A program made the translations under genes and the position numbers. Of a stretch of 64,000 nucleotides of DNA, positions 1 to 64,000 are shown one piece after another. Numbering within the stretch: position 1 is the stretch's first letter; each line of letters opens with the position of its first letter. The DNA lies in assembly GCA_021432655.1 (NCBI GenBank), contig MU271191.1:124001-188000 (forward strand), written 5' to 3'. Source of the stretch: Atractiella rhizophila (Eukaryota). Below the pieces are notes generated by a model that worked only from the letters and a program-made list of their open reading frames with translations, did no database searches and was not told the DNA's origin.

Positions 1-2230
1 GGACATAAGCGCTGAATGGTACGACCCAGCGATTGTCGTAAATAAATCCGTTCGGTGTCTTCTGAAATGTGCGTCCATTGTTACGTCGCCGGTAGGTGGG
101 ATAACCATCTTCGTTGATGCCTGTTTCTTCTGCAAAGGGCTTTGGAAACCCTTTGCCACAGATTTTTCTCCCAGGGTTCTTAGGATCATCTATCATGCAT
201 GGAGCATCTGGGTTGATATCTCCGCAGGGTCCATGGAGCATGTGATTGCAGACAGTGTCAAATAACTCAGGATCGGTGTCCTTGTCAGGCAATTCAGCAG
301 ATACTATGCGGTCGATAGCCTCAACATCCCGGATGGCGTCTTCGGCATTGAGAATGATGAGGATGTGAGCGTGAGGCAGACCACATTTCTGAAATTCGAT
401 CACCCAGACAAAGCCAACTGTCCGTCCAAAGATTGAGTTATCTTTGATGTCCTGCATATAGGCCTTCACCTTCACATTGAAAACCCTAGAGACCAAGTCT
501 GGCCTATCTGCAGCTGTTTGTCCAGGAAGCAGGGCTTCTGTGATTTCGGGCCATCGAGGATTGCAGGTAAATGTTGTAAAGATAGCGGGAGAACCTCTGT
601 TTCCAACAATCGCCATCGCATCCTGAAATTGTTGATTCATTTGACGTGGGCTTCCAGTATGTGTGGATGGTAAAATGGTCCGCTTCCCAACATCTGCTGC
701 ATCTCGGCCATCTTCTAAGGCATCACCAAGTCCAGCATAGGATTCAGTTCGGAGAAGATCTTGATTGAACCGAAGAAACTTCAATCTTCCACTCTCTATT
801 TGGGCGTAAGCATCGCAAACCAATTCTTGAAATAGTCGACCACCATGGTGAATGAGAGAGAAAGTATTCTTCTTGGGTGAAAAAGATAGGAGTAATAGTC
901 CATCTGCTTAACATGGACTCGTTCTCCCATGTTTCCAACTATTTGTCCGTCATTATTTCGATGTTCTTCCCGTGGACCACGTTGAAGCAGATCACCATGA
1001 CGGAGGGGAATGTACGTGTGCCAACCTTGCTCGCCATATATGGAAATAAAAGTGGAAATCGCAGTGGGAGATAATTGGCATTTTGATCACTGACTTTTTC
1101 ATAAAAGTTCTGACCATCAGGCCGTCGGAGTTTGACCACAATATCTCTTGTAACACCTGCGGTGGCTCCAGATTCTCTCCAATGAGAAGCACTGCAATTT
1201 CTCCTATGCCATGACCTGTTGGCCTATTATATCGACGGGGATTGAGATCTGTAGGATTAATAGTTCGAATGTGGAGTTGTAATGCTGGGTCATCTGCCAT
1301 ACGCTCCCTTGCAGTTTTATAGATTTCCGGCCATGGATTAACTCGCCACATCATGTCTTGCAACTTTCTCAATGTCACTTCCTTAAGTTTGTTCCCTCTA
1401 ATGGTCCCTATTCTTTAACGAATCTGCTCTTCAGAATCCAGCATATATATCTGTGCAAACTTTTCTTCGCCATCAGATTCCGGAAGCAAAGCACCGATGC
1501 GATGGCAAAGCTCCCCTTGAATCCGGAAAGTGTAAACTCCATGCCCAGGGATAGGTGGACGCTTGACTCTGAGAGAAGTAAAGGAAAGAGCATTATTGTA
1601 GGAGCGGATATTCTCACGAAACTGTCTTGATTCATGCGTATCTGGATTGGTGAACAGCTGAAACAACTCTGGTGGAGGATTTTCATAAGCAGGAAGAACA
1701 ATCTTTCCATGGGAGCAGCAGTTCGTAAATTTCGGATTACGCTTAGAGCTCTTGACTATTCGCTCCTCAAGCCAACGGAAGGCACTGCATTCTGAGCAGA
1801 AGACTACGCTCCAGCCAGAAAGCCGCACGGCTTCCACGGTTCCCGAAGAGTAGTTAAATGCGATGAAAGGATGCCGATCATGCCTTTCATCTCTTGGGGG
1901 CACCATCCTTGGGTCAGGAACATCATTGTTCCCAAATCCTCCATCAGAGGATCCTTCAGTGATGTCTCCATCTAAAGGCTGAGGGTCTGGCTGCCGATGT
2001 TGTCGTCGTACCCTCAGAGGTTGAGCCTGCTCCTGTTGCTTACGAATTTGGCGTGCCAAGTGCTGAGGTGGGGTAGGTTGCGTAATCTGAAAACGCTGGG
2101 GCAGTCCTGCATGACGTCTCTCTGTGCGTCGTGGAGCAGCCTGAGGGGTATCTGACTGGCTCTCTTCTCGTCGTTGCTGCTGAGCATGAACTCGTCGGTT
2201 TGCACCATTTTTTTGCTTAGGGCGGGGCAT
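1..2230 (-). pseudogene. Helitron RepHel N-terminal and Rep (HUH) domain, frameshifted
   Basis: ORF 1415-2230 (CC.HGKI.LP, FRENIRSYNNALSFTS). Downstream pieces give NPRRYNRP, YLPLRFPLLFPY, IFTTFTCNPRWPEI (~540-590), EFQKCGLPHAHIL (~355-400) and MLHGPCG. The pieces lie in different frames. Confidence 0.9.
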
Positions 2231-2435
2231 GATGATTCTAAAGTGCGGTCAGAAAGCACTAAAGGCAGTATATTCTAGCTCATATGTGCTCACTTTCTTC
2301 CCCTTAAGGTAGGCAAATGACACTTTTTGGCGCCCGACTTGAGAAATCCCAAAATGCGCTGAAGAAATAGCGTGTGGCCTTGTTTTGGCGCCGTGTGCTG
2401 CGGTTGCTTTGCGGGGCAGCTGCGCACGGTGTTTA

Positions 2436-2510
2436 CGGCCAAGTGGGCCAAGTGGGGAAGCCAGTGGAGCCGGGGAAAGCAGAGTTCACGGTTGCAAAGG
2501 GTTCGAGTCC
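2436..2510 (+). promoter_or_regulatory. Pol III type-2-like A box / B box pair in Helitron 1 leader
   Basis: GGCCAAGTGG twice (A-box-like, 2436-2455) and a consensus B box GGTTCGAGTCC (2500-2510), followed by a T5 run at ~2523. No cloverleaf seen. Confidence 0.4.
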
Positions 2511-3559
2511 GCTGCAAAACACTTTTTCTCACCACTTCAAAATAAAATTTCCTTGCAGCTCCAGAAAGGCGCAAACATATGCAGTAACATGGTGTAATTC
2601 ATTTCGTTTCAATGTGCCTGCTGAGGGAGGTATGAACGCTCAACAGTGCGTTTTATGACTCATGCCAAGAACGGATGGCTTTTAGAGATAAGGATTCATA
2701 GAACTGACCCTTTATTGCTGGGCGAGCAATCAACCAATCCGCTCTAATTATCCTGACGCTATCAAGTACATGCAAGATCTTACCTTAATTCATGCGGCGT
2801 AGCCCGCTCCGTTCACCGTAAGCTCAGCTCATAGTGGTCTATCAGATATTTCTGGCAGCCCAACAGGACAAAAAACACGCACAGACTTCTGCATCACGAC
2901 CGGTTAGAACCTCTCGCAGCCTCTTTTCTACCACGGTATCAGGTAGCGTCTGTATTCCATCGCGACGCCAACGAGGCTCCATTGGCAGCAGAACTGTGAG
3001 AGATTTTAAATCTGGCGAGGAACGTTCAGTGCCAACGGAATTCAATGTGTCCGCGATTCGCTCCACCAAATTATCAACTTCCACAACTGATTCTGTCCAT
3101 AGTCGCACATGTAAGTTCAAAGTCGCCTGACAAGTGACGGAGGTGGTTGAGCCAAATACCGTTTTCAACATTCTCGGATCTGCCCAGGTCCTGTCATCGC
3201 AAAGACCGAGAGACCATCGCGGGAAGTAAGGTATCCATTGAGCAATCTGACAAATGAGCTCTACCACGACTTGGTCAGACTGAGAAGTCCGTATGGGAGT
3301 TTCAAGCTTTTCGGAATTAGATTTCGTGTGACAATATATTCACGGCCGCTTTGGCAGTGTGGCAGAGCAGAACCATCAGGCAACTCAAGAAGTGGGACTG
3401 GAATTTGGACTCACGACTTTAGTAAGAGAGCGGAGGGGAAAGTACTATGAGTGGTATAACGTTCGCATCCTCCTTATGTTTGATGCTTTTTGCTAAGTGG
3501 GATGGCCGGGTCACTCGTCTAGGAACTCCGCGAGTTCAATGGATTCAGCGAGGCGAAAG

Positions 3560-6050
3560 GTAAAATGGTTCCGAAGATTGAGTACGAGTGTATCTTTTGC
3601 AGGTGCAATCATCACTTGCTCTGTTTTATAGTCCTCATTAATTTCAGTACTGATATTTGTCTGTCAGCGTAAAGATAATCATCGAGAAAGGGAACACCGG
3701 AAACTTGAACAAACACATCCAGTGCTGCCGGCATCGTTACTCGACGGCTGCTCAGAAGCTCAACTGCTCGCCAAAGAAGCCTGATCCCAAGTTGAAGAAA
3801 GGTTCTATTGTGAATAGCCTGCTGCAACAGAACAGCTTGCTTTCAATCCCGTTGAATTTCACAAGACATTTGGCTTATTCATTGTAACTGCCAACATCTC
3901 CCTCAACTCCATCGAGAATGAGTTCCTCCAACATTCGATTTCACTCCTTCGACCTGGATTTGTTCTGCCTTCTGCCACGACTCTCCGAGTTGATATTAGC
4001 CGCCTGTACAAAATTGGGAGGGACGGACTTATGGATGAGTTAAAGGTGTGTTTTACTTAAGTCGCTGGTTGTTTTCAATGCTGAGTCCTCCCGCTTAGTT
4101 GGTCAAAAATCGAATTGCACTTATGTTGTTAATGTGTAAAAACGCAATGATTATTTCGTGTTTATATACTTGTGAGACAGTTGTTCTAGAACTTTCAAGA
4201 AAAAGTAAGAAAGTAAGACAACAAAAAAGCAAGAATGATGGAGAATATTCTGGAACAAATAATTGCCACTCATCCGAGATGGCAGGATGAATCATGAACA
4301 CCAGCAACGTACTTGGGATTCTTCGACTCCCAAAGGCACGCAGTACACATTCATGGCCGTCTTTGCCATTTGGATAGACTCCATGTGGAACATCAAGTTA
4401 AACTATTCTCAGCTCTCATTTCCATGTTAGATATCTAATCAAGCTCGTTGATAGATCCACTTGCTACGTTTCCCTCGGCTCCTCGGTCGACATTCAGCTG
4501 TCCCGTCTAGTCCTGTCATATGGAATCTGCTCCGAAGCCGTGGCATCCTCGAACGGGTATGTCTTCTCTCTATTACCATTTTTCTGGTTCTCAGGACTAG
4601 CCAGATATAGACACTCAACGGAGACAACACCAACTTCAATCCTGCGACTATAAGGAGTCTTGGGGGGCTCTATTACAATGCCAATCTCGCGACTCTCGAT
4701 GCTGACAATGTCTTCATTGGTTGTCCACTCCATCAAATACACCTCACTGTCTCCAAAGCTCTTGGACAAAATGATCTTCGGATAGATATCTGACATGTTC
4801 TCAGCTTGTACTCGTTTCTGTTTCTGGCGCTATTGTTCGAACGCCTCGACGCCGTGAAGCATTCTCCACAATTGCTAAACTCAGCCTCCCTCCTCCAATC
4901 ACGACCCTCTTGCCAGAACATCCCCGTAATTGTCTGGATTGGGCAAGCAGTATGTGATCTCTACTTCCGACTTCCATGGTATTGGGCTCAAGATACAAGG
5001 AACAGGCACTCCAGATTCTTTGCCGCAAGAATGACTTCCGCCGTTATGAGCTCACTGACTGGGAGCAGATCATGTTAGAAACATTGCTCAAGGAAATACT
5101 TAACGTAAGTCATGTTTCAGCCCTCCGAACCAGAAACTGCAAACTAACTTTCCAAAAGCCGTTTCATATCGCAACTGGGTTTCTATCCCAGGAAACGGAA
5201 CCGACTTTGCCTTTCATATACGTCGCTTACTCTACGCTCATTGCCCACTTTCGTCACGTCTTGGCAATGGGCAGACCAGCTGAGCTGGAGTGGGACTCTA
5301 CTTTGAAGGAATGTGCGGTTAAGATGGCAGCAAGGTTAGAAGAAGATTGGACCTATTACAAGAAGAATAAGAATGTTCTGTTGGCAGCATGTGTGTATTA
5401 TTCTTTGCGAAGCCTCACTTTTCACTTTCTTTGATTCCATCCACTGATGATTCTTCTACAGATTTGCACCCCAGCATCCGCTCCACATTCCTCCAAAATG
5501 AACAGATGTTCACCCACGCTGGGGCTGTAGAGGTCCGTCGAATGATTGATACCACATTCGCGCAATACGCTGCGAAACATGCCACCTTGCTGCCAGCCAT
5601 CCCGTCTCACCAACGTACCTCGCCTTCCGTGACTCCTGTTTCAGGGACTATGTTCAACACTGCTCTCACCTGTCACCAAGCTGAACTCCCTCTTTCCGCA
5701 ACTGAGCAACAGCGACATCCTCGGGCTCGAGCCGTACGAGAAGGATAACTCAATTTTATTGTGGTATAAGGTATTTTACTTCACTTCTACTCTTGGCATC
5801 CATGTTTACGTCTTCTTCTCAGACACATGAGAAAGATATCCCTATGTACTCATTGATGGCCCGAGACATCCTCCTCAGCCCCGCCTCAAGCATGATACCG
5901 GAGTCATCTTTCTCCATGTCAAAAACGACAACAAGGGATAACCGCGGGAAACTCAAATCACAATCAGATAGTTGTATGAGAGTGTGGATGGAACTGGTTC
6001 CGTATGCTGTATTTACATTCGTGACATCATTACTAAACCTTTGGCTTTGA
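3560..6050 (+). pseudogene. Degenerate hAT transposase
   Basis: BED-like C..C / GNTGNLNKH near 3590-3720. IALTWD...FMAVFAIWID is restored when the solo LTR is removed. PFHIATGFLS...PTL at 5160-5210. C-terminal dimerisation-like MARDILLSPASS..PESSFS at 5855-5915. Stops, frameshifts and an unrelated segment at ~4400-4900. Confidence 0.8.
4124..4306 (-). mobile_element. Solo LTR related to the Copia LTR at 47119-47302
   Basis: TG...CA, 183 bp. Shares TTTATATACTTGTG, GTTCTAGAA, AATTGCCACTCA and GAGATGGCAGGATGAATCATGAAC with the Copia LTR. Flanked by ACTTA / ACGTA (5-bp TSD, one mismatch). Confidence 0.88.
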
Positions 6051-9000
6051 TGGAACCACGAAGGCTGCCCAAAAATGGACATCCTTAACCAGGACTTTCG
6101 CCATGATATGCCTCATTCGAAGCAGACCTTTCTCATATCACCGACTTTCGCTTCAAGTGAAGAAGGTCACAGGTAGGCTTGAGGGATGCTGGGTTCCTCA
6201 TGCTAGGAATAACGAATCATGTTGTGGGGCATAGCTGGGAGGGTACAGTCGAAAGGAGCAGGACCAAGAGCAAATGCAACACTTTCAGACTGTTAGCAGT
6301 GGCCGTGCGACCTTGTCTTCAAAAACCATTCAGCAGTGATGGCAAAGCCAAATAAAATGTGAGCTTCATGGCTCCAGTTGCTTTCTCAGCTATGTGCACC
6401 ATACCGCCATGATCCTGGATTCTTGTACATCTGCTGACGGGCACACTGTATAAGATGTCAGAAATGGAGGAAAAGAGCTCAGGAGAATCAAACAAATAGT
6501 ATTTGGTGCCGAACAGTATGACGCCACAGAAGGGAAGCCTGAGCTACATGCACGGGCTTGTGAATGACTAGTGTCAATGCCGACAGCAGAGGGAACTAGG
6601 CGGAATGGGCCGGTGATTAGATAAGCTGGGATCCCTAAACCTTGGCCAATATGGATTGTGCTTGCTATTTCGGGCGGTTTGTGTGCGATCATGTTGTGTG
6701 TGATCTCGATCAAACTAGCGAGTCTTGCTTGCTGCTCTTGCAAATATTGAACCTGCCGCTCCAAAGCTACCACTGTGTAGATAATTAGATAGATCATATG
6801 AAAGACAGGTTGACAACCTACACTTTCGTCTTAGTAGTGCAGTATCAAATAGACAGTGGTTGTGTTTAGACTGGAACAGGCGTTATAATTCAGAAAACCC
6901 AACAAGAACACAAATACAGGTTGTTGTGGGCTTTGGCAACGATCTTCGCAGCCTTCATTCTCGCGACCTCTCCTGTACCCTGAGCTTAGTTCATTCTTTC
7001 AAAAGGCCACCTTGCTCACTGGGAACAATGGAACTGTGTTTACTCCAAATCAGTCTTCATCCCAACTACTAACCAAGAGGGCGTACCGAATCATGCTGAA
7101 ACTTTCTTTTACCACAGAGCTGAAACATTTAATGGTCATCCTTCTATAAAACTTTCCGATAGGGTCCACATACCACGCAACTGTTGATCACTTTTCAGTT
7201 TCATGAATCATGATGGTGGAAGACTAAACTCAGCTGGAGTCTTCGTTTTCCTGATGACATTTCCTAATCTTGTGTTCTCCCTATGTTGTGTCAGATCAGG
7301 GGAGAATGAGGCGGGAGACTGAGAGGGGAGGGAGGTCCCCGATTTGATACGCGACAGCGTTTCTTGAAGTCCTAGCAAAGAGAAGTAGTCTGTCTGTGAC
7401 CATCGCCGTTTACTTATGGGCATCGATAACAAACAAGGTTTTAAAGGGGTCAAACTGTGATTTGTACCAGCATGACATCACAGACGAGTGGCGCGCATTC
7501 ATCGAGCTTGATCAAACTGCTTGAAATTGGAACAGAGCAGGCAAGCCCAGCGGAGAAAGGCCAGTATTACATATCGATGACAGATGGAGCTCAGGATTGA
7601 ATTGGAATCTCTTGGGAAGCGTTGGTCACAAATCAACATCGATGAATTACTTTTTAGTGCGATGGCCAAACAAACAAGCTCCTCAGGTTACTTCAGAAGT
7701 CGGCCGACAAAAGCAATATCGAAATCCAGCTGGACCATTGAAACGAAGCTTTACAGTAGCTTTCGTTTGTGTGCAACATGTAACCTTGGTTGCGGCATTA
7801 CGATACAATCGATGCATCGTCCTTCCAGTTCACCGCGGACGCACCTGACACACCCCACGTACCTGACGGCCAGCACAAACTGTGAGGCTCCTGCACGTGC
7901 AGACAGCCTGGCCTTGAATGAGGAATAAGGAATGTCAGGTTTGTGTTCTGTACAAATCGGTGCCAGGTGACCTGAGAAACTAGGGATGGCTGTCGGCCCT
8001 CAGGATTTGAGCGCGTCCGTTGCCACCGTGAGGCGCACTTATTCGCGAACATTCTAGGCTTACTGTGATTACTCATTTTGCCACCTGTCTTGAAGTATAT
8101 AAAGCCGTTCTTCACCTCATGTAATTTCATTCAATTCAGCCCTGACAATAGAATCAACAGGCCCGGCTTTTCTGGTTGGACGATTGTCCGGGACTGAGTT
8201 GTTCTTGACTTCGCTTCGGTCATAGGTGGACATGCAATGGAATTTGGATGTAATTTAGTTGAATTGAAGCGAAATTTTGCGAACTTTCATTGGGGCATTG
8301 TCATGAAGTACCAGAAAACTGGCATCTGCGGGAAATGAAATTGTTGTTTTTCTCTGCTGCTTTGTTAACCTCAAACAAATGTATTACGTTTGGCTGAGCT
8401 CTTGCAAACGCATGAGCAGCAGAAACACAAGAACAGGTGTTTATATACATGAGAGCTTGTGGCAAATAGAAACTTCCAGAATGTTCATGAAGAAAGTATT
8501 ACTAACATTTTACTCATCTCCAACAGAAATGCTTGCTGAGCTGTGAAAATGCCAGCTGGAAAAGTATTTTCGACACCGAAAAGCGACGGAGGAATGTATT
8601 TTAGTACAATAAATTGATGCATTTTGCTCAAATAAATACCATTCCACCACCATTTCAACATCATTAAGTTATATGGAGGCCTGACATAAAATTATTCTGT
8701 GCATGTTGCAGTGTTTAAAACAAGTTGTGACCAAGTACTCCGTCCAACACCCGTCTCACCGTCCGTCCTCGTCCCACCCTTCAAAAAATCGTCAGCTCCA
8801 AATTTGAAGAAGGTATACCGAACGGCCTAAAATAAAATCATCACCGTCATGGCTTACGTATTAACATCTCCCTCTGACAGAACTCGTTTAATGGTTGTTT
8901 TTGGAATGTTCTACATTTCTTAACTACGAAGGGCTACAAGTTAGGCTCATTGGTGCATTCAGAACAAGCCCCAATCTACTCTTGAACAGTTTGAGGGCTT

Positions 9001-9259
9001 GTAACATGATACGACTGGATTGTTGGCTGTTGAGGGCACAATCGAAGTTTCTACTTAGGGCGATGCAGATCAATGAAGAAGGGATTATTCACACATTTTG
9101 AAGCACAAGAAGCTTCACGTCGTTCGCACCACGCGATAATCTCGTATCGATCGCGAACAGGTCGGGTCATGATTGTGTACAAAGCTACACCCCACAGACG
9201 GAAGGCTGGGCTGAACTCGTTGATGTTGCTTTTATGGTGAAGGTCGGCTAGTCGCAACC

Positions 9260-12200
9260 ACTGTGGCAAACCATGACTCGTTGATGACAGTTGATGATAG
9301 TCATTCCAAATTTCTAATTTTTTTTTTGTTGCTCACTTGTCGTTGGCCAGACTTGGCCAGACTTGATAAGGCTGAGGAACGAGGTTGTCGCGGTCAAGAA
9401 GAGTGGGTTAGATGAATTTACTATTTGTATATAAGGAAATTGTCAGACTCTAATTATGACGCAAATATATCTGCTTTATTGTAAATTATTGATCTTCCCG
9501 AGCTGCTCGAGCCTCAGGAATCCTGCGATGTGAAGAGTACTGCTTCTGTTGATATTCAGCATCAATCACACTCTTCCCCTCCTTGTAGGCTTGAATCCAG
9601 CGGTGGCTCCAGTGCACAAATTTACGGATTGTTGACAATGGTACAGACCGCAAACCTTCTGGAACCATTCGCTTTAATCCTTCAAAGGTATAGTCGCAAT
9701 TCTCTGTTCCATATGTCAGTCACAAAGCAGATAAGTGGAAGCCTGCCATTACCTCTAATATATCGTTTCATTGCTCCCCAGAAAAACTCAATAAAATTTA
9801 ATTCATTGCAAATTAAATTTTGGGAGGAAAATTGCACAATGGTCCCTCCGCTCCAGAATCTCTTACACAAATGGCTTCTGCTTCAGGAAATCTGGCTGTG
9901 CTGCAAGCCATCTCTCTAACACAGACATAAGTCAACTTTCAAAATCAAAGGAAGAAGCTTACCGGCACAACACTTGTGATCATCACGATGGTCAGCAACT
10001 TTCTTACACTTCCCCCGCAGTCCCGGCAACCACAAGTTTCTCTCCTCCAACACAACCCTCATCCCTTTCGGAGTTCCATCATCATAAACCATCCGCTGGA
10101 CATGTCTTCTCCCGGTTGCATCCACCCACCAGCCGTCCCTCAGCCTTGCTTGTGCCCCACCTGGTAAAAGATAAGCAATGCCATAAAATAAGACTGGTAA
10201 AGAAAGTACGCACCAGAACTAACATTCATATGCTTGGTGTTCAGGGCATCCTTTGCGAGAGCTGCATGGCCGGTTAAGTTATCGAAAATGACAAGTGTCT
10301 GGTCTTCCGAATGTAACCGTTCAAAAACCGGGATGAACTTTTTTTCAACCTGAACATATCAATTGACAAGAGCACAACCCCAAGGAAAGAATGCCGACCT
10401 GCTCAGCCAGCTTCTCAGCATTCCAATATCCTTCATGATTCTTCCCGTACTCCAACTGCTCCCCAGCTTCCTCCAGCCATCCTTGGGTTGAGCAAATGAA
10501 GTCTGACCGGTGTAGACCCCGCCCTTGTCCTTTCTTTCAAAGGTTGTTTTGCCCGTCAAGCACCCATGAGAAGTGTTTGCCATCATGTGCATTGCAAGTC
10601 GACTCGTCATGAGAGACAAGGACAACTCGGCGGGTTTCAGGGGCAAGATCCTTAACAACTTCTTTCATCACATTTCCAACTTCATATTGACGGAGCCGTG
10701 GAATATAGCTTTCAAACTGGGGAATGAAAACCTCTTGCCGATACTTGACAACATCTGGCCGCTCATGACCGCTGCACATGTACAGAAAAGTCAGGTCACA
10801 CTCATACTCCACAAGGTAAGGGCAGCAGCAGACGTACTCAAAGTAGAGGCCCTTCTTGTAATAGGTCCATTTAAAGCCTTCTTTCTTCAACCATCTCCTG
10901 GCTGTCCTCAGTGAGATACCCTTTGGTCCCGGCTTAAATTGGATACGAGGAAATAGCTTCACCTCAAGATAATTCTTCAACCCTTGCGGAATCTCCTCTC
11001 GGATTGTTTGCCTCGCATACTTTTCCAGAGCAAGTGGGACCATCGTGTTGACATGGAATTGAGCGAGCTTCGTTGGATCCATTGACCACTTATTTGTACG
11101 GAGCCAGGAACGGAGATATCCACAGATTTCTGGATCATTGAGCAATGTATATGTTTTTACATGCCTCCCTGCAATGCATCATGAGCACTTACTTGACAAT
11201 AAGCAAATGGACTGACCTCTATTTGACACTGGAAGCTCCCCTGTCTCCTCATAATGGTTGGCCCATAAACGAACGCACCGTGCTCCGAAAGCCAAGCCGA
11301 ATCGGTGGGAAGCTGCCGCAATCTGCGATGCTTCCAGCTTCCCTCTTGTACCCAGTCTTAACAGGTTATAATAAGTTTCCAACGCTCGAACCCTCCGTCC
11401 CTGAAGGTGTGTCAGAAACTGATTCCTCTGCAACAGCTTCTCAATCTGAGCAGCTCTTATCCCATACTCTTCTAGCTGTTTCCTCCTGTGCTGAGTGCGC
11501 TCCTCCTTCGTAGGACGTATTTGCTTGAGCGGCGGGGCAGATTCGTCGGTAGGTTCCTCTTCCGCTCGTGTTCTCTTGGGCTTCCCCATCATAGGCAAAG
11601 TGGTGGGCAGAGGAGGGGGAGGAGTGCCTGGTGGAGGAGTAGGTGGGGAAGTGGCAGATGATGGAGTGGCAGGCAGCGGAACAGGTGGAGCGACAGGCGG
11701 AGGGACAGGTGGAGTGACAGGCGGAGTCAGAGGCAGAGTGATAGGCGGAGGAGAGGCAGGTGGTGGAGTGGCAGGCTGTGGTGGATGGATGTTAGTGGGT
11801 GCAAGTGACATATCTGAGGAGTGGGAGTTGGCAGCAAAGGGGGTGTACGCCCAAGGGATGGAAGACACAGAAGGGGGGCCATCCTGGTCCTTGTCCTCTT
11901 CGTCCTCGTCATCAGTCAGCACAACGAGGATGTCGTCCGGCAGCGTGTGATTCTCGGGTGAGGATGCTGCCTGTGTGACTTCCGATGGAGCGGCTTGAAA
12001 ATGTTGTCAATGCGCTCACATCCACTGCAATAAAGTCAGTAATCTCAGAGAAAGCATCATGTAAAGGCTCACCGTTGCCTAGCCTCATTAAACTTATTTC
12101 TGCGCCAGACAGAAGTCAGCGCTGTCGAAGTCGCTCCATCCCTGTACCCTTTTGACCTTGACTTCCCAATTTGCTTCTCCCCTCTGACCCTAGCATTTGC

Positions 12201-13116
12201 ATGCGCTCCCCACCGCATAAGTTCATCATAAACAGATCCTGGGAGGTCGTCCCTGGCCTTCAGCAGAACTTCTCATCGTTCTGCACTATCCGGAGCCTCT
12301 TCGTCATCGCTACCCAGATCCAGCTCGCCTTCATCGCTGTCTTCATCATGGTCTCCTTCCTCACTATCCTCTTCCTCCAACTCTCTTTCCTCGCTATCCT
12401 CTTCCTCGGATTCTCTCAGAACCATCAACCTTTCCTCTTCCCCAAGCGAGCCGGAATCGGGCGGAGGAGAAACCAACGGGATAGGGTCAAGCTCGAAGCC
12501 ATTGCGTGAGGAGTACACACTGTTCAGTAGGTATCAGTCGGGTTCCTATTGATAAGCAGATAACTCACGAGGACAGTTCAAGTCCTTCATCATCAGATGA
12601 TCCTGAATCCACGGTGACGACGTCGAAGCCAGAAGAGGAAGCTGGAGCTGGAGTGTACGCAAGCGAGGCGAGTCTGGCTGCAGTTGCCTGCTTGCGAGCT
12701 TCACGAAGGGCGGCATACCTCGCTTCTTTCGCATGAGAAGGACGCCCTCGCCCTTTCCTTCGCTTGCCCATGAAGCTGGAGATGGAGCGAGAGGCGAACA
12801 GACAGAAGAAAATGAAGCTTCTTCCTTCTTGAAACACAGTTCGGAAATACGCAAAATAGGGTTCCGGTACTTGTACAAAACGTACAGTAGATCATGTGAC
12901 GTACAACGAGGCGTACAGTAGCCTGCTTATCGTACAATGGCACACACAAGGGGTCATTTTCCAAATCAGGGAACAAAAAAAATATTGCTCCTCAGGAAGA
13001 AGAGGTATCAAAAAGTTGTCTGTAGGTTTTAATCTAGGGCCCATTTAGAGCATATTCCACAGACAGATAGTCCATTGGGTCAAAACTGAAAGATCAATTT
13101 TAAGGTTTGCCACAGT
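9260..13116 (-). mobile_element. IS630/Tc1-related DNA transposon, candidate boundaries
   Basis: Perfect 13-bp inverted repeat ACTGTGGCAAACC (9260-9272) / GGTTTGCCACAGT (13104-13116) brackets the transposase. No TSD recognised. Confidence 0.6.
9486..12771 (-). pseudogene. IS630/Tc1-like DDE transposase, multi-exon and disrupted, with long acidic and Pro-rich N-terminus
   Basis: RTARRWLKKEGF, GHERPDVVKYR, HDEST, FDN..GH, PKGMRVVLEERNLW, QPDF, ELNFIEFFWGAMKRY, KQYSSHRRIP. AT-hook-like GRGRP at the start (ATG 12771). Several frameshifts. Confidence 0.85.
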
Positions 13117-14089
13117 TGATGTGTGTAGGCGACCAACACTATACGTCGAGTCTGCTAATGAAAAGTTTAATCCATTGTCCAAGGGGACGACAAACCTGAT
13201 TCTAAGTAGGACAAGTTCCGACAAGCTTGTGATCGTCGTGAAAAGGATGTGAAACAGCTATCTACGTGCGCAAGGTTTCCAACCCAGGTGAAATAGAATC
13301 ATACTTGATTTGTCGCTGAGGCAACTAGGTAAGTGTCTTGAGCTTCTTCTCAGTGCACATACACAACTCTAATTATCCGAGCTCTCCCTCCACGGTCACG
13401 CATGCTTTTGAGTACTGAGCCTGCGGTGTCGCTTTGGTTTGAGGTGTCCCATGTTGGAGAAGATGCACTCCAAGAAACCGGTATTGGGAACGATCAAAAG
13501 GATGCATATTGCAAAGGTGGAGAGTTAAGACAAACACCACGTTAATAATCGGAGTCGACATCCCTTTCATCCACTCAACCTCTCCTGCTCCACCGCATTC
13601 CTTCGTACCTTCTTGCAGCGTTACTTCACATTCACCGTTCATCTATGGCACCAATTTGTGCCCACAAAAAGGAAAAACACGAACAGAAACATCTTCACCG
13701 CAGTGTGCCATGTTCTGAAGATGCTGAAAGGATAGATAACACAATGCAACGAACGTCTTAAGTAGGAAACCTCATATCCTCATGTAGTCCACATTGAATG
13801 TCTTACACTGCCGAATCATTGCTCGTTCAATTAGGTGCCAATGGTGTGGGTGAGATTAGTATGGATAAGGCTGATAATCAAACTTAAAGAAATAAACCCA
13901 GCGCAAACAAAATATTGCTAGAACCAGAGCACAACAAGAGCACATCTGTCCTTTCTCGATTAGTGATCGTTATCCTCCCCAACTCTGGGACTAGAAACCA
14001 TGCTTGTATCAGCGGCATGGGTTGGGAACTCGCCGGCGCTTTCAGGTTGAATCATGAGCTCTCCATCGGTGGTTCGAATGAGCGCTCCA

Positions 14090-15850
14090 TCGTCTAGGAG
14101 GAACAGGATCCTCTCCGCCAAATTCAAGATTTCACCAGGACCGTAACAAGTGTGACCCATGAGCAATTTTCAGAATGAAAGGACAAACCTTCGTCATCGT
14201 CAATGTCTTGACGAGCAGTGCTTGCATCATCATCTACATCTCCATCGCTGCTCTGTGAATTCGTTTCATTCGGAGGGACAGAGACAATCGCAAGAGCATT
14301 AATCTGACGGAGGAGGGGTCATGAGTTTCGGATGCGTCGTTCCAGTGCTGGATCTATAACAAAGCGATGAGCGGATAAGATAGGCACTCTGGGCTACAAA
14401 GGACTGACCACCTGATTCGAGCGGCCGGACAATCATCCAAACAGCAATGTGTTGGAAGGTCGTGTATTTGTTTTCCAAAAAGCGGGTGAGGTGTCCGTGT
14501 AAACCGCCTTCAAGGTCGTCTCAGAAGGCATTAAAAGAATTGTATTCTTTCTCTGTAGGGAATCTCTTCAGCTGGCGCAGATTCGTTCTCAAATGGCACG
14601 CACCTTTGGAAGATAAATTGCCTATAGCAGCGGCAGTTGTTGCCTTGGACTTCCAGGCCGCTGCTTACTGTGAGAGAAATCAACACCTCTAGGATGCCCA
14701 TCTTTAGAAGATCACTGTTGATATCATCTGTGGGGTACATCCGCCAGCACAGCTTACCGCTCAAGTCCAAAACAGCTGCACAAGCCGTCATCTCAGACTG
14801 GACGCTAATCGGCACAGTTGAGGACAAGTTACTTGATTTTATCCATAGCCCCGGCTTCAACCATACCTGACTTGTTCTTCCCGCTCGACGCCGCGAGATT
14901 CTGGAGAGTGGAGATGGCATGACATTGTATCTCTTCGTTCTCGTCGTATGCCAGCAGATCGATGAGGAGATGAAGGAAGCCGGATTCAATGATGGAGAAC
15001 TCGTTCACGGGATGGATGGAGACACAGGTCGGAGAGGAGAATAAGAGGTAGGAACGATGATCGAAGGAGACGAAGAAGTGGAGGAAGGCCGCCAGATTTG
15101 ACAATCTCAGTTTGAGTTTTCTCTGTTGTGGATTCATAGGAGTTGAGAAGAGAATGAACGAACCATTCAGATGTGAGGTTTCAGAGCGTCAAAGCGGCTT
15201 GATACTGGACCTTAAGCGAAGGGCTGTCCATGAGGGTGATGAGATTCTGAACAAGCTTCGGCTTTGTATTCAATAACTTCTTTCGGTTGTTGGCTGTGAT
15301 GCACCAGTAAGAGAAAGGTTTTGGACAGGAGGAAAAGTAAGCCGGGCCATCAACAGCAAAGTTGGACAGAGCCGTTGTGCAGTAGTACTGGACGTCGGTG
15401 TCAGGAGAGCTGCAGGCTTACAAGGACAGATATTGCTACTGCATTGACGAGCTGTTGGCAATTCTCATCTGTTATAATTTCAGTGAACTCACATTCAGCA
15501 GACTGACGGAGAGAAATCACCGCTCTGTGTCCTGTTCAGGAGAGCACCAGTAGCATTCCGCTGGCCACACATGTCCTTGCTTTTTGCGTAAGAGGAAGAG
15601 AGCACCGGATCTTGCAATCCTAGTTTTATTCTCATCCGGAATGGTATCAGTCCGCAGCCGAAAAAGAATGGTGTGGCTGACCATGAGTTGCAAGGTTGGT
15701 GATGCACCACAGCATAGGACTTCGGTATTTGGACTGAGCATTTGACGAATGAGGGGCTGGAGACCGCCTAGTTGCACGATGAAGAGGTTGTTGTCCGCTG
15801 TCACGATATCGACGGCGAGTACGGTTCCCGAGAGGTTCCAACACATTCAA
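14090..15850 (-). pseudogene. VAC8: Vac8 armadillo-repeat protein pseudogene with introns retained
   Basis: [100 protein letters not shown]. Many frameshifts and stops. N-terminus not recognisable. Confidence 0.9.
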
Positions 15851-17238
15851 CGAACGGTAAGATTATGTGCCCAAAGAAAAGAAATCAGAAAGACCAACCG
15901 ATTGCGTAAATAAGTCCACCAGACAGAGAACGTCAAGAGTGACGATTGCTCCCAGCATGAAAGGCAAACTGCATGCTTCATCAAATGAGCGCGGAGTATA
16001 ACAGCAATCGCCAACGCACTGCTGGTTCTGCTGCGAATACTGCAAAAAGTCCACCTCTCATAACTAATGTCATCAGATAGACGTTCAAGCCACCATTGAT
16101 GATTTGGAAGCAGATAGGGCCTTTGGGAGCAGCGCGGTCATGCCCTCTAATGCAAGGGAGTTCCTGCCTGAACACATAAGTTCATGCTTTCAGACAAGAT
16201 GGCAAGGGAATTATAGGAGGCACAGCAGGCGCACTTGAAGGAGATTCATGGCAAATCTATGATGTCTTCTCTATTTGTTAGGTAGTTGAGTTAGGTATGT
16301 TTGGAGATGTAGACGTGAGGGACGAAGAGGAATACTGTCCCCCGTGAGGGTGCAAAGCCCGCAGCCCAACATGAACTGACAAACGGCACAAAGGACGCAA
16401 CAGCTTCCTATAAACATGGTGGGGCATTGCTATTGCAACAAGCATCGCATTCATTCGAACAAGTTTGCAACCCACATGGATTCATGTCTTGAGTGTTGAG
16501 GATCCTTCGCTTACCCGTGCTAATCTACCTACATCAACAGATTCCGCAAACATTGAACAATTGAGAAAAGGTTGAAGACAATCAGAACCTCGAAAATCGC
16601 CTCACCCAGATGGACTTATTGTTGAGTCTGATGGACGAGATAATCGCGCCACCTTCAACGGCAGACGAAGTGCTGGATCCTTTCTTTCTAGCAACAGTTG
16701 ACGCTATTGGGTTTCGCATCAGGGAAATCATGAAGGATTGGCGGGATTCTAAGCAAGAGGTGTGTCTTCATGTTGCTGGATCATGCGATTATTTTCAACA
16801 GGTTTCCAGCTAGCTCCAATACCGCACACGAGGGAAATGGGAAATGCTGCAGCTGCTCGAACAAGGTAGTGTCAGAAGACTCTTTAGACTCACCAGCTTA
16901 TCTTCCTGAACAGACGGACCTGTTATTCAACATGATCAAACTCTACACGCCACTGACAGGATATTCTCGGCTCGACTATCCGGCGAAAATGCTTCTCTGT
17001 TTCAGGTACATAATCTCTTCCTCTGTTTCCAGAGCAGTTGTCAACGTCAACATCATGATCCTATAGTCCTACATTTTTGGTGAGCTCCATTGCGAAGCTG
17101 TCCTCATCGTTGCTACACCGTGGGACTTTCGTATCTATGCCGATGAAACCATCTCGAGGCTTTTGCGACAAATCCAAGGTCAAGGAATTGAAGTCGCAGT
17201 TGCCGATGTCGCCAGCATGGCCACGATTGCGGCAACTA

Positions 17239-18583
17239 CTGTGTTGACACCAGAACCTTAACAGCTATGCTCAAAAAAATACCATAGATCCTTAACAGCG
17301 CGTCTCTGTACATCCAATAATAATTATATTTATCTCGGATAGCCCGGGAAACCTCACTATGCATCTTATTTCTCAACACACTGAAGTTCAGAAGAGAATC
17401 ACGTTCTTTTGCTCAGATACAGTGCTCCGACTGAGGAGTACTCGTTCTCGAAAAACTGAAACTTGAGCCAGCTCAGAGGGTCGTGATGACAGATGATGAT
17501 GGGTTGCGCACTTTCCTATTTAGGCAACAATCGATCCAGCATGTTCAACTCTCAGCCAATTCCATAAGCAATCCCCAACATTTCAACATGAGAGACCATC
17601 TATTATACTTTAGTGGTTATGTATTAATGATGTAAGTACTCTATTATCCTAATAATGTGAAATAACACTCAAATTAGATTCAGCTTAACCAGCTTCCGGA
17701 CATCCCATTGCCATTGAATCCATTGTGCATCCTAAGCTCTCAAGGAAGTATTGTGCGAAATTTGGCAATGGAGAACTGTGCTGTGTGGAGGAGATTAAAG
17801 TCATGGTGGTGCTACTGGGGTAGAATGGATGGTATTTGATGTTGAAGGCTCTGATGTGGTGAGTACGATTGCTGCATCGGTTCAGGGTCCTGTGTGTGAA
17901 AGAATGGTGTTTTTGCTGTTGGGACGGACAGTCCAAAGTTGACCAGTGACGGAATTTGTTTTGCTGAAGCACTGGCAGCGGCTGGATGGTCTGATGGACC
18001 GGCATGTCGTGCTACCATCTCAGTTAGCATGAGTTTCAAAGGATTGAGGGGAACACACCAGATTTCTGCTTCTGCTTCTGCCTCTGAGCTTCTTCCTTCT
18101 CTTTCCTCTTTGCTTCCCTTGCATTAGCTTTCTCCACTTTTCTCGTTCCTTCTCCGCTTTCTTCTGTGCCGTCTCCGCTTTCTTCCTAGCTGCCTCAGCT
18201 TTCTTCCTCTCTCCTTCCTTTGCCTTCTCCTCTGCTGCTTTTTCAACCTCTAACATTTTCTCCCAAGCATCTGAGCCACTCAACAATCGAGCTGTGGTAG
18301 TCAATTCAGTCTTCTTGGCAGATTTTGTCTTCGAAGCAACCGTGTGACACAACTGCCCAATCTCCCGGCCCATCATCACAACTGACGTCCTCAACCTCCC
18401 CTCTTCAAACTGAGTCCTCACGTGTGCGTTATCCAAAGCTGACAAGGCTCCATAGAGCAGCCTGGAGTCGCTTTTGATGGATAGCTGGATGATCTTACCA
18501 TGTTGATCACGGAAGACCGTACGAGGTTTTTTTTTTGGGTAGAAGTGAGCCGGATTGATGGGAGTGTGCAGGGTTACTGTTAG
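17239..18583 (-). mobile_element. Inverted, 5'-truncated copy of the pogo element's 3' 1345 bp (matches 21547-22891)
   Basis: Reverse-complement match including the right TIR, preceded by TA (17237-17238). ORFs 18020-18631, 17812-18039 and 17685-18005 mirror those at 21547-22445. Confidence 0.97.
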
Positions 18584-19376
18584 GTCAAGTTTGGTGGCCG
18601 GGCGGAAGTGAGTCGTCATCGCTCTCTTCATGATGTCTCCTCCTTAGATTGGTTTGAAAGATGGCATCTTTCAAACCAAACTCATGATTGCTTTTCACTT
18701 TCATTATCGGATCTGACAACGTGTTGCGGGGTTGGGGATAACAGAGGTACATCGAAAAGGCTGAATGCGAGGCTGGAACGAAGTATTTCACCGCTGCTTG
18801 GGAAGAAGGCTCTATCATGCTGAAGAAAGTGATGAAGGTCATTGAATATGAGGCGGGTCAAGAACGCTCCGCGATCAAGGACATTGTGGGTCATGTTTTC
18901 GTTCTAGTTGAGCAGGCAAGGCTGATACGCCAGTATATAGATCGAAAAATCGATCCAAGAAGGGTGGGATATCATCAAGCTCACAGTTACGGTCGTGAAT
19001 GGCTACAACATTCGCCCCAGTGCAGAACTGCAAATCCGTCTTGCTTACATTGTAAGTATGCTTTCTCCATTTGATATGTATATGCTGATTTGTTGGATAA
19101 GCGGTCTTTACGTGCCGGCCAACACGGTGACGTCACAACTAGGAATTTCTGGAATCAGGTCGATGCAAAGATGGCAGACGTGCGTAAGAGTTTGACAGCC
19201 ACGACGTGTGTATAGTTCTTTGGCTTTCATCTACCTGTTTATACTTACAAGATGTGCGAGGTTCTATTCAGAATGCTTAGCTTGGGACCAGGGCAAGTGG
19301 CCGGTTCAGCAAAGCTCAAGAGACTCCCTTCGAGATGTCGAGACTCTGGCTACTGGCGTCTGAGCATGAGCCTATA

Positions 19377-22300
19377 CTGTGTTGACACCAGAACCTTAAC
19401 AGACCCAGATCCTTAACACCACATATTAATGTCCCTCAAAATTCGCTCCAGCCCTTAGATATTCTGGATTCAAGATCTTCGCACCTGTGTGCAGATTTTG
19501 TCTCCAAACAGCGAGACCATTGCTTGTAATCTCTCAGGGATATCAATGAAAATGTAGTGTTTCATAAAATCTGTGTTTTTCAACTACCTATTTGCAATTA
19601 CTGGATTTTTTTCTTCGCAATCTCAAGAATTAGGTCAAGTCTTTCATATTCCAAACACCCTTAATGATCTTATTGCAAGTTGCTGAAAGACAGCCTGTTG
19701 AAGGCAATCCAACTTGAGGAGGCAAAGTGCGCAAAATGCGCAAATTAGAGTAAAGTGCGCAGCAGGACACGCTTTTGGGTCACATGCAAGCGGAACAACC
19801 GCGCAGTCTGTTTGATTGTCTTTGATTGTCTTCTTTGACACGACACGCCTTCCGTCGTTTCCTCACACTTCCCACCATCCTCCAAATGCCTCGTTGGAAG
19901 AAGAAAGGTCCGACAGAGGCTCAGGAGGTAGCTGCCCAGAGAGAAAAGGATTTTGTTGAGGCGGTAAATATTTATTGGGAAAGGAGAGAGGAGGCTAAGA
20001 GGGCAAATAACCCGAAGTGTGTCATCTCCTTCAGAGCGCTATTGCGCCAGTACTCCTATCCAAATGGCAAGGGAGGGATTGTTTTCATGAATTATGGTAC
20101 ACTGAGGCTGCGGTGTCAAGGAGGCTTAAGTCGCACCGAAAGTCATGAGCATCAGAGGCTGCTCAGTGCTGGAGAAGAAGATGCCCTTGTCAGCTGGCTT
20201 CGATGGGTTGGTGATTCCGGCCTACCTCTTCACCGGAGAGGCTTGAACTTAGTGGTCAAGAAGATTATTGGAAGAGTACCAGGGAAGAAGTGGTATCCCA
20301 GTTTCATGAAGCGGAAGAAAGTCGAAATTAAGACGTTCAGAGCAAATCCCTTAGATCCCAAACGTGCGAAGGCATTTAATCGGACAAATCTAAATTCTTA
20401 TTTTGATTTGATTGAGGAGACAATGCACAAGCATAAGATAAGATGGTGTGATGTTGCAAATATGGACGAGAAGGGATTGCAACTGGGAGCAGGTCGAAAG
20501 TTGGGGAAACGGCGTGTTATTGGTGCTGCTGAGAGGAAATCGGTATATCGGGCAAAGTCAGACAAGCTCGAGCTGGTTACACTTATTGAATGTGTCACTG
20601 CAGATGGGAATTCTCTGCCTCCGCTTTTTATCTTCTCCGGCAAGCGTTTTATGAAGAACTGGCTAGAGGGTTTGACAGAAGCGCAAAAGAATGGCATTTT
20701 GTACGCCTTTTTTGTCTTCAGCTTAAGTGCTTTTATGTATGCTCAGAATATCACTCTAGTGTCGGGATATCAGAGAATGGATGGACGGATGAGGTGCTAG
20801 GCTATCTATGGTTCACACTGGTTTACGTCCCTTTCGTCAAAAGTCAACCTGATCCAAAGCATCCTTGTCTTCTCATCCTTGACGGCCATGGTTCCCATGC
20901 ATCGGCACTCATTATTCGCTATGTCTGGGAAAACCTTCGCGACATTGTCAATATAATTTGTCTCCCTCCCCATACAACCCACAAATTGCAACCTCTCAAC
21001 GTTGGTGTGTTCGGGCCGATTGGAAAAGCTTGGAGCGACGTGACGGATGATATGTTGGAGGATGGTCATGAAGTCTCCAAGAGAAATCTTATCAAGAGGT
21101 ACTTACGATGGCATGATGAAGGAATGAAGGCTTCAACAATTGTCAGTGCTTGGGCAGCTACCGGACTCTTAGTCCATGACCACTCCGGAAGGGAATTTGT
21201 GAGTCGAAATCACTTTGCGGAAGCCGACTTTGCTCCTGCCCGTCAAACCTCGTCTAGAACACAGTTGCCAGATTGTATTCCTCCGGACCTCGAACTTGCC
21301 CTCACCAGCTCATCCAGCCATTCTGACAACGATGACGACTCTGATCACCCATCCAATCCAGAGGAACCTCCCACAATTGAGCATGGATTCTATCTCATTG
21401 ACCCAACAACCTGCCTCCCTTACGAACAAGCACCTACTCCTGTTACACTTCCGGCCTGCCCCCTACATCGATCCGAACCTCAAGCCAGCATTCCAGCACC
21501 CGACCCACCACAACCTCCACTGACCAATCCCCCAGCTCGGAGCTCTCTAACAGTAACCCTGTACACTCCCATCAATCCGGCTCACTTCTACCCAAAAAAA
21601 AAACCTCGTACGGTCTTCCGTGATCAACATGGTAAGATCATCCAGCTATCCATCAAAAGCGACTCCAGGCTGCTCTATGGAGCCTTGTCAGCTTTGGATA
21701 ACGCACACGTGAGGACTCAGTTTGAAGAGGGGAGGTTGAGGACGTCAGTTGTGATGATGGGCCGGGAGATTGGGCAGTTGTGTCACACGGTTGCTTCGAA
21801 GACAAAATCTGCCAAGAAGACTGAATTGACTACCACAGCTCGATTGTTGAGTGGCTCAGATGCTTGGGAGAAAATGTTAGAGGTTGAAAAAGCAGCAGAG
21901 GAGAAGGCAAAGGAAGGAGAGAGGAAGAAAGCTGAGGCAGCTAGGAAGAAAGCGGAGACGGCACAGAAGAAAGCGGAGAAGGAACGAGAAAAGTGGAGAA
22001 AGCTAATGCAAGGGAAGCAAAGAGGAAAGAGAAGGAAGAAGCTCAGAGGCAGAAGCAGAAGCAGAAATCTGGTGTGTTCCCCTCAATCCTTTGAAACTCA
22101 TGCTAACTGAGATGGTAGCACGACATGCCGGCCCATCAGACCATCCAGCCGCTGCCAGTGCTTCAGCAAAACAAATTCCGTCACTGGTCAACTTTGGACT
22201 GTCCGTCCCAACAGCAAAAACACCATTCTTTCACACACAGGACCCTGAACCGATGCAGCAATCGTACTCACCACATCAGAGCCTTCAACATCAAATACCA

Positions 22301-22891
22301 TCCATTCTACCCCAGTAGCACCACCATGACTTTAATCTCCTCCACACAGCACAGTTCTCCATTGCCAAATTTCGCACAATACTTCCCTGAGAGCTTAGGA
22401 TGCACAACGGATTCAATGGCAATGGGATGTCCGGAAGCTGGTTAAGCTGAATCTAATTTGAGTGTTATTTCACATTATTAGGATAATAGAGTACTTACAT
22501 CATTAATACATAACCACTAAAGTATAATAGATGGTCTCTCATGTTGAAATGTTGGGGATTGCTTATGGAATTGGCTGAGAGTTGAACATGCTGGATCGAT
22601 TGTTGCCTAAATAGGAAAGTGCGCAACCCATCATCATCTGTCATCACGACCCTCTGAGCTGGCTCAAGTTTCAGTTTTTCGAGAACGAGTACTCCTCAGT
22701 CGGAGCACTGTATCTGAGCAAAAGAACGTGATTCTCTTCTGAACTTCAGTGTGTTGAGAAATAAGATGCATAGTGAGGTTTCCCGGGCTATCCGAGATAA
22801 ATATAATTATTATTGGATGTACAGAGACGCGCTGTTAAGGATCTATGGTATTTTTTTGAGCATAGCTGTTAAGGTTCTGGTGTCAATACAG
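19377..22891 (+). mobile_element. pogo/Fot1-family DNA transposon, full length (3515 bp)
   Basis: 26-bp TIRs CTGT(G/A)TTGACACCAGAACCTTAACAG at 19377-19402 and 22866-22891. Internal AGATCCTTAACA repeat at both ends. TA on both sides. Confidence 0.95.
19886..22110 (+). CDS. pogo/Fot1 transposase (CENP-B-type HTH + DDE_1); third catalytic Asp replaced by Asn
   Basis: LLSAGEEDALVSW, NMDEKG, IECVTADG..LPPLFIF, intron ~20701-20759, SENGWTD, LILDGHGSH, LPPHTTHKLQPLNVGVF. Confidence 0.9.
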
Positions 22892-22893
22892 TA

Positions 22894-24244
22894 TAGGTAA
22901 CGTCTTTTCCCGTTTCGTTCTGCAAATGTCTCTCTCATTGATATATAGGGCAGCACGCTTCAAGCTCCTCAGTGGCCGATCCACGCTGTGCTCTTTCTCA
23001 GCTACTTCAAAAGTGATGCGGATGCATCTACCCTCTCGTATACCGGTATACAAAAGTCTGGCCATTATGCAATATAACAATCGCAATTGAGCCTTAAGGA
23101 CCATTAGCGCTTGAATCGTGTCCGGTTTGAGGCGTGCATGGCGGATCCCTATTGTGTCGCGTGCTCCGCTGAAGAGACGTTCGACAGCTACGGAACAGCC
23201 GTCATGTAAATCATTAGTCTTGTGAGCTTGCACTAACGTAATGAGAAGGGTGAATGTAATGAAAGACAGACCTGGAATAGAGAGGATATCCCTCGCCATC
23301 TGAGACCACTCCTTCAAATCTGTTTTCGACTGCAAACGATAAATCTCCAACGGATCCTCCGTCCAGTCCAATGGAGGAAGACTGAACCAAAGGTTTGGTT
23401 GCTGATCCTCATCCTCGTGAAACACCTTTGCTCGTTGATTTGCCTTCTGCATAAGCTTTGCTGAATATGTGAGTGGTGTTGCTGCAGAGGTTAGAACGTG
23501 CTTGTAAAGCCACGAAGTCGTCTAAGACAACAAGTAATTGAGTTAAAATCAGGATGAGAAGAGCAAGAGAAAACAACTGTACATAGTCTTTGTCCGGTCA
23601 TATGGTTGTAACGGCCGCCCTTAAGACTTCCAGCTCATCATAACCGGGAATGGTTGAATTTCTATGATGAAGAAAATATCGAGTCAACATTGGCACAGGG
23701 AGACGGCAGAATGGATAGACATACACCTCCTGTTCCCATTTCTTTCTCTCTCTCTCACTGATTGCCGTCCCTTCTTCGTTATTCCTACGCACCATGTCCA
23801 TCAATTTGATTTGTCTGGCTGGCTTTGATGGAGCCATATTGGAAGACTGACAATTAGACGATTCTGTCCAAAGGCATGGCACTCTTTTATCAATGGTCGG
23901 GATCAGGGAGGCACTGGTGGAACTAGTCAGCTCTTGTTCGGTGAGAATATTCTGGAGGTGGTTTGACTTACATTAGAAAGGCGCGTCATACACCGTGAAC
24001 ACAGAGAAATCTTCAATCTTCTAATCATACCAGGCACACTGCCGCACCAGCTAGCAGGCACAGTTGGAAGCTTGACGTATTGGCGGACGAAAACGGTAAT
24101 GCCTTCCTCTTGCCTGCCGCACGTTGTTAGGTCACGTCGAAGATGTGTGTGGTAGAGACGGGTTCCTTTGTGCTAGGCGCACGCCAAAAAAGACGGGAAC
24201 GTCGCACGGGTTCCGAACCCCTCCCGCCCCGTTGTGCATCCCTA
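22894..24244 (-). mobile_element. Internally deleted (Ds-like) hAT element; 3' terminus not found
   Basis: Ac-like terminus TAGGGATGCAC on the minus strand at 24244, with ACGGG subterminal motifs. A short N-terminal piece lies close to the C-terminal dimerisation domain (MARDILSIPG / SVAVERLFSGARDTIGIRHARLKPDTI); most of the catalytic core is absent. Confidence 0.8.
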
Positions 24245-24399
24245 CTGTCTCTGAAGGAAAAAAAAATAAATACATAGAGATATGGCTATGTTGAAACTTG
24301 AAATGTGATCGCACCTTCCGACATCAATACCCAATGTGTTTTCCTGTCAAGTCGCTTGAACGCAACGTATATGATGCCGTTGTTGCCCTGTATAACATG

Positions 24400-24939
24400 T
24401 ACTAACGATGAGTGAACATTAAAAAAGCGGAGGACAAAACACACACCTCGTATATACATCAAAAAATGCAATTCCACATTGCTTCGCCATTATCTATCGT
24501 ATTTTAGACGTGAGTAGCGCAAATGGGAGGCCTAAGATGTAGCTTCAACGACGTATAATGTATATTGGGAATGAGTGAACATTAAAAAAAGCGGAGGACA
24601 AAACACGCACCTCATATACATCAAAAAACGCAATTCCTCATTGCTTCGCTATTATCCATTGTTTTTTAGACGTGAGGGCGAGGAGCGATGGGCTTCGGGG
24701 CTAGATATTACTACGTATAATGCGTAATAAGAGTGAGCAAACATCAAAAAGCGAAGGAAAAAATACACACCCTATATATGTCAAACATATGATTCCATAT
24801 TACTTCGCCATTATCCATTGTATCTCAGGCGTGAGTACATCGAATGCGAGGCCGGAGAGCTAGCTATCACGATGTATAAGGATTATTAGCATTGAGGGGA
24901 TATTAACAAAGCAGAGCATCAACTCACATTATATTTACA
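24400..24939. repeat. Degenerate tandem repeat, ~160-bp unit, 3 copies plus a partial fourth
   Basis: TGAGTGAACATTAAAAAAGCGGAGGACAAAACAC...CTTCGCCATTATC...CGTGAG recurs at ~24409, ~24572 and ~24733. A partial unit at ~24892 ends at the Helitron junction. Confidence 0.85.
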
Positions 24940-24951
24940 CAAGTGTGTCAG

Positions 24952-25119
24952 TGCCCTCGTCCCTCGGGCATCTCCCCCCGCCAGGGGCTTCGCCCCTTGG
25001 ACCCAGCCTCTGGCAGCCACTGCGTGGGGCATCGCCTTCGGCGAGCACAGACTCACCATATGTACTCTACTCTTTTCAAAAAACAATGAAAAGCTGAGTG
25101 GCCTCCTCGTACCTCGGAG
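24952..25119 (-). terminator. Cluster of four stem-loops at the Helitron 3' end
   Basis: 24952-24970 TGCCC/GGGCA; 24983-24997 AGGGGC-TTC-GCCCCT; 25032-25044 TCGCC-TTC-GGCGA; 25103-25119 CTCC/GGAG. Confidence 0.75.
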
Positions 25120-25166
25120 AACCACTTCAGCTTTGACTGTACTGTTAGGAACATGCTGAGAGATGA

Positions 25167-28100
25167 TCAGTGATTGAATACTCGTAACACTTCCTTGTAA
25201 ACTACATTATCTGTTTGCTTGTTTTCTTCTCCTTGCTTTGTTTTGACCAATACTCGTAAATTGTTCGCGTTTGAAACCCGTGAAAGACCAACATAAAGCT
25301 GCCCATGAGAGAAAGGAGAAGACTCTAAGTACAAACCCGCATGTCCAACAGATTGTCCTTGCGCTTTATTCAGAGTTAAGGCAAACGCTAAGCGCACAGG
25401 GAATTGAAAGCGCCGGAATTGAAAAGGAAGCTGGTTTGATACTGCACTGTCAACGCCAATTCGAGGAATGAGAACTGATTCGCCACTGTGTGCACCTGTA
25501 ATGATGGTTGCTTCGATGACTCGTGGAGAAGCTGAGTGACAATGAGCCGCGTGCCGTTGCACAGGCCAGCAGATGGATTGAGATTTCGCAGAAGAATGAT
25601 GGGTGCACCGGTCTTGAGGTGTAAACGATGCGAAGGGAATCCAGAGATCTCCAGGGTATTCAGGTACTCGACCGAGAAGCGATTTCTGAGATCTCCCTCG
25701 TCATCTATAATTTGATCTGCACTGTAATATACCCGATCTCCTGTGGGTTCGAGCCACTGAATCAAGTGATCATTGATGCCATCCACATCCACATTTTTTG
25801 CTGCTAGAATCATGCGAACCCAGAAGTATTCTTAAAGGAAGCTCAGAGGAGGGATATTTCACAGCGAATCTATTTGTCGGTAAATTGAGCACAACAGACC
25901 ATCTAGTCCTTTGTGGGATGGAATAATAGATCCATCTGGTATCATTACGGCTCCACATCCATTGCCTGATGGATCATCAATGAGACCATTTCCAACATCA
26001 AGGAGCCACTGGGCAAATCTGGTTGCACCCTGAAATTCGGCTGGTGCCATTTCCTGTTGGCCTCGAAGAAGGCGCATATTGGTTTTCAAAGGGCAGGACT
26101 TGAACATTCAGCCAGAAGTAAGAATTAATGATGCAGGCATCCACAATCTGAGCTCGGCTTCCATTTGGCACTACCGGAAGACACTGTCTGCCATCTCCTG
26201 TGAACAGTATGTCAATAAAGAACTACTTAAAGGGAAGTATCATACCACAGAAAACCATAAGTGTTCCTCCAAATGGTCTTGAATCCTTTTTAAGGTCCTG
26301 TCCCAACCGATCCACACAGCTGACGGAGAGGCGATCACTCATAATGGCTTCATCCCACAGGATAATTTCTGCCTTGACATATAGCCTTCCATGATCACTT
26401 TGAGCCGAAATACCACAAACTGATTGAGCATCTGCATTGAGGGGAATCTTGAATCGTATATGAGCAGTACGACCACCTTCAAGCAGAATAGCAGCAATTC
26501 CAGAAGAGGCTACTGCCAGTGCAATCTTCTTGGATGATCTTACTCTTGCCAGTATAAGATTCTGAACAAAAGTCTTTCCAGTTCCTCCAGGCCCATCAAG
26601 AAAGAAGAGTCCTCCGGTACCACTCTGCCAGGCTTCGATGATTGTATCGTATGCATGTCGTTGATCCTCATTCATAAGAGGAAGATCCCTATCAAGACGT
26701 TGCTCCAACTCTGTAACGTTGTATGCCAGCTCTTCTCCAATTATTCTTGTCTCTCCTCCCCATCGTCCAAACCTGTAAGCAGGTAATGGCAGCCTATACT
26801 CCTCTAGTGTCTTGCCTAGACCATGTAGCAGATCCTCTAGTTCGATAAGGCATAAGTCTCGGATCTGATCTTCAGAAGGTGCAGCGATTCCATAAACTGT
26901 TTGCAGACGATGCGCACAATCATCATTGAGCTTGTCATAGTGTCTTCGAAACAGTTGTAATGGTTCGCTGGCAACCCCAAAGACCACAATATAGACAAAA
27001 AGAGAGCGGATTGCTGATCCTCGTTTGATTGCGTTGGCATCTTCCAGACACAGATCCCATTCTTTGTCACTTTCCAGTAGACCTGACGCCACACAGGCTG
27101 CTTTGAATGTTTCGTGAACTTGACCATCAATTGTACAAATATCTTCAAAAGATTTAGGACTGGGGATCTTGTGAAGAAGTAGTCGAAGATAAAATAGCTC
27201 CCCTTGTAACGGCGCAATATAATATATCCGACCAATAGCATCACCTTTCTCACGTATCTTCCAGCGCTTTGAACTACTCTGCCAGACCAAATGTCGAGGT
27301 GCTTGAGGATAGGTCCACAATCGGGAGACCTGGGGAGAGTCACGGCAAAATTGAAAAAAATTCGCTAAGCATTGTTTTCCCAATGTTTCTCCTTGAAAGT
27401 ATATCTTCAGGTTGATCATCTTCTGCATTAAAAATGACCATCTGTTGATTTGGAAGATGAATGCTCAGTCGAATCACAGTTGGAGAGTGATCATGAAGCT
27501 TGAAGTGGAAAATTCGCCAGCATGCTACAACCATACTTAACCCTTAACCTTTGAGGAATGGACTGAACAAACCTTCTGAAGCACCCACATATCGTGCATC
27601 TAAATACTCTTTAATCTCATCCACTGGCTCTCTTGCTCCACTGAAATCTGATTCGATGACTAATTGTGCTCTATCCGGCCCCGTGTATACATATTTGAAC
27701 ATATACTTGACTGAGCGAATTGAGATGCAGATCTCAGTGTTGATGTGAGCCAGAAACTTCCTCAGGACCCAAGCATTAAAAGTCACTACCCATCGATTAT
27801 CATATATAAACTCTTGGCCACGTATCATCTTGTGAAAAACCCGGCTGTCGTTACGCCGCCGATAGGTAGGGTAGCCATTATCATTGATTCTCGTTTCCTC
27901 AACAAAAGGCTTGGGATACCCTTTGCCACACTTCCCATTGACCATGCAAGGTGCACCTGGATTATGTTCACCACATGGGCCATGTAGCATATGCTTGGTG
28001 ACTATTTCAAATAATACAGGATCCTTGTCCAGATCAGGCAGCTCTGATTGAATTACTTGATCAATAGTCGCCTCGTCCCTGATAAGATCTTTAGGATGAA

Positions 28101-30058
28101 GAATCAACAGGATGTGCGCATGTGGTAGACCCCTCTTCTGAAATTCAATGACCCAGACATATCCGATAACCCTTCCAAAGATCTGTCGTACCACTAAATC
28201 CTTGATGTACTCCAGAGCCTTCAGTCGAAAAACCCTTGAAACTAAATCTGGCCGATCCTCAGGTTTTTGTCCTGGTAGGATGGCTTCCGTGATCTCTGCC
28301 CAGTGTAGGTTGTAAGTGAAGGTTGTAAAGATATTTGGGAGTCCTTTGGCACCAACTATACCCATTGCATCCTGGAACAGCTGATTCATTGAACGTGGAC
28401 CGCCAGTGAAACTTGATGGTAATATAGTCCGCCTCCCAATATCTTCCAAAGAATAGCCTTCTGTAAGGGCATCCGTAAGACCTTGATACACCTCAGCTCG
28501 AAGAATAGACTGATTGAACCGCAGATAGCGGAGTCGATTCGCCTCAATTTGAGCATAAGCATCGACTACCAATTCTTGCAGTAGCTGACCACCGTAGAGA
28601 GGGAGTGAGAATATATCATTTCATTGATGCAACATGTAAGAATAGAACTCCATTTGGCTGACATGTTGTCGAACCCCGGAATTACCAACTTGCATGCTGT
28701 CATCATTGAAGTGCTCTCGCTCACGAGGAGGAAGATCGGCAGGCAGGTCTCGATACGGAATCTGTGGATGCCATCCTTGGTCCCCATATGGAAACAGAAG
28801 AGGAAAACGAAGTGGAAGGTAATTTGAGTTAAGCTCATTGACACGCTGTAAGTTGCTACCGGTTGTGGTTGCCCTGAGCTGGATGATAATATCTCTGGCC
28901 ACTCCATATTCTTCTCTGTTACCATCTCCTACCATCGCTACAGCAACTTCACTGGCTACAGGAATGTTGTAGCGTCTTGGGTCCCTATCTCGTGGAGCGA
29001 CTGTGCGAAGATGTAGTGTGGTAGTGGGATCCTGTTCCATTCTTTCCTTCGCAAATTTGTAGATCCTGGGATATGGTTTGACACGGAAGAGCATAGCCTG
29101 AAGGTCCTCAAGCGTACTACAATTCAGTGAGACTGAAGTGTTGCCAACTCTTCGTTCAGTCTGTACAGCTGAATCTATAATGTAGACCTGTGCAAATGTT
29201 TCACACCCTTCTTGTTGTGGTAAAAGAGTACCAATAAGGTGGCACAGCTCTCCCTGAATTTTGAAGGAATAGGGACCATGTCCAGGAAGTGATACCTGGC
29301 GGACGCCTAAGGATGTAAAGGCAAAAGCATTATTGAATACCCTGATATGCTCTCGAAATGCCTTTGATTCTATAATGATTGTTCCTCTCAGATAATGTAT
29401 ATGCAAAAAAATTGAATAGAAATACTTACCTGTTGTATTGTCATGTGTGAAAAGCTTTCGTAGCTTTTCAGGTGGAGGCAGAGGAACAGGCAGCAGCACC
29501 TGCTGTGGAGACAGCACAATGCAAACTTTGGATTTCGTTGTGGGCTGTTAACGATCTTCTCTTCCATCCAATGAAAGGCTTTGCAATGTGTACAAAGTAA
29601 TCCCCAAGTAGAGAGGTGGTGTGCCTCAAGATCCATATCAGGTGAGTAGTTGAATGCAGGATAGTGATGTTGCCTTATTTCGCCTCGCAACAACGGGATT
29701 AATGCCCTTCCTCATCACTGTCCACACCATCAGGATCAGGAGAGGATGGGTATGATCAGGTTTCTTCTTCACTGTACTCCTCAGGGGAGGGTGAATGCTG
29801 TCTCCAATGTCGTCGAGCTGGTCGTGATGATATAGATAGTGAAGAGCTTCGATGGTGCCACTGACACTGACGTGGAGCCCTAGTTGATCTTGTCTCATGT
29901 TGAGATGGAGTAGGTGGAGTAGGATTAAAACGTGCAGGGCGTTGCCTCTCTCTTACAGGTCGACCTTGGTATAGTGGTGCCTCCTGCTGCAGACATTGAT
30001 GCCGTTTGGATCGACGCTCTCGATTTCTTGTTTGATTTCTCTGAATTGCACGTGGCAT
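25167..30058 (-). pseudogene. Helitron RepHel (Rep HUH endonuclease + PIF1 helicase), intron-containing, with nonsense/frameshift lesions
   Basis: FTTFTYN, EFQKRGLPHAHIL, KYMFKY. Walker A GPGGTGKT, ASSGIAAILL.GGRTAH, DEA, LRNLN...GLCNGTRL, QFPVRLAFALTLNKAQGQS, HGQLYVGLSRV. In-frame TGA at 28621-28623 and a frame change near 25520. Confidence 0.95.
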
Positions 30059-30370
30059 GAGAGTGTAGCTTGCTGCACATAACAAAATGATATGAGTGAA
30101 GAATATATAAGCCAGAGTCCACACACCTATGCTTTTTTTGCTTGATTTGATTTGATGCTAACAGGCTCAGGGATACTATGGTAGACTATTAGGAAGCATA
30201 TTTGTGGTGAAAGAAACTGTTTCACTTGCATGAATGCTTGCTCACTTTCCCTCATAGTTGGCAAACAACAGTTTTTGGCACATGACATGAGAAGTCTCAG
30301 AGAGCTCTGAAGAAATTAGAAATTGCGGGCACGCAGTTTGCACACAATAGGATTTTGGCAGTGACAAAAT

Positions 30371-30456
30371 GTGACATGACTGAGAATCGAACCCACACCA
30401 ACACCAATGAGTCAAGACTCAACTACCCAACCATACACCAGCTACACCATCGCCGC
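30371..30456 (-). other. tRNA-like sequence with A and B boxes in Helitron 2 leader
   Basis: Minus strand reads GCGGCGA-TGGTGTAGCTGG...TGAGT-CTTG-ACTCA...GGGTTCGATTCTCAGTCATGTCAC. tRNA-sized but not a canonical cloverleaf. Confidence 0.45.
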
Positions 30457-30550
30457 AACCTCTGTGCCTTGAAGCCTTATTTGAGTAGGTAAGGAAATTT
30501 TTGTCAAAGTGCCGAAGTCAGTCACTTGACTCAGTCATGGAAGACGACTA

Positions 30551-30785
30551 TTTTTTGTCCTTTAAATAAGCTTTATTGTATACAGTTGGAAAGGCGCTGA
30601 CACGCGTATTCTGGTGGTACGCTCAGAATTTTGATGGGGTTGTTGTGGACCAAGAAGTCAATTGAATCAGTAAGGAAAACATTTTTTTTTCGTCTTTCAA
30701 ATAGGCTTTGTTGTGTACAGTTCGAAAGGCGCCGACACGCCTAATCTGATGGTATGCTCAGATTACTGGCAGGGTTGTTGTGGGC
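30551..30785. repeat. Two-copy direct repeat (~130-bp period) in Helitron 2 5' subterminal region
   Basis: AAATA.GCTTT.TTGT.TACAGTT.GAAAGGCGC.GACACGC...GGTA.GCTCAGA...GGGTTGTTGTGG occurs twice. Confidence 0.85.
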
Positions 30786-32261
30786 AGTGAGAGAAGTGCT
30801 CAAAAGTACATGCGTGAGTCATGCTAAAAACCCGTCGTGCTTTATATATAAGGATATTGGCCGACATATGTGCTGATGTTACAGGTATGGACACCAGATC
30901 TTATCTCAGGGTACGTGTCAAGGTTTGGTTACAGCAACTGCAGGTCAGCAGGTCAGGTACCCAACACAACACAATCCCTTCTACCTTGGTCTCCACTTCC
31001 TCAGAGTCTCAAGTAGTTTCTGCTCATGTACAACAAAGATTCAGTAGCTTGGATTATGATGATAATGGTGGATACAAGGACTCAGTGTTCATTACTAGTA
31101 AAGTACCATCCTGAGTCACGCACCTTGGGATCAACTCCCAATTCCCTTCCCAAGTATGAATCACACTGCAGGACAATTGATCCTCTCCACCCCTTGACCT
31201 CCATATTACAGTGGAGCATTTCGTCGAGGCAAACGTTACCGTGTGCCCAGCAAGCAGCTCTAATCTCAAACGCTGCTCTGGTAGCAGAAGATCCCCTCCT
31301 TCCCATCCTCCTCCTAGCTGTTCACCACCATGAAAGGGGATGACTAAGCACAACTTATGATCCTTTTTGTCCACATAAAAGACAAGTGGAGACGCCGTAG
31401 TTGAGAACGACCCCAGTGAATATACCGCTTAGGCCCAGACCTCCCACAGTCCCTGGTACATTATCCCATAAATCCCTCATGGATTCAGTTTGTTCCGGGA
31501 AGTGTTCTTCCAGCTGATGGATGTGATACCATCAAATCTTGTCACCAACAACCGGATGTGCTCACCTTCCTGACAACAGCACTCCAGCAAGGTTCTAGGT
31601 GCTGGACCATGGCTCTAAACCTAGGCTTCAATTCTTGCAATTCGCGCGACTCATACACGCCCATCTGAGATCACGATCGTTGAGTAGTCTTCCCATGTCA
31701 TCATGACTTATACCTGATGTTCCCCCTTGATAAGCATGCGATCATATCTGACCTCAGCCATTTGATCTGGGTTGATACCATTGCATTGATACAGCTGGAA
31801 GTGACAAGCAGAAAAAGGATGATCCAATTCACTGGACCCTTCTGGTGGTGACGGCGGTACTTCTAATAGTATCCTTCTGGCGTGTTGACCTGTCACCCAC
31901 CATCACCATCTCTTGGCACAGCTCTGTTATTATTCGTGACTCACTGATCTTCTCACATGCCTGAGCACGGAAGTTGCAAAATCGATGAAGAACTGGGACA
32001 TCGTTTCGGTCCGTAAATATTGCTTCCGCTCTAAACACCAGCAAATCTCAGTTGGAACCAAGACCTCTTTTTGTCTGCAGACAAGAAATGTAAAATCCCC
32101 TTACTCTTCAAATAAGGACGCCCGAAAGTGCAAATACGGCGCATCTGCGCTTATTAGGTATGTTCCTTGGTCGTCCTTGGATAATATCTTGTCCACGTTA
32201 GCCCATTTATCTAGTTCTACGCTGCGGCGTTGAGCATCCCGCCGACATGCCTGAGTTTTCT

Positions 32262-34148
32262 CTAACTTCGCTCTTCGTCTCCGGGCATGCGTTCGACCGT
32301 ATGTCGGTTAACGTCGAACTCAATGAATCGCAATCTAACACAGCAGAGCTGAATACTGCGAGTTCTATCCCTGTGATTCAGGACTGAGGTTCGATGGTAA
32401 AGAGTTTCGAACCTTCCATCCTCGATTTGGGGAACTACTGGGCGTTGAGGCTGATTTTCCTTGGCTGGCCTGTTTCCTCCAAGCGAAGTTAGTCCGTCGA
32501 AGGATACCTGCAACTGCGGGACGGGCCCGCGTTGTCTATAGAAGTCGTCCAACGTCCCGAGGCTCAGGCTTCCTATCTGAATCGTACGCCACCAGTTCTG
32601 ATACTTGATGGTATCCAATCCGTTGACGTGATCCATAAAAGTTATGGTCAAAGTATCCTGTAGCTGATGCAGCACCGGAATAATCTTCTTCGACAATGGC
32701 TATGTGAGGCTCTGTTGAGGACCTTATATTCAGACCGTCCAAGTGATGAAATCCACATACAAGCCAAAGTACAGCCATCCTTGTAGGTACCGAAGCCACT
32801 GTTGTACAGGTTGGGGTGAGCAATGGCATGTTGCACCTGCATCCATGAGTTTTCTCCAAAATCTCCTATTGATTTGATGCTTGATGGTTCCATACTGAAA
32901 ATGAGCAGGATATGAGGTGAAACTACATCTCGGTGCCATCAGTTGCAGTCCTGCAAAACCAATGGTAAACGTACAATGTCTACAGGCTTGATATAGTCTT
33001 AGGCCTAGAACAAAAGTTGATTCAAACATCTGAAAGTCTTGAATTAGTTTCAATTCAGTATTCCTCTTTTCTTTCCATCGAGGGTCCAGACTATCCATTA
33101 ACTTAAGCAGATGTTGGTGGGCCTTGGATCGATTGAACCTCTGACGCTTGGCCGTCGGGTCTCGCGGCCGGGCCATCTCCCACCTGTGTATTCACTCTGT
33201 AATCGATTCTGAACAAATGGTGAGAAAACGCACTCATATACCTCAATAGCAAATTTCATCGTCTGTACCATCTTGGTCAAAGCGACCCACGATTCCGCGT
33301 TCGTTACGTCGGAGATCCTGTGCGCGAGGACGCATATGCGGTCGAAAGCGGAATCACCCCGTACCATATACAGGCACCTCCATCCACTCAGCATCCTTCA
33401 GTCTGGGCACAAGACTGTGTAGTCGTGACAACGTATGCTCTGTGGAAATGCCGGCAAACATGTCCAAGAATCGTCTCTCAGCGAATTCCAGGTTCTTGGG
33501 GGTGTCCCTTATCTTCGCTGCCTTCCCGTTCCTCTGACATATCTCCTTAGCCTGTGCAAAGTCTTTGCACCCCCTCGACTTGGCAATCTGGTCCCTTTCC
33601 GAGTTGTCCAGCTTCTGGCGTTTCCTCTCCGAACGAGCTGATTTCTGAGATCTGCGGCGCTTCAGTATTCGTCCGGATGGGTGACACTTTTCTTGCTTCT
33701 TCAAGCTGAGCCCATCCGGTTCTTCCTCCTCTTCGTCAGAACCACCTTCACACTCCTCTTCCGACAACAACAGTAAATCTCCCGAGCTGGGCGCTTCCCC
33801 CAACGGTTCCGCTGTGTCCACATCCATGTCGTGGTTGTCTTCACCCTGAGCCACTTCGTCGACGTCCCTCTCATTCGCGAAGCTTTCCTCCTCTTCACCA
33901 TTGTTACGCTCCTCTTGTGCGCGTCTGGACTCGTCATCGCTCCCACGAGCGTAGGGAGAAATTGCCAAAAGTGAGTCTCCTTGGAAGCCGTTGTATTCGG
34001 TGCCGCTTTCCCCGCGCCCCAATCCTCCCTCTTCCGATGTCGTCGCGCTGGCTCCCGCCGCCAGATCATCTTTCGCTACCACGCCGCAAAACTCGTTGGG
34101 TTTCCCGCCAGCGCATATCTCTGGACTGGGTGGCGTTGCTTCAACATG
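32262..34148 (-). CDS. Orphan multi-exon gene or pseudogene with acidic/basic low-complexity N-terminus
   Basis: Chain of minus-strand ORFs 33354-34082, 33098-33394, 32730-33176, 32648-32893 and 32262-32696. Basic NLS-like KRRR/RKRQK. No family recognised. Confidence 0.4.
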
Positions 34149-35823
34149 CCGCGGCTTGGTCAGGCAGCTGGGTCAATCAGATTTTGAGCAGGTATTTGGA
34201 CCTTAGCTCACCTTGAGCAGTTAAACTTATGACATTCGCAATACGCTGATAAATCCTTTACTGATAGAGAGGGAGGGAGAGGCGGTCTCGGAGGCGTCAC
34301 ATTTCAAGCTCGCTGCGATCAAAGGGTGAGATCGGGTACTTTAAAGAATTTAGGTTCTGTAAGAATTACCATATTATTTGCTCTACATAAGTCAATCCCA
34401 TAGTTTAACAACGGATGTTCTTGTTTTCCTTGTGGTGAAAGAAAAGTGAAGGCGGAGTGATGACTCGCCATGACTCCCAAGGCGCAGAGTTGGGAATGGG
34501 TTCGACAGTCTTGCCCTGCTTTGTCGGGTGCTTTTCCATGTTCATAAAGCACTTTTTTTGTGGTCGTTGGAACCGGTTTTCGACTGCAAACGATCCCAAT
34601 CCCACGTTGCCTGGAGCACCCCTTCAGCAGATAGACTGGAATCTTGCAGCTGTTCGCTTGTCTCAACGTAAACTAGCTGTACCCCCGGAGAATGGCTTTG
34701 AGGCGTTTGATGAAATTCGCACAGGAAGGTCATCAAGGTGAGGTAGGATAAGTCCAAACAATGTGCCTCCCAGATGGCATCTCTCTAGATAGTAGGACAT
34801 GGATCGGAGAGTGCACTATGCCTGAAATTTAGAACTGAATGGAGTGGAAGAATCAACAACGGTTTGAGAGTGCTCAGTCGACAGAGCGCTTAATTCGAGG
34901 GCAAAGTTCCATGGAGCGGCTCCCTTCCAGGACAGCGTGTAAAAGAGATGATTGATTGGGAGTAGCGACCAGTAACTCGAAAGCGTTTCAAGTCGTAAAA
35001 ATAAGAAAAGGTCGAATCGCGTGTTCCGTGTCCAATCTATCAGGATCCACAGTAATTGGTCTGATTCGCTTTTCCTAAGTCCGACCAAGGGAGTCTTCAA
35101 GGTCAATTCCGCCTATGGAAGGAGAAAAGGCACCTGAATAGTCATATTTGCGAGCGAAGCTGTCGTTGGCATCGGTCTCAGCTTGATGAAACCCTTCAAA
35201 AATGGATAATCAGTGACCTCAGCAACCAGCCCACTGCAAACAGCTGGAATACGATTGCGACTGGTGTCCTCGTGATAGCCAAAATCAGGCGAGCTGAATT
35301 GTTCGCTTAGACGCCTTTATCATCGCCAAGCCGAATACACTCATCTCCCCTCATTGGACCTGATAGAATCCAATGCTTCAAGCTTGCGACATTGAAGCCA
35401 CCATTTTCCGAAGTTCGACCTCATCATCACCAATGGTAAAAAAAGTATGGAGCTCTTTGTTTGTAGGCTCTGAATAATTGTAATTTTCACGGATTCTAGG
35501 CGTGCTGAAGAGTATTCCGATGAGACACTCCAACTCATCTCGACCAATCCTTCGAGACCAATTGCTCTTTGCGGTATAGATGCTATCATTGGACTACACT
35601 TCCATTTCTGGCGGCTGATTGCTTGTTGTTGTGAGGCAAGGGAGACTCGGAAGCTCGAAGCCTGAGTGGTGCGTGTGAGGTTAGTATCGAGAATAATCGA
35701 GAGTCGTTGAATTACGATCTCGCGTCTTCGATGTTCAACGTTCAACGTTCAACGTTCAAGTAGGAAGCGAAGGATTGGAATTAGAATGACAAGGCAGTAT
35801 ACTCACATTGAGTTCCACTATTT

Positions 35824-37804
35824 CTAAAGACAACTATTCATTTCTGACCAATGCCTATTGTGAAATGGACAGTCGTCCTCCTCGCTGAAGAAATGACATC
35901 TCAACTGGGATTCGAAGTTGAGGTGCTGCCGGACCGTCTCTTTCAACTTGGCGTATTCTTCAGTTGAGAAAAGGACATGTTCTCGGCCACATTCTTCGTC
36001 ACAGTGACCGACGGCGTCGCCTATACATATTCGGGGATTCTGTAGGAGTAAAGACTGGGTTAATTGTAAGTAATATATCCAGAATCTAAACAAGAGAGCA
36101 CCTTGTCCAAATCTAGCTTGCGGTTAGGATTGACGATACATGGACCTGCGGATCGTGGTTCCTGCAGATTCTTCAACACTTGCTTACGACATAGGCAAGA
36201 AAGTTACCGAGCGGGACGAGTGGTAGAATATTGTAGGAGAATCATCGATAACGTTCCTCTCGTCTGATGTTCGCAGCCTGTCGCGTCGATGAACATCCTC
36301 TCGTTTCTACAATACCTTTTAGTTAAGCTGGAACGGAAACGAAGAACAGTTCTTCACGTCAGGGGCTGTCCAGTGTTTGTTGTATGGGCAGGGCGTGGAA
36401 AGCTGAGAATTAGCAAGGACACACTCCTTGCGTGCACTGCACAGCTCGACATGCCTCAACTCATCCGTGAATTGCCTCAGTTGAGCATCCGTCAAGGTAT
36501 AGGCATGGCTCTGTTTGCAATCGGAATTGCACATCCTCATCCCGCGCTTCCACTCACCATGAGCGTCTAAAGTGAGCCTGTAGTATCGTTTGCAGAGTGG
36601 AGGCATTTGAAAGACTAGCGGCTGTACCATTGATGATCAGGGAACGGTGGCACAGAATTGCAGAGCACTGACGTATAACTCATTCACCTCCCGTCCTGTT
36701 GTCACTTCTCCTGGTCTACGTATAGCGACTGGTTGAGGACGGGGGTTCGTGCCAGAGGAAGGATTCCAGGAATCAGACAGCCGCTTTCCCTCTTCATAGT
36801 TTCTCGTCCTTATAGGAGGCGTCGGATAATCCGTAAGGGTCTGATGAGGTCTATCGAATCTCCTCATCTCTACAAAATCTGAGGACGACTTAATTTTGTC
36901 ACGTCCTTTTTCAGTAGGTGACGGTTTTCCTTGGGGATTTGACAGTGTCCTTTCATACTCGCAGGCAGGTTCGGCTGAGGACTGAGATAAGGCCGCATTA
37001 GCATTGAGATCCGTGTCAGTCGCGGTGTAGTAAGTCAACTCGGCAACTGGAGATGGCTTCGCTCTCTTTGCGATCACAGTGAGAACCTGCAGAAATCGGG
37101 GAGACTAAGGACACACCTTTGCATGCGGCTCTGCAGCTCCACCACCTTCATTCTTCCTCTTTTCTGATGTCCCTAGCTCCACGGTACCAGCTGCCTCATC
37201 TCCATTGCTGTGGAAAGAACGGAAGATACTCCTCAGATCAAGTGTCTCGATATTCACTTCCTCCAGCTCGGCGGATAGATCTTCTTCTTGCTGATGCAAT
37301 CCAATCAACACTCGCTTGGATACCTCCTTCGCCGTTTTGAGGAGTGGGACATGACTGGGCGTCGTACATCCAACGCAGAGGACAGCAAGGCAAGTTGGAG
37401 AGAAAGCGTACGAGCGGATGGTTTCTTCCGACAGCAATGTTCTTTTTTAGCAAATCGCGGTAGGAAAATTATGCAAACAGACCGGTGATTTTAGCTAATA
37501 TGCGACTAAACGAAATATCTACTGCATAACAATGCTCTGCCTCATTGAAAAGGCGATGGAATCTACTCTCCTGATGGAGTTCCTTGCTCTCCGAGTCGTA
37601 GAAAAGGAAGACTCGAATTTGAGCGCCTTTCTTTTGAGTCACAGAGTAAATGGCATCTTGAAGCACACAGAGAGAAGCATTGATGCCTTCTGAAGAAGCG
37701 GAATTAGGAGGATCGTACTCGTCGTTGAACTGTGAGCATTTGAATGAGTAATCTTGAATAGAATGCAGAATCGTGAGACTAATGTAATATTTGATTGATA
37801 TCAT
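35824..37804 (-). CDS. Orphan multi-exon gene with tandem CCCH-like zinc fingers; may extend to ~34300
   Basis: C..MCNSDCKQSH, CSARKEC...CPYNKH, CIGDAVGHCDEECGREH and CHFFSEEDDCPFHNRH in consecutive minus-strand ORFs separated by intron-sized gaps. Confidence 0.45.
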
Positions 37805-37908
37805 GCCAAACTGGCAGTTTTAACACTAAATTTTGATGATTTAAGCGGACCCTGATGAATAACTGTCCAATTCAGCGGTGTATAACCTTACAACTAAGCA
37901 CTCATAGT

Positions 37909-40900
37909 TAGGGCTCTTCACCGTCGCCGCATAGACGGTCGACGGGTACGCGACGGACGGCTTTTTCCCGTGTCCGCCCCGTCACCGCGCACCACTCTGC
38001 TTTGCACAAGACGGACGGTATTCTGCCCGTCCGTCGCCCGTCGTTGACCGTCTCTGCTGCTTTGACGACGGCTTAGACGGTTGGGAGCGGTAGGTTTTTT
38101 TCCGTCAGCTTTCCAGTCCAATGCTGGGCTGTTCGCTGTTGAGACTAATGTAGGGCTAGGGTTGTACAAATACAAAATAAGAAAGACAACCCGCTTCGGA
38201 GGACTTGGCAATCAATCACCCACCTGGTCACAAATTCCATTTCCACTCCCAAGATGAAACATAATTCTGCCTCTTCTTTGTGTCAGAGCTGCGTTTGGAT
38301 TTTGAGTGGGCTGATCAGCTCAGACCATTTGGTAATTGGATGAGGGCATGACAGTGGCATGCTTCGCAACTGTTTTGAGGATAGCTTGATAACTCCTGTT
38401 GGCATATATCCCATGCACCTCCAATGTAAGCCAGATATCCTTGTAATCCAATATTGGTATGGTCCATGGGTTGGCATGCTTCTATAATTGCACGACTTAC
38501 GCATAAGACTTTGTTTCTATCGTGACAGCCAGGGACAGCTTACAATGATAGTTGTAGCATCTGTTATAAAAGCTAGTCCCTTGAGAAACTTCCTTACTGG
38601 ATTTTGCATGTTCAACAATCATGCCTGAGATTATGATTGAGAGCCGTAAAAGTAAGAGACCAAAGAAACCTGTCAATATGGAGGCAAGAAATAATGAAAG
38701 CGGTACTGCTTTGTCCCACCGACAGCACAGGAGTGCATTACACAATAGGTCAGTCTTTACATTCTGTATAGGAGCTTTGACAAAAGCTGACAGAGGGAAC
38801 AGACTGTTGAGGGATGCAAAGCACAGCGGCTATGTGGCCACCATGCATTTAATTGCTGAGACAAGCAGCCTTGAAAGGACCTTGGGCACTACGGTATCTT
38901 TTTATTTGCTATGTCTAGACCAGCGCTGAATGGAACATAAGGATAATACGGCCACTCTTTCCATCATTGGCCAGCTTCTCCTTAGCGTTGTTGCTCAAAC
39001 AAAAGAAGATGACCGTACAACTCTGGATGATGAGGATGAGTTTGCTCAATTCTATACGCAGAGCCTCAAGTTCCAACTTGCAGATATTGGCGGTTCCTCT
39101 GGCATCACAGTTTTCAGGAAGCTTTGGCTGGCTCTCTGGTCTCAAGTTGGACCCTTTCCCCATCTCACCGAACAACGTTTGCGATATCTCCATTCCGTTG
39201 GAGGCATCATTGAAGGACTCTTGATCAAAGCTGGCGAGCTGGAGGATGTTGCTCAGGATGCGATTGATTTAGATTTCATTCCTCCTGAAGCTGAAGACAG
39301 GCAGAGTGTGGAACCTGAGGACGAGCTTAGTGATGAGGCAGAGATGGAAATGAATCAAGCGTGGGCAGATGCACTGAAGGAGAATCGCAAGCCCGATGGC
39401 CTTATGGGGAAGACAAGGAAGCAGAAGAAGCAGGAGAGGGAGAAGGAGCAGGAGAAAGAAAAGAAGAAGAAAAGGAAAGCAGCTAATAGGCATGGACACG
39501 GGGTGAGCAAACTCTTCTCCTAATATATATCTGCTGATTTTAAATGCGACAGACTTGCACTGATTACGATGACGCTTCTGCTGAAGAACAGCCAGGCAAG
39601 GATGGTAAGCGGAAGGTATGCTTTCATTCAATCTTCCCCTATGTGATTGAACAAACCTGGCATTACAGAAGAAAATTGTCCGAGGTGTCGCACCCAGGGG
39701 GAAGGCTACTGTCAAGCTGTTTTACGACTCCATTGAGGACCACTCCACAATTTCGAAGAAGATGATTGCAGATAACTTTACAAGTGGCCTCGGACTTCTC
39801 CCTAGCGACAGAGTCTTCAAATGTCGAAAATGTCACAAGTTTCTTCGCCAAACAAAAGCGCAAAAATACAACTACGATGGCCTCATTCGACACACCACCA
39901 GTCATGGTTCGGCTTGGGGGAAGTGTTTAGCAAATCTCTGTGCGGTTGAGGAGGGAGAAGAGTTTGATGAAGTTGATGTGCTATTTGCAAAGGGGGAGTT
40001 GACCATCAGAGATTACGCAAGAAAGAGCAAGGGCGAAACCTTGACTCCGGAATGGGCACGCTTGACGATGCGAGGTACGGGCATTAAAGTCACTCGAAAG
40101 GCGGATGAGGTCTGTGTTTTTCTATGGTAGCTGCAAATAAACTGATTTGTTGTGGGCATCATGCAGCCGATCGATCAAGCACGACTCAAGTATCTAGCCG
40201 CTCGATGGATGGCAGCAAACAGCCAGCCATTTTCAGCATTTGACTCCCCAGAGCTGCGCGACTTTCTGACATACCTTCACGGTACTATGTTTCCTCTTCC
40301 CAGCTCTTCAACCATGCGAAGGACGATCGATGAGTGTGCACAGGCTCTGGACAACAATCTTACAAGGTTCTTTCGGGTGTGTCTAGCTTGAACTTCTTTG
40401 TTTGATCTTCTGAACATGATGACCAACTTAGGAGTGCTCAAGTGAGAGCGACATCGCCATATCTGTCGACAATTGGACATCCTCCAACAACATCTCTTTC
40501 CACGCAATCTGCGCTCATTTCATTGACAACACTGGCAAACTATTGACTGCATTGCTTGACTTTGTTGAACTCAAAGGCAAGCACTCGGGCACTCGCATGG
40601 CGGAAGTATTGTTCACATGCTTGAAGAAGCATAATCTGCAGGAACGGGTATGTATTTCCAGCAGTGGTGCGACTGTAATGGCTCATTCAGAGTGCATTTA
40701 CAGATCAGTATCATCATGTCAGACAATGCCAGTTCTAATGACACGATGATGGAAGAGCTTGAACACCTTTTCAAAGCGGAAGGCATCAACTTTCCTGCAT
40801 CCGAGAGACGTGGCCGATGTCTACCGCATATTGTCCACCTCGCCGCCTTGGATCTCTTGAATGCTATTGGTGCATGGCCCCCAAAGGCGAAGAAAGATAC

Positions 40901-42741
40901 TACCATCTCATCGGCCACTCCTGACGGCAACATCATTCACCTTGCCACCTCCTCCGGGCCAACAGTGGGCACAACCTTTCAATCTCCTGACGAACTTCCC
41001 GATCTTGTCCCTCTTGGCGATGAAGATGAAGGAGATTCTGTACCATATCAAGACATCTTGACATCGCTGTTCATACCTTTCGAGGTGGAAGATGGACGTG
41101 CTGTGGCAAGACTACCGGAAGATGAGATAGATATAACTCCAATGACTTTCACATTCAATGATGATGTTGGAACTGCTGTTCAACGGGTGAGACACCTCTT
41201 TTAACGATGTGATGAGCCTTCACTGATAGCAATGGCTAGTTGCGAACGATTGTTAAATGCATGCGCTCATCGCCACAGAAGAGAGAAGTGTGGTTCAGGC
41301 TCCTGCGATCGAATTTGGCAAACAGTGAGGAGTCGGAGAAGGTCCTCATCCTCGATGTGCGCACACGTTGGTCTTCAACATGTGCTATGTTGAAACGTGC
41401 ACTGCTCTTCCGACAAACGGTTGATGACTTTTCGAGGTGGTGCACTGACGATCTAAAATGTGTGCGACTAAGCGAGAGTGACTGGAATGCGATTCACTTG
41501 GTCTCCACCTGGCTAGAAGAATTTGCAGAGGTCACCGCCCTTATGTCGTCCACCTCCGATGTCACTATCAGCAGCGTCATCCTTCTCTTCGTAGGCCTGT
41601 TCGAAAAACTCGAGAATGCAGTCGCTACTCTTCCTCCGCAAACCCCACGACAGGTGAAAGAAGGACTTGAGAGAGCCCATCAAAAGCTCGGCAAGTACTA
41701 TAGCAAAGTGGAATCATTTCCTTATTACTATTGGGCAATTCGTGCGTTTCTCCTCATGCTGCTCATTTGGGTTTACAAAAGAGGACTTATTGCAAAAAAG
41801 TGCTCGATCCAAGGCATGGTTTGGCGACGTTTGAAGACGAACGCTATGGGTTTGTTAAGCACATGGTTGATTCTGCAAAAGAGGCACTGAAAGGGAAGTT
41901 TAATTGCGAGTACAGCCATCGCACATCAACCTCCTCTACCAAGGACTCTCAGGGACAGGAAGCTTTATCATCCAATACATCAGTGACCAAGCAAAAGCTC
42001 GGAGAACGCATCGGACGTCGAGTATCAACAGCAGCCACCAACAACGGGCATATCCTTGATCGATTTTGGAAACGTCTCCAAAAGCTTCAAGACCCGGAGG
42101 ATGGATCACCAGAAGTCGACGACAATACTGACCCGTTAGATTGGTGGAGCAAACAGGCCAACGGTGGGCGGTTCGAAGCTATGGCTCCACTAGCAAGGAG
42201 TATTCTTTGCATTCCAGGTGCGTTTCTATCTGGTTTAGCATCAACCACTGATGTTGCTACTTTGCAGCTTCTGCCGTTGCCGTTGAACGAGTCTTCTCTT
42301 CAGGGAGAGACGTCATTTCACTTCGTCGTGCTTCTCTCAAAGCCGACACCATTCGCAGGCTCATGCTGTTGCGGTCATGGTGGATGTTGGACACGTCTCA
42401 GGGTGGGAGATTGCAATGGCTCTTTGAGGCTTCCACTATTCCTTCTGCACAAGAAATCATTAACCTTGATATGGACATCGATTGAACATTGATTGCATTG
42501 TTGTACATCGGAGGGCTCCATATAGGTTAGCATAATGCATGGATTCTCGCTCCTCCTCACCCCTTGATATGACGACGGACGCCTCAACCGTCCGTCTGGA
42601 CAACATCCCGTCCCGTCTACCGTCCCGTCACCGTCAAAGGAAGTTGGGCAACAATGCGGACGGGTTGTGCGGGACGGGTGCAACCCGTTCCGTCACCGTC
42701 ATAAGACAAAATTCGACAGGACGGGACGGTGAAGACCCCTA
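37909..42741 (+). mobile_element. hAT transposon, full length (4833 bp); flanking 8-mers do not match
   Basis: 17-bp TIR TAGGG(C/G)TCTTCACCGTC with one mismatch. Dense CCGTC/GACGG subterminal repeats at both ends. Flanks are CTCATAGT and CTTGTGGA. Confidence 0.95.
38930..42485 (+). CDS. hAT transposase, apparently intact after splicing; possible extra 5' exons from 38621
   Basis: Manual splicing of 8 GT-AG introns gives one frame: BED finger CRKC...LIRHTTSH, SVDNWTS, SDNASSN, RCLPHIVHL, LDVRTRWSST, LDPR, ARSILCIPASAVAVERVFS. Stop at 42483-42485. Confidence 0.88.
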
Positions 42742-42870
42742 CTTGTGGATACAATGTTCTAGAATCTTCAGAAAAGTAAGATAAGACAAAACGCGAGAAC
42801 TTGTGGCAAAAAGGAACGTTCTAGAATTGCCACTCAAGTGAGATGGCAGGATGAATCATGAACGACAACA
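42742..42870 (-). repeat. Copia 3' LTR remnant (129 of 184 bp)
   Basis: Matches 47174-47302 with one visible mismatch and abuts the hAT right TIR. Confidence 0.95.
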
Positions 42871-42877
42871 CACCCCC

Positions 42878-45800
42878 TCAGACTGCCATCAATCCCATCT
42901 CTTCGCAAAACTTCTCCACCTTCTGTCTTGGTAATGCTTTCGTAAAGATGTCCGCAAGGTTTTCTTGTGTGGGGATGTACGCAACTGATATAGCTCGTGT
43001 CTCGACTTGATCGCGGATGAAATGATGGATGATATCGACATGTTTCGTGCGTCGGTGGAATTCTGGGTTGTGAGCGAGAGCAATGGCTCCTTGATTGTCG
43101 CAGAAAAGTGTCGTAGGCTCGTTGTTTTGGATTCCTAGGTCCGTAATAGCTTTCGAAGCCAAATAGCTTCACGGGCGGCATGCGAGAGGGCGACATACTC
43201 AGCTTCCGTTGTTGAACGTGCTGTTGCAGTCTGTTTCTTCGCAGACCAGGATATTGCGCCTCCTGAAAGTAAATAAGCATATCCAGAGATAGCCTTCCTC
43301 CCATTTGCTTCACTTGAATTTCCATCTGCATCCGTAAATCCTACAGCTTTGTCGATTTCGCCTCCGTTTCCTCCATAAACGAGAGAATAGTCCTTTGTGG
43401 ACTTAAGGTACTGAAAAACGCGTTTCACCGCTGTCCAGTGAGTTGAGCTTGGGTTTGAGGAGAACTGTGATAGGGTTTGGACTGCAAATGCGATGTCGGG
43501 GCGTGTAGCAATTGCAGCATACATTAGAGAGCCGATGGCTGCTTGATACAGCCTCTGGGCTTCGGGATTGACTTCCCTTTCATTGGGGAGTAGCTTGGTG
43601 TTTGTGTCGAGAGGGGTGGACACTGGCTTGGCATCTTGCAGTCAGTATTTCGTGATGATTTGATTGATGTAGTTGGCTTGGGAAAGTGTAATGGTTCTGT
43701 CCTGGTGATTTCGTGTGATTTGAATCCCAAGAAGTTGAACTCCTTCTCCTTGATCTGTTGCATCGAAGGTTTGTTGGATGGCCCTCTTAACTTCTGCTAT
43801 CTCATCGTCATCGTTTCCAACAATCATAAGGTCATCCACCCAAACAACAATGATAACCATCTTTCCTTCTCTCCTCCTCACATAAACACAGTAGTCCGCA
43901 TTTGATCTCCTGAATTCGAGCTCCATTAGAGCTTTATTAAGACGGACATTCCAGATTCGCCCTGACTGTTTCAGTCCGTAAAGTCCTTTGACGAGTTTGA
44001 AGACCTTTCCTGTGCCATCATCGAAACCAGGAGGTTGCTTCATGTAGAGGTTAAGCTCCTCCTCTAAATCTCCATTCAAGTAAGCTCCTACTACATCCAT
44101 AAGGTGTATCTTCCAGCCATTGGCTGCTGCAAGTGTGATGATTGCTCGCAAAGACTCCATTCGAGCAACTGGGGCAAATGTTTGATTGAAATCTTGCCCA
44201 GGGATTTGGCTAAATCCCTGTGCTACAAGTCTTGCTTTGTAGCGCTTTACCCGTCCTTCTTCATCTCTCTTTCGACGGAAGACCCACTTAGCGCCTATGG
44301 CTTTTCGATCTTTCGGCAACTTCACCAATTTTTTCTCCCAGGTTCCATACTTTTCTAACTGGTTAATCTCATCTTCCATTGCCTCCTCCCATTGTTTAGA
44401 TTCATTAGATTCCTTTGCTTCTTCATAACTGGTAAAATCGTCACTTGAGGTGATCGAAGTTGCGAAGGCAAATGCGAAGTTGCCAGCCGCATCCGTTGGA
44501 GGTAAATTTAGTTCTGGTGCAGTCGTCAACGGAGTCGTTGATTTTGTTCGTGATTTTGGTCTTGCCTTTCCATAGTTCAAGGTATAGTAGTCCACCGCAG
44601 GCCTTGCTCGCTTTCCTAACCCTGATTCATAGGTCTCGATTCTTGGTCTCGCACCTTCGTTTGGTTGGGGTTCAGGCTTCGGGAGTGGTTCTGGAGATGA
44701 GGGTGTTACTTGAGCATTTTCTTCTGCTGGTGCGTCTTTTCCTTGATCTTCTTCACTTGGGTAAGAGGTGTCTGTAGTGATTTCAACTTCTTTTGGTTCT
44801 TCTTCGGCGAAGATGTAGTTTCGTGATACGAGTATCTTTCCATTCTTTGGATTGAAATAGCGGATTGCCTTTGGTCCATCCTCGTATCCAACAAAGATGA
44901 CTTTGATTGACTTGGGGTCTAGTTTGGATCTTTCATTTCTCTCGTCAAGGACCCATACATCCATTCCAAACTCCTGGAGATGCTCGACTGTTGGTCTCTG
45001 GGTGGTCCATGCTTCGTGTGGGGTTTCATACCCTAGGGCTCGTGTGATGGAGCGATTTCTAAGGTAAGCAGCATGTCTTACTGCTTCAGCCCACAGTTTA
45101 GGACTGAGATTTTTCGCAATCAGCATTGCCCGTGCGAGTTCAATCAGAGTGCGGTTCATGCGTTCCGCCACTCCGAGTTGTTGATGTGAGTGTGGTGCGG
45201 TGAGTTCTAGCTTTATTCCTTTCTCTCTTTCTAGCCAGTCTTTGACTTTTTCGTTTAGGTATTCTGTTCCCCTATCGACTCGAATGCGCTTTGGGGTCCG
45301 TTCGTACTTTCGTTCGACGAGGTTGATATATGATTGGATGCGCTGGAGCGCTTGTTCTTTCATTGACATGAAGAGGACCGTTGTGCGGCGCGTACAGTCA
45401 TCCGTAAATGAGATGTAGTATTTGGACCCACCGTAGGAGGGAACCCACGATGGTCCCCAAACGTCAGAGTATGTAAGTTCGCCGGGTGTTTCTGACCTCA
45501 TTGACGCTTCGTGGGGATAGGCTCCATGTGCCTGCTTTGCTTGGATACAGGCTTCGCACTGCGAAGGTGAGCTCGTTTCATCTACTGTCATTCCATCAAC
45601 AAATCCCTTCTTGTGCAGCTCTTCCAGTGTCTTTGCATTGATGTGGCCAAATGCACAGTGCCACTCGTCCCACGTTCGCGCTGGTTTCTCTGCTGCTGCC
45701 ATCGCCTTTTCACCCCCTCGTTCTATACTTTGAAGTAGGTACAGGTTTCCCTTCTTTATTCCTTCTCCTAGCAACTGATCACTCTTGTTTACCAGTTGTA

Positions 45801-47012
45801 CTTTTCCTCCTCCGAAGACAGCCTTGCCGCCTGCGTTGTCGACTCTACTGATAGAGAGAAGGTTGTTTGGTGCTGAAGGTGCGTAGAGGGTGTCTTTTAG
45901 TGTGTTGACGATGATCTGACTACCGACTTTGATAGCCAGTTTGTATGTTCCGCGCACAGTTGCCTCGATTGGTGTTTCGGAGAGACCATGTATCTTGAAG
46001 TTTGATAAAGGTACGCATGTTTCCTTTATGAAACCGTTGCGATCATTTGTGATGTGTGAGGTAGTTCCGGAGTCGGCTAGCCAGGTGGTCTTAGGGAGCG
46101 AGCCGTCGAAGTGGTCTTGCGCGTGGTATGCTGAGTCGGCGAGGCGTCATTGATGTTCGAGGTTCCTGAGGCTTGGTAAGCCTTTTCCCTCTTCCCTCTT
46201 CCGAAATTCCTTAGTTTCTGACCTTCCTTTCCTCCTCCCTTAGCCCAGCACTCCGCTTTCATGTGCCCTTTCTTGTGGCAGTTGAAGCATTCGACGTCGG
46301 ATCTGTCTCCCCTGCCTCCTGCTTTCGGCTTCACCATCCTCTTTCCTTTCGCAAATAGCGCTGTCTCTAGCGCTCCTGACTTCTCCTTCCTCCGCCTTTC
46401 TTCTTCGATCAGCAGTGCCGATAGTTCGTGCAAGGACAAGGTCGGTTTGTTCGAATGCGCTCCGAAATATGCGGATGTGAAGGTGTCCCACGACTCTGGC
46501 AGCGACGTAATTAGGAGGAATGCGAAGTCGTCGTCCTTGAGTGTATCCCCCATTAAGGCAAGTTCTTCCTGAATTCCTCTAAATGTGGAGATGTGTTCCA
46601 CCATACTGAATCCTTCCTCAGCGTACGAGCGATACAACCGCCGTCTCGCCGCTAGGATTCCCAAGATCCCTTTCGACTCTTTCACCGTGCACAACTGCTT
46701 CCACATTTCCGCCGCCGTCTTTGCTCCAGCCAAATGTATCAGCTCGCCATCGGTGATCGTCAGCTCGATGCACGTCTGCGCCTTCGCGTCTTTCGCATCC
46801 CATTCGTCGAGCTCCCTCTGGTTCCTCACAATGTCTTCTTCGCCATCAGTGCCTTTCTCCACTATGGGGGTAGGTCTTCTCTTTAGCTTCGCTCCTGTGA
46901 CATAGTCTAACAGGTCAAGTTCTCGTAGGACCGCCGTGATGCGTCGTTTGTACGCCACCCAGTTATTCGACTTGAGCGGCTCGATCTTGAATGCATTGAA
47001 GGACTCGGACAT
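42878..47012 (-). pseudogene. Copia Gag-Pol with about four frame disruptions
   Basis: Zinc knuckle CFNCHKKGHMKAEC. Protease WLADSGTTSH. Integrase WH..FGH/CEAC, SDVWGP, VDRGTEY, GVAERMNRTL. RT YKARLVAQGFSQ, LYGLKQSGR, WVDD. RNase H STTEAEY, FCDNQGA, RTKHVDI. Confidence 0.95.
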
Positions 47013-47106
47013 GGTTGCGTGGGGTTGCTAGCGGGGATTGGTGCGTGGGTGCGTTGTTTCTTTCGTGCTTAGTTGGTAGGGTGCCGTTTTGTGTTATGGG
47101 CTTGTT

Positions 47107-47118
47107 GGGCTCATAACC
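47107..47118 (-). promoter_or_regulatory. Primer-binding site GGTTATGAGCCC
   Basis: Lies immediately 3' of the 5' LTR and resembles the internal tRNA-iMet-fragment type PBS of copia-like elements. Confidence 0.8.
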
Positions 47119-47302
47119 TGTTGTTATTGTAGAACGTTATATTAATTATTTCGCTTTTCAGAGCCTTTATATACTTGTGGATACAATGTTCTAGAATCTT
47201 CAGAAAAGTAAGATAAGACAAAACGCGAGAACTTGTGGCAAAAAGAAACGTTCTAGAATTGCCACTCAAGTGAGATGGCAGGATGAATCATGAACGACAA
47301 CA
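47119..47302 (-). repeat. Copia 5' LTR (184 bp)
   Basis: Inverted termini TGTTG...CAACA. Confidence 0.95.
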
Positions 47303-47898
47303 CAAACAAAGTGGTTTTCTTGTCACGGTCAGGCTTGCACTCCTTGACCACACCACTAAGCTAAAAGGGTAAGAGAATAGCAACTCAGTTGCTATCTATT
47401 GTGCAAGACCTATGTAGGATAATCACTGACACTCAAACACAACGTCCACTACCTGTGGAAACAACATGGGTACAACTGCCTACATCGGCGCACTGTGAGA
47501 AACCCTGACACAAAGACAGATACAATTACGTTTTGATCTACAAAGATGCCATAGACGTGTACAGTTTCAAAGAGCACAATACAGAGGATCACGTGGGCTA
47601 AGCCATACCGATAAGTACTTCTACTCAGAAGACGGCGTAATGATCGGCAATTACAATACCAAATTTAGAGGTCCTTTAAGGTATCTTAGATGTCGTCTTT
47701 CTGAAGATGTTTCCAAGCATCAGTGCCTTTTCCTAAGCCAGATCATTTCGCACCTCAGCAACTCGCTCATGGCCTCAACAAACAGCCCGAAACTAATGCT
47801 ATCCCCTATATTTTCGAAGTATTCAAGTGCCGAACTCCCTATGACTTTTCCTATCAGCGTCAAATTAGCGGCTATTTAAAGGGTTCAAGAACGTTGAA

Positions 47899-48873
47899 TC
47901 AAACCCAATTTTGACTTAGATATTCAATTTCTTTGGCTCGAACCTCACTGTAAGTAGCTGAAAAATCTGATGTAACTTCAAATAGGATGTTGTCCCAAGT
48001 AAGCTGGTCCATGATGCCCCAAAGAAGCTGCTTGCTTGACCCATTGGATGAGTACTGCCTCAACCTCTGGATAGGTGACAACACATCGTTTTTTCGTAGA
48101 CAAGTTTTCAGATTTGCCTGCTTCTTTCCAAATTTTGTCCTTGTCTTTGAAGTATCGAGACAGAGTTGCTGCATTGAGAGGATTGAAATCATTCTTCCTC
48201 GAGTATTGTCCTTGTTCCTCCAAATTCATTCCCTTATTCTTCTCAGCATAGTCTATAAATGCCAGTTTGTCAAGATTTGTGGGATGGCAACGGTTTTGCT
48301 TGGGAGTAACAGGTTGGGCTGAAGAGAGGTCGCCCCGAAACATGCTTTAGATGTGCTGCTGCGGTTGTGATTGAAAGAGCATTCTAATAGCTGAACTTTT
48401 GTGTGCTTCTTTCATTTTTGGCATCATGGTGGAAGATCGGTGGGTTGATACAAGGATAAATTTCAAGGAAGCCATGTGACTGTGACTTTCATGTGCGAAA
48501 AAAAGGTTCTGAAGGTCACGTGCCACACTCGCAACATGCAATCACAGCCAAAAATTACAAGCAACTGCTTGCATACTGAGAACTGAATATGCACTGCATA
48601 AAGTACAAATTACATAGGAACGAGGTTGGTGGATGATTTTTCCTTGCAAGTACAGAGGTTTGCATATTGACTAGTATGCATATTAGTGAATCTGACTGTA
48701 TTCTGAGTCCCCCAGGATTCAATTTCGTGCCACAACTTCCTGAACTCACTTACCCAGCACCTGCGTGCTTGTTTTGGACTCATGTTTGGTTCGCTTCAGT
48801 GAGTTTTCAAAATTTGGATTTCCAGGATATAAAACTCTCCAAATTTCCAGGATATGAAACTCACTTTGCTGTG
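47899..48873 (-). mobile_element. Tigger/pogo-like transposon 5' remnant (CENP-B-type HTH only)
   Basis: ORF 47978-48343 has ATLSRYFKDKDKI and YPEVEAVLIQWV. Candidate terminus at 48873 next to TA, with ATTTCCAGGATAT repeated twice. No DDE domain. Confidence 0.7.
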
Positions 48874-50794
48874 TAGAGGTATTTACTTTATCAGTCTACT
48901 GGCATTAGGTAAAAATCGCCAGCTGTATCAATAAGAACTTACAAACACCAGTTGACTCGACATGGTTTCGAGCCTTGCTCAAGCCCGAGTGATTGTCAGG
49001 TTTGCCTCTTACGCAAATCAGCGTCAGTTCACCAGATTGCATCTCCTATCGCCCATTTGCGTTCCCCGCAAATCGGTGCCTGTTCTCCTGTTCGCCCATT
49101 TGTGCCTGCATCACCACTTAGCCCCTTTGTGTCTATTCTCCTCTTATTAACTCCGCATAATCCCACTATCACTTCCCCTTTTTAGTTCTCTTACATGTTT
49201 CATCTGCTCTCCTCTACACTCCGTGGCAGTATTATTCCACTTGTATATATAGATCGGAGAGTAGTTGAGGTGACCTTAGAATATTCTCTTAGGTTTTTCT
49301 CCGGTACAGACACATTGGCCGTCAGCGACCGCACAAAGTGTCAGCTCTAACAGTAATGGATCGTCAAGCTAGGATGGACACTGTATCAAAGCAAGAAGTG
49401 TCCTGGGATTGCAGAGTGCCACACAAAAGCGCATAGCATGGTCTATCGCAGAGTACACTCAGTCCATTGATCTTGCAAGAGTGCGGGCATCTGCAGCAGT
49501 TTGTGAGTTCATCAAGTCCATTCATTCTACAAAGAGATGAGTCTTACCGCTCTAGCCCCTCGTACTTCCTAAGATAGGAGCTGCAAGAAGCTCTACACAT
49601 TGGCAACCACTCCTTTCAACCCACTCAGTTCAGCGACCATCTTCTTTGCTGCTAGGAGGGTATCCATTTCATGATTGTGTGGAGTCTAATTCTGATAGTG
49701 ACCCTGATAGCTTGCTTCCTTGTCATTGTTTCGATGCCAGACTCGGAAGTCATCCAATTTAAGCTGCTGTTTGTCGTCAAGCTCAGGAATATTGGCCTGA
49801 TAAGTTGGAGGAAGAGCCAGAAGGTGATCAGAGCCATCATCGAAGAGTGGCATAAGGATATCGCAGGCCTCGCTGCAATCCAAGGTCCAAGGATTAGCAC
49901 ATTCTTTTTTACTTAGAATATTAGAATTTACGACAATGGCGTAGCATGTGTGAGCTCAGTGGCTCCGGAAGGGCGAACGATGTTGTCAGGATTCGGATTG
50001 CCGAAACATTGTTCATTAAATTAGGTGTCAATGGTGTGAGTGAAATTAAATAGAGAGACAAATTCGTGACCACAGAACTGATTGGGAAGATAGTATGGAT
50101 CGGCCCAACATTCAATGTTGGTGTACGATCACATAGCATGAGTTCTTGAACACTTCTGGCTTAAAGTTCCTCAACTTTCACACAGCCAGCGACCAGAATG
50201 TCACATCCCTCAATAAGCCCGATTTCTTCGCTGTCGACAACCGCAGAGTAGATAGCACGACCTGCTGTAGTAACTCTGTAGAAAGAAAGCTAGTAACTAA
50301 AGTGTGTACCTGCAGAAGTTGTCATCGGAGTAAGACGATCCACTCGACGACACGACGATAGAGCTGAGCTAGAAGCGTCAGGACACCCTTAAACAGCTCG
50401 TTCACTATCTCAGAACATACATGAAAAGAGTGCCATTCTAATTTCCATCTTCAAAACCCCGGCAAGGCTGCTTGGATGGAGCCCGAAATCTGTCATCTGC
50501 ACCAACCTGATCGATTTCAAGACGAAGGTGACACATGACAATTCCTAACGTTTATCAAAGCCTTTTCTGCTTCCACTCCACCAGAACGAGGTAAGCAATT
50601 GTTTAATTTTACATCAGTAGCCGATATCCAAGATACCAGTCAATTCTTGGCAAAAGCTGAAATGGCGGGTTTCAACGATCCAACCAATAGCCACGAGCTC
50701 TGTTGGGAAATTGCAGTCACAATCTCGTCGATATCGGAGGATGAACCCGACGAATTGACGTCGACCTCTGACCCACACCCTGAACCGCCGACTC

Positions 50795-51322
50795 CATCTT
50801 GAAGAAAAAATCTGACTGGCCAGCGCCGATCAGGTCATCCTCTGCACCAGGCCGTAAGGGCTATGGTCAGTCCACATCAGTCATGGTATTATTATGATGG
50901 ATGTAAGGACGGAAAATGATCAGAGCTTTGTCAGCGTTAAAGGGTCTTAGTATCAGAACCAAATCAGGAGATGATCAGACCACCAAATGCGCATCATCCG
51001 GCACTCATCAGACTTGCGCCAGATGCAAATCATGTTGGGATCACAACTCTGACATTAATCTGTCAGACACTGATCACCCAGCAGCTGGCTCCATCTGATT
51101 TCGATATTTTGTTTGTTTTCTTGTCCTTATTCCTGCGTGGTGCAATTAGCTACGTTACTAAAATCCTTATATTGCACGTCCTGCTACCGAAAGCCAATTT
51201 CATGGTGGTATTGATTACCGTTCCTCCCACTCCATTCTCAGAACTCCTCAGCTTGAAATTAAACCGATCATCTAATTCCAATCGATCACAGGAGCGGTCA
51301 CATGGCTTAGTGGCGCGGAGGG
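50795..51322. repeat. Direct repeat copy A (~527 bp)
   Basis: Colinear with 52422-52948 with scattered substitutions. Rich in GATCAG/CTGAT motifs. Confidence 0.93.
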
Positions 51323-52421
51323 AGGAGGCAATAAGCTGTCCGTTCGCTAAAATTTTAGGCTCCAGACGATCCATCCGCCGCTCCATGCCATCTTTTTTTC
51401 TTTTCAATGACGACAACCCCAACCTGAACAAGTGCTAGTTGCCAATGATAGAGACCACTGCTTTATGACTTGACATGTTGATTTTTCTACAAGACATCTG
51501 TCCTGCAAAAGAGCTGCCCTGTTCCCACCACGGTATGTCATGGCAAATTTTGGGAGTATTAGTAAATTTCACTTGTCTCTGGCTTGTACTTCAACGGGTA
51601 GAGAATTGTGTCCCCCTTCAATCGGCCGTGACTTGTTCCATTGATGCATTGTAAATAAGGTGAAAGCAAGAACCCGGCCGTAAACATGATTGTGTTGTGT
51701 CTCCTGTGTCAAGCTTTGAAGGAGAAAGGAGACAAGCAGATATTAAATCTAGATGTCTTGTTGCCTTACTGTCAGCCTGTCAGCAAAGTCTGAAGGTATA
51801 AGAATGTGCTATCTCCGTCATTGCCCTGAATGCATGGTAGAGCAATGTCGCAGAGCGAAGTTGGTCAATGTGCGCAAATCAGCGCACAGAACAGAAGTTT
51901 TTGTACTTGTTTGCGCTCGTTTGCGCCAAGCGGGAAAAATGCAAAGGGACATAGCCCATACCTTTCTTCAATGTTATCTACGTCGTCTGAAATGGAAACG
52001 TACTCATGGGACTGTACTCAAAGAATAACGGAATGGCAACCAGTTTTTTACTGCTTCTCTTATGAAAGCTCCATCGTCACCATCCCCTGATTGATCCCAA
52101 TGTGCATTGTGAGAGTTTCCCACTTCCAGCCCCCATCCTTTCTCCCCTTCCAATTCCACTGCCATAGCTAGACGGTAAATCCTATACCTCAATGTTGAAG
52201 CATGGGAAACCTACCAGGTAACAGCATGGGTATCAAACGTATGATCAGAACCCAGATGGAGTCAGTCTCAATGTGTTTTCTAGCCTGTACGCCTCATCTT
52301 GTCCACCAACATCATGAAAGACATATTGAATGTGCATCAAGCTAGGGTCATGTCCAACATGAACAAAGAATTGTTCGATGTTTGCTCCACCAGAGATGTC
52401 GAATCCGGGTGCATTGAAGGA

Positions 52422-52948
52422 CATCTTGAAGAAAAAATCTGACTGGCCAGCGCCGATCAGGTCATCCTCTCCATCAGGCCGTAAGGCTATGGTCAGTCCG
52501 GATCAGTCATGGTATTATTATGATGGATGTAAGGGCGGAAAATGATCAGAGGTTTGTCAGCGTTAAAGGGTCTCAGTATCAGAACCGAATCAGGAGATGA
52601 TCAGACCACCAAATGCGCATCATCTGGCACTCATCAGACTTGCTTCAGATGCAAATCACGTTGGGATCACAACTCTGACATTAATCTGTCAGACACTGAT
52701 CATCCAGCAGCTGGCTCCATCTGATTTCGATATTTTGTTTGTTTTCTTGTCCTTATTCCTGCCTGGTGCAATTAACTACGTTACTAAAATCCTTACATTG
52801 CATGTCCTGCTACCGAAACCCAATTTTATGGTCGTATTGATTACCATTCCTCCCACTCCATTCTCAGAACTCCTCAGCTTGAAATTAAACCGATCATCTA
52901 ATTCCAATCGATCACAGGAGCGGTCGCACAGCTTAGTGGCGCGGAGGG
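52422..52948. repeat. Direct repeat copy B (~527 bp)
   Basis: Colinear with 50795-51322. Confidence 0.93.
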
Positions 52949-53924
52949 GAACGTGATAGGGTTAACCGCTGTATATTGCTGGATGGGATGGATAGCTGGA
53001 CTGCAAAGGAGCATTCCACCAGAGGTATCGGTCCAAGAGGTGCTAAAAGCTAGATAATCAGCATTTGGAGTGGAAGGGTTAGTAGATGAAATACATAAGA
53101 CCTAATATGGTGAGAGGTTCAAAGGCGGATCTGTTGATATATCCTGCCAACTGCAAAAGGCTAGCCACAAGGCAATCTGTCTATTGAGCGGAAGAGGAAA
53201 ATAGAGCAAAAAGGGACAAGTTATTTGATCAGAGCTAGATGCAATACACGAACATGTATTCATCAGCCACAATGCTGATCTGCTGAAAAGTGAAAGGCGG
53301 CTGACACCGACTGAGATACAGCCAAAGTTACCCAGTTCTACGAAAAAAAGCATGCTCATTTATATCACAAGTCATCATAAGCTCAAACGTAAGGGTATGA
53401 GATCAGCCACAGCAACTACCCCGCCACTTGGAGGTAAAACCACATACTTCATGTCAATAGGTTCGTCGACCTACCCCTTCCACCTACACCACCTTTCTTT
53501 GCCACCGAAGTATTTGACTGCTGATTATTCAAGCATGATAACCAAGAATAGTCATCTTGAGTTCAAATCAAAAGATCCGGTGTAATGGGGAGAGTTGGCG
53601 GAAAGCGCTAGGACGTTATACGAGTTATGGTCGAATTTTGGACAGCAAGAACCTTAGGGGTTAACTGCTCACCAGAGGGCCCCAGCGGTAAGCGTGAGGG
53701 ACTTGCTTGTTTTACTAAAATAACGTGTCCATCTCCATCACAGCTCCCCTGCATTACAGTAACTCAAATTAGAAATGGAAGTTCGATAAAATGGGAGATA
53801 TTGGACGGAGTGCTGAGCATGCATAGATGTTTGTGGGTTTAGTTCCTTGTCATGACTTAAATTAAGACACTTGCAATTCATGGTCTATGCACAAGAATGT
53901 TCGTTGTATGTTAGAAGTGATCTA

Positions 53925-55410
53925 TTACTCTACATTCTCCCCACCTTGCTCCTCCATGAAATCCATACCAAATCCATCCAAAATATCTTTATCGTCAGCA
54001 GTTTCGTCGCGTAAGGTAGTACCGTTGTCTCTTGCATCATCACGAGGGAATACTTCCCTGTTCCAGAGTTGTATGAGATGATGGAACTTGTCGGCATGTT
54101 GTCTCTGAAGGCTGTCGAGTAGTGTGACGGTGCGTTGAAAATGGTCCCGATAATTGTTCACCTGTTGTGCATTTGGAAGGATTGGCACTCTTCCTTCGGC
54201 CGCAAAGATGGGGTCAGCGCTTAAGGCATAACGTGCCTACTTATCCTTGAGAATTGGTGTGAAGGGATAAATAAAGGAACGAACCAGAGTTGAGCAGTAT
54301 GCCATCAGTGGAATTGTGATTTGGAAGATGGAAAGCTCTTTGCCGATTGTCGAAGCTCGAGCTTTCTCAGTTGTGCTATTGATGGCGGCCGGTCCATGAA
54401 TGATGATGCGCGCCACCTAGTAACCTCAACAATAAACAATAAATCTCAGGTAATAATGAAGAGGCACCTTGAATAAAGCTGTAGATCGGAGATAGGCACC
54501 TGCTTTAACCGCCTTCTTATGTGCTTCACTGCAATGAGCAGGCAAATTGTACGGCGCGTAAAGATAGGTTTGCTCCTCTATGTGTTTATGAACTTCTTCA
54601 TCTTCTTGGCGCTTTTTTGGGATCCTGAGTTCTACAGAGGAGGCAGTCTTGATGTCAAAAAAATCGTCAAAAGATCACGCATCCTCTTTGCATTGTCGCT
54701 TTTCTGTTCAGATATCCCTCGACAGACCTGCCACTGATTGTTAGAAGGATAAAGAGGTTTATGAACGTGCCGACCTCTTTCTGAAACCACTCGCTATTAT
54801 GCCATTCCAAAGCTTCTGGTGGGAGGCGGCCAAGGATGAACTTGACAAAGTTGGATTTGTAATATTGACCACAAACCTCCCACATCTGATTTCTTCTCTT
54901 CTTCTCCCTGATCTCATCCTCATCCTCATCCTCGCCCCATTCCTCATCATCTGAAACACCATCAATCTCTCTGTCATCCTCGCACTCTGTAACCTCTGAT
55001 CGTTGCAGGAAAATGTTTTCGAACCTCATCGCCCAAGGATGATACAAAAGGACAGATGCTTTTCCAGCGTGATATGCTTGGATCTTTGCTAGCCTAGTGG
55101 GTGCGGCAGGCATAACACGAGTAGAACGACGCCGTTTTGAGGGAGGTTCATTGCTGGCAAAGTGCACAGCTTCTTGCAGAGCAGCCAGTTGCTCTTGCAG
55201 TTGAGCACGCTCTTCTTCCCACTGCTGTCGTTCATCATCCCCCCTTGCTACAATGTTCTGAAGCAGACTGAGCTCTTTTCTTTCCTCGGCCAGCTATGCC
55301 TTGCCCTATAACCTTTCCTTTCATAATAAGAGAAGACGACGCACCTGAGCTTTTAACATACTATACTTCCTCTTATAAGCTGTTCTTGTATTATTTTCTT
55401 GGTCTGACAT
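53925..55410 (-). CDS. Transposon-associated protein, coiled-coil N-terminus and DUF6698-like C-terminus, multi-exon
   Basis: ATG at 55410. RQQWEEERAQLQEQLAALQE coil. C-terminal ITIPLMAYCSTL/ARYALS...NYRDHF...LIQLWNREVFP resembles my recollection of fungal DUF6698; not searched. Confidence 0.55.
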
Positions 55411-55617
55411 GATTCCGTCAGGCTTTCGGAAATATTGAGAAGGACCAGTAGTCACGTTGTTCAAGTGCAAGGAAAGCAGAAGGCATCAGCCTTTTCAAGC
55501 CCGCTGTGCCAAAGTAAACATTGTGACGTCATGCAACACGTCACGCGTCCATCAAAACAACAACTTCCTCATTGTCTTTTCAGCTCTTTCTACATTTTCA
55601 GTGCTAGTTCGATTCAA
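55411..55617. promoter_or_regulatory. Putative 207-bp bidirectional promoter
   Basis: Lies between divergent ATGs. GTAAACA 55514-55520, TGACGTCA 55524-55531, ACGCGT 55543-55548. Confidence 0.45.
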
Positions 55618-58600
55618 ATGGCTCCTCGCTACACCAGAATCAATGCGATCAAGAAACTACCAAGCAATCAAGTGGAATGCCCTGATTGCCATCAAGTCTT
55701 CTTGCATGCCAAAGGCGGGCTCAAGAAACATTGTGCGAGGCCAACATCCAATTGTTCCACATGCAGCAGGTTGGAAGGCGGTAAAAGTAGACGGAAGAAT
55801 GGCAGGAAGGAATGAAGATGTGAGCATAATGCTGATTAAGCTAGGACGAGATGCTGAAGAGTTTTCAAGATAGAGCATATGAGCTCAGAATCAGACTTCT
55901 CAGAAGAACGAGAACATGGCATTGACACATCCCCATTCGCTGCCATGCAAGATAATCAAGGTCTGTCTGTGTTCTGATATTAAACCATTCGAAATCCAAA
56001 ACAAGGTGATCTAATCGCTGAATCAAGGGCCAGATTTCGGCACCATCGTCAACCCTTGGCCTCTATGGAATTCTTCTCCCCATCTATCTACCTTAGGCAA
56101 CAACTTATCATCCCTATCTCCGTCCAGCTTCAGTTCCAATGAGGATGAAGATGGAGATCTGAAAGAACATCTCGGCGGCCCATACTTCCAGTACCACCAT
56201 CCAGATTCACATCATGACCGTCCATCTATCATACCCTTTGCTAGTGAAGTTCCAACTCTTCCTCCCTATCATCCATTCAAAAGCGAGATCGACTATGAAA
56301 TGGCTGCCCATGCCTTTTTTCAAGGAATGACACAATCGGATACCACAGCATTTTTTCGGAACCTCAAGAAACGTAGGCTCCCTGAATTCAGTTTAGATTC
56401 ATTTAAGGATATGAGGGAGACATTAAGGAGGGACAAACGAAGTGTAACGGCCGGGGTGAGCTCATTTTAAAGCTATTTATGAGCTCTTACTAACGCAATC
56501 AACAGTTCCAACACCATATAGTTTCAGCGGAGTTAGAGAGCAAGACTATCAAGCATCATGTCTATATACGGGATCCTATCGAGATCATGAAAGAGGTGAT
56601 CCACGACGATACTGTACGAGAGTCAATGCAGTTCTACCCAGTCAAGAAGTTCAAACAGACTGAGGACGTTCCATGTCGCAATGTGAGAACTTATGATGAG
56701 CTGTGGACTACTAGGCGCTGCTGGAGATATCAGGTTCACATATTCTCTCGCATTCACATCAATTATATACTTACTAGTACTCCAGGATTCTCTTCCCAAT
56801 CCAAATGGGTGTATCGGTGCAATCATCTTTTATACAGATGGAACAAGTGCCGTCAAGTTTGGACAGAAAACTGTGCATCCCATGTATATGTGGCTTGCAA
56901 ATGTTCCACTTCGAGAGAGGAGTAGTGACAGTAAAGGAGGGTGCCAACTCATTGGATTTCAACCCGAAGTAAGCAAGCTTCAAGTTATCCTTGCTCCTCT
57001 GAGGTACTGACCACGAAATATTTAGATTGTTGGCACGGATAAGCAAAAGAAGGACAAAAAATTCCGGCTGTACAAGCGTTCGGTATACCACAAAGTCATT
57101 GGTATTGTCTTGAAGGGCATTCATCGATATGAACATGTAGGGTTCAAGGTGCAAGTCGGCCACTCCTTCAACAAGTTGATATTCCCGCGTATTTTCATGC
57201 TGCAGGCTGATATGGCTGAGTTGTGAGAACTGCTTTACTTTGATAAAACATCTACTTACCGGTTTCCAGATACACCCTCCTATTGCTACTCGGCATTGGG
57301 TCTGAATTTCGCTGTCCAATCTGCCTTGCTCCCAAAGGAGAGCTTCACAACCTCTCACGCCAGTTTTTTAAACGCAGTCAGAAACAGGTTCGACGTGACC
57401 TTTTTCGATATGAAGAGACACAAGCCGAAAGCGGGACAGTTGCAGCGGCAAAGGAACTAACGAGCCGGTCTTCCCTTCGGCCTGAGAAGGTATGTGGTTG
57501 CCTGCTTGAGCCTTTGTCATAACTTGAAAGCTGAAATGCTTGGCCAGTCCGCTTTCAGCAGACTGGAATGTACCGATATCTACAATTGCATTGCTGCTGA
57601 TCCATTGCACGTTTTTGGTGGTTTGTACAAAGATCACGTCATGTGTAAGCTCTTTGAGAAACTTTTAAACTCGCAGAAGGAGAAAATTGACTCGGAGTAA
57701 GTTACTTTCGACCTTTCACATTTACTGAGAGCTTGTTTCGACAGCCTCAGTTCACTACCAACATTTGGTTCACTGCGCCACGTTTCAAAACGTGGCCTAA
57801 CAAACTTAGAGAGTTTTACCTGCATGGAGATTCAAGATGCAATGAAGGCACGTAATCTCTCTACTGTGCTGGTATGGATATCAAGTTTTACCACAGTCTT
57901 TAATCGTTGGCATGATTGGGATTCTTCCGGCTGAGCTTGAGCAAGAAGCTGTTCCAGCCCTACGAGACCTGGTAGCTTTCGAGGTGATCGTAAAGATGCA
58001 CGTTCAAGACGAAGACAGAATCCTTGTGCTTCGACAGGAGAAGCTCGTAGCTGTTGAAAGGGCTTTGAAGGTTTGTCTTGTCCTTCTTCTCACACCATAC
58101 TTTTTGTTTAGTTGACATGACAGACTCTGAGCGAACATTTCGGAATGTCTACAACGTTCCCAAAAGGACATCTACCCCCACACTTTGTTGACCTCATCGC
58201 TGAGGGTGGAACCTTGGACCATCAAACGACAGCCCATGGTGAACGATCCCACCGTCCACTGAAAGAGCACATCATTGCTCGAGTGCTTCATAGCAACATA
58301 GCGGGGAGACGGAGCTATCAGTAAGCAGCCATTCAAACATTCATGTTTCGCACTTTGCAGAATGCTGACCTGTGACACGATACTGTGTTAGATGGCTCAA
58401 CGTGCGTTCGAAATGATGCAACTTCAAGCCATTGGCCGCCGCATCGAAGCAGCAAAACTTGCTCAAGGGAGTAGTTGCGAGAACGAGCGAGCAATTCCAC
58501 ACAAAAGGCAAGGCTCCATTGAACGCTCCGGTTTGTGCGGCGAGTCGAGGACCTTTCATGTTCAGACTTACTTTGACAAGTTATCCACTGAATTCGAAAC

Positions 58601-59177
58601 ACATCAGGACCTTGCAACGGACCTCCGTCTTTTCCTGCTCCAACTTCTAGATCCTTCAGCTCCGGCACGGGTGCGCCAGGAGCGATTGCCTCAGATTGAC
58701 AATTCTACGGTTTTCTTCCTTACATCATCCTCACGCTTTTGCTGGCTAACTTCGGGTATTCAGGTTCAAGACTTCACCCTCTTCCGCTGTCCATTCACTT
58801 CGTTTGTCGATCAAAGGATATACGAAGATTACCTTCGATGTCACCCCAATTGGCAGAAGAAAGCGCCGCGATACGACGACGCTATTCTGCAAAATAAGGA
58901 TGGCACAATTTCATTTGCGCGGCTTGTTCGATTACTTTCTTGTTGCGTTGAAGGGAATGAGTTTCATATCATTGTCTTCCGCGAGTACACTTGGATTGGT
59001 AGGCACCAGGTTTCTGGTATGCCCTTTGTGCATGGTGGAGATCGGTTTAGCTTTGGTATCACGGACAACATTGTGCGAGGCTGCTACGTTCAGCCAGACC
59101 CTGTTGAACATACATTTTATCACATCAATGATCTTGCTGAGGCGGATTTATTTTTAGGCTTAGAACGCCTCTTGTGA
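55618..59177 (+). CDS. Plavaka-family transposase, multi-exon
   Basis: N-terminal CPDC...LKKH, YHPFKSEIDY, YIRDPIE, YDELWT, IIFYTDGT, HPMYMWLANVP...R, QADMAE, CPICLAPK, ADPLH, FPKGH...HF...I..GG....T..GERSH, C-terminal CHPNW...PRYDDAI. Confidence 0.8.
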
Positions 59178-59486
59178 AGTTAGTTATCATCTCACATTAC
59201 TGATGTTGACCGCTATGGATAGTATTCCACATTTAGTAGATGAACTTTTACATATGTAGTGATCACCATCTGATCAATGCCCATCTGATGAAACCAGCTT
59301 ATCAGTCGCGTATCACCTCCATTTGAGCTCCGATCAGGTCAAGTTCAACCCGTGCCAGCCACCAGCATCCGTCAGGCGGTGATCAGTCAACAAAGATTTT
59401 CGTGATGGAGGAACTGCTCGAAATGCATATACACGTTGGTTCTGTCGCAAAGTCCAATGAGCTTCTAATACCTGAGCCGACTCCCA

Positions 59487-59636
59487 CTGCACACTCTCTA
59501 TCCTCCTCCTAGTGGTCGAGAGACACATGATTCCCTTCAAATCATCTCTTGGATCCTCAAAGTCCAACACAAGGCTCTTTCCGTGGCGGGAACAGGAGAT
59601 AAGCGTGGTGCGACCTTTCAACGAGTTTGCATTGAT
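59487..59636 (+). pseudogene. PUS7: Fragment of TruD-family pseudouridine synthase; weaker similarity may extend to ~59810
   Basis: An unlisted frame reads LHTLYPPPSGRETHDSLQIISWILKVQHKALSVAGTGDKRGATFQRVCID, matching the Pus7 LHFTLYKEN.DT...AGTKD.R..T.QRV motif. Confidence 0.7.
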
Positions 59637-59919
59637 GTCAACGGCGCTAGGTGGTCTGGCGTTTGCATGGTGCTTATCCGCCCTCCTCACGCCTTTGTCA
59701 AGGAATAATCCTCAGCTCAGTTTCAACACCTTCTCCTATGCAGTCTCGCTAGTGTTACTTTCCTCTGATGAGGAATAACTAACGGATAAACTCTGGGAAC
59801 CGAACCGCCTCAGGCAGTAGGACGTAGGTACGATTATGATCATTGTATTCTAACTGTGCATGCCGCAAGAGTGCAGATGAATTCGAAGATTCCTCGGAAG
59901 GGGAGGCGAGCTTTGTGAG

Positions 59920-62010
59920 ATGTTATCCGTCGAACCCGACACAGACGACGAAGGAGAGAGTAGCACGGCGGCTACCTCGCTCGATACCTTGGTTCAGCAG
60001 AAACAGTATGCTCCTTTCGTGAATGGGGTGTTTGGTGGAAAGTTGAATAGTTTCATCATTTGCGATGAGTGCAAACATGTCAGTTCTTCCAGTTGTGCAC
60101 GATGTGAAACTGAGGACGGGACAGATTTCGATGACTCAAGAAGACTTCTTTGGTATCTCTCTGCCCCTCAAATCCGACGAGAGCAAACTTCGAAAGGTCC
60201 GTATTCGTCTATCACCAGTCTGCTTGGCTGATATTGTTCATCGTCTACGCAGAGAGACAAGCTCCGTCGCTCTTTGCAGGGCAACTTCTTCAACTCTAAA
60301 GCGAAGATCGAAGCCGCAAAGAAAAACGAGAACATTGCCGTCGTGCGTCCAGCCGTGAAGAGGCAACAATCCATCTCTTTATCCGACGCCTCTGCTTCCC
60401 CCTCCACTTCCGAAGCCGAGTCAGATCAGTCTCCCATAGACTCCAAGCTCTCCCGTCGGCGCTCTCTCGACCCTGCTCACCTACGGAGCGGGAAGAAGCA
60501 GGAGAAAACGGGAGAGAAGACCCCTCGGGACCTTTCTCCTTCCCGCTTGGGAGGTTTGGGGAGGAGCATCTCTGTGCGCAGTAAGGGAGAGAAAGAGAGA
60601 GAGAAGCCACCGGCTGTTAAAGTAAGCAGGGAACAACAGGCATACATCAAGACCCTTTTGACCGAGGTTCCCGCACCTTCTCCTATTGCTGGCCTCCGTT
60701 GGTCGACCCCACACGGTGCAGTAGGAGGATCGAATCCTACGGTTTTGGTTGATCCTGGAGTGCAAAAGGTGGATCAGTCGAACACAGGATTGTACGAATG
60801 TTTGAGGATGTTCACCCAGGTGGAAGACTTGGACGAGGCGAACCTATTTGCTTGCGAGAATTGTTGGAAAATGACCCATCGGAAGAAACACAAAGATCAG
60901 AAGAAGAGGAGGGAGGCGATAGAACAGGCCGCGAAGGCAAGATCCGCAGAACCCTCTCCAGCACTATCTGTTGGCGGCTCCCTTATGAACGCTCTTAGCC
61001 GAAGTACGGAATCTCTGCCCCTCCATGCTCCTAAAAGGTCCGGGACTATCACAAGCCAATCGAGTCATAGGAGGGCGAGTGAGAAAGAGGAAACCTCCTC
61101 GATCAAGGAACTGGTTGCAAGCGGGATGCGTATGGCTGCCGTCTCGAGCCCTTCCTTAGCCTCTTCAATTGGGAAGGAAGGTACGACGGACGAGAGCGAT
61201 GCGTCTTCCCTGAATGATATCTCGGACCCTCCTCACTCCGCCAAGTCTACTACGACCTCGATCAATGTCGAGTATGTTGATGATACAACATTGCCTCCAG
61301 TTTCCAGAACGGATACGGTTGCCTCATTTGTCAGCGATGACGAACCGAGTTTGAAAGCGGGAGATCCAGAATCCATTTCATCATCGCCCGGTAACATCAA
61401 TGATCCACTTCCTTCACCTGCCCATTCAGCAACCTCGCTCGCTTCCTCCATTTCTTTTGCCACAGACACCGCTCCCCCTAGACCCCTTTCCAAGCCTAAA
61501 GGTCCGAAGTACATCCTCCGGAAAGCAAAGAAACGATACCTCATCGACCCCCACCAACTTCCACCTGTGCTGATTTTGCACTTCAAGCGGTTTTCCCAGT
61601 CCTCAAGGACTCTGTTTTCCGGGAACTTCTCCACGCTGAAGAAGAGGGACGACGAAGTGAGTTTCCCAGAAATCCTCGACCTCGCCCCATTCCTAGCGCC
61701 TTGGGGTCGACCTCCAAAGTATAAGGAGGAGTCGCGCGGTCTTCATCTCCACCTTCCTCACCTAAGCGATTCATCCTCTTCGCTCCCAAATGTTCGAAGT
61801 AAATATCAGCTTACTGGAGTGGTCGTACATCTCGGCTCTACCCTTGGTGGAGGACACTACGTTTCGTATAACCTCACGTCACGCGTGAAGAGCAAGAGCG
61901 GGAAACCGGAAAGGAGATGGGTTTATTGTTCGGACGAGAAGATCACACCTACGACCATCTCGGAGGTTCTGAAGGCGAAGGCCTACTTGTTATTCTATGA
62001 GAAGATATAA
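59920..62010 (+). CDS. Ubiquitin-specific protease (peptidase C19), C-terminal two-thirds; Cys box not found
   Basis: FVNGVFGGKL.S.IICDECKH, EDFFGISLP, LYECLRMFTQVEDL...FACENC, LPPVLILHFKRF, VSFPEILDL, YQLTGVVVHLG...GGHYVSY, SDE, AYLLFYEK. Introns at ~60079-60124 and ~60197-60252. Confidence 0.9.
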
Positions 62011-62213
62011 ACCATGAAGCTCTTTGGATACCCTGGGGGTGAACGTTATCTTAGACTGTAGCCAAAGCACTTGCTTATGCATACATACCATTGTTGTTCC
62101 ACGTAATCTGGTTGTCGTTGATACAGATACATCACTTGCACTAACTACTGAATACAACGAATGGACATTTGCACACCACTGCTGCATCATGAAAAGCAAT
62201 AACTTTCTTCGTT

Positions 62214-64000
62214 TCAAAACTTCCTCCCAATCTCCAGCTGCTCATCCGCCTCCTCTTCTTCCAAAACTTCCCTCTTCATACCTTTGAACCTCTCAAAAGG
62301 TCTAACCACACTGTCGAGGGCTGAAAATGGCGCATTGCGTACTACGACTGGCGATATAGCAGACGTCAAACCCGTGTTTGCTCGTTGAGGATCTCTATTG
62401 GTAGGATTTTGACCTTGGGGAGGAAGGGTGAAGGAGCGTAGACCCTTTGATTTGACAAAAGAGTCGGTCCTTTGGGGCTTTATGGAGTCGATGTAGTATT
62501 TGTCGCGAATAGGGAATTGGAGGAGGTTCATCTATGTTCCACAAACCATCAGCTTGAAGAAAGGTTCATGGAGAGATAGGCTGGACCTTTGGTGTGACCA
62601 CGAGGCAAGTTTGACAAGGAATCTCAACCCAATCTCTTTTCTGGAAGGTTAAAGGCTCAGAGGCAATCATAACCTATTCCACTCACAATCAACAACGATG
62701 GACGGACAGAACCCTGCGGAAACATACGATTGTCTCCCTTTTATCGTCCTTCCTCATTCTAAACTCCTTCTCTTGGAACTCCTCAAACTTTGTCCCGGTA
62801 GAGAAAAACTACACAAAGGAACCCAACAAGTAATCGTTTGCTAAAGGTCATATCAAGACCGAAAAGAGCAAAGGCGTACGAGCGAAGCAGCGTCCTGTTC
62901 TTTCGAGCTGATGTACCTAGTCACCACCACGCTCTCACCATCCGTAACACAGAAGTTCAAGAGGTTGGGCTCTCGATGTCCATTCTTGACGGGGACGGAT
63001 TCGCAGAGCTCGTTAATCTGCGCTATGGTCACCAGCATTTTTTCTCTGAGCAATTGATGGGGAAAGGTCGGAGAATCGAGTGGCGCCGCCTGTCGATTCC
63101 CTTTTGATCAGCATGTTGGGCAGGATGGGAAGAGGTGAAAAGTGAACCTTTTTGAGGTTTTCGAGGAAGAGAGCGAAACACCATTCGCTGTCTGTGTTGC
63201 CGTTGACGAAAGAAAAGGTTTCATCTGACAACTTGGCTTGGAGAGAACGTTTTATGGCGGGGAAGTTGGATACGCCGCCTGTAATTGGGGAGCTGATTAA
63301 TAGGTATCGTTTCTCAGAGGATAGGAGGTACGCGCCATTGTGCATCCACAAAAGGGATTGGTAAGTCTAATGAGTCGTGTAAGAGAGGGAAGATGGGCTG
63401 AGACGAGAACTAAGATACCCATGGATGGCCTGCCATTTCTTTAGTTCTCTGAAAGGAGAAAGAAATGAAAACTAACAATTCTCTTCGCTAAGAACGCCAC
63501 TCGTGCTTGCCCTAACGTGCGCACTTCATTCGCAGACTTCTTAGCTAATTAAGCTCCAGAACGCCGAAGAACTGCGTACAAGACGAGGCGCGATTTGAGC
63601 TTTGAACAAAGTTGCTGCAGATTCTTATTTGCTGTGCGTCATACATACACCAGTTAGTCCTTCAACATTACAGTGCCCGAGAGTAATAAAGGACATACAC
63701 CATGCTGGTGTGATGGCCTTGAATATACCTATTTGCTCATCATTTCAGTTCAAACCTCTGCAGCGGAATTGGAAGGGACAAACATGGCTTTGTGTCTCGC
63801 TCAAGCTCCAGCGACTCGCCCACAGATTCAGGATCGTACCAACCGACACCGAAACCGTCAGCATTGATGGGTGGACCCTCTAACACAACAGATTTACGTC
63901 AATTTGCGCACACCGTGAGTGGTGAAGAGGAATACGCACCGAGACGTAGGCGAGAGTCGTAAGCTTGGTTGATGATTGAACTTTCCCAACAAATTAGAAT
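62214..64000 (-). CDS. DUG3: Class II glutamine amidotransferase (Dug3-like), multi-exon; 5' end beyond the window
   Basis: Spliced reading SIINQAYDSRLRL, INADGFGVGWY, FKAITPAWSNKNL, VFAHVRAST...NC, WMHNG, GNTDSEWCFALFL, LLNFCVTDGESVVVTRY, IASEPLTF. Confidence 0.9.

Follow-up and report, generated by a model that had tools for sequence, protein, structure and literature searches.

A pogo/Fot1-type transposon next to an inverted copy of its own 3' end in Atractiella rhizophila: probable scar of a local rearrangement and possible source of hairpin RNA

Results

The locus lies in a window of 64,000 nucleotides of Atractiella rhizophila (assembly GCA_021432655.1, contig MU271191.1, positions 124,001 to 188,000), the whole stretch of DNA analysed here. 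It comprises, in order, the 5' piece of a host gene (gene A), an inverted copy of a transposon end (left arm), the middle of a second host gene (gene B, the spacer), and a full-length DNA transposon whose left TIR starts directly after the spacer and whose 3' end forms the right arm (Table 1).

Table 1. Features of the locus (positions of the window).
Feature	Position	Strand	Remarks
Gene A 5' fragment	16336..17238	+	Multi-copy host gene, cut by the left arm at TA 17237-17238
Left arm	17239..18583	-	3'-terminal 1345 bp of the pogo element in inverted orientation; perfect right TIR (17239-17264)
Antisense intron 1	17632..17677	+	GT..AG; joint 17631>17678 in one X3 contig, depth 4, from another sample and copy
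Antisense intron 2	17859..18267	+	Joint 17858>18267, seen in the X3 contig that also shows intron 1
Antisense intron 3 (inferred placement)	18519..18571	+	One X6 contig (depth 6) skips 21559>21614
Inner junction	18582..18585		Joins the interior of the element to mid-gene B sequence; 2-nt microhomology AG (18582-18583)
Spacer, 793 bp	18584..19376	+	Middle exons and introns of gene B; 5' part of gene B missing
Pogo/Fot1-type DNA transposon	19377..22891	+	Full length, 3515 bp; 26-bp TIRs; TA duplication 19375-19376 / 22892-22893
Transposase gene	19886..22110	+	722 codons; one inferred intron 20701-20759; motifs MDEKG / LDGH / QPLNV
Right arm	21547..22891	+	Resident element, 3' end; TIR with one change (22887)
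Remainder of gene B	22892..23079	+	Contiguous with the spacer on C67; then interrupted by a minus-strand hAT-type fragment

Judged by its domain, TIRs and flanking TA, the resident element is a member of the pogo/Fot1-type Tc1-mariner group, as an earlier note made from the sequence alone had rightly proposed. The transposase carries a DDE_1 domain (45.3 bits, cut-off 22), a HMMER search returned 3227 transposase homologues, HTH_Tnp_Tc5 was matched in five of six scanned homologues (four above the cut-off), and a TA lies outside all 16 matches in a survey of the TIR, which is 26 bp long and starts with CTGT. The N-terminal transposase exon of the window gave no HTH match in the domain scan and, as a query against longer proteins, this first exon found no homologue. 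An exact empty site for the element exists on contig C67, and the empty-site joint 19374>22892 is also present in contigs of sequencing runs X1 and X2 from other strains or samples. The third catalytic position is Asp in 29 of the 33 homologues with a motif match (150 listed) and at 11 of 16 genomic loci, and the intact DDD triad expected of autonomous pogo elements is broken here by an Asn at this place; the second and third catalytic residues are 38 positions apart, compared with 35 in most homologues. With this Asn, the resident transposase looks catalytically dead and the transposon is probably disabled.

Other members of the family appear degraded as well. The closer copies examined, on C2, C3, C5, C64 and C270, are truncated, gapped or stop-bearing, and the DDE exon contains stops in C16, C247, C337, C554 and C1691. 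No intact close relative was found among the best-scoring candidates in the assembly, where young copies may be collapsed, and an intact active copy may therefore be hidden. Depth over the left half of the element was several-fold above single-copy DNA in one DNA run, in which depth is a poor measure of copy number.

The inverted repeat described in the earlier note was confirmed in the assembly: positions 17239-18583 are the gapless reverse complement of 21547-22891 over 1345 bp, with exactly five substitutions, all of them transitions (17243/22887, 17722/22408, 17743/22387, 17998/22132 and 18568/21562), a similarity far beyond chance (BLAST E 0.0). Both outer ends were likewise correctly recognised as right-end TIRs with a TA directly outside each, to which we add that the change at 22887 falls inside the right-hand TIR. 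Two changes occurred in the left arm and three in the right, the longest identical stretches between them measure about 570 bp, and 2963 nt, the prospective loop of a hairpin, separate the arms. RIP-like hypermutation of the arms was considered and ruled out by five changes per 1345 bp with one at CpG. Among 119 loci compared (509,403 bases of overlapping, transposon-rich sequence rather than a genome-wide set), this is the sole inverted repeat of at least 100 bp with more than 90% identity.

The arms diverge from each other by 0.37% (95% interval 0.12-0.87%) and by 1.9-9.0% from the six other copies that cover the arm region, none of which comes as close. Sixteen private substitutions, absent from other copies, are common to both arms and spread along their whole length (21630 to 22804), which argues that the left arm derived from the lineage of the resident copy. 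Two indels are also restricted to the two arms, namely a longer A-run and a 1-nt deletion near 21989 that is missing from all three other copies covering the site.

At the outer junction of the left arm, the TIR adjoins the TA of gene A exactly as in an insertion, and the gene A paralogs on C5 and C187 run past this TA uninterrupted, i.e. they represent the empty site of the arm's outer end. A spliced contig of an uninterrupted gene A copy was found in run X6. Long matches to the continuation of gene A were limited to C5 and C187, two further matches being short (73-77%), and approximately 330 bp upstream of the gene are deleted at about 16333-16336 in comparison to C1935, C1125, C77 and C70. 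Neither the gene A 5' piece nor the gene B exon had a Pfam match; the C5 paralog of gene A contains a weak F-box-like match further downstream (E 9e-5, under the curated cut-off).

The 793-bp size given earlier for the spacer and the enclosed left TIR hold, but the spacer is not anonymous DNA, as it is the middle of the spliced host gene B, whose GT..AG splice joints are present in runs X3 and X6. It occurs three times in the genome: the two other copies, on C3 and C67, are 97% identical to it and each is preceded by the 5' part of gene B, found only on these two contigs, and the arm adjoins only the window copy. Downstream of gene B, the minus-strand ORF covering the hAT-type fragment contains a Dimer_Tnp_hAT domain. 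The inner junction was read from a three-way comparison of element, window and C67, and empty sites of both outer ends are also found in contigs from other strains. A genome search revealed no displaced copy of the lost parts of genes A and B and no locus at which the two genes are linked.

Spliced RNA antisense to the transposase originates from the right end of the family and was found as contigs in runs X3 and X6, which belong to two studies. Each splice joint corresponds to one contig with a depth of 4-6 that carries the letters of other family copies, and one antisense contig extends past the breakpoint of the arm. Intron 2 is 408 nt long in other copies, and the acceptor AG of the window lies one base later than in all three copies covering the site, while the GT..AG of the inferred intron 3 is present on the antisense strand in all four other copies covering it. 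We rejected a second protein gene on the antisense strand of the window copy, where frames beginning with ATG reach at most 61 codons in the spliced arm. No published case of spliced antisense RNA from a pogo/Fot1-type right end was found in a limited literature search, which is a weak test.

Discussion

The locus is probably the scar of a recent local rearrangement that started from the resident pogo copy, i.e. a local duplication initiated by transposase plus a deletion. Its history would begin with the insertion of the resident element, alone, into a TA of gene B, a step documented by sequence comparison. Later, transposase would have joined a right end of the same lineage, in inverted orientation, to the TA of gene A, and microhomology-type repair would then have linked the interior of this new copy to mid-gene B sequence; both junctions are seen in the assembly, while the enzyme and the repair process are our interpretation. 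The left 2170 bp of the new copy would have been lost at this stage, together with the remaining part of gene A and the first part of gene B. The last two steps might represent a local hop followed by deletion, or a single event like those from which Ac killer insertions arise, either a sister-chromatid transposition that was aborted or a template switch. The mirror-flipped middle segment directly fits a product of the latter, and both the hop plus deletion and the one-step event are compatible with the evidence. Aberrant transposition of impala has reportedly been described in Fusarium. Gene conversion between nearby inverted repeats is known, and two older independent insertions whose common part was later homogenised between the inverted arms would also yield private changes common to both. 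However, these changes span the whole arm, for which local copying is the one-step explanation, and we regard such a conversion history as very unlikely.

Errors of assembly have to be weighed too, either by joining repeat copies from separate loci or by flipping the middle segment between the arms. The assembly is scaffolded and fragmented (1998 contigs, N runs in 13 of the 119 loci compared), the identical stretches between the arm differences are long, and no listed contig from reads bridges 18583/18584. The read evidence consists of contigs from X1, X2, X3 and X6, four of nine listed runs, none of which is a small-RNA run, and all four come from other strains or samples; the two best DNA runs contain 0.57 and 0.48 of the words and have different letters throughout the spacer, hence they are other strains and the missing contig across 18583/18584 is uninformative. 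Against an artefact, the window is free of N, the five differences between the arms are distributed over both of them, TA and TIR meet at the outer junction as in an exact insertion, the 2-nt overlap of the inner junction would be too short for an overlap join, and a flip of the middle segment alone would keep the inverted repeat intact. An artefact is thus improbable. Even less can be said for the candidate composite transposon of the earlier note, whether the 5.65-kb unit between the two right ends is taken to have moved as a whole in the past or to be mobile still. Both its outer ends are TIRs adjoining TA, and the part of PMC4505599 available describes that mariner transposases, namely Mos1 and Mboumar-9, can mobilise a pair of right ends in vitro; these are engineered substrates, though, and no movement of a right-right unit is seen here. 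Instead of being flanked by the two halves of one target site, the outer ends lie in different genes, for each of which an empty site exists; the right end has kept the gene B flank of its first insertion, and the flank of the left end is the unrelated gene A. Neither a second copy nor an empty site of the unit was found in this one assembly, the arm accompanies only one of the three spacer copies, and the outer flanks are joined at none of the 119 loci compared. Moreover, there is a mutation in the right TIR, and Asn occupies the third catalytic place of the local transposase. Since the outer ends are in different genes, the inner end is joined by microhomology and the intervening DNA is missing, the unit did not insert or move as a whole, and a composite transposon is highly improbable. 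We regard the locus as a well-resolved case of what DNA transposon activity commonly produces, with part of an element duplicated in inverted orientation at the breakpoint of a deletion.

From its structure, a role of the locus as a hairpin-RNA silencer is possible, and such a role can hold on top of an origin by local rearrangement. Transcription would start in gene A or at an antisense promoter at the right end of the arm and cross the spacer and the element, and siRNAs from the read-through hairpin would silence, or have silenced, the family in a manner similar to Mu killer. The arms would pair perfectly in 1241 of 1325 windows of 21 nt (720 of 817 after antisense splicing), the genome encodes RNAi genes (Piwi matches on five contigs, Dicer_dimer on two, RdRP on ten), and the arms are closer to each other than to any of the six further copies that span this region. 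The spliced antisense contigs from the right end of the family and the gene A and gene B copies spliced on the plus strand, which point into the hairpin, are consistent with transcription into it, as are the 3' end of gene B beyond the right arm and the lack of AATAAA on the plus strand in 16300-23100, a weak criterion in fungi. On the other hand, no listed contig crosses 18583/18584 and the antisense contigs carry the letters of other copies (both in contigs from other samples), the loop is 2963 nt long, the approximately 330 bp upstream of gene A are gone, and the arms represent the 3' end of the element, whereas Mu killer and Ac killer contain the promoter end. At least 71 perfectly matched 21-mers were present in only five of 20 family loci examined and none in ten, no intact target was found, a DNA-methylase had a single weak match, and only one of five arm changes is at CpG. 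Altogether, a working silencer appears unlikely.

Some plus-strand RNA is likely to run into the arm, with gene A or the antisense transcription of the family as its source; a transcript that crosses the 3-kb loop, folds to long dsRNA and feeds the RNAi of the fungus is a tentative idea with somewhat less than an even chance. At present there would most likely be hardly anything left for such a hairpin to silence, given that the resident transposase appears catalytically inactive and that the search revealed no intact close relative. It would be speculative, and rather doubtful, to see here a 'pogo killer', in which an antisense unit cut from its terminator runs via the gene remnant into the sense strand and its siRNAs silenced the last active lineage. 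As the family makes spliced antisense RNA there in other samples, a concentration of siRNAs on the duplicated 1345 bp, as suggested in the earlier note, would not be decisive; hairpin siRNAs and silencing could be tested directly through the five letters specific to the arms and the sharp edge at 21547. A narrow literature search, with most subscription papers outside it, found no fungal killer locus.

The structural likeness to Mu killer (Muk) that the earlier note had drawn is a fair one, both being natural inverted duplications of part of a DNA transposon. In the accessible portion of PMC3440606, Muk of maize is an inverted duplication of about 1.3 kb from the 5' TIRA/mudrA end that silences MuDR in trans, and the authors dispute the model of a hairpin from a flanking promoter and favour short antisense transcripts from within Muk. 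Size, the same TIR at both outer ends and flanking host genes able to read through are shared, as far as that text describes them; here, however, the duplication involves the 3' end, encloses a complete element together with 793 bp of host-gene sequence and concerns a pogo in a fungus, and the silencer is only a candidate. For the Ac killer insertions p1-ww-id1 and id4, the sections available of bioRxiv 10.1101/2020.01.07.897926 describe inverted fragments formed via sister-chromatid transposition, aborted re-replication and broken-end fusion, with transcription from host or element promoters and measured dsRNA, siRNAs and heritable repression. Inverted transposon fragments are common to both systems, and the same generating event is among our candidates, but in this account those cases concern 5' Ac ends within one host gene, whereas here the outer flanks are different genes and the right end keeps the donor flank. 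The duplication described here lacks the 5' end and promoter region of the element, whose left end shares only the 26-bp TIR with the arms. Coverage of the 5' end is a trait of the maize cases and is not required for dsRNA. In Tc1/mariner elements, dsRNA arises from read-through fold-back and bidirectional transcription according to the part of the review PMC3878927 consulted; the stem of Tc1 is the terminal repeat there, while the present locus would form a stem of up to 1345 bp from coding and 3' sequence. With other fungal pogo/Fot1-type elements of the Tc1-mariner group (DDE_1 plus HTH_Tnp_Tc5), the resident copy shares DDE_1, HTH_Tnp_Tc5 in its homologues, short TIRs and the TA duplication, and it differs in the catalytic spacing of 38 instead of 35, the spliced antisense RNA made at the right end of its family and the CTGT start of the TIR. 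Should hairpin siRNAs and silencing hold true, the de novo silencing route of Mu killer and Ac killer would extend from maize to a fungus, with the element's own antisense transcription as candidate driver.

Inverted duplication and its origin

Over 1345 bp, the left arm is the gapless reverse complement of the 3' end of the resident pogo element (the right arm) with five transitions, as the earlier note reported; the arms lie 2963 nt apart. We think it likely that this is a genuine partial duplication in inverted orientation, formed recently at the edge of a deletion within a transposon-dense region. The arms diverge from each other by 0.37% (95% interval 0.12-0.87%), versus 1.9-9.0% from six other copies, and have in common 16 substitutions absent from every other copy covering those sites. 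Both arms also lack 1 nt near 21989 and have a longer run of A. Two derived changes fall on the left arm and three on the right. Among 119 loci compared (509,403 bases; overlapping and transposon-rich), no second inverted repeat of at least 100 bp with >90% identity was found. That the arm was created by misassembly is very improbable in our view; the assembly is fragmented and scaffolded, which speaks for an artefact, and the window sequence is free of any N.

At the inner junction, the element interior is fused through 2 nt of microhomology to gene B, the host gene that contains the spacer. The outer junction would have been made by transposase and the inner one by repair, either through a local inverted hop followed by deletion, or through a single sister-chromatid event that was aborted, the model put forward for Ac killer in parts of bioRxiv 10.1101/2020.01.07.897926; this second route would directly yield a locus whose middle segment is flipped relative to the assembled orientation. 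Contig C3 has the same gene B insertion (left end only) at a divergence of 1.15% versus 0.37% between the arms, which probably makes the arm younger than the insertion, with overlapping intervals for the two values. Displaced copies of the missing pieces were not found: outside the window, a long continuation of gene A (the host gene left of the left arm) occurs only on C5 and C187, besides two short matches of 73-77%, and the 5' part of gene B was found only on C67 and C3.

Features of the window and related loci
Feature	Position (strand)	Length	Remarks
Left arm	17239-18583 (-)	1345 bp	
Right arm	21547-22891 (+)	1345 bp	
pogo/Fot1-type transposon	19377-22891	3515 bp	DDE_1 domain, homologues with HTH_Tnp_Tc5, 26-bp TIRs, TA
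Spacer	18584-19376	793 bp	two further copies (C3, C67), 97% identity
Small inverted repeat in gene B intron	18641-18687	23-nt arms	87%; kept on C3 and C67
Antisense splice evidence	17580-18410 (+); 21450-22057		family copies in runs X3 and X6; splice signals kept in other genomic copies
Armadillo-repeat gene pieces	14000-16336 (-)		at least seven long copies elsewhere, 84-93%; on C1935 head to head with gene A
Element bounded by direct repeats	42740-47304 (-)	133-bp repeats (99%)	frames of 316 and 834 codons, gag/pol-like by eye; relative on C109, 76%
Direct repeat, 95%	50795-51322; 52422-52948	528 bp	no long frame between
Helitron-like remains	1-2250; 24390-29550		Pif1 2B domain at 25388-25810; related Rep-like stretches 80-1094 and 27850-28842 (66%); short tandem repeats near 24390-24910
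pogo derivative with both ends	G000:C99:32551-33098	~550 bp	
pogo copy with pieces in opposite orientations	G000:C16:69002-71941		

The Armadillo-repeat stretch is a multi-copy captured or duplicated segment.

The pogo family and its transposase

All 16 genomic matches to the 26-bp TIR, the window's three included, are bordered by TA on the outside. The transposase has 722 residues, given one inferred intron, and Asn at its third catalytic position, a place held by Asp in 29 of the 33 library homologues that match the motif, out of 150 listed. Across 16 genomic loci this position is Asp in 11, Asn in one (the window), Glu in one and His in two, with no motif in one. From what is established for DDD transposases, Asn at this position would be expected to abolish catalysis. 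The genome holds many relatives, with at least 59 matches; the closer copies aligned (C2, C3, C5, C64, C270) are each truncated, gapped or stop-bearing, and none of the close relatives examined has an intact transposase. Open frames occur in loci of 72-75% protein identity, a separate lineage examined here for its frames, and an active target copy could be hidden by collapse of young copies in the assembly.

Antisense splicing in contigs from other samples indicates that the 3' part of the family is transcribed there from the opposite strand: one RNA contig of run X3 (depth 4) has two introns whose orientation is antisense to the transposase, and one contig of X6 (depth 6; run kind not on record) has a skip mapped to a third. 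This spliced RNA is probably non-coding, no long reading frame being found in the spliced arm, and the contigs fit a start either in the element itself or in flanking genes.

The proposed composite transposon and hairpin silencer

The earlier note also suggested that the 5.65-kb unit (17239-22891) could be a composite able to move as one, a history that the flanks contradict. The spacer is the middle of the spliced + strand gene B, while the outer TIR of the left arm lies at a TA within gene A, a different + strand gene whose paralogs on C5 and C187 run uninterrupted past the insertion point; because the flanks belong to separate genes, the outer ends do not mark the two sides of a single target. 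On C67 the spacer passes straight into sequence 3' of 22891 with only one TA between them, which is precisely the unoccupied site of the simple element; contigs from another strain carry the matching joint 19374>22892. None of the 119 loci compared has the two outer flanks joined, and no arm precedes the spacer copies on C3 or C67. We thus regard insertion as one unit as extremely improbable. Later movement is still conceivable, since mariner transposases mobilise two right ends in vitro (described in part of PMC4505599). The right TIR of the resident element has one change, and no intact transposase turned up among the close relatives examined. C3 (G000:C3:283926-285930) shares its pogo insertion with the window, but the gene B spacer there resembles the empty C67 copy far more closely: of 24 variable columns, it agrees with the window at no more than two substitutions and two gap columns. 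Possible reasons are recombination between paralogs, precise excision or reuse of one TA site.

A functional silencer acting through hairpin RNA, the other suggestion, seems unlikely to us. Pairing potential is high (perfect pairing in 1241 of 1325 windows of 21 nt, or in 720 of 817 once the antisense introns are removed), the genome has matches to Argonaute-type Piwi, Dicer and RdRP, and contigs from other samples show gene A and gene B copies spliced on the strand entering the arm, in addition to the antisense transcription of the family. However, the antisense contigs derive from other copies, one extending beyond the arm's breakpoint, and none of the contigs listed from other strains and samples crosses 18583/18584. 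The loop between the arms is 3 kb, and gene A has lost ~330 bp of its upstream sequence. Among 20 family loci examined, some of which overlap, just five hold at least 71 perfectly matched 21-mers, with none in 10. A DNA-methylase search gave one weak match, and only one of the five arm changes lies in CpG context. As native antisense RNA exists, siRNAs on the 3' 1.3 kb are expected even without a hairpin; the small-RNA test proposed earlier therefore needs arm-specific letters and an edge at 21547.

Comparison with known systems

Both read-through and bidirectional transcription are described as routes to transposon dsRNA in part of PMC3878927. No fungal killer locus and no antisense transcript of a pogo element emerged from literature searches, which is weak evidence. 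For Mu killer itself, the flanking-promoter hairpin model is disputed in the portion of PMC3440606 seen. On present evidence we do not place the locus in the Mu killer type; the structural likeness to the description in that portion lies in ~1.3 kb of duplicated sequence, outer ends that share one TIR and host genes around, whereas the duplicated end here is the 3' one.
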